Shown here piece by piece: positions 1-64,000 of a stretch of 64,000 bases of DNA. The stretch is from Guillardia theta CCMP2712. Lineage: Eukaryota; Protista; Cryptophyta. Every line of letters starts with the position of its first letter. Position 1 is the stretch's first letter. Where the stretch lies: positions 784,045 to 848,044 of the forward strand of contig NW_005434653.1 in assembly GCF_000315625.1 (NCBI RefSeq). Direction: 5' to 3'. The position numbers and the translations under genes are program-made. Below the pieces are notes generated by a model. That model did no database searches. It was not told the DNA's origin and worked only from the letters and a program-made list of their open reading frames with translations.

Positions 1-560
1 TGTCGTCCTTGACGTCTTCGTCTCTGAAAGATTCTTTAAGATCTCGCGGCGCTTGTGTGGGGCTGGTCATCCACGAGGTCAGCGACAGCCCTGCTGATGT
101 CCACCTGACTTTGACGGCAGAACCCGCCGGAAGAGAGGCACTTCGACTTCACCATCTCCTTCAAGTATCTTCTCAACGCAGCTGAATCGACCAAGACCTC
201 TACCCCTTGTGGAACTCCGAGGTGAAGGGTGCCAGAAAAAGGCTGGAGTTGACCTGCACCTGCAGAGCAAGTGACAAGGTCAGGCAGGACGCTTCCTTGG
301 GTCTGATCCTCCTGCTCGTGAGTCCGCCTGACCCGTGTGCAGGTGAAGGTGAGGGCGTCAACAGCCCAGCAGGCACGATCGATTCGTTCCCGAGAGTCAG
401 CAGGAGGGGCTCGGAGGAGGAGGCACAGAGCGAGAGGGAGCAGAACCTTGCGAGCAGACCCGACGAAAGCATGCTGTCCTGCTCCTCTAGCCCTTGGAGT
501 CCAGCTGAGAGGAGGGAGAAGCGGGAAGGAATAAAGTCCAGCATGAACGCTGTGCTCGGA
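1..560 (+). pseudogene. Truncated duplicate of the NYN-domain gene (middle exons)
   Basis: Near-identical to 7750-8309; identity stops at gtgctcgga, so the 3' exons are missing. Confidence 0.75.
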
Positions 561-1205
561 AGTAAATGGCACCAGTCAATGCTGATCCAGCACAACGCCG
601 CTCACGGGATGAGCGGCCACGCATGATCTTCGTGATGTTTGAACCTGTTATGCTGATGCCAGGTACAGTCAACGCAACCTTGCCTTACTTTGAAGTTGGT
701 GGAAACATTCTTTTTATGTGCTTGTACGCGCTACAAAGATTCACCTCAGCAGCGAACGCGTCGGTTGACCGTGACCTGGCAGTAACTCGAGCAGGTCACG
801 TCACCTCGCGGAGCTACTGGTAGTAAACTTCGTAAAGTCGCAGCTGCGGTACAATCTCGTTCGGAGCAGATACCGACGACCTCTCGGCCCCTCAGGGAAC
901 AAATGGCTGACATTTCATTTTGCAAATTCTTTTGCTCTTGCTTGGATGGATGGAACTTGAGCCCAATAGTATGTAAGTCGCATATGCAATGATGCGCTCA
1001 GAGGGACGATTGGCTGACATTTACTTTGCAAAACCCTGGTGTTTCCTTGCTTACATGGATTTAATTCGCCTTCGTAGAACGTAAGTGTCATATCATATGA
1101 TGCACTCAGCGCATACTAGTTCATGACCAGGTACTGAGACGTTTTAACAACCGGGGGGTTCGTTGATTTCTAGCTCCTCGTGCGGCAAGGCGTATTATCG
1201 CGTCC

Positions 1206-1910
1206 ATGTCCAGGTCAAGCTCGACGCCTCTGCTGCTCCTGTGCCTGGCTGGGCTTCAGTTCGCCCTCGCCTACGATGTCTTCGACGGCTACTACCCTGC
1301 CCTCTACAAGGTCGACTTCATCGGGAACGACATCCCCGTCAACGGCACCATCGGGAAGTTGTCGATCTCCATGTCTGACTGCGCGACCTTATGTAACGCC
1401 ACCTCGGAGTGTCGGGGCTTCACCTACCAGAAGAGAGCGAGCACCGAGCTGAGCTCCTGCTTCGTCAAGTCGATGATGGTGGGTGTTGGTACCGACACCA
1501 GCGCCTTCGTCAACGCCGACCCCTACTCGTACATCAGGAGGTCCGTTGCCGCCGACGTGTCCGGCTACCCGAAGCACGAAGTAGGATACGATTATCCCGG
1601 GAATGACATTCAGTCATCCATCGCAGTCAAGGATGCAGCCGCTTGTGGACAGGAATGCAACAAAGCCACAAACTGTGCGGGGTTCGTCTACTACCCCATC
1701 CCCTTCTCGGGGCAGATCTACAATCAGCAAGCAACGGTGGGGGCAGGTACATGCGCGATCAAGACGGCGATGAAGGGGAAGTACCAGTTTCCAGCAGGAT
1801 CAGAGATCCAAGCCTATCACAAGTCAGCGGCTCCCTCCACTCAGTCTCTCTCTCTCGCCCTCAGCTTCTTGACTATCTTGTTCCACCTGTCGCTCAGGTC
1901 CAGCCCGTGA
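1206..1910 (+). CDS. Secreted, probably GPI-anchored protein with two PAN/apple domains
   Basis: Signal peptide (LLLLCLAGLQFALA); two D[FY]xGNDI..C..C..CxGF[TV]Y..CxxK units; hydrophobic C-terminal tail; intronless. Confidence 0.85.
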   Translation: MSRSSSTPLLLLCLAGLQFALAYDVFDGYYPALYKVDFIGNDIPVNGTIGKLSISMSDCATLCNATSECRGFTYQKRASTELSSCFVKSMMVGVGTDTSAFVNADPYSYIRRSVAADVSGYPKHEVGYDYPGNDIQSSIAVKDAAACGQECNKATNCAGFVYYPIPFSGQIYNQQATVGAGTCAIKTAMKGKYQFPAGSEIQAYHKSAAPSTQSLSLALSFLTILFHLSLRSSP

Positions 1911-2871
1911 TGCGAACAGAATGGCGGGTCAAGAATGAGCACGTCCNNNNNNNNNNNNNNNNNNNNNNNNNNNNNNNNNNNNNNNNNNNNNNNNNNNNNN
2001 NNNNNNNNNNNNNNNNNNNNNNNNNNNNNNNNNNNNNNNNNNNNNNCAACGAGAGTCTCAGTAAGATGGATCATATCCTAGCAAGAATGAACATCCTAGT
2101 AAGTGTTTCATCTAGAAATCAATGACCTCTCAGATTCATGACCCTCCCCGCCATGTTCTGCTGCCGCTGCAGATCTCCAGCCATTCCTCCGCTTCTGATT
2201 GGAATCAGACGGGGATCTGATTTCGATACATTCCTTCTCGTTCGTCAGACATTCGGGGGGATCTATTATTTGATCGTCGGTTTATAGATGATCACGCCCA
2301 TAACTTCCTTGTGTTCTCATCACAACAATTGCACACGCCTTGATCACATTGAAGCACTGTTTGAAGGTCAAATCCAAGGAATTGCAAGAGAGTTTCTCTC
2401 TTCACCTGATCTCGTTTGGCATGTCATGGCACATATGACATTGCTGTCATCATCATTTGCATACATGTCAAGATTCAAGTGCTCTTGATCGCACGACAAG
2501 ACTACTTGGGCCCGGTCCAGCTGAAGGGTCATTGCACTCCAGGTGAGGCTCAGCTACACACTCATGAAGCGTGTAAGCCTTCAAGACTGTTCATCTTCCA
2601 CGTTCGTCCCGGCATCATAGCTACGGTCAAGCTGGCACTCAGACAGGGGGCGGCACCGTGACTCGCCAAGCTCAGATTGACCCTCATACCGCACTGCAAG
2701 GTATTGAGTGCTCGCCCGGCGGTGTTCCGTCATGATGACACGTCTGCAACCTGCGCCGTCGGACGTTCACCGTGCCGTCTCACTGGCACGGTGCCATCGC
2801 CGAGTAGCCGATGGCGCTGACTTGAAACCAGCTTGAAACTCTCTCAGGCCCGCGGTACTGTATGAGCGATG

Positions 2872-4021
2872 TGTCAAAGTTGACAAGGTGATGGATAGAA
2901 TGGCCAAGCCCAACGTTCCTCACCCTTGGTAAGGCGAGCGGGGCCGAGAAGGAGACGAAGAGCAGCAGCGTTGAGAGAGACAGGGGAGGAGAGGAGTGAG
3001 TCTAGGAGGGAGGGAGGAGCGAGGAGGAGCAGCAAAGAAAAGCATGCGGGCTGAGCAACAAGCTACAGGTGATGACAGGCATCTGAACAAATCGTAAAGG
3101 CTGAGAAAGAGGAGAAGGAGGAGGAGGAGGAGGAGGAGTACTTTGTGTACCCACCTTTGCAATGGCGAGCCCATTACAAGCAAAGCTTCTGCAGGATGAG
3201 CACGCGGATGGTACGGGGCATGCTGTTGTGGATGTATGATACCAAAGATCAGCTTGAAAGAGCAATTGTATTCTCCTGCTCACCTTCANNNNNNNNNNNN
3301 NNNNNNNNNNNNNNNNNNNNNNNNNNNNNNNNNNNNNNNNNNNNNNNNNNNNNNNNNNNNNNNNNNNNNNNNNNNNNNNNNNNNNNNNCTCAAGAAAGGG
3401 GTACCGTGTGCGGGAGAGGCAGGCAGCTCTGAGATCACGTCGTTAGAATGGGTATATGAGGTGTCGTCCTTGGCGTCTTCGTCTCTGAAAGATTCTTTAA
3501 GATCTCGCGGCGCTTGTGTGGGGCTGGTCATCCACGAGGTCAGCGACAGCCCTGCTGATGTCCACCTGACTTTGACGGCAGAACCCGCCGGAAGAGAGGC
3601 ACTTCGACTTCACCATCCCCTTCAAGTATCTTCTCAACGCAGCTGAATCGACCAAGACCTCTACCCCTTGTGGAACTCCGAGGTGAAGGGTGCCAGAAAA
3701 AGGCAGGAGTTGACCTGCACCTGCAGAGCAAGTGACAAGGTCAGGCAGGACGCTTCCTTGGGTCAGATCCTCCTGCTCGCGAGTCCGCCTGACCCGTGTG
3801 CAGGTGAAGGTGAGGGCGTCAACAGCCCAGCAGGCACGATCGATTCGTTCCCGAGAGTCAGCAGGAGGGGCTCGGAGGAGGAGGCACAGAGCGAGAGGGA
3901 GCAGAACCTTGTGAGCAGACCCGACGAAAGCATGCTGTCCTGCTCCTCTAGCCCTTCGAGTCCAGCTGAGAGGAGGGAGAAGCGGGAAGGAATAAAGTCC
4001 AGCATGAACGCTGTGCTCGGA
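2872..4021 (+). pseudogene. Internally deleted and 3'-truncated copy of the NYN-domain gene
   Basis: Joins the equivalent of ~6755 directly to ~7495 (losing the VFWD exon) and ends at the same gtgctcgga breakpoint; contains an N gap. Confidence 0.75.
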
Positions 4022-4720
4022 AGTAAATGGCACCAGTCAATGCTGATCCAGCACAACGCCGCTCACGGGATGAGCGGCCACGCATGATCTTCGTGATGTT
4101 TGAACCTGTTATGCTGATGCCAGGTACAGTCAACGCAACCTTGCCTTACTTTGAAGTTGGTGGAAACATTCTTTTTATGTGCTTGTACGCGCTACAAAGA
4201 TTTCGTTTAAAATAACTTTTCATCAAATTTCCGTTGGCCAAGAGAGTCCCGAAGAAGCTCGAGTTACTGCCAGGTCACGGTCAACCGACGCGTTCGCTGC
4301 TGAGGTGAGGTCACGTCACCTCGCGGAGCTACTGGTAGTAAACTTCGTAAAGTCGCAGCTGCGGTACAATCTCGTTCGGAGCAGATACCGACGACCTCTC
4401 GGCCCCTCAGGGAACAAATGGCTGACATTTCATTTTGAAAATTCTTTTGCTCTTGCTTGGATGGATGGAACTTGAGCCCAATAGTATGTAAGTCGCATAT
4501 GCAATGATGCGCTCAGAGGGACGATTGGCTGACATTTACTTTGCAAAACCCTGGTGTTTCCTTGCTTACATGGATTTAATTCGCCTTCGTAGAACGTAAG
4601 TGTCATATCATATGATGCACTCAGCGCATAATAGTTCATGACCAGATACTGAGACGTTTTAACAACCGGGGGGTTCGTTGATTTCTAGCTCCTCGTGCGG
4701 CAAGGCGTATTATCGCGTCC

Positions 4721-5425
4721 ATGTCCAGGTCAAGCTCGACGCCTCTGCTGCTCCTGTGCCTGGCTGGGCTTCAGTTCGCCCTCGCCTACGATGTCTTCGA
4801 CGGCTACTACCCTGCCCTCTACAAGGTCGACTTCATCGGGAACGACATCCCCGTCAACGGCACCATCGGGAAGTTGTCGATCTCCATGTCTGACTGCGCG
4901 ACCTTGTGTAACGCCACCTCGGAGTGTCGGGGCTTCACCTACCAGAAGAGGGCGAGCACCGAGCTGAGCACCTGCTTCGTCAAGTCGATGATGGTGGGTG
5001 TTGGTACCGACACCAGCGCCGTCGTCAATGCCGACCCCTACTCGTACATCAGGAGGTCCGTTGCCGCCGACGTGTCCGGCTACCCGAAGCACGAAGTAGG
5101 ATACGATTATCCCGGGAATGACATTCAGTCATCCATCGCAGTCAAGGATGCAGCCGCTTGTGGACAGGAATGCAACAAAGCCACAAACTGTGCGGGGTTC
5201 GTCTACTACCCCATCCCCTTCTCGGGGCAGATCTACAATCAGCAAGCAACGGTGGGGGCAGGTACATGCGCGATCAAGACGGCGATGAAGGGGAAGTACC
5301 AGTTTCCAGCAGGATCAGAGATCCAAGCCTATCACAAGTCAGCGGCTCCCTCCACTCAGTCTCTCTCTCTCGCCCTCAGCTTCTTGACTATCTTGTTCCA
5401 CCTGTCGCTCAGGTCCAGCCCGTGA
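4721..5425 (+). CDS. PAN/apple domain surface protein, second copy
   Basis: 234 aa; differs from 1206-1910 at two residues (SSCF/STCF, AFVN/AVVN). Confidence 0.85.
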   Translation: MSRSSSTPLLLLCLAGLQFALAYDVFDGYYPALYKVDFIGNDIPVNGTIGKLSISMSDCATLCNATSECRGFTYQKRASTELSTCFVKSMMVGVGTDTSAVVNADPYSYIRRSVAADVSGYPKHEVGYDYPGNDIQSSIAVKDAAACGQECNKATNCAGFVYYPIPFSGQIYNQQATVGAGTCAIKTAMKGKYQFPAGSEIQAYHKSAAPSTQSLSLALSFLTILFHLSLRSSP

Positions 5426-5462
5426 TGCGAACAGAATGGCGGGTCAAGAATGAGCACGTCCT

Positions 5463-5597
5463 AGTAAGATGGATCATATCCTAATATCAACGAGAGTCTC
5501 AGTAAGATGGATCATATCCTAATATCAACGAGAGTCTCAGTAAGATGGATCATATCCTAATATCAACGAGAGTCCTAGTAAGATGGATCATATCCTA
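5463..5597 (+). repeat. 38-bp tandem repeat (agtaagatggatcatatcctaatatcaacgagagtctc), ~3.5 units
   Basis: Units start at 5463, 5501, 5539, 5577; the equivalent site in copy 1 is an N gap. Confidence 0.9.
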
Positions 5598-6720
5598 GCA
5601 AGAATGAACATCCTAGTAAGTGTTTCATCTAGAAATCAATGACCTCTCAAATTCATGACCCTCCCCGCCATGTTCTGCTGCCGCTGCAGATCACCAGCCA
5701 TTCCTCCGCTTCTGATTGGAATCAGACGGGGATCTGATTTCGATACATTCCTTCTCGTTCGTCAGACGTTCGGGGGGATCTATTATTTGATCGTCGTTTT
5801 ATAGATGATTACGCCCATAACTTCCTTGTGTTCTCATCACAACAATTGCACACGCCTTGATCACATTGAAGCACTGTTTGAAGGTCAAATCCAAGGAATT
5901 GCAAGAGAGTTTCTCTCTTCACCTGATCTCGTTTGGCATGTCATGGCACATATGACATTGCTGTCATCATCATTTGCATACATGTCAAGATTCAAGTGCT
6001 CTTGATCGCACGACAAGACTACTTGGGCCCGGTCCAGCTGAAGCCTGTCATTGCACCGTCTCCGGGGCCCGGGTCCAGGTCAGGCTCAGCCTCGTACTGG
6101 CACTGCAAGGTACTACGGTATTGCCAGAAGTGCTCGGCCGGCGGTGTGCCTGCGTCACTGTCATGATGACACCCGGTCGTGACGGTTTACCGGGCCCGGG
6201 GTCATAATTGGATCCAGCGGCTCAGCCTGGCAGGCTCGTCACGGCCGGCCCGGCAGTGATTGCCAGCCTGGCATCTTACAGTACCATCGAGTAGCTGATC
6301 GGACCTTGCGGCCAAGGCAAGTTGGATGTGCCTGCAAACTCACTGCGAGTCGGCTGAGCGTCCGATCGGCCCTGAGTTCCTGATCGGCATCCCGGAGCCT
6401 CGGAGTCCGGGCCCGAGTCGCCGAGTCACTTCCCCACTGGCCTGCTCGTCAAAGTTGACAAGGTGATGGATAGAATGGCCAAGCCCAACGTTCCTCTCCC
6501 TTGGTAAGGCGAGCGGGGCAGACGAAGGAGACGAGGTGAGAGAGACAGGGGAGGAGAGGAGTGAGTCTAGGAGGGAGGGAGGAGCGAGGAGGAGCAGCAA
6601 AGAAAAGCATGCGGGCTGAGCAACAAGCTGCAGGTGATGACAGGCATCTGTACAAAGCGTAAAGGCTGAGGAGGAGGAGGGGGAGGAGGAGGAGGAGTAA
6701 TTTGTGTGACCTCCTCTGCC

Positions 6721-8792
6721 ATGGCGAGCCCATTGCAAGCAAAGCTTCTGCAGGACAAGAAGGGGCGATCTTTGTTCTGGTCTGACCTGCAACATGCGGA
6801 GAATGGGAGGAGGCCAACCACTGCTGCATCTGCTCCTCGTCCCTCCTCGTCCTTCTACCCGTTGATCGACAAGGTCGAGGCGGCCGAAGCAAGGGTATCC
6901 ATGAGCATCGGGCGTTTATCGGGTCTTGCTAAGCTTGTTTGTTAGCCAAACACGGCGAACCCGGAGTTGAAGTCGAGAGCACACACGCATGTACAAGAGC
7001 ACGCGGAGGGTCCTTCTTGGGACGAGCATGACGAGAGGGTCAATGTCGGCGTTGGCTGTGCAGTCTTCTGGGATCTTGAAAGTTTCCCCATCCCCTCGAA
7101 GCAGAGGAATCTCGACTTTGCTGATGCGCTAGCAGACGTCGTGAGCAAGAAGCGGTTCGGGTCAACCGTTGAAGTCAGTCAAATCTCCGTCTACATCGAC
7201 GAGCAGAAGTCCAGCGGGGCTCCAGCAAGGCTGTTGAGCTCGAGGGTCAAGAGTACTCCGAGTCGTGCGGAAGGCTCGCAGAAAGTAGCTTGACAGCGAA
7301 TTTGGTCAAAAGTTCTGACATGCTGGACAAGGTTCCCTCCGCTGGAGGAGCGACGAGGGACGGAGGGGGCAGGCTAAGGGCGCGACCCTCCTTTGCTCCC
7401 GTGAAAAAGTTTCCTGAGAGGATGACCCTCGACGACAGGGGGGCGGGCGACCGAAGGTGCAACGTGCTGAGAATGTTGTTCTTGTGACTTTGTCATGAAC
7501 AGAATGCGGATGGTACGGGACATGCTGTTGTGGATGTATGATACCAAAGATCAGCTTGAAAGAGCAACGGTATTCTCCTGCTCACCTTCATTCATTTTCC
7601 CCCTCCACCACCATCTCCTCCTCTTCCTCCTCCTTCTCTTCCTTTGCTCTACATCTTCCTCGTCCTCTTCGTTATTTTCTCATGGTCCATGTAGGCTGTG
7701 GTGTTCACGACCGATGTCGGCGTCATCCGTTGCATAGCAGACATGAGGTGTCGTCCTTGGCGTCTTCGTCTCTGAAAGATTCTTTAAGATCTCGCGGCGC
7801 TTGTGTGGGGCTGGTCATCCACGACGTCAGCGACAGCCCTGCTGGTGTCCACCTGACTTTGACGGCAGAACCCGCCGGAAGAGAGGCACTTCGACTTCAC
7901 CATCTCCTTCAAGTATCTTCTCAACGCAGCTGAATCGACCAAGACCTCTACCCCTTGTGGAACTCCGAGGTGAAGGGTGCCAGGAGGAGGCAGGAGTTGA
8001 CCTGCACCTGCAGAGCAAGTGACAAGGTCAGGCAGGACGCTTCCTTGGGTCAGATCCTCCTGCTCGCGAGTCCGCCTGACCCGTGTGCAGGTGAAGGTGA
8101 GGGCGTCAACAGCCCAGCAGGCACGATCGATTCGTTCCCGAGAGTCAGCAGGAGGGGCTCGGAGGAGGAGGCACAGAGCGAGAGGGAGCAGAACCTTGCG
8201 AGCAGACCCGACGAAAGCATGCTGTCCTGCTCCTCTAGCCCTTCGAGTCCAGCTGAGAGGAGGGAGAAGCGGGAAGGAATAAAGTCCAGCATGAACGCTG
8301 TGCTCGGACAGAATCTGGGAGATGCCGCTATCATTCTCTGTTCCTGGTCCAAGTCGAGCAGCTTCAGTGTCGGGGAGCCTGTCTGTGTGAAACGAAGCGA
8401 TGGGAGGTCTTCTAAACTCCTCCTTCTCCTCCTCCTTCCTCCCTCCTTCTCTACTTCATGCCATTCTCACCTGTTTCTTCCTTGACCTCAAATACTCCCC
8501 CTTACTACTCTCACTACCCGATAGGTACACTCTCGGCCTAACGCTCGGCTTCGGGTCAGAGGAGCACTACAGCTCGGTACATGGCACGGTGAAGACTCCA
8601 GCTGACCTCCAGCTGATCTGATGAGTTTGGCAGAGCCTGCAGCAGGGAGAAGTTGAGGTCCTGGTGGACTATGATGGAGGGGGGCACAAGATCACCAGAA
8701 TCAACAAGATCGAGAGGGTCGGGAAGTTTCCGATGAAAGCCATGGCAAAGTTTAAGCTAGACGCCAACATCGACGACCTGAAGCGCTTCTAA
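6721..8792 (+). CDS. NYN (PIN-like, limkain-b1/MARF1 type) domain protein, multi-exon
   Basis: CAVFWDLESFPIP and RDMLLWMYD resemble NYN VFWDxENCP and DMxxWA motifs; last exon ends IDDLKRF-stop. Confidence 0.65.
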
Positions 8793-8901
8793 GGTGAACA
8801 ACTCAACGCTAGTCTCGTCGTCTCCCTCCTATCCCTTCCCTTGAGCGCAAGTCTGCCATGGACGTCACACGAGGACTCGGCGGACAGCAGCGAAACCTCC
8901 G

Positions 8902-9343
8902 TCACTTCATGGAAGAGATCATCTCAAAGATCTGGAGGATCCGTTTCGAATCCTCCACGTGCAGGTTCCTGGGGTGCGATCAGGGCTGAGGAAGGCGCGT
9001 GTCGAACTCACTCGATGAGCTTCCCTCGCACAACGGCAACGTTGCTCTTCTTTTCGAGCTGCTCGCAAGTCCATCACTGCTGGGAGGGAGCTGGGCAGGG
9101 AGGGAGCTCACCGCCTCGTTGTAGGCAGCGATGATCTCCTGCGCTAGTTTGACGTCATCGGCGGAGGGAGAGAAAACTTCATTGGCCGGTCCAATCTGCA
9201 CGATAAGGAAGGTGACTGGTGAATCACAGATCATTGAGAACTAGGAGCGATCTACCTGAGTTGGGTGAATCAGGGTCTTGCCATCGAACCCCATCTGCTT
9301 CGCTGCGCTGTGGAAGAGATCATGAAGACGATCGAGAGGAGGA

Positions 9344-9386
<43 letters not shown>

Positions 9387-10443
9387 TGGAGGAAAAGGAG
9401 GAGAGAGATGCTGTCAGAAGGGCCTTATGTCATGAATGAAAGTACGTGCAATGCTGCAGAAACTCCTCCTTGTTTTCAATGTCCAGGTGCACCTGCTCCC
9501 TTGTCAACAAGCTGCCAGTCCACGGCAGGTCTCACCCCATCCAGAGCCACAAGGCCATGGGCTCGAGCGGACAGCAGGACCTGGTCGGCGTCACGGACGG
9601 CAGGAGAGCCTCTTCCTGCTCACCATCTGCAGCGAAGTCTGCAAGGGGAAGCGAGACGGCACGTGTAGTGCGTGCAGGTCCTGCCACGAGGTCAAGCGGC
9701 ATCGGGAGGAGCTGGACTACCTTGGTAAGGTCGGACGTTCCCATCACGACAGCTTGCAGAGGGTTCTCCTTGGATTCTCTCGCTGCGGAAAGACCCTGAG
9801 CTCAATCCCAGGAGAGATTAGGGCAGTACCGAGGGAGCAGATGTCAGAGCTGCGCAGCACCTGGGAGCAGCACATGAGATAGGCAGGCAGCCGTCAAGGA
9901 GAACAAAGGCGCTACCCCCATCGGGCTTTCAATCATGCACCAGATCGGAAGATCTTTGCGCATCTCCTGCGAGATGATCTTCTGCGCTTCGATCACCACG
10001 TTCCTGTCCTCCACTTTCGGAATGACAACCTGACAACTCTGCGAGTCAGTTGCCAGCTGAGCCTCCTAGCTCGCACCCACCGCATTCGCCTTGCTCTTGG
10101 CGATGGCACGAATGTCGTCCTTGCCCCACACTGTGTCGAGCCCGTTGCATCTGATCGCTACCTCCCTGTGTCCAAACCCTCCACTGTCGATCTCTTTCAC
10201 CACGTTCATCCTCGCATCGACCTTCACGTCGGGCGCTACGGCGTCTTCGAGGTCCATGATCACCACGTCGGCAGGTAGCGTTCTAGCCTTGTTGATGGCT
10301 CGCGTGTTTGATCCTGGAAGGAACAGCACCGATCTTCGGGGACGGAAGGACATGAATCGTTTGCCCCCCGACCTCAGCACTGCATTGAAGCTCCAACCTA
10401 TGGGCAGCAACATTTCAACTTCTTTGCTGCATCCTGCTCTCAT
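8902..10443 (-). CDS. CitE/HpcH family citrate lyase beta-like (malyl-CoA lyase/thioesterase, CLYBL-like), possible mitochondrial presequence
   Basis: RPRRSVLFLPGSN, MDLEDAVAP, IRCNGLDT, IPKVE, MIESP, ANEVFSPS and ENLHV motifs across exons. Confidence 0.9.
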
Positions 10444-10502
10444 TCATCGCACATCCCATGCACCAACAGACTTTCTCTTCTTTTGAAACCACCGTCTGCA
10501 CT

Positions 10503-10635
10503 TTGTACATCTACTGAGCCCTTGTACATCTACTGAGTCCTTGTACATCTACTTAGTCCTTGTACATCTACTTAGTCCTTGTACATCTACTTAGTCCTTG
10601 TACATCTACTTAGTCCTTGTACATCTACTGAGCCC
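10503..10635 (+). repeat. 19-bp tandem repeat (ttgtacatctact[g/t]ag[c/t]cc) x7
   Basis: Directly visible just upstream of the CitE-like start. Confidence 0.95.
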
Positions 10636-10774
10636 TTCTTCTCAGATCCAGAGGGATGTTTGTTGAGGTACAAGTTGTAACCATCATGTTCTCAAACAAC
10701 ATTCAATCGCCCCATGATACACACTCATGGCATGGGAACATGCTAGCGCATCATTCTTTCCTCTAGCTCCTTGT

Positions 10775-10848
10775 CCTCTCCTCTCCTCTCCTCTCCTCTC
10801 CTCTCCTCTCCTCTCCTCTCCTCTCCTCTCCTCTCCTCTCCTCTCCTC
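10775..10848 (+). repeat. (CTCTC)n microsatellite
   Basis: Direct. Confidence 0.95.
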
Positions 10849-11160
10849 CCTCCCTTTGTCTCACCTCGTACGGCCTGCATTACTTACGCCTGGTCGCCCG
10901 ACAAATTGTTTCACTCATCACCCTCATTCCACCTTTGGGCCCTCTTCGTCCAAGGTCCGGTCACGTACCGCCGGGCGGGCCGGGCCCCCGGGCCCCGGAT
11001 GGCGGCACTCACTGCGCCGCCGGCAGCTGCGCCGGCAGTGGGCCCTCGGTTAGGAATGCGGGTGATGAAGACGAAGCTGGGGCCCAGCAGAAAGTGACGT
11101 AGAATTTCAAAATATTCTCACTCCTCACGTGGCAGATCAGTGACCGTTTGCCAAGTTTCA

Positions 11161-13189
11161 TTATGCGGTAGTCAAAGAACTTCCAGTGAACGCGAGTTCG
11201 CCCGGGCCTCAGCAGTAGTTGATGCCGGAGGGAGGAGGCATGAGCGACTCCACCTTGTTCCAGCTGCACTTGTTCATCAGCACTGCCACCTGAAGCGATC
11301 GAGCTCACCTCTCCCCTTGTATGGTCTTGTTGAAAACGTTGTCCTCGGGAGCGGTCGGAGGGAGATTCGCTACAAAGGAAGAAGAGACCGAGCTCCACTG
11401 GTGAACGGGAGCAGGTCAGAATGAACTTGAAGGGCCTTAGAGGGATGCTCTCACGTCAGGATACGCCCAGTACGGTCTTTTCGCGTAAGTCCACCTGCAG
11501 CAAGTCAGGTGAGGAACAGCAGGCGAGACGAAACGATCACTTGTAGACAGAAGGAGCGATCTCAGTGCGAGCCTGCAGGTGCTTGTCAGGAAGCCGCACA
11601 CCAACAAAGGGACGATGGGGAAAGACCAGGGCGCCCTCGTGGTAAGCCTCCGGGATTTCTTCCGGGGAGGAGGCAGCGATCTGGACCAAAGACGGGTGAG
11701 GGAGAGCGGGAGAGCCAAGAGATTTCACCAGGAGCAGATGGGCCTTGAGAGAGTGAGGGATCCAATGCGTCTTGCCTTGCAGGTCGAGAAAGACGATGCT
11801 GGTGGAAGGGACAGTAAGCCTTGTCAGCCATCCCGATGACGTTGGAGGGCAAACTTCACCTGGAGTTTGCATCCTGCGTGTACCACTCCTTGTCCCTGTT
11901 CTTCTGTAACATCTTTCAGCTACATGACTTGCAGCGGGACAGTCTTACTTTCATCTCAGTCTCTTGCTTCAGAGCCTCGCTCCTCAGCTGGATGCTGCTC
12001 TTTGACTGCTCCATCCTGCTTGCCGGGGTCAGGTTGACCTCCCGTGCCAGATCAGGAGTGAATAGAGCACCTCTGACATTCTGCAGCGAGACGATAATTC
12101 TCTGATTCAATCTGCCAAGGAACGCTCATTCGATCAGACAAACCTCGCCAGGCATTACGTCACTGAGCTTCTTGTGCAGATCTTGGCTGTACTCGGCCGT
12201 CAATGGCTCTCGCTGGGATCGATCGATCTTCTCGTCCGGGTGAGGCCCTGACGGAAAGATCCAGTCCGTCACTGAGTGCTGCTTGTTCACTTCGCTCGGC
12301 AAGATGGGAAGGGGCCGGAGTTCGCCATGCTCACTGACGATGTTGCTCTGAGCCAGATTGGCCGATTTGAAACGGCCGAACGCGTCTGAACTCTCCCTGC
12401 CTGCTATGGACAAGAACGCTGCTGATGTTGTGTGCCTGTTTGCTATCTCGCCGTTGGACATGGCCCCGTTGTACTGCGTCCTGCTCACTCCCGCGCTCTC
12501 CCCTTCTCTCGTCGTATCAGTCATTGTCAACAAGTTCCGCACGCGCAAGGCTGACCAGGTCGAGCGATCAAGAGTTGGACTTGATCTCCTGGTGCACTTC
12601 TGATGAGCTGTGCGACCTGCGTTAAGAGAGAAGACTCAGCGAGAGGGAGGTAGGAAGATGGAGTTGTTTAACGCACCTGCTCTACACTGAGGTGTGTGGT
12701 CGGTGCTCCGTTCACTTCATAGATATCGTCCCCTTGACTCACAGTCAGGGAGGAAGGAGGGTAATTGTGGGAAGACAAGAGGAAGACAGGAGGGTGACTG
12801 TACTAGCGAGAAGTCGCCAGGGTGTGAGAGAAATACTGACCGATCTGTAGGTAGTTGAATGCTGGGCCGTCTCTGTCGATGCCAATGATCCTGTGAGGAA
12901 CTCCAGGCATGCGCTGCTCGATCTTGACGCCGATGCCCGACTGCGGTGAGTTTAGAAGCGACGGAAAAGGCGACATAGAAGATATTAATGAACATGTGAG
13001 CAAGATAGAAGATCGCAAAGAAATGAGAAAAGATGGGAAAATGGGAGAGACAGAAGACCAAGTGCAAGATTCGGTGGACAAGGGCGGGAGATGGCGAGGA
13101 TTGAGAGAAGACGGGAGTGGGAGCGAGGAGCGATCGTCACTGCATGCCTGCGGCGCTCGGGGGATCCTTAGCATGACGTTGGTCGCCAT
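11161..13189 (-). CDS. PDZ-domain and coiled-coil protein, multi-exon
   Basis: Spliced exons read SGIGVKIEQ..IIGIDRDGPA..LQIG/DDIYEVNGAPTTHLSVEQ/VAQLIRSAPGDQVQLLIAR (PDZ); 3' end uncertain. Confidence 0.65.
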
Positions 13190-13664
13190 TGGACCGCTGC
13201 GGCAGAGGGAACAAAATATGACCTGAAGAGACAGAGAGGTGAGGGCAAAGAGGGGAAATGAGGTAGATAAATATTTCTGTCTCTGTGTTTTACATAGTAC
13301 ATATCCTGAGGCGAGTCTGATATTCAATTCTATTTGGTGGGGTAAAAAACTTATAGAAAGAGGGGGTAGGGGTGGTTGGTGTAGTAGACACAATTGAGTG
13401 AAAATCCGACATCATGCTGGCTGGATGCGACCGCCGACGGGGGTGTAGTCGACCAGGTGGGAGGAGGCGGAACGGTGGAGGAGGATTGAGATGGTAGTAA
13501 GAGAGGGGGGAAAGGAGACTGGAGATGGTAGGACGAGGGAGTATGGGGTGTGTGGCTACGAGGTCTGCATACGTCCTCCTTGTCGCCTTCTAAAGGCCCT
13601 GTCACTAAGTTCCTCTCCAGTCCTCTCGATTCTCCTCCTAGGAAGTGCATACCTGTTCTTGATT

Positions 13665-14445
13665 CATGGGGCGTTGGCGCTTGAAGAGCATGGAGAGCGT
13701 GGTAAGGCAGTTCTCCTTGCATGCCATACAATGATTCATAATCTACAGGACAACCATCATCGTACGAACCTGCCGCTCGCAAGGGAGAAGAGCAGCCGAA
13801 AGGGGAGGGTGAGTCGATGATGAGTTTGCATTCTGCTGTTTGATGGAGCGTGAAGTTCAAAGAGCAAGCAAGTGGAAGATCCGGAAGTATCTGGAAGACA
13901 GAGGGATCAAGATGAAGGACCTGCCTTTGGCGTTCGTTGTCTACGAGTCGCTCTCCCTTCTCTCTTTGTAGGACGCTGTGCTGCATGAGGAGACATTGAG
14001 AGCTGGTGTAGGGTAGCCATGCTGTCATCGACATACCTGTTGCAACCTCTCAAACGGAGTGTGAACTGGCAAGTTCCGAGCTCCTGCTTTACTCTGCCAA
14101 GCTGATTCTATTCTACCAGGGGAGATTCATCTATGGGGATGTTTAAGAGCAGGCAAGTTGTTCTCCTCCTCGTCCCTTCATCCTTTAAGATTGGGATACT
14201 GGCAGGTTTGAGGACGCCTTGAACGCTGCGGAGAGGAGGCTGGGATGGATGTCCCGCATCCTGCGCCTGGTGAATGTTTCCTCTCCCTCGTAGCGACTTA
14301 GAAACTTCATCAGGACGCTGTGAGGCTCGCAACAGCTTACGCGGAGTGCACCGTCTTGCGGCTGATCTTGAAACCTGTCCTAGTGCCGGCAAAGTTGTAT
14401 CTTACCTTCACAATCTTGCGCAGAAGGGTGAATCGTGAAAGATAG
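13665..14445 (+). CDS. Hypothetical membrane protein, DUF1279/FAM210-like
   Basis: Exons read KIRKYLEDRGIKMKDLPLAFVVYE and LATAYAECTVLRLILKPVLVPAKLYLT; start uncertain. Confidence 0.4.
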
Positions 14446-14514
14446 CGTGATACAATGAATTAGATACAAGAATGTTTGAGCGATAGGCAATGCAATAACA
14501 GAGGCATGATGATG

Positions 14515-15553
14515 TTATTCAAGCTGAAATGCGCTGATGCTCCTTATCGCCAAAGCAAATTCTCCCGGCTGAAACTGTGAGTTGTATCCTCCATCGCTGG
14601 TAACCTTGCTTGTTAGGATCCCGAAGGAACTGATCTCTCCTCTGCTCACTTCCTGCGTTCTATGAGTCAGCCAGCCACCTCAACCAGCACACAATCGATC
14701 TTACTGGAGCTCCTTCAAGCAGGACACCTCTCATGCTCGGTTTCAGGTCTGACCACAGCACCGCATGCTCATTCCACTCCGACGAAGGCGCGAACTCAGC
14801 CTGATACTTCACGCCAGGGGAGCGAGCATCAGCGCAGACCTAACACACCCTTACACACAGGGAACAGCAACATGAGAGCATGTTACCTGCAGCTTGTACA
14901 GTCTGCCGTCTCCTTTGCAGTTGATCAGGATCCCATCTGAGTCCGACAGGTCCATGTCTGTCTGAGGGCTCCTAATGGACGAGAAGCCTCCGTTGTTACG
15001 TGTGCTCAGAACTCCTTTGAAGATGGCACAATCCTCGCCCGGCATTAGACCTCCGGTAGAGCATCCTTGAAGAGATATCAACGAGAAGATGGCAACACAA
15101 CACTTCGCTATCGCAATGACTGCGTCCTCTTTGATCATCAGCATCATCAAAGATACTTGGGATACGTAGATTTGTCCTCCTCGTCATGGTAGCATTCTTC
15201 TTCCGCCACTTGCTCTTACACAAGCTCCTCCTCCTCCTCCTCCTCCTCCTCCTCCTCCTCCTCCTCCTCCTCATCATCATCATCATCATCATCTATTCAT
15301 ACTTGTTGATATGCTTCAACAAAAGGAACTCACCGCCCATGACGACGTCGTTGATCGATCGCCAAGAGCCGACGACCACAGGGTCCCGCATGTCGTACAA
15401 AGTGCGCACTGCTCGAGCTCGGAGAGTCTCGTTCTCTGCTCCCATCTTGAGAGTACGATGAGTCACCAGGAACCCTTCAGCTCCTCCCAGCGCCGCCGCC
15501 GCCGTCGCCACCCCAGTCGCCATCCACCGCCGAACCCATGGCCCTCCCACCAT
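14515..15553 (-). CDS. CIA30/NDUFAF1-domain protein with probable bipartite plastid leader
   Basis: WRSINDVVMG/GCS..FKGVLSTRNNGGFSSIRS..DLS..GDGRLYKL..PGEFALAIRSI; leader AAAALGGAEG-FLV. Confidence 0.85.
15225..15292 (+). repeat. (CCT)n(CAT)n microsatellite inside a CIA30 intron
   Basis: Direct. Confidence 0.9.
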
Positions 15554-16074
15554 CGCCTTGTATGTCCTCTGGTCACCCGGCATTCGCGGTTTCAATCCTA
15601 AGCGCGCGAAATGCCAGGAGAGCGCACGTGCGATCCTGGATGTCGGGGGAAGGGACAGGAGGAAGAGAGGGAGAGAGGGAGAGAGAGGGGGAGAGGGAGA
15701 GGAGAGAGGTAGACAAGGGGAGAAGGAAAGGGTGGGGGATGGTTTTGAGAGAAAGAAGTGAAGAACGAAGAACGAGCAAGGAGTCAAAGAGGAGCAGAAA
15801 GAGGGCGAGGAGGGGAGGAGAGAGACGAGGAGGATAGAAAGAAGGAGAAGAGAGAAGAGAAGAGAGCGACCTACATTAGGCAACCATGTGCGGGGTGGAA
15901 GCTCAAGAGACCAATCAAGCCTTTCTTGAAAGTTTCCTTTTCCGACATTGCGCCTGAGCATTTGAGAAGAGGATAATTGCACTCTCCCTCCTTTCAAAGA
16001 TATGAGAGCTTGAAAGAAGTGCAATCCTCTCTCTTTCATTGATGATTGAACATATTTTTGCAAGGAACAACATC

Positions 16075-16890
16075 ATGGACATTAAACGAGCCTCGAAATC
16101 AGGAAGGGAGCTCTGGCTGATCAGAATTCCCGTCGACCTGCCAACAGAAACTCTCAGGTTGTGGTTTCTCTTGCAGGCAGGAGGTGTCTGACCCTACTTG
16201 GAAGTGACCTCAAGATCGAGCTGAGGGAAGCAGGAGGGGATGGGCAGGTGGAGTGCGATGGTAGGAAGTTCTTGGCAAGCGTCTCTCCGGCACAAGAGAC
16301 GGAGGCCGCGCAGGTGCTTGTGCTCGTTTCCCCTCATCAACTCACCTGTGATTCTGGTCAACCAGATCCTGGCGCTCCTCCCCGACCCCAAGGAGAGTCA
16401 ACTGGTTGCAGCAAAACCCTTCCGGCGACAGGTGAACCGTCCGGGCTGCCAGCCCTTGTTCCTGGTGCTCTCATCTGAATCACGTCGCCCTCCCTCAGCT
16501 CAACCTCGTTGAACACATCCCCGGCGCAGACGCCCCGTCTGAATGCCCTCCTCTTCCTCCTCCTATCGCACAGCGCGCGAGCCTACCGGGTAAGGTGACG
16601 CCTTCAGGACATGGATTCAAAGGGCTACCAGACTCGTACGCCTCCGGTGAGCTCTGCTCGGGTACAAGGGGGGACTGAGGAAAAGGCTTCCAGGAGGACG
16701 TGTCTCTGCCAAGAAGGTGAAGAAAGAGGTCAAATCACCGGAATCCAAGAGGAAGGTTAAGGAGGAGAAAGACGACAAGGTGAGAGAGATCGATCTGGTT
16801 GCTCCCACGTGTCTGAATCTCTTCGCTCGGCAGGATGAACTGCAGAAGAGCCCGGGCAAGAAGAGCAAGAAGAGCAAGAAGAGCGAGTAG
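16075..16890 (+). CDS. RNA polymerase I subunit RPA34-like protein
   Basis: N-terminal ELWLIRIP motif and Lys-rich tail (KKSKKSKKSE-stop); multi-exon. Confidence 0.55.
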
Positions 16891-18991
16891 AAGCCTTGAA
16901 GTTCTGACAGTGCCGGAAGACACTCGATATACCGTCTCGTCACTGTACTTGTAAAGCTGGAGGACTGAGTTGGTTACTGTCTATTGTCTATTGGCACCGT
17001 GACGTTCACTCCGATGCTCGGATCCCATTGAAAGGCCCGGGCCCGGGCCTTACTACTTTACTTTGAGTGAAGTTTGGACTCATCCGAGGTTGAGTCCGAT
17101 GTCCGATTGACTATAAACCAGGCAACTTGACTATAGAAATACGGTGAAGTTGAAACATGGGAGCGTGCTGATGGACGGATGGGGAACGGCAGTAGGAGGG
17201 AGAGGAGGATGGAAAGAGACATTGCAGCAGTCACAGTGTGTGTAGAGAGGAAGGGGAGGGAGGAGGGGGGAGGGGGAACTGGAAAGAAGGGAGAGGGGAG
17301 GTAGGTTCGTGTGAGGCAAGCGAGAGATTTAATGAAGGTTTAGAACAAGGAAGGAGGAAACAGGAGAACAAAGTTGGTGAGGAAGAAGAAAAAGGGTCAA
17401 GTAAAGGAGAGATACAATACAGAGAAAATAGTGGACGATGAAAGGCAAGGAAATGTACTACAAAAAGGAAAGGGGAATACATCAACGAGATGGCGCGGGA
17501 GATTTAAAGAGGAGCTTGCAGTTTTACCTCATCGTGTGAGGGCAGGCTAGTCTATTGGATTTCTCTGAAGCATTTCTCCAGGTCGGGATGTGTCAAGAGT
17601 TGCATAGCACCGACCTGCCATGGTGAGCACGGAGACATACGACCATGTCATGGAGGTGATTCGACCGTGTCAAATGATGATTGGTTGTGATTTGTTCAGC
17701 AGGTCATGATCCGATGGATCTTGGCTCTCCTGCTCATAGCTGTGACTGTCTCTTGCGGGTGGTGGTTGCTGTGGAAATCTGTTCTGCAGAAGATCCCCTT
17801 CTTCAGGCAGGCTTTGTTCCTGTGGTTTGTGATGCGTGAATGACCTTGACGACAGGGACATGGTCGAGGGTCAACGACCGAAACAGAAAGAATCGTGACC
17901 GTCGCTCTTCACAGTGTTGCTTGCAGTCTTGATTAGAAACCCTTGTGTAAGCCATAGCGATGTCATGAGTACTCTACTGGCTTGGACCTCGCACATTGAA
18001 AGAAGAGAACAGAAATGGAGGTTCACCTCAAATCTTTGTGTAGCTATCTCCTATAAGTTTCACTGGGTTAAATATTTCTACTTCACATTGTGTATCATTT
18101 GGATGGCGTGTTCTTACGATTGCTGATGTCCAGCATGCTTCTTCATCAACATACGTCTCAAGTTTTGAGATACGTGGAAGGGAGCGCAAGTCGATACAAA
18201 TAAGGATAAGAAAATCAATCTACGGATAACCTTTAATATCCTAGTGAGATACGGATATCAAGAGTCTACCGCCTAACTTAGTTCACGTTGAGTCCTCTGG
18301 CGGAGAAGTCAGCAGCCCTGTATAAGAAAGCTCAGCAACGCCAAGAGTTGAGCAGTATGAAGAAAACCTCTCGATGCTGTTGTCGTAGCGAGGGAAGATC
18401 GCAGCGTGGGACTTGGAATGATCGTGATTGTCATGCTTCTGCAGTCCAGAGTGTAAGTACGCAAACAAGCTCATGACCTGAACAAACTTACGGCAGCGGG
18501 AAGCGAGGGGGCAGGAGCATCCATGGATCCAAAAGCGTGAGAGAGAACTTGAAACATCTGGTTTACGACGAGCATTAGCGGAGCAGAACCATTAACACAT
18601 GATGGTTATGATACAATGAATATCTGGCAGTGACTTCTCAACTGCTACAGCGTCCTTTGTACTGTCTACGAAGCGTGGTCGGATTGATGAGACTACAAGA
18701 GGACAATGTCACACACATCCAGCCCTGGCATGCTATTCGACTCTCTCCTAGATCTCCTCCCTAGTCTCCTCCCTAGTTCTCCCTGTTCCAACATTATTCT
18801 TTCCTGCCCGCACCGCCTAGCCGGCCGGCGGTACAGTGATGTCTGCTGCAGAAAAACTCAAGGATGAAGGACGGGGTGGTGGTCTGGGGGTATAATTTCA
18901 AGGGGTAGGGAGTGGATATGAAACGACAGGAGTTGTACTCTAGTACCATATGATTTACTCAATTCGTTCCCGATTTAGCCCAATCTGAAAG

Positions 18992-19046
18992 CGGATGTGC
19001 GCGATGTGCAGCGCGATGTCTGGCGCGATGTGCTGCGCGATGTGCG
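18992..19046 (+). repeat. ~12-bp repeat (gcgcgatgtgc) x4-5
   Basis: Direct; intergenic. Confidence 0.8.
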
Positions 19047-19322
19047 TCTTTTGAGCGTTGCGCGGGGATGAGGGCTGAGCAGCCTGGCAGGGAGTGGGCC
19101 GCCCGGCCCGGCCCCGGGCCCGGCAGCGGCGCCTGTCACCGAGTCCGATCACTGAGGCTGGTGACTCGCCGACTCGGAGTCGGGCCAGTCGCCAGCTGTG
19201 ACCTAAATTGAATACGGTTTTATGAAAAGATCCAAGTGGACAGAGTCGGTCAGGGTGCCAGATCGGATCAGATTCCGAAGTTCAACGGCCGGAGTTCCGA
19301 CTTGAGGCTTCAACTTGCCAAG

Positions 19323-21500
19323 TCAAATTGAGATAGTATGTAACACAAACCGAAGCAGGTCACTCTCTAAGAGTCGGAGAAGGCTGTTCTCTCCCAGGCG
19401 CGGATGCATACTCATCAGCACTGCAACCTCTGACTCCTGCAACGATGACTCCATCACCACATCACATCTTTCTAGGTCTCATCGCTCACCGCTGACAATC
19501 TCCTCGAAAAGTGCACGAAGGTGTGTCTTGCGTCAGGCCCGCATGAAATCTCATGAAGCCTGTAAATCTGCTCGGGCAGCTCCAACCTGGTACGACAAAC
19601 AAGAAGAGGCATCAGAAAGCCTCGGCAACGTGAACAGGACGAGACCATGTCGGTGTTGCCCAGACCGCGGCAACAGTCCCAGTACTCGGACAAATCCTGG
19701 CTTGCTTCTCGTTGCTGACTGGAGCCCTCGATTCCGACCGGCTTACTGACGAGTCGAGGGTCTTACACACAATGCAGAATGAGATGTTTGAGGATACCTC
19801 CGCTCGTGTACACCAAGCCCAACTGACCACTGCTGTTCCCCCCGAAGGCATTCACTTTTTCCCAGCCAGTGTGCCTGTCATTGATGTAAGTTCCTGCAAC
19901 CCCCCGAAGTTGATTACAATTGTCTTGCAATAACAAAGGTGTAATCGAACCCGCACGCCACAGACAGGCACTTGTAGGAAAGGAAAAATTCAACTTTTGT
20001 TGGAACCTGATATAAGTCAGAGGAACACCACTTGGGATCTTCCTTCAGAACCTTGCAGTCTACTCGTGAGGAGCGTCCAAGTTGTCCTATTCCACCCTGA
20101 CCCCAACTATACAGACTTCCGTCATGCGTAACGGCGCAAGCATGCTGAAAGCCACAAGAAATCCGTATTGCTGGGTTGGTATCTGATCAGAGATACCATC
20201 AAAAATGGCTGCATAGAAGGCAGAATCTTGCACCATTCAGATGGACTTGAATGGGATAACAGTGCGGACTGAAATCAGAGTTCAGCACGAGTACTTTCAC
20301 ACACAATCATGTATGACATGTTAGTCCCATTCCCGAGCTGCCCATGGTCATTGAAGCCCTGCGCCGAAGGAGTGAGGGAGACAGATTTGGATGAATGCAT
20401 GGACATCACCCACGAGTAAACCTTCCCTCCTAATGTTATGCAGCTCGTGAATCCAAATCCACCTTTCATTTCATCAGTCAACTCTGACGGGAGGCAAACA
20501 TCATCTGGAACCAGAAACGTCGACAACAACTGCCTCACATTCACCTGTCATCCTGTTGTTAGCAACATCCACCTCGGATTCAGGAAGATCAATTTGGAAC
20601 GGAGCGAATACCACTTTTGATGAACACCTCAGTTGGATCCGATAGCGTTCTTTGAGTTTGAGCAGGCAACCCAGCAAAGATTGTTATCACGTCTTCTGTC
20701 AATCGTGGGCTCTCTGCATGGATGTTGACGTCTTGATTTTGAATGATTTTGCCATAGTTGTCCCAACCCCAAGAAAACAACCTCCCGTGTTCTGTGATTG
20801 CTAGACTATGGCAACATCCACATGCGACCTGCAAACTCCCCTTCAGCCTCAGGAATGCTTCATGCCTCCCAACCTTTGTAACAACCGTCCATCGCAGAAT
20901 CATCACTTCCGTGGGTACATAGCAGATTCTGAACAAGGGTGGTGTCAAGACAACTAGTCACAGACTTTAGTATCACTGTACGGTTGTTCGCTCGGCAATA
21001 CACCGCACTGCCCGTCGTTGTTTCGACCCCATGCGAAGACGCTACCCCCCTCAATCAAACAAACAGTGTGATACATCCCACTCGCAATCTCCTTGACCTT
21101 GAGGCCCTGATCTCGCAAGGAGGCAGCGAGACGAGTCAGACATCTCAAACCGAACAAGCCATGATGGAGACCTGAAGTCGAGGTATCGGGACGAACTCTT
21201 TGATGGGAAAGCACTGCCCGCACCCAACTCCTAGGTGTCCCCCGAGCGCCTCCCCACAACTGAATGTTTGCATGGTGGACGAATCATGAATGACGCTGAA
21301 TCCGTTTCCACAGGAAGAGGCCGTTATGTTCGAATCCGTGTCCTCTGCATGATTTCGAAGTGTTAACCGGGTAAGCCTACCGACAATTGGCTACGTGGAA
21401 CAATTTAGACGAAACAGAAATTTCAAGAAACAAACTGCACCTGGCAGTGCCCCAACCCCAACTCCCCTGAGCTATTATCACCACATCCAAACAGAGACAT
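19323..21500 (-). CDS. RCC1-repeat (beta-propeller) protein
   Basis: MSLFGCGDNSSGELGLG, IASGMYHT..VFAWGRNNDGQCG, VACGCCHS..FSWG, CGFQHA..YSWGQG..GQLG; tail HPRLGENSLLRLLESDLLRFV. Confidence 0.9.
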
Positions 21501-22255
21501 CCTCTGTGGCGGATTTGACGAATTCTGCTCTTCCTGTAGATTTGCAGTGCCAGATTTTCTGAGGTACAAAGTTTACCCTCAGCCCTGCAACGTCCTTCTA
21601 TCCCCCACAGCCAGGATTCGGCTTCTTCACATGCTCTTCCAGTCAATCTTTGATGGTGTCGCTTCTTGTCAGCCCTCCAGCTCCCCTTCCCTGTCTCATT
21701 CTCCTCTGCCTCCTCCTCTTGCTTGCACTTGGTTCGCAACCTGCATACCTTTTGCACCCCTTTGCTGACTACCCCTACCAATATCTGACACCCACCCACC
21801 ATATAATACCTACCCCTCCAATTATTACAACTGTTGCTCAAAAGATAGTTGCATTTACCACCCCCCACCCCTTATGAGTATTTCACACCCCAGGTTGTTG
21901 AACCCCCACCCATCGGATTCATAATGCGACCCAAGACGACTTTCAGCCTGGACCTCTATTTGTAACGGTCTGTAACCGAACATTTCAGTGACAAGGGCTG
22001 TCAAAGAACAGTTACGACTGCTTCTGTACCCCCACCCCTACTTCAAGACCCCTACCCCACTTTCCAGGCTTACTCTCAATCATCAAAGGGGGTAACTAAA
22101 TACCCCACAAAGACCCCCACCCTGAGCTTGACCGGAATTGGCGTCAACCATGCACTTGGCCGCACTGTGCGGCAAGGAGGGAGAGCGAGAAGAGGGCGCG
22201 AGGAGGATGAACGACAAGGAGGAGGGAAGTGAGATATACGTTTTTACTTGAGAAG

Positions 22256-25200
22256 ATGTCACGAGTTGAAATGCCTCGAATCAACAGCCTCGGCGGAGAG
22301 CTCCGAGGTACTGAGCTGTTTCCATGCAGCAACGACGACCAGAGGGCGCAGTACTTACATCATCATGAGGAATATCTCTCTGCTCATCGTGAGGTCCGAG
22401 AGAAGTTGAATGAAACCCTGTGCCACATCTCAAAACTGTGCCGCGCTGTTGCAAGAGAATGCGAGATTGACCTTGCTATGGACATGCACTTGCAGAATGT
22501 GCGGGACATGTTTGAGCTCACCTCGCACGAGATACAGTCACTCCATGGCATGCTCCAGGGTGAAAAGAGGAGGACTGCCATCCTTTTCGATGAATATCAG
22601 AAGATGCTGGATACAAACTCCTTCAGTCACGAGGCGAATGAACGATTCACGCGCATGGCACAGGACCGAAGGTCGAATCACATCAAAGTTCGCGAAGAGC
22701 AAGTCAACCCACCTGAGTGTGTTGATGATGAAGGAACCCTCGAGTGTGTTCTCGGTTCTCAGCCCTGGTACACCAACACGAGGGCAGATCAAATATGCCA
22801 GTGCTTGCGGCATATAAAGAGCGAGATCTCGCTGTCGATACATACAGGCAGGTTTTTTCTAGTGCCTCCATGGACTTTGATGGCTGTAAGATGAATGCTA
22901 ATGTTGACGAGATCCGTCACGAGCTACTCGAACTTCAGAAAGCCTGCGACGAGTTCTCACAAACGACTTCGGGAAAGAAAACAAACACGTTCGATCTTGA
23001 GCTCCAGTCACTGAAAGCCGAGCTGCTTGCCAAGTCATCTGAATTGGAATGTTGTGCAGGATTGCTGCAAAGTTTGAACTCAACAATTCTGGATTTCTCT
23101 CTCATATTCGATCAGACTTCACAATCGATCAGCGCCTTAGAGAAACATCTCTCTTCTGCAGAAGGAACTTTAAACAGATTTGTCTTGTCGTCCAACGCCG
23201 CCTCTCTAAGGAGTTCATCGGAAATTCATTCTCACAATTCAAGACAACAGTTGGTGTGTTCGAATGTAACGCTGTCTGCCAAGAATCAATCATGCTGCGA
23301 ATTGACAGGACACTCGTCATTACCGCAAGAATCAGTTGAGGCTGGTTATGTTTGCAAAGAACTTCAAATTTTGTTTCACGAGATATCATGTTGCCAGTCT
23401 GACTTGGCCTGGTGGAGATCCGATCTGCTCAGCCAAGTTGATCACAGCCAAGTTTCACTCTCCAGCCTTGGCCTCGAGGAAACCCAACAGCTTCAAGGTG
23501 GCGCCGAGCCTTCAAGCTTCCTTCCATCAATGGATGCCCAAGTCAAACAGACTGCAGATGAGGTTGATCGGGATGAAGAGCATGTTGTGAGATCAGGTCG
23601 CTTCTTCGCTCATGATGGGAAGGATTACGTGTCTTGCATCGAGTCTGAGAATCTAGAGCTGAAGGGGTTGATAACATCATTGGTCCAAGTGTCTGAGAGC
23701 AAGATCTTGACATTGACGCGAGAGCTGGAGTCGATCACTGACGAGATTGTGAGGACAGAAGACAAGGTCTCTTGGGTGACTGGACTTGCTGTAGATTCCA
23801 TGAGGATGGGAAAAGAGAAGCTGCAGCAAGAAACAGTTCGGAGATTGCTAGAAACAAGTTTGCAAGTAGATGTTCAACACATGCTCATAAGCTCGGAGTT
23901 ACATGTTGCAGCTATAGCAGACCACATACCTGTTCTGTTCCATTTGGCATGTGATTCAAGAAAAACATCTGAACAAGCGACATTGTTGTGCTTTGTCAGA
24001 GTTTGGAGGGCGACTCTCTACCAACGACATTCTCAGCGACAAACATCATTGTCGTGGAAGGAAAAGATGACACACTTGAAACAACTTTGCCAGTCGTTTA
24101 GGATACTGAACCGCTACAAAGATAGGAGAACAACTCTCTTGAACAAGATGACATGGCTGCAAAATGCAAAGCACTCAAGAGAGTCAAAGATTCTGTCTTG
24201 GTTTATCTTTGAATTCCTGAAAAAGAATATCAGATTGCACCGACGCAAAAGAATTTTGAAATCCAAGCGACAAAAACTTCAACTCAATGCCACATTGCAA
24301 CACTGGATCTTGCAAACACAGAAAACGAAATCAATGAGAAGTCGACATCAGTTAGTGAAAATCCAGCGAACGATTCTCCTGAAGCAAAGAGAATTCAGAC
24401 ACTGGTTATCCAACATCCTGATGCGAAGAAAAAAACAACGACAGATCAGTCATATGAAAAAGCGCAAGACGAGCCGCAGATACAGGGAGGCGCTGTGGGG
24501 CTGGCGGGAGGGGCTGGCAGAGAGGCGGCAAGCAGCCGGGGCAGAGGGGAAAGCGACGAGGCGGGGGAGAAGGCGGGCGGTAGAGAGGGCGTGGGGACAG
24601 TGGAAGGAGGGACGGGAGTGGCGGCAGAGGACGGCGCGAGTGTGCCAGGAGAGGGCAGAGGCAAGGAGGCGGCGAGAGGGGAGGAGGTACCTGCGGGAGT
24701 GGGAGGAGGGAGCACGGGGGCTACGGGAAGGGAGGCGGGCGTGGGCGAGGGCGGCAGAGCAGGCTAGGCGGCGGGCGTGGGCGAGGGCCTTGAGGGGCTG
24801 GCGGGAGGAGGGAGCGGAGCGGCGGCGGAGGGCTCGGGTGACGGGGGCGCGGGCGGAGGGGCAGGCGAGAGCGCTGGTGAGGGAGGCAGTATGGCGGTGG
24901 CAGGAGGCACGGGCGGAGGGGAAGGCGGGTCAGCGGGCAATGGAGGCAGAGCGGCAGGAGGAGCAGGCGCTGACGGGGAAGGCGGTAGCAGGGTGGAGGA
25001 GGGCGGCAGCGACGGGGAGGAGGAGAGCGCGACGGGCGGAGGAGACGACGAGGAGGCGGGGAGAGAGGAGGCGAGCACGGGAGGCGATGGAAGCGTGGGC
25101 AAGCTACCAGGCAGGGGTACGGAGGAGGCGGAGGGCGTCAGAGAAGCTGGAGAAGGCGAGGAGGGAGCGACAAGGGAGGGAGGCGGCAAGGGCTTGGCGA

Positions 25201-26014
25201 GAGGCAGCGGCGGGGGCGAGGAGGATACGGAAGGGAGCCAAGGGTCTTATGGTTTGTTTCCGTATTGTTTTTTCTCGTCGTTGGTTTCATCGCTGGGTTT
25301 ATCAGTTTGTTTTTTCATCTCGTTCGGATGCTCTCAGATTATGTCATACACGTTCCCTGCAGTCATCGCTCGTCAGATGTTTTGTCGCATGGAAGGGTCA
25401 GGTGGTGGTGGGGAGATGGAGGCGGCGGTGGCTGCAGGAGACAGTGAGAAGGAGGGTCGGAGGTCAAGTGGTTCGCGTTCACATGGGCGCTTGGCTGTCT
25501 CGTCAGGTAAGGATCCGTGCGTTCCGTTCGATAAGCGGGAGGATGTCGAAGGGAGGAGGCGGGTATCATCTTGTTTCTTTCGTTGCTCTCATGGAATCAT
25601 TCGACGGGTTCGTGCGGGTGTTTTGGTCAGATTGCTCCATGATATACTACAAGGCAGGTACAAGTCTGATCTCGCTCCTCTCTCACTCTGTCTTGCAGAT
25701 CTGCGTCGCTTTCTCCGCTTGGAAGCTTCTTTGCCAGGACCTCATGTTTATCCAGCTCGAGCTCAAGAAGTTCGAGCTCGATCGACTTGAGAGCCTCCAG
25801 GTAGCGATCGCGATCGTGTTCGCATCCAGGCTTGACCATTGCCGCAGGCTCGTACCTTGCTAGGCTGGAGAAAGTTGGTGAAGCTCACGGGACGTTGGCG
25901 TGTCAATCTCAAGCCCGACATCACTGTCGCGCGCTTCGCCGTCAAAGATCCATCAGCGCATGGCAAGCAGCTGGCGATCTGCTGAGAGGAAGAAGGTCCC
26001 TCGGCTTCAGCTAG
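22256..26014 (+). CDS. Large coiled-coil protein with Sfi1-like (centrin-binding) Trp repeats
   Basis: Repeated [AF]xxW / AWxxW at ~23-33 aa spacing in ORF 22744-25863; Arg-rich; several introns. Confidence 0.6.
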
Positions 26015-28091
26015 CAGGCACGAGCACGCCTGCGAGGGACTTGCCCTTCACTTGGTCGATGTCGGTCGAGGAGTCGTCGGTATGCCACCTGAGGCGCGGG
26101 AGAGTCAGCGAGCAGCCGACGAGGCTCGTCACTGACCGTCTCATGCCCTCCTCGATCCCGAGCTCTCGATGCCGCAGCCTCGCCCTCGTCGTCTTGAGAT
26201 CGTCCTGCACCGCCACCAGCTACGCGTGCGTGAGGGCAGGAAGGGAGGCGAGCTAGTCACCAAGTCATTGAGACGAAAGATCTCATCTGCCTGGTCCATG
26301 ATGGTAAAGGTCATCTTTCCGATCTGAGACATCACTGATCAGATCTCTGCGCCTCCGCATGTCGGGTTCACTTCATCCACAGCCGAGTTGTCATCCCGCA
26401 GAGAGCTGCGATACTGCAGCCAGCTCGTCACGCGTCGGAGAGTCTAACGTGACCCGACAGCAGTCACCTTGTCAAGCAAGTCCTGTCGCACACGTGAGAG
26501 GAAGCAAGGCTGACGGCCCTCGACTCACTTCAGTCTCCCTCAGCTTCTTCTTCACTTGTACCAGCTCATCCTCCAAAGATTGTCTCGAGAGTCGAAGATC
26601 CACTTCGGACTTTCTGGCCATCGCAAGCTCAGCGTCAGTCTCGTGACATCGACTCTTGAGATCTGTGAGAGTTTGAATATCCGCATATTGCGACTATTAA
26701 ATACAATAAGCGTTAATGACAATGCTCGAATACAAGACACCTTTTTCAGAATTTCAATTTCCAATTCAAGAGCTTTCATCTTTTGCTCTCTTTTGGTTTC
26801 AGACTCTAGTCGATCTGTTTCTCGTTGTGCAATCAGGTCCATCAATTTGGAGATGGTCGCTGGCAAAGGAGTCAAGACATTCTTTTGCTCCTTGTGACAT
26901 ACTTTCTACTGCTGTCTCATCGTCTGCTGCTTTGTAGATTTGCTTCGAGAGATCCACTGGCAATGCAGATCAACATCGCAAGGACATCTAGAAGCAGAGT
27001 CACCAACAGCAGCCATGAGCTGATATTGGTAGAAGATTCGCCCGACGCTAGCAAAGTAAAGGATGGAGAATATGGAAGCTCCATTCGGCTTGATGACTTC
27101 GATCTGAATGCTTGACCCTAGGAAGCAGTCACGAGGCGACTTGATGGATATCGATCACGGCACCTTCTTGTGCCCCCCACAAGAGAGAGCTGCTGCTGGT
27201 TGCCGAGGCTTTCTTCTGAGCACGGCGTCAGTTACTTGTCGGTCTTGGGGGTCTTGTACCCCGTTGATCTTTGCGACGACATCGCCTCGCTGAAAGCTCT
27301 TGGTCTTGAATCTTGATCCACCCCTTAAGTCTCATTCCCTCCTCTTCCTCTCATGACTTACGCAGGGCTGCCGGGAATGATCGCTTCCACTTTGACTCCA
27401 CGAGCAGTCTCTACTCCGAGGATCAAACCGACGGTAGTCTGCAGACAAGAGTCTTGGTCATGGCGTCAAGGTTTCCCTTGCCACTCACTGTGCTCTTGGA
27501 CGAGCTGTCCACGTTCGACGAGCAGGCATGTGTCCCCGCGGCTTCTCCTGCCGTCTCCTCCTCCGGGAGAACACAACGTACCAGTCCAACAACTCGCAGC
27601 TGCGCGTTTGTGAACTCACAGCGAACCTGACGACATCGAGTCATACGACGAACTCATCCCTAACGTCATCACTGGCTCTTGCGATTGAGTGAGAAAATCG
27701 ACAAGACTTTCACTATCTTCCAACATCTTCGGATCTTGATTTCCAACCAAAGACAAGCTGCCAGACAGTGAGCTCCTCCTATTGTTTGCGTGTAGCAGAT
27801 TAAGTCACATGTCTCCGACTTGTAGAGCAGCAAGCTGTGATGATTGGTTGCTCAGATTGGTTTCAATGATCTTAGATATCTGCTCGAGTTGTCAACATTC
27901 TCACGTCTCTGACGAAATGCTGAACCTTGACTGTCTTCGATCGGTCGCACGAAGTTTCAATCAGCAAATTGCTCTTGTATGCCATCAAAAGTCAGAACCA
28001 CGCAAAGAGAAACATGTCTGATGCCATCCTAAAGATGTTGCTGACCTCCCTCCTGTTGTCTACCTGCATGTTCTCGTCGAACACGCGCATT
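26007..28091 (-). CDS. Hypothetical coiled-coil protein, multi-exon
   Basis: Exonic ORFs 26552-26875, 26141-26335 and 26007-26216 are E/K/R-rich with heptad character. Confidence 0.5.
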
Positions 28092-28692
28092 TTCACCGTC
28101 ACAGCCGTCATTGCGACGGTGTCCGGCGTGTGGCGGTAGCGTACGGTTCTTGCTAGTAGGAACATTCAAACGGAAAATAACCGTTTGAAGGGGTACATTT
28201 CATGCTGATACAAGGGGTAGGGGTGTGACAGCTCTTCGGATGGATGACCTGGTGTACAAGAGGGAAATGGAGGGGTAGGGGTGGTCCACGTCATGCCAGG
28301 GAGGCAGGGCTAAGCTCTTGGCGACCAGGCACGCGTGTCCTGTCATTCTGTCAGAGATTGTGGTCCCTACTCTCCTACTCTCCTCCTCTCCTTCCTCCTC
28401 TTCTTCGCTGCTCCTCTCCTTCTCTCCTTCTCTCCTTCTCTCCTTCCTCCTCTTCTTCTCGGCTCCCGCTCTTCCTCCATATCTCTCGTGCACTAGGACA
28501 CTTTGCAGTCTCAGTCGTCGATCCTGCCTTGATCCTTCCACATCCCCAAGCCCCGAAGAAGAAAACCTTGGTCCAATTGCTTGCAGCAGGGGTACTTTCA
28601 ACTACCTCCTGCTGATACAGCTCCTTCCCTCTTCCTGCCTCCGCCTTGCTTAGATTCTTCCTGTTCTTAATACGGTGCACACAACGGATCAC

Positions 28693-30095
28693 ATGATGAC
28701 ATTGCGTATCGGAGGAGTCGGGATGGCGAGAATCCTAGGCAGCAGTCTTATCCTCTTCACTATGCTGCAAAGCCTTGTCCTCATAGCCCATGCCCGAGAA
28801 GTGGCGGACCTGAACATCCCGCGGGGCTACACAGCGACGGACCCAACGCTGCGCAAGGCGATCACAGCATACAGGCAAGCTAGAGACCTGGACGAGCAGC
28901 TGAAGAAGAGCGAACGCTCTGTGCAGGCGCAGACGCGAGAGCTGAGAGACGAGCTGAAAAGATCGCATCCCACGTCGGCGCAGAGGAACAGCAAGGCATA
29001 CAAGCAGGAGGTCAAGATGGACGAGGACCTGCTCAACGAGGCGGAGCGCGAAACTCGCAAGGACAAGCGGCTAGTGCGCCAGTCAGAGGCAGAGATGCGT
29101 ACAGACAAGTCATTCCTGGAGGCAGCCTACTCCAAGGACGTGAAGAGATATGGACCCAGCCGCTCGGACTGCCCCTCCATGAGCTGTCATCAAGCCAAGA
29201 TGCTGGGAAGGAGCCCGGCGGCGTGCACGTCCTACTCGGATTGTCCGCGCATCAACTGCTTCGACTATCAGGAGTCTGGCGTCTGCTCTCGGGGGAGGAT
29301 CTGTGCGCGACCGCACAGACAGTCGGAGGGATGTTTCGTGAAGGAGAGAGTGCACCACTGGAGCCGGAAGAAGTGCCCAGGCATGCACTGTCTGCATGCC
29401 AAGAAATGGGGGTACCTTCCTCAGTTCTGCACGGTGACAGTAGACGAGGGTGTCTGTCCTTCCATCCGATGCCACGTGTACAAACAGGAGACGAGCTGTC
29501 AGGGCTCTGTTGATCAGGGATACTCACAGGGGCTAGTGTGCCAACGCCCTCAGGTTTGCTCTTCGGAGGTGTTGCGTCCAGTGAAGTTGTTGAATGCAGG
29601 GGGCAGATACTACTTGTCTCAAGGCAAATGCTGTTGGCAAGTACGTGAGGTCCAGGGATGCGCAAGTGAACACCGCTGGAGTAAGTCCGCTGCACAACAG
29701 ACATTCGGTGACAATGTTGTTGTTGTGGCTGTTGTTGTGGTTGTGGTTGTGGTTGTGGTTGTGGTTGTGGTTGTGGTCGTGGTCGTGGTCGTGGTTGTGG
29801 TTGTTGTTGGAGATGATGATGACAACGAGAGATTTGTGTTGAATGATTTTGTGCTGGACAGAGTATCTCAGAATGGTCCACACCCAAGTACGTGGAGAAC
29901 AGGATGGGAATCCTAATCCTCCTCCTCTTCTTGTCATGCTCAGGTTGCTGCATTCCCGGTTCAGCATTTTGGGCTGACCGTACCGTTGCTCTCCTTGCAG
30001 CTGCTGGAGCGTTCATCCTCTTCCGCAGGAATGCACGCAAGTTAGCCAAGGGGAAACGTCCTCCCCCTGTGCCCTCCTACTTCGGCAGGTTGTGA
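28693..30095 (+). CDS. Type I membrane/secreted protein: signal peptide, charged helix, two Cys-rich repeats, C-terminal TM
   Basis: CPSMSC..C..CPRINC..C duplicated as CPGMHC..C..CPSIRC..C; TM VALLAAAGAFILF followed by RR. Confidence 0.6.
29716..29810 (+). repeat. (GTTGTG/GTCGTG)n microsatellite, probably intronic
   Basis: Direct. Confidence 0.85.
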
Positions 30096-30337
30096 GTCCT
30101 AGATCTTTCACGAATAAACTCAAACGTGTATCATGATGATGCTTTGATTCCTTCTCAACTGGCAGTTGTACACACAACCATCACCTGACTGACAACTGGT
30201 AAAGGCAGCACCGGGACTTCCAGTCTGACTGAAGACTATCGGGGCGGGCTCGGACAGGGGCTCGGGAGGGAAGGGCAGGAGCGAGGGAGTTTGTGGAGCA
30301 GGCAACCGCAAGGGGCAACAAGCGAAAACATGGAGAT

Positions 30338-30510
30338 GCGAGGAGAGGAGAACATGGGATGCGAGGAGAGGAGAACATGGGAGAGGAGAGGAGAACATGG
30401 GAGAGGAGAGGAGATCATGGGAGAGGAGAGGAGATCATGGGAGAGGAGAGGAGATCATGGGAGAGGAGAGGAGATCATGGGAGAGGAGAGGAGATCATGG
30501 GAGAGGAGAA
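30338..30510 (+). repeat. 20-bp purine-rich tandem repeat (gagaggagaggagatcatgg), ~8 units
   Basis: Direct. Confidence 0.9.
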
Positions 30511-30617
30511 CGTTGGGGAGGAGAGCGGGGGAGAGGAGATACCGAGGCATGCATGTACTTGTTCAGCTTACGAGGGCTTGAGCGTTCATGGTATGGGAGT
30601 TGTTGACTTCATGGCAG

Positions 30618-33335
30618 GTCCAAGCAAATGGAGGAGGCGCAAGGACTGAAGGCGAGGAATGCGGATAAGTGAGGAGAGACAGTGTTGTTCTGCTTCTAAC
30701 AGTTTGATGGAAGGAACGTCGCTGTTCAGGGAGTCATTCCCGGCAACATCTTCAAAGATCTTGGTATGCTCGCATGCCGCTGATTGGTTTTACTCACTCG
30801 CCTCAGATATGCTGGAGCTTCACTTTCAAGGCTTGGAGGTGTTCCAGAGCGAGTGGACTGTTGATGAAGACATGTACACCATCCCTCCCTCCCTCCCTCC
30901 CTCCCTCCTTCCTGCCCTGACCCTCCCCTTTTCAAGCATTGTGAACCTTGTTCAGGTTTGTTTTGAAGCATTTTGGCATGAAGAAGACAGCAGCGGCGAA
31001 AATAGAAAACCTTTACAATGGTGCTATCCAAGAGATTGCTGACTGTAGACTGCTGATATTCGTGTCAGGGATGATACACAAACTGCAATACACGTTCACC
31101 AAGGAAGGAGTGTCCGTGGATGACCTGAAGAAACGATTTGAGGACCTGTCGAACCCGCAGCAGGCGAACCGATCGGAGCTGATCAAGATGTTCCTTCAGA
31201 CGGAAAGCAGGGCGGAGCGAGAGGCGGTGGGAACCTTGCAAGAGCTGAAGACGCAGGACTCCTTGTCCAATAAGAGTGCGGAGGACAGCTTCTCGTCCAA
31301 GGACGCGACCATTGAGGTGCGGGTGGTAGGAGACCGCCCAGAGCCTCAAATCGTCATGGCAAAGCGAAAGCCTCTCCTTGATCAAAGCGATTTCTTCCGA
31401 ACTAGAACCGCCAGCATCGATCTCCCGAACTCTCCAGCAGTTGTCGAGCTAGATGTCAACGACACGAACTTGAAGGCTGTAAAACCATTCCAGGTCTTAT
31501 CCAGCAACATCCTCGAACGAGTTTTCAAGGTCTGCGAAAATCCGCAAATCGTTGAGAAGGCGCAAGTCTTGGAAGATGAATTGAGGGAGCTCAAGGAAAG
31601 GATTGACAACAAATACGACGACAATCTCAAGGGACTGCATAGACGACGAGAAGAGTGGGTGGCGAAGGCGAAGCTGAAGCTAGTGGACGAGAAGGAAAGT
31701 CTCGTGAAGGAGAACGAGATAGAATTTCAAGAGTACATCTCCAACATCAAAAACGCGTTTGACCGAAGGCTGGAAAAAGCCCTCGCTCTGCGAGAACGGC
31801 AGTATCAGAAGCACTTGGACGACATCCAGCTTTTCTTCTCGACCGAGGAAGAGTTGTTGAGAAGCTGGACGCAACGAGTGAAAATCATTGAAGGAGAGCG
31901 CGCGAACAATGAACTGACAGCTTACAAGAATCTGATTGCTGAAATATTTGACAAGGACGTCACGTTGAAGCTCGCTTTAGCAGCGAGCTTGTTCCAGATC
32001 AGTGCTCTAGAAGACGCTTGCAAGTCTCTGGTGTCAAAGAACTTCATGGATTACATCGACTGCAAAGAGTGGTCTTCTGACTTGATTAAGGAGAAATATC
32101 ATCGTGAGTTGCTCCCAGCTTTGAGCACATGGGAGATTCTGGAACTGCAAAGACTTGAACCACCCCAATCTTGGTTGCACAAAGACTTTCTCAAGAGCGA
32201 AATTGCTCAACGGAGAAAAATCATCCGACAAGAGCTGGAGGAGATGAACAATCGAGAGTTGCATGCTATCACTGAATCAAATCATCCCTTCCCGGACCTG
32301 GTGGAGGCAGCCGTCAGCAAGCGAAATTCTTCTCGGTCGAAGTTTCTGCTCGTCTGTCTCGCACTGACATTCTTTCAGGGGCATGGGCGCTCTGAACGCG
32401 TCCTTGAAGTGCGCGCACATTCGCCTGTCCAACTCCAACTCAACTGTCTCGGTCATTCACCCGCAGAGGTTTGCGCCAGTGCAGGGCATTGTTCATGTGG
32501 TCTGTGGCTCCTGGGGGCGACCCTATTACGAGGTCACCATTGACCACCTTGACGCTGCCTTCGGCTCCACCTGTGCGGTCGGATGGGACTTGAAGAGAGA
32601 GTCCCTTGCCAACTTCCCTATCGCCGGACTGACGTGCGGGGAGGACGGAGTGTCGTACGGGGTGTCAATCCAGAACGACGGGTTCGTGAATGCCAGAGGA
32701 AAGGTTCGTATCAAGCCCATGCCTTGCAACATGCTCATCGCTGCTGCTTGCCAGGCGGAGTTTGTCGGCTTCTCGTTCCATCAGAACTCAGTAGTGGGGT
32801 GTGGCCTCGACCTCGCCAACAGTCGCGCTGTGTTCGTCGTGAATGGAAAGACCATCGACCTGTCGGCTGCTCAGGAGGTTTTAGCTGAGGCGGGCTGTCT
32901 GTTCTCTTGATTGAGTTGAAGCAGGAAGACATGAGACTACAAGCTAACTGCGCTTTCGTTCCTGCTGCCACCATCTTTGCCGCTCGGCTGAATTCACAGG
33001 TGTACCTGCTTGCTTCCATCCCTCGGCCCTGCTCCCTTCCACCCCTCCCTCTCTCCCTCCCTTCCCCCCTCTTTCCCTCCCTCCCACCCCCCTCCACTCT
33101 CTCCATCCTTCCCTCCCTCCCTATCTGCCTTGGTTTTGGCTTCTTTCAGCTCCTGAGCAAATCATCATGCTGCTTCAGTGTCAAGTCACCTTCAACTTCA
33201 CTGGACCTTTCAAGTTCGAGCAATTCTTCAAGGATGGTCGATGGAGCGCGCTTGCTGACTCGAAGAGCAAGGATGTATAGCATATGTACATTGTTTCTCT
33301 TAGTGTGTAGTGTAAGGTGTACAGTCAATTTATGA
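30618..33335 (+). CDS. Coiled-coil protein with C-terminal SPRY domain
   Basis: PYYEVTI, CAVGW, YGVSIQNDG, VVGCGLDL..VFVVNGK, FVPAA motifs; boundaries approximate. Confidence 0.75.
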
Positions 33336-33499
33336 TACACGTATCTATATTTCTTGATACATACTGACAAGTAAAATCCTTGAACTTAAACAAGACAGAT
33401 TTTTGTTGGACTCGATGAGACTTCTTCATCATGATACGACTCGTTCAAATGATCATTCATCAGGCGCCGATGCAGAAGCACCTTCTGCTTGTACTGCAT

Positions 33500-35062
33500 C
33501 AGGAGATTTTCATGCAAGCTGCTTATGAAGTCAGACTCGTCCTCGAACCGCATCGTCAGCACACCTTCCGTTCACGGACTCGCTTCGACTCTTATCCGAC
33601 GGGAGGTCGTTGGAGGGCGAGTTGAAGTGAACGCCTGCTGCAGGAGTCAAGCTCGCATGCTCGTGCCGAGAGGCGTTACAAGAGGCGTTACCGCTCGCGA
33701 TGCTCTCTCCCTTGCCAGGGGATGGAGATTCAGAGATGACACTGGGAGGGTCCTGCCAGCCGAGGGAAGCGAGCGAACAAGCTTCGGAGGACATAGACCA
33801 GGGGCTCCAGCCCTCTCCGACGCTTGCTCGGACCCTGAAGGAGTAGACAGCCTCCTAGGCGACAGTCAAGGTTCGGTCAGGCCTCTCTCTCCGCCCTCCT
33901 CCTCACCTCACGAACAGGAATGCAGTGAGACGTGTCCCTCAGCGAGTTGCTTACCAACACCCAGTTCCCCCTTCCACCAACTAGTCATCGTCCCAACAGG
34001 AGCGGAGGGAGAACTCACCAGCACGAGGCTCTCGCGTCTTTGAACCGATACTGAAGCTCGTACAGCTGAGCGCTTCTTAGCGGGTTCCACCGGATGCTGA
34101 TGCTGCTGTCTTCTCTCAAGAATGTGTGTATCGATGGAGCAGACGAGGCAAGAGACGGTTGGAGGTTCTGAATCTCCCAACCTTTGCTGTCAACGCGATC
34201 ATCGCTGTGCTGTGAGTCTTTCAACTCCGATGAGACTGCGTGAGAGTGTCTTGAGGTTTTAGATGTATCAAGAGAACCATCATGTCTGTTTGATTGCCCT
34301 GACTTTCTATCTGGGCTTCTTCTTGAATCTTGACTTCGATCTCTCGTCGCATTCAGTTGTCTCCTCATTGCGCTGAGCCACCAATAATGAAACACACGTC
34401 TTCGTTGAGATCTCACCATCCTAGCTGACAGGGCCGCTAGTATTTTACTCTGAAAGTCCTTAGGGGAGAAAGTCTGAAAGGAAAGAAGTCAAGAGAATCG
34501 AGAGGAGAACCGGGTCTTACACTTGCATCAGGTTTGTTCGTCCTCGATTCACGTCTTCGCACCTCCTGCTCACTTTGCCATCCCATCCAAGCAAGCAGAG
34601 CTGTTCTCACCAACATCATCTCTCGATGCCATGTGAACAGGACCAATGTTTTCCTCTTCTTCGTTTGAATACGATAAAATCTCTGCCAAAATGACAGGCA
34701 AATTTTCATGAGTACCTGGCTGCATGGCTCTGAAAAGCACATGCCCAAGTTCCGTTGGTGGCTAACAGCCATCCATGCTCTCCGCATTAGCCTCGAGACA
34801 TGAAGCGTAGCAGAGAATCGATCAAGCATGTTCAGATAAACTTGTGACAAACTTCTGTTTTCTTTTCTTTCCCTCATCTCTACCTACTGAAAGCTCCTAA
34901 CAAAAGTCATGGTAAGCAACAACCAACATTGGCGGAAGAAAACAGGAAAGAATACAGCGAGCTACTCAATATAATGGCAACCTTGAATGAGATTGATCTT
35001 CATAGATTGTGAATGCCGTTCTGTCTGTCTTCCCATCACTAGATCCATCTCACACCTCTACA
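33500..35062 (-). CDS. Hypothetical protein with Sfi1-like Trp motifs and Ser-rich tail
   Basis: LMRRAWMA, CLSFWQ, ALLAWMGW, RVFHYW; boundaries uncertain. Confidence 0.4.
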
Positions 35063-35224
35063 TGTTGTCAAGATCCGTGAGGAGTCGAAATCATCGCGCC
35101 CTCTTTCCCTCTCCCCCACTCCCCACCCGCCTCCCCCCCGCCGCTGCCAGGCTTAGAGTTTGAGGGTTTCTTTGAAAGTTCGCTCTCCTCTACTATCCTG
35201 CCTCGGATCCTTTTCTCTTTATAT

Positions 35225-35460
35225 TCTGTTCTCCTGTTCTCCTGTTCTCCTGTTCTCCTGTTCTCCTGTTCTCCTGTTCTCCTGTTCTCCTGTTCTCCTG
35301 TTCTCCTGTTCTCCTGTTCTCCTGCTGCACTCTTCTGTTCTTCTGTTCTTCTGTTCTCCTGTTCTCCTGTTCTCCTGTTCTCCTGCTCGACTCTTCTGTT
35401 CTTCTGTTCTCCTGCTCGACTCTTCTGTTCTTCTGTTCTCCTGCTCTTCTGTTCTTCTTC
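35225..35460 (+). repeat. 8-bp (ctcctgtt)n tandem repeat
   Basis: Direct. Confidence 0.9.
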
Positions 35461-36001
35461 CGCATGTCCGACTCAAGCTCCTTGCCGGAGGCTGCTCTGC
35501 CGCTGTTCTCCTCGTTCACCCGCCCATTTCGAGTCATGCTCAGCATCGGAGGTCAGGTTACAGTCGGGGAGGGCAACCAGGGGAGGAGGTAGGGGTAGGT
35601 GTTGATCAGTCATTAGGTAGGGTGGGGTACTGGATGATGGGAGGGTGGGTCGTTTCAATGAGAAACATCCGAGGAAGTGAGGCGGGCTCAGAGTTGATTC
35701 TATGTAGAGGGTTGATGGCGGTCAAAGTGAAGGGGCATCATGGCAAGATGTAGATGAAGCAGTAGCGCAACAAGACGAGCGGAGCCATGATGCAGTCAGT
35801 GATGAACTAGTCCGACAAGAGAAGGCAAGATGGACCATGGAGGACAGGAAGAACCCCACCAGTGCGGTCAGTCGCGAAGACCAAGGATAAAAGATGGAGC
35901 CAGGAGAGAGAGAGTGAGATTGACTGTTGAGCAAATTTTAAGGCACTGCATCTCATAACTTTCATTTGTTACAGTGCTACTTCGGAGATTTGAGTGCCGG
36001 C

Positions 36002-39000
36002 ATGTCTGTTTGGCAACGTTGTCTCCTCATAGGCTTGGCACTTTCTTCACTCATCTCAACGCGAGCGCTTGACATTGCATCCGTGGATATCTCATGGAGT
36101 ACCTGCAACTCTGGATTCTATGACCCCGCCTTCCCGCAAGTGTGTCAACAAGATCGATACAATCCTTTACATGTTGCGGTACGCCATGGCTGCGTCTCAA
36201 GCTTGTATGACATGTGTTGATAGGTCACGGTCTCGACCGTATGGTGGAACATGTACCTGAAGGCTAGTCAAGGTCGCACGGAGCTGCAGTCACAGGGGCC
36301 AGGGCGATATCTCCCACAGAACCAATCCTTGTTCCTCCGCAGCATGTTCGACGCGTTCAAGCAGGAGATTGGCTGGAGGCATGTCGACGGGCAGATGGAG
36401 CTGGTGCCCTACGAGTATCTAGGGCAGCAGGAGGGAGAAGGCTACAACTTCCATGTGGACCATGTTCAGCGAGACGCTTCCGGCATTCTACACCATGTGG
36501 CCTCGCACTTCACTTTCTCCTTCATGGCTCCAAGCTCAGGAGACTACGAGCTGGTATTTCAAGGATGCTGTCGCTGGCCTGAGCTTGCAAATATTCCCAG
36601 AGTTCTTTTCCCCCAGCAGGTTCCTTGGCAGGTTCGCGCAAGAGCAATGCTCTCGAGCATGACCCCCGTCCCCGTCATGTCGCCAAGAGCGTCAGTCCCG
36701 ATCATTCAGATGCGGTTGAGATCAGGAGGTACCCGAGCCTTCATGTTTCGATCAAAATCCGGTCTTGTTCACGTGCCAATCATTTGCGTACCTTGACGAC
36801 TTAAACCAGGCTCAACTCTTAAATCTGTGCTGAGCGATGCTGACGTCAGCGGAAAATACGTCGAGTTGCCATTGAAGCTGCATATCGATTCCACTATTAC
36901 AATCAGGAAGGCGGGCAGCTATTCTGCATTTGTCCGTGAAGATGGAATGTTCTCTATTCTCTGGCTGGAATCCTCTAGTGATAGATTCTTGCTTCCTTAC
37001 AACGGTACATCCCTCTCCCGCGCTTCCCCTGCCCACTGAATCTCCTCGACAGGTGCTTGGGCGACTGGCGCGTGTTGGGTGGTCGCACGTGGAAATGCGT
37101 CGAATTTCATCGACCGCATGCCGTCATACCAGCAGAACTATCCTCACGTCGAGGGTATCGGTGGCGTCTGGGATTCGAGCTATGGCGACTTGCGGTACTT
37201 GGGCCCGTCATGGCGGCCAGAAGCAGTTTCCCTTGCGCACAGCGGAGCGATGTGCCACGTGCAATACGACAACGCGTTTCAAGTCGATGCGTACATTCCC
37301 TTCAATAAGTTTGCGGGTGACCTGAGCTTTCATCTGGTGGACGCAAGCTCCTTGGGCTCCTTGTACCCCTACCAGGTCTGCCACCCCTGTCCCTGCTGGC
37401 CCTTTGACTCTCACACTAGCAATTCGCCCAATTCCCGCTGAGCCAAGTGTCCGGGTTGTACCTGGACCCTGCGGTCGGAGTCCTCTATGTCCCTCCCTCG
37501 GCCTTGCAGCTGTGCACAAGCGCGAGCGAACTTGAGCAAGCGAAAGGAGCGTTTCTCTCCTGGCTGCCTCCATGCGCCTTCACCGTCGGGGTAGAAGTTC
37601 GCAGGTGAGGAGAGACTCAGGCTCTTTTGCTCTGACTGGCTCAATTTGTCGGTGCCTCGACAGCTCCATGGGCTCTACTCCTGTTGAGATTTTTGTGGAG
37701 GTTGTACAGGAGGTGAACTATGTTTCACCGCAGCTGGACATGCTGGTCGGATCCAGGTGACAACGATAGCTCTGGAGCAGGTCTGTGACCTGTTGATCCA
37801 CTCAGCTCTGCCTGGAACCTCCACTCGAGTCCCTCAAACCCCTACAAGCTCAACTGCCTCGACCAGGTCAGCGTCACGTTCAAAGTAGGAATGCCGCTGG
37901 CCTCCGCTCTCACGGCCTCGTCGCTGCCTGTCAAGATGGATGTGTACCTCACATCATGGAACCCGAGGTGACCTGTCCCTTTCTCTCTCCCTCCTCCCTC
38001 CTTTCTCCTCCCTCCCTCCCTCCCTCCCTCCTCCCTCTTCCTTTTCCGTCTCCTTTTGAAGTTTAAATCTGCTTTACACCACACATGTTTTACCTTTTGT
38101 CCCCAATACCCCGTCTTGTGTCGACCTCTTCTTCCTTTTCTTTGTCGCTGACATTGCTTCTTCAGCTTTGCCATAAACCTGCTTGACCCGACTGTTGTGC
38201 GCAATCAAGACCTTCTGAACGGCAACGGGCAGGCTGTCTTGACGCTCACGCCCATTTGCTCCAAGGTTCTGGACCAGCAGTCTGCCATGCTCTGCGCGCA
38301 GGTTTTTCTGTCGGTCAACAGCACAGCTTGTCAAATTGAAGGAGCGACCGAGGGACGTTGCTTGGCTACTTCTCTTCCTACCTCCTGCCTCTTTCTCACA
38401 GTCGTCAACGCTACTGCCGTCCTGCACCCTCTTGCTGCTCCGGCGCCTCCTCCACCTCCTCCGCCTCCTCCTCCTGTGCAGAACGCGATCAAGCTGGTGG
38501 ATTTCAACCCGGTGGCTCCGGCTCCCTTCGACTACATCCATGTCCTCAACGTTGCCGGGCTAGCGCAGCTGAATCGACGAGTGAAAGAGTCATTCCTCGT
38601 TGCTTTCTCCTCCTCAGCCTGACCTGATTCTAGGGGCTTCGTCTACCTCCAGTTCACACAGGATGTTGACACGCTTGACTTTGGTATCGCCAAGAAGAAG
38701 TTCAACCCGGCCTACTCGTGCCTGTGTGCTGGTGCCCGCGATCTTGTGCTGCAAAGGTGACAAGCTTCTCCGATGCTTCTTGCATCCTCCACAATTATCA
38801 TCCCCCCACACGCCCCTCCTCCCCTCCACCCTTTTCCTTCGTTGCTCGCTCGGGCTTCCCATCGCTGTCCTTACTCACGTTCCCAGGACGCTCATCGACA
38901 AGTGGAATCAGGATTACAACTCGCTGGATTCCCCGTACAGGTGAGCAGAGGGCGGAGGAGGCGCGAGGAGGCACCGACGCTTGTCCTAGGGGCGTCCATA

Positions 39001-39287
39001 CCAACTTGGGCTACACGGACCTCATGAAGTCGGTGAGCTATCAGGGGACAAACTACCAGTGGAACTGCGTCAAGGTCTTTCCTCCTCCTAATTCTGCTCC
39101 TCCTTTCTATTGCCAGCCCCCTCACCTCCTCGTCCTCTTCCTCCCCTACTTCTCCTGACACGCCCACCAGCCCCTGGAGTACAGCTCGCCGCTGGTGTGG
39201 AACCTGCAGGACGCGAGCCAGAACCAGTACAAGCTGTTTGACTGCGTGCTCTGCTGGAAGGACGCGTCTCAGTCGCTCGGGTGCTGA
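36002..39287 (+). CDS. Large secreted multi-exon protein of unknown function
   Basis: Signal peptide MSVWQRCLLIGLALSSLISTRA; GCCR motif; poly-Pro linker; Cys/aromatic C-terminal domain ending CVLCWKDASQSLGC-stop. Confidence 0.65.
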
Positions 39288-39383
39288 TTACACAGGAGGA
39301 GAGCCGCAGGCAAAGGAAAGAAGCGGAGGAACAAAAGGTCGACAAAAGCAGGAGCTTACAGTTGTACATAGTTGATAGATCCG

Positions 39384-41925
39384 TCAAAGATGATGATAGT
39401 CGGAAATCACCTGATTTCGTGTCAAGTTTCCTTTGTCTCTTCTTCTTTGTCCGTTTTCGTCTTACTACTCCCTCCTACTCCCTCCCTCTCTTTTCTCCAG
39501 GTTTTCCATCATCTTCATCTCACTGCCTTCCCCTCAATGTCGAGCTCGTTTTCTCTCTGCCCTCTTCACCTCTTGATCCTCAATCACGTCTTCATCTTAT
39601 GCTTCTCTCCTCGCGCCTCTTCTTGGCTTCACCTGCTCTAGCCCCGCCATCGCCTCGTCCACGTCTTCCTCGCTCGTCCCGTACCTCTCGTACCTGCCGA
39701 GACCTTCAGAGCAAAGCAAGTCGGCAGCTAGCTAGACGTAGCGGTAGGGGTAGCAGAAGCGGTAGGGGTAGGGGTTCGCTCACTGGTGCAGGAACGCTCG
39801 TGCTGTTCGCAGCGCCGCGGTCCGCTCGAGCAGCTTATCCAGCAGCTTGGCCTGGGACCTTCACAATCGTGAGCATGACAGGAGGAGCAGGAGGTCGCTG
39901 ACTGGCAGTTTGCGAGGATGCAGCTGCTGCGCTCGAGCCCCTTGAACTGCTGGGGGCTGCCGAGCACCTGTCCAACCTCAGCCTCGGTCGGTGTCCTCTT
40001 CCGCCTCCTCCTCCATTGTTACCTGCAGATTGTCACCCCGTTCACTCCAACCGGCATGAAGACAGTCCTTGAACCGCTTCGTCTCTGCCTCCTGCCTTTG
40101 CAAGAGTCAAGAAAGAGCCCACAGTTGACCCTCCTACCATCCTTCTCCTCGCAGAAGCAACATGGCCGCGATGGCTCTGTTGTACGATCCCGAGGAGGGC
40201 GACATGCTCCAGTCCAGCCCTTCGTCCATGTGCCAGCCCGTTAGCTGCATCTGTGCGATGATGAGCTCGAGCATGGGGGCGAGACGCGGGACCTGCGCGA
40301 GGGGATTGAGGACCGCTTCCCATCGCAGCTACTGCGACGGTCAGCCGCGTCACGACAGCGCCCGTGCGACCTTGGTGAAGGCGAGGGATCGCTTGGGGAT
40401 GTGGGGGAGGCAGCGGAGGGAAAGAAGCTTGTGGAGAGGAGAGGAGCAGAGCGACGAGAGCAACTCCGACATCTTATGCATGCTCAACATTCGGAGGGCA
40501 CAAGAAGATTCACCTTGATTGCACGCTCAGGCTCTGTCTTCGCGAGCCTTGAGCGGACAGGAAAAAACAGCGACGCGAGCTGATCTGCCAAGACCTGTAG
40601 AAACATTACAAGAACTTTGTGTAATCCTCATCCCCATGCGATTCCCTCCCAGCCCACGCTACATCCTCGTCGTCGTCGCAAACCAACCTGGTTGAGGTGA
40701 CTGAGGGATGGCCGAGGAACTCCGAGGAGCTTCGAGCAGATGTCATGCGCCTCGTCTGCCAAGCAATGAGAGGACGAGGAGGACCAGGACCAGACGACCG
40801 TTATGCAAGCAGAGGATGCCGTCCGAGGAGTCGAGGAGATGTGACAGTGAGAGAGTCGAGTTGTACGCCTGGACCACCACGTCGCCGCTGCTGTATGGCC
40901 AGACGACTGGGAGGCCCTCAGAGTCATCAGCCGCAAGCCTCGGCTGACCTGCATGCAGTTGGAAGCGAGCTGGGTACTCGTCTCTCAGCAGCTCGGAGCA
41001 CAAGGAGCCCAACCCTGATCCAGTCCCACCTAGGATCGATAAGAGCGAAGGCCCATGAGTAGAGGACGTAAAGTTACCAGCCAAGCTCTGCAGGAAGAAG
41101 AAAGAGTCCAGACAGTCGCAGTTTTCAACTTCCTTGCGCACACTCTCTAGCACACATTCTCCCATCGCGTCTCCTGCTTCAATTCACCACCTTTACAGTT
41201 GTCATCATGTCCAAGACCCTGCTGCTTGTAGCCGTACGCCCAGTTGTTTGCCGACCCGCTTGAACCAACTTTGTTCCAAGACTTGACGATCGCTTCATCG
41301 AGTTCAGGATACAACCAGCTCCTGCCATCCCACAGTACACTCAACTTCCATTCACAAGCAGCTGATAACGAGGTGAAGAAATCATTACTTGCTTCTGGCA
41401 GGAGCAAGCGACGTTTGGCATATCTGTGCGAAGCTGTTGGCGGCATGGAAGGAGAACAAGGTCTTACCTCGGATACAACCCGAGGCTCAGCGTCCACCAA
41501 CACAGCTCGACATCTGCTTCTCTTCCTGTCCCTGCTATCCGCACGTTAACTAGGCAGCAGCGAAATCGACGGACCGTCTAGATATCTCCCGGAAGAAGTT
41601 GGGGTGGGAGATCCAGAGGGGATCAGAGCCCTGGGCTTACTGTCAGCTTCTCTCGTCCTCAAGGAGCCTTCACGCACGTGCTCCTCGCTCCCTAAAGCCG
41701 AAAAGAATTGCTCGCCGAGCTGATTGCCGCATTGACCGATCTATCATGCACATATGTCATACCTCGTGACATGTTTCTATCTTACTCATCCTTCATAACT
41801 GTGTCTGTGCACTTGACCTTCCTGCTTCTGTCTCCTACCTCCAGCTTCTCCTGCATCCTATCTCTCTCTCCTCCTTCTCCCCTTGGCCTTCTCCTTACCT
41901 GCACTGTGACATGGCTGCCTCCCAT
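39384..41925 (-). CDS. TUBD1: Delta-tubulin
   Basis: VTVQ/IGQCGNQ, LVDAEPRVV, SGSANNWAYGY, QSLAG/GTGSGLGS, VWPYSSGDVVVQAYN, AFLHQ/YERYG; stop after VISDYHHL. Confidence 0.93.
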
Positions 41926-43115
41926 TCTGTCGGAACCCGGGTGCCTACCACCCACTCACCGAAGTTAAGGTGCGGCGGCGGCCGGGCCGGGCCGGGCACA
42001 CTCCGGGCCGCGCTGTCGGCCTCGGAGTCGGAGTCACGGCGGTCCCATCCGCCGTGACTCGTGAGTCCCGGGCCGGACAATGTGCAGTGCAAATGAGTCG
42101 GCACCCGGTGCATGACTCTGTGACGGTGGCACATCATTGTCGGAGGCCCTGCACCCGCCGCGGGACGGTTGCCACGGTACCGTCATGACTTTACTCAACT
42201 TTAAGTTACTACTTCGTACCGTAGTACGGTACGGTCCGATCGGATCGGCTTGGGCCCGGCCGCAAGTTCAACGGTCGCCGGATCAGCGGACTGCCGGGTG
42301 ACGTCGCAGTATGATGCCAGGCGGAGGCTTTTGAAGTTCATGAGTCACATTGAGCCACTGAGCTCGTGAAAGTTATCAGTCACAGTGGCAAGTTAAAAAA
42401 TCAGTTCCGAAGGTTGACATCGAAACTGCCCACGATCGGGTTCGAACTTTGGCGACTAAGCAACAATGGAGATTTGAACTGATCAAAAAGGTTGGGGTGA
42501 TATACACCTTGACCAGCCGCCGAGTTAACAGACAGGTAGAAATAGAGTATATATACCCAAAAACAAAATGATGATGGTCACCTTCTGAAGGGCTTCTAAA
42601 AGCTGACGCGTGAGCTGTGACCGCTGAGAAGAATGACGAAGGAGCTGAAGCGGGAGATTAAACCGCACAGGTGCGAGGAAAGAAAGTTGTATCAATTGTA
42701 TCAATGCGAACATACGGATAGAGGCAATGTCACAAACAATATAGAGATTCGCAAACATTTCAGAAAAAAATTAGAGGGATCAAAAGAGAGGCCAAAAAAT
42801 TTCCGTTCAAATTTTATACTGATGGACTGCTTTTCAGGTGTAACCCGCATCTAGATGCAGTCTTAGCTGGTTTTTTTGCAGGTGATAGCCTCTGATATGT
42901 AAAAATCACCTTATTCTGTCCTCATTCTCTTTCATAGGACCGTCACATATTGCGGTGTGCTCCCTTCCTCTGTCTATTTTCTTTTGATCTATCGAACCTT
43001 CAGACCCCAATCAAAGTTTTCTTTCAGTGTTTGCGAACTGAACCCGGCAATGAACCACCAGTACCTCAGACGCCCAAGAAGTAATTGGTTGCGAGAAGCA
43101 CATCTTTCTCTCAGA

Positions 43116-43992
43116 ATGCCGTTGTTTTCCTTGACAAATATTCTTGTGCTGTTCATAGTATTGGCGCTTTACAACATTGTCTTCGTTGAGTGCTTCGCAG
43201 TTTCTTGCGTGAATTCACCTTTGTTTGTGAAATGGATTCCACGTCAGAAACGGAATTCAAATAACGCCGGTTCCTCATTGTCTATGTACAACATGCCGAC
43301 TAGATTTTCGTTTCGAAGATGCAGGATTCAAGCTTCGTCTTGGAACATGGAAATCACTCCACAAGCTTCCGAAACTATGTTTGCAACAGTTGGTGGAGGA
43401 TGCTTTTGGTGTACAGAGGCTGTTTTCTTACGAGCCAAAGGCGTCATTCGAGTTCGCAGTGGGTATGCTGGAGGGAAAACAAAGAACCCAAGCTATCGAC
43501 AAGTTGTATCAGGCAAGACCGGACACGCAGAGGTTGTGCGAATTGAGTATGATCCCACAATGATATCTCTCAGAGATATATTCGATCTTCACTTGCTTTC
43601 ACATGACCCCACCCAGAAGGACAGGCAAGGTGCTGATATAGGCTCACAATATAGATCTATTATCTTTTATGAAACCGAGGAAGAAAGGAATGTTGCACTT
43701 GAAGCGATTCAGCAGGCACAGAACAAGTTCAATTCGCAAAAACTCTTCGGTATTTTCCCCCGTCGAGCAGAGATAATGACTGAAGTGAAGAAACTTGACG
43801 AATTCTTCGAAGCAGAAACTTATCATCAAGACTACTACAATAAGAATCCGAACCAACCATACTCTATCATCAATATTGTGCCCAAGCTCCAATCATTCGA
43901 GGTGAGTAAACTTTGTGCCATTCGGAGGCTTTTAAGAAGCATGGCAGGTTCGCCAAGCCCTAGGAAGGCTCGAATCTCGGGATGGAATGTGA
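43116..43992 (+). CDS. msrA: Peptide methionine sulfoxide reductase A, probably plastid-targeted
   Basis: GGGCFWCTE, GYAGG, GHAEVV, HDPTQ..RQGADIGSQYRS, AETYHQDYY; leader ends VEC-F; 46-nt intron at 43902-43947. Confidence 0.95.
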
Positions 43993-45376
43993 TTTTTCTC
44001 TTTTATCTCATCAGTGCAAGAGCAAGATTTGCAAAAATAATATGAAGTGACGTACAATAGGCCAAATACATTCACAAATTTTTCAACTAGGCGTAGAGCC
44101 CAGGATATCTTACACTGGCCTGTCCGAATGATGCACCATAACCCAAGCCTGTGAGGAGAATCTTCATGCCATAGTTTCATGGTCAATCAGTTCACCTCTT
44201 TGTCCTGCCATCGCACTCAAAGAACAATCAGGATCATCGTGGGAGGATGTTGGATTCAAATTTGGGTCCCAACCCGGAAGAGGATTCTGAAAATTCAGTT
44301 AAAGTGAAGCACAAAGGAATTTAATCCAGGCTCACGCATATTCCATCAGAGTCCGATAACACTTGTGTTTTCTGAACAAGAATTCGTCATTGGAGATGAA
44401 GGTAACCTCGAACAGACAAAACAATGAACTTTCTGCTTTGTTAATGATGCCAACAAGCACAAGCATGGATATTCCTTGAAAGAATTCTTGAGTCTAAGCC
44501 CTGGAACTGTGTTCTCCTTCTGATCGCTAAGAGCGCCTGCTGGCTCACCTGCTGCAGATCTTGCCATTGTCTCAACAGTGCGAACATGACGCCTCTGAAA
44601 GCGAGTTCAACAATTCTTTTTATCAATATCAGTTTGTACCGATAAATTCAATAACTACATTCAATATAGATTCTTGAGTGAACATCTGTACCATATGTTA
44701 CAAAATATAGTTTTATTTCTAATTATCAATTTATAATGAATGTTCCCGAAATAAGCTGCCGTACGGCTGACCCTGACTGACGGATCATAATTCCGAAGCC
44801 TACCGGGTCCAGTCAGGGTGATAAATGACCTTCGCACCTAGCGAGGCCATTGCCAGTACCAGTGACGAACGTTATTGAATTATTTTTAACTTAACTTTGA
44901 GTAAACGATTGAATTGACTGGACTCTTGGGGTGCCCGAGGCGAGCTTGTCAGTCCTCCCGAGTCCGAGGCCGCCCGGAGCCCGGCCCGCCGCCGGAAGGC
45001 AGTTTCACATTGAAGTTGAACGCCGCCGGGCCGCTCCGACGAAGTTGCCAGTGCGGATCGTATGCCAGCCGTTTTGTTAGGCTCGGGGCTTGTCACTGCC
45101 TGGGCCGCCCGGCAAAGAACCGGCCCGGCCGCCCCCCCGCGGCCCGCCGCTCAAGCGGCTCTGACCGTGGCCGTCGTGGTCACCGTACTAGAATTGCATG
45201 AATTTTCAACAGTAACGAAAACAATACCAAGAAAGAAAAAACTCCAGTAAACAATTCAACTAACCAAACGGGAGGATAAGATCAACATCATGATTTCAAT
45301 TGAGCATGTAATCGAGGCTCATAACCGACGGAATACAAGTTTGTTGATCATTTGTTAGACTTGTACTAGTCCAAAG

Positions 45377-47583
45377 TCACGCAGACATCACATCGACCTT
45401 AGTTGTAACAAGACAGTTTTTGCTCAAGACCGAGTTTAATGCACACAAAACCAGAATTGACTGGCAGTGAGCCTCGAGCACAGTGAGAGATAGCCTCGGA
45501 CGGGTGCCCGTGTATGCCGCGCCTAGGATGTGAACTTCGGAAACCCATGCATCCAGACATGAGAGGACCTTAGCAAGACGGCTAGGAAAGCCCCCTCTTC
45601 GAGTCTGAGTCCGAAGCACTGAATACCAGTTCATCATCATCGGATTGCAGTGCCCTTGGCAATGATAGTTTTCGCTCAGGCCGTCATTTCCGACGGCCCA
45701 TGTTACATCGTTCAACGGTTACAAGTAAAAGTTCACGCCGGGTTCGGAATCATTGGAGTACCGTAGTGTTGAAGTTCCCAGTAACCTTCTCTCCACAGCC
45801 TGTGACACAGTGGCAATGACACCCGAAGTAGACAGTGATAGCACCGACTGCAAGTTTCTGTAGCAGTGGTAATAGATATCACGAATGGCCGCGCAGGAAA
45901 GATATCAGGATACAGAGAACAAACGGAGGTGATAAGAGATTGGTATAGATGGTCAAGCTTGTTTACTTCAAGCAATCCGATCTCACAGAGACCATACACC
46001 TCGTTCTCCTTTCCCTGTCCTGCCAATGCGTGCGGCCCTTCTTCCTCTTCCTCGGTCCCTAAAATAGGGACTGCTTGGTCCTAGGAACTACGACTACCGG
46101 TACTCTACGCTTCTTATCTGCGATATGATTCTTCGACCGGTCCGAGGCCTGGTTCCGTACCTTGAGGGTTCCCTAAGAAAGAGTCATAGGCTTGACATGA
46201 CGAGGTCTTCGATTCTCATCCAACGCTCTCTGTGAAGTTGATGTAGCTGCTCCCTTGACCTTGACAGGTCCTGTGTCTCCGTAGGAGCATGCTTGGAGGT
46301 GGTCTCGTGCATTCCTTGTAAGTCCTCCGCTAAGATGATCATGATAGTACTGTCTTCTTTGATCAGACCCCTTGTTCTCCCATGTCCATGACTTCAGGGG
46401 TGATGCTTCCAATCTCCCTTTGAGCGTAGCCATATCCTGCCACCGTGACGGTGTCATCTGCTGTCCTGTCGTGGACTGATATAAGCTGACTCGCTTATCT
46501 CCTGCTGCCATCCACGATTCCTAAGTTCTTGCTGTCTTCTTCATGATTCTCCTACGTCGTCCTTATTGTAGCTGTTGCTGTCCTCTCCAGGGACGCATTC
46601 CGAGGCTCTAAGCATCTGTGCACTTGAGCCACGTCGATTACTTGGCATTGTCTGAGGTGAAGCTTCCTCCTATCAGGTGCTTCAACACCCTCCCTTGGCT
46701 CTTGTGTGCCGATGCCAGCATTGTTACTTTGCCGCGCCTCCATTGACGGTGTCAGGCTTGTCAAATTTGACTATGCCTTTTCAAACGACCTGCTGCGGTT
46801 GACTCTTCGCGCGTCGTCGCCGCCGTATTCCCTCCCTTGCCTAGAGTAGGCGGGAGCTGTTGCTTGACAGCAAGTTGGGATCATGCTTGGTCTCTGGTCG
46901 TCTGCCTTGAAGCTGTATGGTCTTGCTCATCAGACCCGATATTCCTCTTTCCATAAGCGATCAGCCTCTTGACTTGACTTTCGCAGTAGGGCTGTGCATG
47001 GTACTGAAAGGTTCTCCTCAGCGCCCATCAGCACTGATGTGCCTGGCGACTTGGGACCTCCTTCATTTCTGCAGCATCATTTCATAACTTCGATCGAAGG
47101 TATGTCTTCATCGTCTGCTTCTTCGTCTTGCGAAGGCTTGGCGCTTCAAGCTGCCTTTCATTTCTTCAACTCTACTGTAGAGTTGGTTTGTGTCATCATA
47201 TCGCCATCGTGAGATCGTGGCATGCAATGAGGCTTCAATGGGACGTCTCCCTTCCTCGGTCTTCACAACCTTCAAGCTTTCATCTGCCGTGCTCTAGGCT
47301 TGCCGCTTCAATCATCGCGGTGCTTGACCAGTGGAATCATGAGGTAATTCCTCTCCTCACTGTTGGCCACGTACAGGCTTTGAGGTTGGATTGAAAACAG
47401 CTCTTGTCACTTTTGACATTCAGAGCGACTTTGATCAGGACTGATCCCTCCATCATCGAGATTTTCTCGCTGTCATGTCACCCCTCAGCTTCTTTGCCAG
47501 CTATCTGGTGGCCTCGTCGTCATCTTGTGCGACTCCTGGCTCTGCTTGGGGGATCCCTGTGACTCGTCCATGTCACATGACAT
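45377..47583 (-). pseudogene. Decayed intronless coding-like sequence (possible mobile element relic)
   Basis: String of short same-strand ORFs broken by stops and frameshifts; no typical introns; no domain recognised. Confidence 0.3.
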
Positions 47584-48518
47584 AGGGATGATGCGAGGCT
47601 CGATGATCGGACTTACGGTAGGCCGCTCCGGGCGGCCGCCCACCGCCCGGTCCGGCGCCGGGCCCGGGGTCCGACTGTCCCGGAGTCCGACGGTCACTCA
47701 GTGATCGGACTAGTACGGTACCACTGAGACTCTCTTTTTTACTCAAAGACTGAGACGGTGACGGTTGCAAAGTTGCGACTAGTGACCCTCAATTCATCGA
47801 GCACCGGCGGTACCAACCCGACTGAGTCACTAGGGTCACACTAGGGTAGGGTAGGGTAGGGTCACGTGGGGTGGGTACGGAACTCGGAAGGGTAGCCACG
47901 GGGTATTGTTGGGTGGGGTACAGGAGCGCCCCTCAGCTATCTCCGGCCACCCACCCCTGTGACATTCCGGAAATGCAATTCAATGATGGGGAATCACTAT
48001 TCCCGGTCCCTCTTTCCACCACCCTACCTGGAACCCAAAATTGAAGAATTGTTGCAGCTAATTTTCCTACAAAGTAATCACTCACCATACAATGCTGTAT
48101 TGTTTTTAAAATAAGATCACCCACCCCACATTACTTTGAACCCCCCTCCCCCGTTTAACATTAACCCGGCGTCGACCACCTACCCACCCATCTCTTGCGG
48201 TTGAATTCCGCCGTCAGTGGAAATGCCGGTGAGCAAGCGAAAGAACATGCCACACTCAACGAGCACTTGACAGACCTTGACCAACCACAACCCTTGAATC
48301 ATACCCCCTTGCTGCTCCTGCTCCTGCTCAGAAGTTTCTTCTGATCCTCCCGCTCATGCTCATCTTCCTCAGTCAACCTTCCTTACCCGAGAAATCACAG
48401 AGCAGTCAAAACGTTGCGTGTGAGATGCAACAAATGGAGTGCAGGTAGCAGAAGTAGCCGATTTAGGGCACGGGTTGAAACCAGCAAAAAATTGAGCGCA
48501 ATGACCAACATATGACAT

Positions 48519-49307
48519 ATGATGCAGGCGCAGAAATCGAAGCATCCTGCTGATTGGGATGTTTGGTGGATCTGCAACATTGCAATAGATGGGTTTGGGA
48601 TTGCTCCCTATAGCTCTTGGGAATCGTCAGGAGAGGGACAAAAGCAAATATGCAAGCTGGACGACAAGTGCTGCTGCATCCAGCACACGGGCTTCAACGA
48701 GCTCGGGGGTCTGAGAGGACCTGATGGGCTATGCCTGAGCAGCGAGTACAAATGTTGTTGCCAGTATAATTCCTGCAAATGCTCCTGCGTGGGATGTCTG
48801 GACGAGAATGGAATCTGTCAAAGGCAGAATCAAGAGTGCTACTTGAAGCTTGATGAGAAGAAGTGTGGAGGACGAGGTGACAGCAAATGCCTTTGTGTCA
48901 AACAGTCGTACGACAATCGACTCGAGGGATTGTGCGACGAGTCGATGAATTTCTACAAGAATGCATGCCGATGCTGCTGTCTCATCGGTGAGGACAGCGC
49001 TAAGGTCACGGACTTGCAGGGTGAGGCGGGCTTCGTCGCAGTCGACTCAAGGGTCCTCTGCCTAATCTCGACTTGCAACATCATCCCCCAGAAGATCTTC
49101 ATCGAGTGCTGCGGTGTTCGCTTGTTCGGCCCGTCCAAAGTCAAAGGTGGGGATTTCAGCTCGTCAGCAGCCCCCCCGGTGACTGTGCAGGACGGAGGTT
49201 CAAAGTTTGGAAGCGTGTGCGACGATGGTGAGCTATCATGGTGTGTTGTTTGCAATTGTGACATACTCAAGCAGAGCTGGGAGACTCGACGATCCCGTGC
49301 GCTTTGA
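48519..49307 (+). CDS. Cys-rich repeat protein
   Basis: ~30 Cys; recurring KCCC/KCLC/RCCC/RVLC units; ends probably spliced. Confidence 0.6.
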   Translation: MMQAQKSKHPADWDVWWICNIAIDGFGIAPYSSWESSGEGQKQICKLDDKCCCIQHTGFNELGGLRGPDGLCLSSEYKCCCQYNSCKCSCVGCLDENGICQRQNQECYLKLDEKKCGGRGDSKCLCVKQSYDNRLEGLCDESMNFYKNACRCCCLIGEDSAKVTDLQGEAGFVAVDSRVLCLISTCNIIPQKIFIECCGVRLFGPSKVKGGDFSSSAAPPVTVQDGGSKFGSVCDDGELSWCVVCNCDILKQSWETRRSRAL

Positions 49308-49899
49308 AGATGTAAGCAGAGTGATTCGAGACCAGACGAAGAAATTCAATGGAGACAGATGAAAAGAAGGATGACATTTGCGATTTTATGAAGAAAAGAT
49401 AAGACTAGAAGTCCTGAAAATAAAGACTGAATGACGATTTTCAGCGTGAACCTCACAATCATCATACCTTTAGATGGTATCTTGCCTTGCAAGGTTGTTG
49501 TTTTGGATATCCTGTATCCTACTCTGTTTGTGACAAAGGCAGGCCTATGTAGCATATCTACAGAAACACAGACTGTGTAGTCTTGTTCTAACACATGCTT
49601 GCTAGAGTCTGTTCAAGTTTGTCTTGCTGTCATTCTTACATACGAAATCATTTGGTTATCGAACACGTTTATCTAGTCTAATCCCCTCTCTCACAGCAGC
49701 TCGTCGAGGTCAAAGTCTGGCGCCATCCATGACAGCGCGTGCAAGTCTCCCCCATCTGCTGCAAACGGTAAATTCAACGTCCTTTCTCTTCCCCCTCAAC
49801 GTTCAACATCCTCTTCATCTTTCTCTTTCCCCTTCGAAACAACCACCACCCCCTCATAACCTCTCCTCCCCTTCTCCGCAACCTCGCCTCTCCCTGAAC

Positions 49900-52560
49900 T
49901 CATATGATCTCTCGTCATACCCGTCGCTTGCTGATTCCATCCAAGCATCACCGCGTCATCCTTTGAGCATCATTAAGGCAAGCAGAGAGCGAGGTCGAGA
50001 GGGGCAGGAAGAACATAATTTAGAGAAGCAGCAGGAGACCGTCAAGACAGACACCAACTAGTTTCGCAAGAGGGTTGGAAACAGTGGGGAAGTAAGCCAT
50101 TGTTGCATTCTCAGTGCAGGCGAGACAGAAAGTGAGCGAAAGGGAGTAAGAGAGGGAGCGAAATGTTTTGCAGTAACAGAGGTATGAGCACCTGCAAGGG
50201 CTTCCGTTTGCTGTCAGTGAGCAGATCCTCTTGGATTAGGCCAGGATTTCTCCCTGCGTCTCCCTTTCCCTCTGTAAGCGATCGAAGTTGCAGCTGCAAA
50301 TTTTCGCAAAGTTGTCTTAAAGAAGCCATCTCGACATTGGTGGCTGAAGTTTTGTTCAACAACTCTTGCCTTTCCTTCATCAACGACCTTGAAGGAGCAA
50401 TCAGGATAAGGATGACAAGAAAAAAGCATGAGACCTGCTCAGGGCCTTCAAGGAAGAGTTTTCTTCCTCAAGGGTTTGAATCTGATGTTGAAGACGTTCT
50501 TCATTGGACCTTGTCATACCCAATGAATATTTCACATAGTCCAACACGACTCGTCTTACCCGTCGTTCCTCTCTCCCGCCCTATCAGAGCTGTTGAACGA
50601 ACCTATAGGAAGCTCAGCAAGACTCCAGCTGTGAAAGAGCAAATGTACGAGCATTTGCCGCTCCGACAGACGGTCGTCTGCGAAACATCATCACACGAAG
50701 GCATCACTGCGCTGACAAGACAACCTCGGCTGGTGACTGAGATCGCCGTGACTATGATGCATCTCATCAACCCCGATGGAGTCATCTACACCATGATGTC
50801 ATGCTCTTGAAATCGTCTTCTTCGCTTGTCCTCGGATCACTTACACAAGTCTGCAATGTCGATCGCTTCTGCTGGTGACGATGCAGTAGGGCTCCAACCT
50901 CCCTATCATGAGGTCAACCGACACCTGAGAAGTTGCATCTTACTGCATCGTCATCTAGCCCCACAGTTCCATTCCCGCTAATCAGTGACTGCAATCAAAC
51001 CATCAACCATGCAAGTTTGACGAATACTCCACTCACTTCTCTCTGAGATTCAAGCTTTCGAATCTCGTCGTCAAGTTGCCCCTGCACGACAAAGTAAGAT
51101 GGCGAGGAGCCGCCAAGGTCATCGTACATGCCCATCTGTTGTGTATCTTTGTTCCGCTTTCAGCGATGCGATCTTCTTCTCTAAACTTCTCAGTTTCCTT
51201 GAGACATCCAGTCAGCCCCGCCAATCCCTCGTTGACATTTCACCTGTGCGGCCACTGCATCACCCCATACTTGCGACACAATTTCTTTAGCGCTGTCGTG
51301 CACATGCCATACTTCTTGGCAACCTTTTGAACGATGACTCAGCTTGCTCGAAACCAACGAGCAACAAAGAAAACACGAACAATTCAGCGAGTCAACGAGA
51401 TAAAAGAACGAGTACAGGAGAGTTACAGTCAGGAGCGGACGTCAAGACACTAAGGTAATGAGACTGGAGAGGAAAAGCAGTGGAGACCTCATTCAAAGGC
51501 ATATTGAAATGCTCTCTCAATTCTTTCTCGGTCAGCACCGGTGCTCTGCGCTTTCGATTACTATCAACAATCGAACACGCATGTCACCTTGCAACGTGCG
51601 GACCAACAGCAGGTGATAATGGTGACATCGTCTTCAGCATGTTCTCTTGCGACCTGATCCCAAAGTCACTGAATGGATGCGGTACGAATGAGATGAACTT
51701 GACTCGTCGCATCGTTCCAGACTCTTCAAGCGACTCGTGAAGCTCGGAGAGGGAGAATGACCGTTTCATCTTTGCAATCTTGAATTCTGTCCGGTTCTTG
51801 TCGCGGTTCCGATTTCAAGCAAACAATCGAATTGGTTGTCAGCTGATGATTAGTTTCGGCAACTTAAACAAACGTTAATCGATTTGTATCTGTTGTTTCC
51901 TTGATGTTTTGATGCTTCGGCTTCGTCAAGATCGAAGTTCTATGTAATTTCAATCATTTTCTGAGCGACCATGCATTGGGCGATCCATTCTGAGAGATAA
52001 TCTCACTTGTTCCTGGCACAACATGTCAAAAAACTGCTGAGAAAAGTGAAATCTGCAAGATAAAAGGAGCCCTTGTCCTTTGTTTTTGTCCTTTGTTTTG
52101 TCACACCTTTGTTCTAAAGTGAATTCACACAGTCTTTCTCGCAGTATGAGCTGACTATTTTCATGTCCTGGACTGTTTCGATATATTTTTCTTGATTGTG
52201 CTTTGCCATGAAAGCAAAGCGTACGTTTTTTGTTTAGTTTCACTAGCTGAACAAAGGTTTAGGTTGAGATGAACAAAGGTATCCTCCTTTCCACATGATC
52301 TACGTGAAAATGAGTTCACAACCCTGGACAGCATTGGTTCGATCATTCCTGTTTGTATCGGTTATCATCTATTCGGTTTCAATCAAGACCGAATCTCCTA
52401 ACAGTCCTGCGGAACCCTGACTATGCTCTTCCTTGATAGGGAGCATAGTCCTCTCGCACAACTCTTGCTGATCTCCTACTCCATCCATCCTTGTGCTTTC
52501 TTTATCTCCATCCCGGGCACTTGCTCCTGCCAATTCCTCTCCCGAACTTTCCTGCTTCAT
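49900..52560 (-). CDS. Hypothetical multi-exon protein with C-terminal coiled coil
   Basis: Chain of minus-strand exonic ORFs (52369-52629 to 50111-50383). Confidence 0.35.
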
Positions 52561-53781
52561 CTGCCCTTGTTCACCATAATAATTGTGAAGTTTCCGGGGA
52601 CGGGAGGTTAGTGTTTGAGTACGATTCAACTACTTGAAATTGCTTTTGTTTTTGTTACAGATTTGTACCATAGTCTGAAACATTTGGATATTTGGATGTA
52701 TATTCGCAAATTTTCAATTAAAATATTGAAATTTTTAACCCCTTTGCCACAGTTTGATTGGACCCTTGAATGTTGTGGAGGTCGGCGTCACAGAACAACC
52801 CCTACCCCAAGAGCCTCTACCCCTATCCGTCGTCTTCAGCCTTCAGGCCATGTTTGAGGGCCGGTACTTGTAGTACCCTACCTCCTCCTTCATCATCGAC
52901 TACCCCACAGAGGGCATATAATCCACTTGTAAAGAAATGTTTGCCAAGCACCGGTAGTTTAGGCCGGGATATGTCAGCCTCTACCGAGTTTGATTTTTAC
53001 CGTCGCTAGGCCTCCCCACCTCCCGGGTTTGCCTCAGGCTACCCGGCCCCCTCTTGGACTCTCACAGGGTACGGTCCTCGACACACACCCCGGCCCGTAA
53101 AGAACTACCCCTACCGTGCCTCCCAATTTGATCGTGGCCTACCCTGCGGCTGCCGAATCCCTTCAAGGCTTCCGAGTGACACTCTGTACGGTAGAGATGA
53201 TCTGTACGGTACGGTACATCGTCACTACACCCCCCGGGCCGTTTGCCAGTTGTCGGACTATCATCCTGACGGCGACTTAACTTTGACGGTAAAGGATCAT
53301 CCGATCAGTAAGCCGGTGGCCCGGGACTCCCGGGAGGGGGGCCGGCCCGGAAGGCCCGGGATCGGACGGGAGTCGGAGGCGGGGCCCGGAGGAGGCCGCC
53401 GCGGGCGGCGCCGCCCGGCGGCCCGGCGGGCTCAGGCTTGCCGCAAGCCTTGGCAGTGCCAAGTTGGGCCCGGGGAGACTGGGCCCGGGGGAGAGCCTCG
53501 GACGCGAGTCAGTGAGGCGAGTAAGGAAGGGGCCCGCCGGGGGGCCCTTCCGAGTCCGAGTCGGCTTGCCACGGTTGATTCATGCGGCCGCAGCCGGACT
53601 CCGTGACATCCGTGGCGCGCGCGGCAGCCTGACGTTTCTGCAGTGCCGCGCTGAGTGCCGTGCGTGACTCTCACCGGCGGCGTCCGACCGTCAGTGTGGC
53701 CGCCGCGGGGGGCTGCCAGGGGGACTACCGTCACAGTGACTAGCCCCCGCTCACTGAAGACGGGAGTCACGCCTAGTACAC

Positions 53782-53842
53782 GGGTTTAGGGCCCGGTTTA
53801 GGGTTTAGGGACGGTTTAGGGTTTAGGCCCGCCGGGTTTAGG
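53782..53842 (+). repeat. Interstitial telomeric repeats (TTTAGGG), interrupted
   Basis: Six TTTAGG(G) units with short inserts. Confidence 0.9.
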
Positions 53843-53865
53843 AGCCGCGGCCCTTACGGTAAGAG

Positions 53866-55812
53866 CATGCTGCCCTGCGGCGCGTAGGGAGAGCGCAAGG
53901 GGACTGGAGGAAGCTGCGAAATGATGAGAGCGTTCGCAACCTGCTGTATCGGAGATCATGCCAATACACGCAGGGCGAGCGCTCTGGAGGCCACGTCGAG
54001 GAGGCCGCCAACCTCGTCGAGAGGGTGAAGAGCTTCGCGAAGCGGTATCCTGGTAGCCTAGTAGGACAGCTCATGCTTGCAGAGCTGAGGGTGGATCATG
54101 GATGCACTCCCGACGCTATCGCTGAAGCCATCCGCTCGACCGATGATGTCGGCAGGCGAGACGCGACCTGTTTGAAGACTCTCTGAGCGAATGGAGCTCA
54201 GAGTCGAGAGCATGGTTTAACAACAGATGGAGGAGGCCAAGAAGCAGAATGTCGAGGCATACATCGGCACTGAACTGACTTGCACCGAGGGGACCTCCTT
54301 CATCTCCAAGAAAAGTTGAAATCGAAGCTTATGGAGCTGGGTCTCATGGTAGACTCAGTCGATGGAGTCGACAAGGCCATCATGTGGAAAGCACCTTACA
54401 GACCTGAGGCTAGTAGCACGAGCAGACGACATCTCAGTCACCGTCTCCTTCCTTAGGAATGAAGAAGCCATGGCGCTATGGGGCCGAAGGCAGGCCCGGA
54501 GAATACAGCATAGACGGCAGACGGTCGTTCAAGCTTCGAGCCAAGCGAGGACCTTGGGGCACTGCAAGGCCCGGGAGCCGCCGCCGCCGGAGCCTTGCCG
54601 AGCTATCGCAGCTCTTAGCTCTTGGAGGAATGTCGACGGCCGAGATCGCTCAGACTCTCTATCGATTTCAGCTGCAGAGGTACAACCGCTTGCTGGCATT
54701 CTCGTGCAGGGTCCTGGGCAGCCTCCGAGGTCGCAAGGGGCCGAGCCCGAAGACGTATGTGGCTATTGGGGCAAGCACGGGAGCTCTCGTTCAGAGAGAG
54801 CGAGGCGATGGAGGGGGTGCATCTCACTCTCATCAGCGACGACGCCAAGCTCAGAGAGACGTGAGAGATCATGCGGGGCGCAGCAGCTTTAGAGTCACGT
54901 GACAGATCAAGTCGAGGTCAAGCATGAGCACTGAGGCCGCTTCTCGAGGAAGGAGATGGAAGCCGCGGCTGTGCGGAGGAGGTAACACAAACCTCAAGCT
55001 GGTCAGCGTCGAGGTCGAGGAAGATTCACGGTGACACGCTGAGCTGGGATGGGAGCCTGATAGCTCTCTTCCTGGCGACTTGGAAGGGGTCCCCACTGTC
55101 AGCTCTCAGGAGGAAGAGGAGAGCGAGGAGCAAGCTCAGGACCCCCAAGGGCATCAGCAAGGCGCTGGATGGCTGGAGCTCAGCGACATCGACAGGATCA
55201 CCATGGAAGCAGCGTCGCCGTCAGGGCCAGTCGATCAACAGGTCTTGGTCGACCTCTCGTCGATGCTCTTGGAGACACTGATCAGAGGAGGAGCTGCTAG
55301 CTGGCAAGCTCGGATCTCCCTGGAGCTAGACAAGAGTGTTGGCAAGCTGGCAACGTGGAGTTCATGACGCTCGGAGCTTGGGCAGCCACGCCGTTGAAAG
55401 AAAAGCTCAGAGCGTACCTCGGGGAGATGCAATGGACACGGGTGCAAGGGAACAAGAAGGTCATGCAGGCAGCGAGGAGGGGCAGCGCCTTGGAGGCTGA
55501 GAGCGATGACATCGAGAGTCGATCTGTAAGCCTCACGGGCAAGGTCGACAAGCAAGACCGACTGCGGCTGACGATGAGAGATGAAGTCGAAATGGAGGCT
55601 GAGGAGGGCGAGGGCGTGGAGGAGGAGGCTGGCACAGGCCTCTCTCGCGCTTGAAGCTCGAGGCAAGTCTTAAAGGTGGACAAGAGGCAGACTCTGCGGC
55701 GGAAATGTGGGCCCCAAGGCCCGGGGGAAGGAGGAAGAAATAAACTTGAAAGCAGGTGGGCACGGGGCAAGCAACGAAGGTAAGCCTCAGGCTTGAAGGG
55801 CAGGTAAGCCGG
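53866..55812 (+). mobile_element. Decayed copy of repeated intronless element X (ORF1/gag-like?)
   Basis: Collinear with 61704-64000; many indels; telomeric repeats on both sides. Confidence 0.6.
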
Positions 55813-55863
55813 CCGCGGTGGGCCCGGAGCCTGGGGGAGGGGGAGCCTTTAGAGTTTGACTGA

Positions 55864-55879
55864 GGGTTTAGGGTTTAGG
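55864..55879 (+). repeat. Interstitial telomeric repeats gggtttagggtttagg
   Basis: Direct. Confidence 0.8.
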
Positions 55880-56778
55880 AGGCGCCGTTATTTTCGGCAG
55901 GCGCCAGGCGCCGTTATTTTCGGCAGCACTGCGGCATGGCTCCTCGCCAGCACGGTGTAGGGGAACTTCGGAAGCCGCCAGGGCGGCCGGCGCCAGTTGA
56001 TCGGATCCGAGTGACTCTGTGACTCGGATCATCCGATGCCACCGGATGTTCAAGTTTACGCCGTTGCGTGACGCGCCCGGCATCCGCGGCCCGCCGGGCC
56101 GCCGGCCTAAGGCTGCAGTGCTATGTACGGTAACCTAGTAACTCTGACTCACTGGCCAGTGCCAGCTTCAGTACCGTCTACGTGACAAGAACTTCGGCTC
56201 TCGCTCGGAAGCCCGGCGCAATTTCGGACTGGAAGGAGTGACGCACAGAGTCCCTGGCAGACGAGTTGGAAGGACTCCGAGAAGGTTGAGACATATGGCA
56301 CCGCCTCAGCAGGCCCTGAGGCAACGAGTTCGGACTTTCTTCATCCTGATCTGAACTGTCGGCGGTAGGCTACTGTCTGTACCGTACGTTTACCGTTGAA
56401 AACGGTTGTAGTGAAATTCAACGAACTGTCGGTGAAATTTGTACCATGAAAAATACCGTACAGGACACACCTGGTACTCATTTGTACCACGTCTGGAAAA
56501 CACTCCGAGTCATGGTTATTTTCAGTGTACTTTCCTGAAGTGTGTCCCTGGTACCAATATTTGTATTGAAAATTTAACCAATATCTTTAAAACTAATAGT
56601 GCTATATGCTGTGCACTCCAACAAGGTCTGTCTGATTTGCTAGAAGGCTGTTGGTATTCGTGCTATAGCGAGGGAGGGAGGGGAGGGACAGGGGGAGGGA
56701 CCGAAAGAGGCAGGAAGGGAGGAGGGAGGGGGGCAGAGATATATGAAGAAAGGAAAGGAGATAGGGTGATAGGGAGGG

Positions 56779-57742
56779 AGGGAGTGTGTGTGTGTCGAGG
56801 AAGGAGGCGAGGATTAGCGAGGGAGGGAGGGAGAAAGGGGAGAGCGGAGGGAGGGAGAAAGTGAGGGAGCATCTCTCTCTTTCACTCACTGGCTGTCTCT
56901 TACTCGGTCACTCTCCCTCCTTCTGTCTGTCTGTCTCTCTTCCTCCCCTCACCCCATTTCCTTGCTTGCACCCACCCTCTCCCTCCCTCTTCCTCCTCTC
57001 TCGCTCTTTGCCTGCTGCCAGCCTGCCTGTCAGTGATTCTGTCGGTCCTTCGTCCCTTTCTCTCCCTTGCTCTCCCTTTCTCTCCCTCCCCCCCCCCCCC
57101 CTCCCCCCCTTCCCCTCAAACACACACTCTTTTCCCTTCTTTATCCTTGTCTGATGCCTGCTATCCGTCTCTCACCCATTCGCTGGTTTCTGTCTCATGT
57201 CTTGCTGTCATGAGCAAGGCAACATGCAGAAGAAGGACTGCCTATTGGATATGGGTATCAGGGTGAACGCGTCAGAACACACAGATCCAAGGGAGAAATG
57301 AGACAAGTCAAGACTCTGTGTCTTTTTCTTTGTTTGGGTCTGATGTGCATTGTGATTACAGAGGTGAGAAGCATCTGCGTTGTTGTATCCTTGATATGAC
57401 GAGCTTTGATGTGATTGTAGGGAATAGCTGCTACTGTTGGCTGTCAAGGTTTTATTGATGGCAAGAAGAATGTCGTGCGCCAGAGCTCTTGCTTGACATT
57501 ACGAGGAGGAAGTGGTGCACCATGGAACGTGAGCGATGGTGGTTCCCCTGGGGCGAAAGAGCTCAGAGAGAAAAGTATGGGGAATGTGAATGGAATGCGC
57601 ATGGAGCTAACTGGCCATGGTTCTCTCGAGGAACAAGACGAGATGTATGCAGACGAGCAGTTGGCTGTTTACAGCTCTCGTGACGCAAGAGACAAGACAG
57701 AGAGATCGAAAAGACCACGAACTGCAGAAAGAGAGGGGCTAG
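56779..57742 (+). repeat. Left arm of ~1 kb inverted repeat
   Basis: Reverse complement of 59991-61047; ORFs 57475+ and 60258- share their first ~89 aa. Confidence 0.95.
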
Positions 57743-58052
57743 CTAGAGGGCGATTTATCTTATTACATACATCTTGTTGATTTGGAAAATTCGGTTATCT
57801 TTGATTCTACAGAAGTTCGATTTTTTTTGAAGTGGAACTAAGTTGCTCGTTGTGAAAGAGGTAATCGTGTACGGCATCTTGTGGAATACAAAGGATGGAC
57901 AACATGAGTGTGTTGTCATTTTTGTGTGCTAGTGGGAGCGAATGAGAGAATAATCTGTACTACCTTATCCTCTTACAATTTAGATCCCTGAGGTAGGTTA
58001 GTTTTCTTGGAGAGAATGCTTCTCTTCACATCCGACTTGTTTGCGACACGGT

Positions 58053-60258
58053 TCAGGTGGATTTCCTCACAGTGTCGGAGACAAGACCTGTAACTTCGGG
58101 CATACTAGCAGAGCTCATTTCAGAAATCTTCCTTTCTCTCAACCATAATGCATCTTCTTTTGATAGGAACATGGTGTACTGAGTGAAGTTGCACAGCTGC
58201 TGAAAATTCTCCTCGCTTGGCTCTTTTCCATCATATGTGAAAACCTGTCCTCGTGTCCAGTTCGGCAGTCCCTTATACGCTGAAGGTAGGACAAACACAA
58301 AACATATCCTAGAAAACCGGTTCTTGGCTCGCAGAGCTTGCAGGATCTTACATAATGGCCAATACTTGATCGGATGACTATCTGCCCGTGTAATCTGAAA
58401 AATGTAGAGAACTTCGCTTTGTTTTAATGACAACGCATCCAAGAAAGGAAAATTCTTTGACTTGGGCTTGCAATATGCATTCAAATTGATCGCCCACGTT
58501 TCCATCTCGTCTTGCTTTGTCGCAAATTCAATATACGATTGCGATGTTTCCAACTTGAGCTCTTCGCACATGTATCCATTACCATTAGTCGACTGTAGAC
58601 TATGCAACGTGAAGTTTCCTCCTTTCTTCAGCAGCTGATGTGCAACGTATTCAAAAATTTGACCTGCTGCAACCTCAAATGGACTTTCAGCGGCCGAAAA
58701 AGCCTGCTCAACAAGCGAATGCCAATCGTTTATGACAATCCTGTCAAATATCTTCGTTTCAGCCTTCGTTGAACATATGCGAGGGGTTATGGTCTTGAAG
58801 TCAGAATTAGGGATCAGGTGAATTAGTTTCGATGGCATTCCCAAGTCTTGATTTATTGCCACATGCATCCTCTCCTGTAGTGATGACAAAGAACCTGTTG
58901 TCCTGATTATCTGATCAAGTGTATCTGAGGGTTTCATCACGAGATATCTTGGTACGTTTCCCCAATCCTCAATGGTCCGTGCAGCTTCTTGCTCATCAAT
59001 GCGCCCCCTATGCATCTTGATGAAGATTGACATCTCCTCGTCCGACCATACTGGTAGAAAATATCTCTGCGACACACGTTTGTTCAAAAGATCCTTAATC
59101 GGCTGAACCCTCGGTGATGAAATTATAATTGTTTTTGCGAAATTAGTGATGGCATAGTCTCCTTTCCCATGGTACAAGTCACAGATATACCACCCAGAGA
59201 AATGTGCAAGAAGGACAACAAAAGGTTTGTCATGGAGGATCTCATTCCATTCTCCTCCATCAGAGTACCAATACTGAGGCCCTACCTGGTAGACGATTTT
59301 CTCCTTAGACCGGAGAAGCTCCATGAGTAAGTAGTACGCAAAGCACGACTTTCCTATCCCTGGAGTACCTGTGAGAATAAATGGCTTACAACTCTTTCGT
59401 GGTCCCAGTGTCTTCAACATCTCTGGATCCACCTTGAAATGTTCTGCAATTACCCGCTTCATCTCAAGATAACACTCTCGTATGAAGAGATGGTTTCCAA
59501 AATCCTCATCGCCTCCCAAGAATGTCGAAAGAGGGATAATCTCAAGAGCTGAGAAGGTCTTGCCTGAGCGTGCAATGTTCCAGAGATCGTTCAAGAAAAG
59601 TAGGATTTCGCTACCTATCAGTCCTATCAGTACATGTAATTCATCACAATTCTGCTTCACCTTCAGGTTTGGATAAATGGTCTGCAAGTTTTTCATGACG
59701 TATATCCCTTTGTTGTTTGATCTCCAATATTTTGAGAAGCTGTATCTCCTTCTCTCGAAGCTGCTGCTTCTCCATCTCTCGAAGCTGCTTCTCCTGATAC
59801 CAGTATTGCTCATTCATATTTGAGATGTTCCTCTCTATGATGTTCCTATCTGCCACTTCTATCTTGCTATTAACCACATCAATATCCTCCTTTACCCTTG
59901 CAATCTCCGCATTTACCCCTGCAATCTCAATTACCGTCTCATTTACTCTGGTCATCGTTGCATGGAGCTCTGCTCCCAATGAATAGCCCCCTAGCCCCTC
60001 TCTTTCCGCAGTTCGTGGTCTTTTCGATCTCTCTGTCTTGTCTCTTGCGTCACGAGAGCTGTAAACAGCCAACTGCTCGTCTGCATACATCTCGTCTTGT
60101 TCCTCGAGAGAACCATGGCCAGTTAGCTCCATGCGCATTCCATTCACATTCCCCATACTTTTCTCTCTGAGCTCTTTCGCCCCAGGGGAACCACCATCGC
60201 TCACGTTCCATGGTGCACCACTTCCTCCTCGTAATGTCAAGCAAGAGCTCTGGCGCAC
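58053..60258 (-). CDS. Crinkler/RHS (CR)-type protein: helical header + P-loop NTPase + PD-(D/E)XK restriction-endonuclease domain
   Basis: ILTGTPGIGKS, WYICD, IIISSP, RYFLPVWSDEE, WGNVPR; GQIFEYVAH, PKSKNFPFLDAL, FQIT..HPI; 46-nt GT-AG intron (59660-59615) joins the two ORFs in frame (SKPE-G-SEILL); true start uncertain. Confidence 0.85.
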
Positions 60259-61047
60259 GACATTCTTCTTGCCATCAATAAAACCTTGACAGCCAACAGT
60301 AGCAGCTATTCCCTACAATCACATCAAAGCTCGTCATATCAAGGATACAACAACGCAGGTGCTTCTCACCTCTGTAATCACAATGCACATCAGACCCAAA
60401 CAAAGAAAAAGACACAGAGTCTTGACTTGTCTCATTTCTCCCTTGGATCTGTGTGTTCTGACGCGTTCACCCTGATACCCATATCCAATAGGCAGTCCTT
60501 CTTCTGCATGTTGCCTTGCTCATGACAGCAAGACATGAGACAGAAACCAGCGAATGGGTGAGAGACGGATAGCAGGCATCAGACAAGGATAAAGAAGGGA
60601 AAAGAGTGTGTGTTGAGGGGAAGGGGGGAGGGNNNNNNNNNNNNNNNNNNNNNNNNNNNNNNNNNNNNNNNNNNNNNNNNNNNNNNNNNNNNNNNNNNNN
60701 NNNNNNNNNNNNNNNNNNNNNNNNNNNNNNNNGAGGGCGAGGGAGAGAAAGGGAGAGCCAGGGGGAGAAAGGGACGAAGGACCGACAGAATCACTGACAG
60801 GCAGGCTGGCAGCAGGCAAAGAGCGAGAGAGGAGGAAGAGGGAGGGAGAGGGTGGGTGCAAGCAAGGAAATGGGGTGAGGGGAGGAAGAGAGACAGACAG
60901 ACAGAAGGAGGGAGAGTGACCGAGTAAGAGACAGCCAGTGAGTGAAAGAGAGAGATGCTCCCTCACTTTCTCCCTCCCTCCGCTCTCCCCTTTCTCCCTC
61001 CCTCCCTCGCTAAATCCATCGCCCCCTTCCTCGCACACACACTCCCT
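59991..61047 (-). repeat. Right arm of inverted repeat (contains CR gene 5' end and an N gap)
   Basis: Reverse complement of 56779-57742. Confidence 0.95.
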
Positions 61048-61703
61048 TGTCAGAGGCAGCCGGGCCTTGTCAGAGGCAGCCGGGCCTTGTCAGAGGCAGC
61101 CGGGCCTTGTCAGAGGCAGAGCCGGGCCTTGTCAGAGGCAGCCGGGCCTTGTCAGAGGCAGCCGGGCCTTGTCAGAGGCAGCCGGGCCTTGTCAGAGGCA
61201 GCCGGGCCTTGTCAGAGGCAGCCGGGCCTTGTCAGAGGCAGCCGGGCCTTGTCAGAGGCAGCCGGGCCTTGTCAGAGGCAGCCGGGCCTTGTCAGAGGCA
61301 GCCGGGCCTTGTCAGAGGCAGCCGGGCCTTGTCAGAGGCAGCCGGGCCTTGTCAGAGGCACAGCCGGGCCTTGTCAGAGGCAGCCGGGCCTTGTCAGAGG
61401 CAGCCGGGCCTTGTCAGAGGCAGCCGGGCCTTGTCAGAGGCAGCCGGGCCTTGTCAGAGGCAGCCGGGCCTTGTCAGAGGCAGCCGGGCCTTGTCAGAGG
61501 CACAGCCGGGCCTTGTCAGAGGCAGCCGGGCCTTGTCAGAGGCACAGCCGGGCCTTGTCAGAGGCACAGCCGGGCCTTGTCAGAGGCACAGCCGGGCCTT
61601 GTCAGAGGCACAGCCGGGCCTTGTCAGAGGCACAGCCGGGCCTTGTCAGAGGCCGCACAGCCGGCCGCCTTGTCAGAGGCACAGCCGGGCCTTGTCAGAG
61701 GCA
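61047..61703 (+). repeat. 20/22-bp tandem array (cttgtcagaggc[ac]agccgggc), ~32 units
   Basis: Direct; no unique spacers. Confidence 0.97.
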
Positions 61704-64000
61704 CATGCTGCCCTGCGGCGCGTAGGGAGAGCGGCAAGGGGACCGGTGGAAGCTGCGAGCAAGAGGTTTGTATCGTTCAAACAGCTACCTAAGCATGGTA
61801 CTACAGTATGATGAGAGCGTTCGCAACCTGCTGTATCGGAGATCATGCCAATACACGCAGGGTGAGCGCTCTGGAGGCCACGTCGAAGAGGCCGCCGACC
61901 TCGTCGAGAGAGTGAAGCCTTCACCAAGCGTTATCCGAATAGTCGGACAGCTCATGCTTGCAGAGCTGAGGGGGGATGCACTCCCGACGCTATCGCTGAA
62001 GCCATCCGCTCGACATGTCGGCAGGCGAGACGCGACCTGTTTGAAGACTCTCTGAGTGAATGGAGCTCAGAGTCGAGAGCATGGTTTATTCAACAGATGG
62101 AGGAGGCCAAGAAGCAGAATGTCGAGACATACATCGGCACCGAAGGCACCGAGGGGACCTCCTTCATCTCCATGACTCTCCTGGGCATCTCCTCGATGTT
62201 TGTTCGACAAGAAGACAAATTGAAAACAAAGCTCATGGAGCTGGGGCTCATGGTAGACTCAGTCGATGGAGGCGACAAGGCCATCATGTGGAAAGCACCT
62301 TACAGACCTGAGATAGCACGAGCAGACGACATCTCAGTCACCGTCTCCTTCCTTCGGAATGAAGCAGCCATGGAGCTATGGGAAGGCAGGAAAGAATACA
62401 CTATAGACGGCAGAGCGTTTAAAGCAACGGAAGTCAGCATAGCACACGGCTCTCGGAGGAATGTCGACGGCCGAGATCGCTCAGATTTATCGATTTCAGC
62501 TGGTCTCGCAATCTCTTGCAGCCGCAGAGGTACAACCGCTTGCTGGCATGCTCGTGCAGGGTGCTGGGCAGAGAGGTCGCAAGGGGCCGAGCCCGAAGAC
62601 GTATGTCGCTGTTGGGGCAAGTACCGGAACTCTCCAGCAAAAAGAGCTAGAGTGGGTGCTGAGCTCGCCTTCGACGGCAAGTTGCGAGCAGACCTTGGCC
62701 TCGTTCAGAGAGAGCGAGGCGATGGAGGGGGTGCACCTGACCCTCATCAGCGACGACGCCAAGCTCAGAGAGACGTTTGCAGTCGAGCTCACAGCCGACA
62801 CCTTCGTTCCTAGGGGAAAGATCGCTAAGCAAAGGAGGGCACTTCGCGAGAGAGATCATGCGGGGCGCAGCAGCTTCAGAGTGCAGATCAAGTCGAGGTC
62901 AAGCATGAGCACAGGCCGCTTCTCGAGGAAGGAGATGGAAGCACTGTGCGGAGGAGGTAACACATCGATCACGAGAGTCAAGCGAGCCATGTTGGAATTA
63001 GCAAGAAGGATAGGCGTGACGCCGGTCAGCGTCGAGGTCGAGGAGGATCGTGACACGCTCAGCTGGGATGGGAGCCTGATAGCTCTCTCCCTGGCGACCA
63101 AGGCAGAGGCTCGACGCTTGATGGACGACATGCACTTCTACTTGGAAGGGATTCTGGAAGTTAAGCTGGAAGCTATGGGTTTTAAGCTTAACCCTCAGCA
63201 TGAGGAGGAGAGGAGCCCGAGCAGCGAGGAGCAAGCCCAAGAGTCCCAAGGGCAGCAGCAAGGCGCTGGATGGCTGGAGCTCAGCGACATCGACAGGATC
63301 ACCATGGAAGCAGCGTCGCCGTCAGGGCCAGTCGATCATGGCAACAGGTCTTGGTCGACCTCTCGTCGATGCTCTTGGAGACATCAGAGGAGGAGCTGCT
63401 AGCTGGCAAGCCGATCTCCCTGGAGCTAGACAAGAGTNNNNNNNNNNNNNNNNNNNNNNNNNNNNNNNNNNNNNNNNNNNNNNNNNNNNNNNNNNNNNNN
63501 NNNNNNNNNNNNNNNNNNNNNNNNNNNNNNNNNNNNNNNNNNNNNNNNNNNNNNNNNNNNNNNNNNNNNNNNNNNNNNNNNNNNNNNNNNNNNNNNNNNN
63601 NNNNNNNNNNNNNNNNNNNNNNNNNNNNNNNNNNNNNNNNNNNNNNNNNNNNNNNNNNNNNNNNNNNNNNNNNNNNNNNNNNNNNNNNNCGATCTGTAAG
63701 CCTCTTGTATCTTGCGATCAGTAAATTTGCTGAGCACCATGGGTTGAGCTGCACGGGCAAGGTCGACAAGCAAGACCGACTGCGGCTGATGATGAGGGAG
63801 GAAGTCGACATGGAGGCTGAGGAGGGCGAGGGCGTGGAGGAGGAGGCCGGTGCAGGCCTCTCGCGCGCTTGAGGCTCGAGTCAAGTCTTAGAGGTGGACA
63901 AGAGGCGGAGCGGAGCTGTGGGCCCCAAGGGGGGAAGGAGGAAGAAATAAAGCAGGTGGTCATGGGGCAAGCAACGAAGGTAAGGGCGGGTAAGCCGGTC
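61704..64000 (+). mobile_element. Element X, better preserved copy with frameshifted long ORF
   Basis: ORFs 61768-62055, 62097-62813, 62461-63402 and 63270-63872 form one broken frame; runs off the window. Confidence 0.6.

Follow-up and report, generated by a model that had tools for sequence, protein, structure and literature searches.

Transib transposons duplicate 5 bp of their target, and the hairpins left by RAG are flush. Opening of flank hairpins by host enzymes is established for hAT, Transib, RAG, and MULE systems (PMC5499845, in its accessible sections), and an opened covalent hairpin leaving a one-base center is established for hAT elements (accessible parts of PMC5873905 and PMC2921059), whose footprints center on the complement of the flank base according to the available text of PMC5873905. 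The insertions described here, from a 64,000-nt stretch of Guillardia theta DNA (the window), resemble hAT footprints (Ac/Ds, Hermes) in their inverted flank copies, single central base, short arms, microhomology joins, and accompanying deletions (same two papers, same parts). Unlike in the hAT footprints described there, the center is C or G whatever the flank instead of complementing the flank base, and the duplication measures 3 nt rather than 8 bp.

A varied-sequence 3-bp duplication and palindromic additions are shared with CACTA/En-Spm elements, whose ends begin with C (PMC3193017, in what is available of section 18), a terminal base that we infer here as well. Plant CACTA palindromes are, however, flush and have no center base, whereas palindromes with 0-nt loops occur here at chance level. 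In Supplementary Data 4 of PMC6379663, 28 of 32 Arabidopsis CACTA clones carry footprints, 11 of which read by eye as center-less palindromes around a triplet inferred by us, and a C or G center is found, again by eye, in 0 of the 28. Two carnation CACTA footprints appear in the accessible part of PMC3859356, one flush and the other ambiguous, readable with a C center.

With RAG/Transib and MULE systems the scars would share a flank hairpin that host enzymes open (PMC5499845, available sections). According to the same sections, the Muta1 hairpin of the MULE group equals its two flank strands (43+43 nt), to which no base is added, and the duplications are long, unlike what is seen here, and the scars show neither the flush hairpin nor the 5-bp duplication of Transib/RAG. 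As in Tc1/mariner-Stowaway footprints, where the cut falls inside the element, element-end bases would stay behind; but there the duplication is 2 bp (TA) and flank palindromes are missing (PMC4561436, as far as accessible), whereas here the triplets vary, palindromes form, and one base would be kept on a flank closed as a hairpin. PIF/Harbinger elements are described in the same text with a TWA triplet and precise excision, whereas none of 17 triplets here is TWA. The scars work like hAT and RAG footprints but belong to none of the families tested. Our literature search, which covered subscription and older footprint work thinly, returned no report of this signature in G. theta or of such a geometry; the accessible part of PMC12220804 covers only polinton-like viruses. 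The insertions probably mark the excision of a cut-and-paste DNA transposon that would duplicate 3 bp of its target and begin with 5′-C at both ends.

The insertions were read by comparing two copies of one repeat family, the first of which lies between short repeats:

53866..55812, plus strand: copy A, dead, the ORF1 region of a multi-copy non-LTR-type family, aligned to copy B
61704..64000, plus strand: copy B, nearly intact reference of the same family
53782..53841, plus strand: TTTAGGG-type repeats 5′ of copy A, interrupted by C/G-centered inserts
55864..55878, plus strand: TTTAGGG-type repeats 3′ of copy A, oriented as the 5′ repeats

Copy B has defects of its own, namely a frameshift near 61918, a deletion near 62448, a 5-nt insert at 63337, and an N gap at 63438-63689. 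The protein of its ORF at 62443-63399 has 29 matches in two subfamilies, of which 25 are labeled G. theta CCMP2712, with identities of 97-99% to proteins so labeled. Copies A and B are likely the ORF1 of a telomere-repeat non-LTR retrotransposon. MoTeR elements are telomere-repeat non-LTR retrotransposons with a restriction-like endonuclease, and the family resembles them in its telomere-type repeat site and in the (AAT)n tail followed by GGGTTTA in a relative, and may do so in a putative RRM-like ORF1 and a linked candidate ORF2 end; it differs in that no reverse transcriptase domain was seen in the linked protein P0030 or the family proteins examined and that ORF2 is absent from copy A. The TTTAGGG repeats are called telomere-type by their form, and PMC3622300 does not mention Guillardia. 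The RRM-like assignment concerns residues 385-490 of the family protein (best Z 8.8, rmsd 3.2, 79 aligned) in a model whose mean pLDDT is only 40, and the best Foldseek E value for this low-confidence model is 0.009; Pfam gave no match for the family ORF1 protein, and sequence searches of ESM Atlas, Pfam, and PDB returned nothing for the element proteins. Gene model P0008, which fuses a family ORF to another ORF, is the sole link to P0030, and P0030 carries a zinc knuckle, a zf-RVT match below the cut-off (E 0.0018), and, by eye, a PD-(D/E)xK-like motif at its end.

Several further observations concern this family. A metagenome scan returned a single relative, L001, which ends in (AAT)n and then GGGTTTA; its positions 1-1300 represent the 3′ part of a sister-subfamily relative, with tandem duplication on a 78-nt scale, the (AAT)n tail, and GGGTTTA repeats. 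At 55880-56330, beyond the telomere-type repeats 3′ of copy A, lies a sister-subfamily element that is far more eroded (tblastn E 7e-6). Family genes also occur in adjacent pairs, judged by gene numbers. At 55801-55870, contigs from two runs are missing 68 nt bounded by GT..AG and show letters specific to copy A; if the runs are, as we guess, RNA, a type under which no listed run is on record, this hints at transcription and splicing of copy A. A 20-bp satellite of about 32 copies (61045-61703) adjoins the 5′ end of copy B, and its last units contain small C-centered-looking inserts.

Alignment of copy A to copy B gives 38 length-changing blocks. Copy A gains 2-14 nt net in 19 of them (modal size net +4, in 7 of 19) and loses 22-73 nt net in 10, one loss being partly a subfamily difference; mismatches number 75 in 1600 aligned columns. 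Scars occur in copy A at about one per 100 nt and include the following:

54054..54064, plus strand: motif TAG-C-CTA-G-TAG, net +5 relative to copy B
54091..54099, plus strand: scar GAT-C-AT-G-GAT, for which a duplication of at least 3 nt is needed
54409..54413, plus strand: one-sided scar, arm 4, G center where copy B has A
54495..54499, plus strand: scar GG-C-CC-GG
54722..54726, plus strand: one-sided scar, arm 4, C center
54890..54902, plus strand: compound scar with C and G centers
54964..54968, plus strand: scar GC-C-GC-G-GC
55022..55030, plus strand: one-sided scar, arm 4, G center
55277..55280, plus strand: 4-nt insert with C center, the next base in copy B being T
55689..55698, plus strand: scar with C center, arm 5, then G, parsed best without duplication
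55742..55748, plus strand: two-ended scar AAA-C-TT-G-AAA, without a free base only at a 3-nt duplication
55782..55795, plus strand: nested scar with AAG in two copies, a C following the left one and a G preceding the right one, and an inner C-centered palindrome (arm 6)

All seven inserts cited in the first-pass annotation are present in this alignment, none more than about 3 nt from the place given. Contigs of other public runs span 54833-55062, 55230-55378 (X1), and 55643-55848 (X3) with zero differences, so the inserts are not assembly errors; among the contigs listed, five of the seven cited inserts are covered exactly, those at 54093 and 54491 not being among those listed. Among the 12 indel rows listed, out of 107, deeper family contigs lack the insert letters at no fewer than 8 of 19 sites, and family proteins, by eye, read through the insert sites without extra letters. 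Given the exact contig matches and the letters missing from the deeper family contigs, the inserts are real and derived, and the worry that they might be ancestral to the family is answered by those contigs together with the protein read-through. Reads on copy B showed no private inserts from other copies, single-copy variants falling under the 1% floor.

In 18 of the 19 net insertions, an inverted copy of the flank surrounds a single C or G, with arms of at least 2 nt. Random inserts matched in length and position, generated under two compositions (5000 each), gave means of 3.5 and 3.8 for such palindromes, and 0 of 5000 reached 18 under either composition, which bears out the claim that the inserts are palindromic beyond composition-matched random sequence. 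C/G-centered palindromes with arms of at least 3 nt numbered 7, against 0.7-0.8 in the null. A/T-centered palindromes in the inserts were not enriched (4 vs 3.3-3.7), and loops of 0 nt (8 vs 6.8-7.5), 2 nt (3 vs 3.5-4.0), and 3 nt (3 vs 3.4-3.6) were all at chance.

End joining mediated by Pol theta leaves microhomology at deletions and looped templated inserts. Repair of repeated breaks by a Pol theta-type or generic template-switch process would account for inserts that are flank-templated and accompanied by 22-73-nt deletions. Yet there is no excess of 0-, 2-, or 3-nt loops, the center base is fixed, and microhomology at the six clean deletions amounts to only 0, 1, 1, 1, 2, and 2 nt, making such repair very improbable; snap-back synthesis, which the annotation had proposed beside Pol theta, fares no better, longer loops not being enriched. 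Its further proposal, that hairpins were opened in the manner of P-nucleotides or transposon footprints, gains support from the strict 1-nt center.

The center base itself is informative where its side can be told, as in 24 of 35 insert centers. A C follows the ancestral left flank in 11 of 13 such centers and a G precedes the ancestral right flank in 9 of 11, and in 12 of the 24 the neighboring base in copy B is A or T, yet the center is C or G. With half of the assigned centers standing beside an ancestral A/T, the center base is therefore an added one, and the strand that ends 3′ at the break is the one carrying the C.

Copy A inserts were also parsed at duplication lengths of 0-8 nt, counting the bases left free (unexplained). 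Free bases were fewest at a 3-nt duplication (18 vs 22-29 at other lengths), where 12 of 19 inserts had none; there was no gain at 4-8 nt, and neither the parses, with their minimum at 3, nor the full motif described below, with no instance at 4 nt, gave any sign of the 8-bp duplication of hAT. The nesting that had been claimed for some inserts is seen at 55782..55795, which parses as a scar with a second C-centered palindrome within it. When the ancestor was corrected towards copy A, 13 of 19 inserts parsed without free bases at zero duplication too; both centers without duplication then gave the best parse in 7 of 19 (2 of 19 with copy B as ancestor), and both centers with a 3-nt duplication in 1 of 19 (corrected ancestor). 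The zero-duplication parses may represent nesting, over-fitting or chance, or a second process. This class of copy A inserts, with its two centers, is what speaks for an account in which the same transposon visits take place and either a host polymerase puts the central C template-free on blunt or filled ends, after which the hairpin closes, or hot spots are shared by two families, of which one duplicates 3 bp and the other nothing; counts of the 2-nt motif somewhat above simulation point the same way. Corrected ancestors, however, favor zero-overlap parses by construction, and we found no precedent for template-free addition of exactly one C followed by hairpin ligation. We judge this account unlikely, and prefer excision by one transposon whose own ends would supply the C.

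Palindromes with 1-nt centers are far denser in intergenic patches of 300-600 nt elsewhere in the window, with z scores against dinucleotide shuffles of +6 to +11, and no excess is found in coding controls or in copy B. The patches were chosen by eye on odd-palindrome density, which makes their overall enrichment circular; center base, order, and triplet length were not among the selection criteria.

53230..53865, unstranded: scar-saturated patch left of copy A, z +11
55813..56400, unstranded: scar-saturated patch right of copy A, z +7.7, with an eroded sister-subfamily ORF remnant at about 56090-56330
41960..42450, unstranded: intergenic scar patch upstream of a methionine sulfoxide reductase gene, z +10
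44740-45200 and 45400-45850, unstranded: two intergenic scar patches, z +6.8 and +7.6
47600..47900, unstranded: intergenic scar patch, z +6.1
19070..19340, unstranded: visible intergenic scar patch
6020..6450, unstranded: scar patch in a segmental duplication, whose paralogue at 2510-2875 aligns only in part

Within the patches, the share of bases that serve as palindrome centers is 21% for C, 19% for G, and 7% for A/T, compared with 6% for all four bases elsewhere. The blocks flanking the 6020-6450 patch are 90-98% identical to the paralogue, and gene conversion of these flanks could exaggerate the contrast between the patch and its neighbors. The mark had been tied to the dead element; unrelated intergenic patches are in fact marked more densely, and copy A only records the process. 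The first-pass annotation was thus right about the inverted copies and missed the fixed C/G center, the 3-nt length of the duplication, and the greater density outside the element.

The region at 46000-47600 shows a mild excess of 1-nt-center palindromes (z +3.8, arms of 2), has no long ORF and no family match, and is perhaps another scarred dead element. Positions 1-8310 form a tandem segmental duplication with a PAN-domain gene in two copies and a neighboring ORF in three. Upstream of the PAN-domain gene, duplicates that are 99% identical differ by an exact 52-nt inversion (741-792 vs 4257-4308) and a 55-nt indel; the inversion may represent an aberrant excision. The comparison of 739-793 with 4200-4308 was considered as an event-saturated site and rejected, there being only the one 52-nt inversion and the 55-nt indel; these stretches (173 of the 4169 patch bases) are part of the patch set and contain 0 of the 17 full motifs.

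The full form of the scar, A-C-rc(A)-G-A, was sought as A-x-rc(A)-y-A. With a 3-nt A there are 39 such motifs in the 4169 patch bases, comprising 17 C..G, 10 C..C, 7 G..C, 2 G..G, and 3 others. The 17 C..G motifs, built on triplets of varied sequence, compare with 2 in the 56673 other bases and with a mean of 0.2 (maximum 3) in 200 shuffles. With a 4-nt A no C..G motif occurs in the patches, and motifs with a 2-nt A are abundant and show no order bias (22/32/15/26), so that where a direct duplication of 2-4 nt had been proposed, the counts of the full form single out 3 nt. An overlap of 3 nt is found in 24 of 124 C..G pairs, compared with 9 of 135 G..C pairs (p 0.003). Two full scars outside copy A can be polarized, one against the paralogue and one against the sister protein:

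6110..6120, plus strand: full 8-nt scar GTA-C-TAC-G-GTA, with a single GTA at the paralogous site 2701-2703
56311..56321, plus strand: full 8-nt scar AGG-C-CCT-G-AGG, which breaks the frame of the sister-subfamily remnant

The empty paralogous site would make the scar at 6110 the derived state, loss between the repeats being formally possible. A toy simulation that assumed a 3-bp duplication, with the share of fully annealed events set to 10% (two settings were run, this one second), gave a 3-nt motif spectrum of 18/9/9/9, with 2-nt motifs somewhat fewer than observed. One-ended models gave 3/6/4/4 and never more than 10 in 20 runs, and neither these nor the 2-bp and 4-bp models matched the observed spectrum.

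The one-ended models correspond to an origin without any transposon, in which Rev1 adds a C where a fork has stalled or at an abasic site, Pol zeta switches strands, and a one-sided inverted copy results, its hairpin-prone products attracting more of the same. Extra C at hairpin bases and Pol zeta template switching are both documented in the accessible part of PMC3874155; many scars are indeed one-sided, with about one ancestral base lost, and the scheme would explain self-reinforcing patches. One-ended events cannot, however, set C and G on opposite strands around a duplicated triplet, and their simulations yield 0-10 C..G 3-nt motifs with G..C above C..G, against 17 and 7 observed. Rev1 moreover probably needs a template G (same source, same part), whereas of the 11 left-flank C centers just 2 had C as the following base in the ancestor. 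This origin appears distinctly unlikely.

Another account is that the footprints are of the ordinary hAT or plant CACTA type and that a preference for certain targets produces the C/G centers. Odd palindromes are the textbook hAT footprint, and a C center is one reading of one of the two carnation CACTA footprints. But a target preference would have to accommodate the bases flanking the 17 full motifs, which are not fixed (by eye, C before 4 and G after 6), and the 12 of 24 centers with an A/T ancestral neighbor; the lack of gain at 4-8-nt duplications and the 0 of 28 Arabidopsis CACTA footprint clones with a C or G center (by eye) add to the case against it, and we hold it to be hardly credible. 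The earlier analogy with hAT accordingly survives in the odd palindrome and not in its details, since the center does not complement the flank base. Two other targets, one of 5 bp (C-NNN-G) cut in the hAT geometry and one of 2 bp losing a base on each side, were each rejected by eye on the motif list and the insert palindromes.

A one-base loop is impossible by fold-back priming and is expected of an opened covalent hairpin; a pair of opposed hairpins with a duplicated triplet of arbitrary sequence between them is what the donor site of a cut-and-paste element would present. In the transposon reading, the transposase would place its nick in the non-transferred strand, one base within the element, and the freed 3′-OH would attack the other strand at the element end, leaving each flank as a covalent hairpin with the element's first C as its presumed tip. 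A constant C at both tips would most simply be the first base of both element ends. A host nuclease would then open the hairpins off-center, and end joining would seal the break. If both hairpins were opened with 3′ overhangs, annealing via the duplicated triplet would give A-C-rc(A)-G-A (+8), and trimming of one end would account for the one-sided scars, which are commoner (modal net +4). If the opposite strand were opened instead, C and G would be swapped, producing the G..C and C..C classes, while repeat visits to the same patch would build nested chains and deletions. The dead retroelement would be a bystander between two hot patches. That such a transposon uses an undescribed mode of cleavage, nicking one base inside its 5′ ends, much as mariners cut internally, and yet leaving hairpin-sealed flanks like hAT and RAG, so that every scar bears its terminal C, and that its revisits largely rewrite intergenic patches of a few hundred bases with the flanks almost unchanged, we propose tentatively, as a possibility just short of even.

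Neither the element nor a transposase was found in the window: a scan for terminal inverted repeats (TIRs) with target duplications gave no credible candidate, end-to-end comparisons around the patches revealed no element, and shared k-mers among the patches disclosed no recurring element remnant, the recurring 11-mers being the scar motifs themselves. CACTACA occurs at 53223 and its inverse ends at 56413, with no matching triplets or extended TIR within the window. Separately, a 21-nt AT-rich inverted pair (52708-52728 and 56555-56575, 90%) brackets both patches and copy A, with no further homology. Between 56779 and 61047, a 586-aa P-loop NTPase ORF (58053-59813, minus strand), with a weak nSTAND3 match and presumably Crinkler-like, lies between inverted arms of about 1 kb that are 97-99% identical, at which neither TIR-like ends nor a target duplication was seen.

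Excision footprints made through flank hairpins are a process already known in general. If the transposon reading is true, transposition through flank hairpins would have a fourth register for its first nick, one base into the element, beside registers that include the flush (RAG-type) position and the position one base outside (hAT). The scars would then predict both the ends and the duplication length of an element that should be findable in the public genome. Cycles of insertion and excision would be a dominant local mutator of intergenic DNA, which bears on promoter turnover and on the alignment and dating of scarred regions, where a fifth of the C and G bases in patches are palindrome centers.
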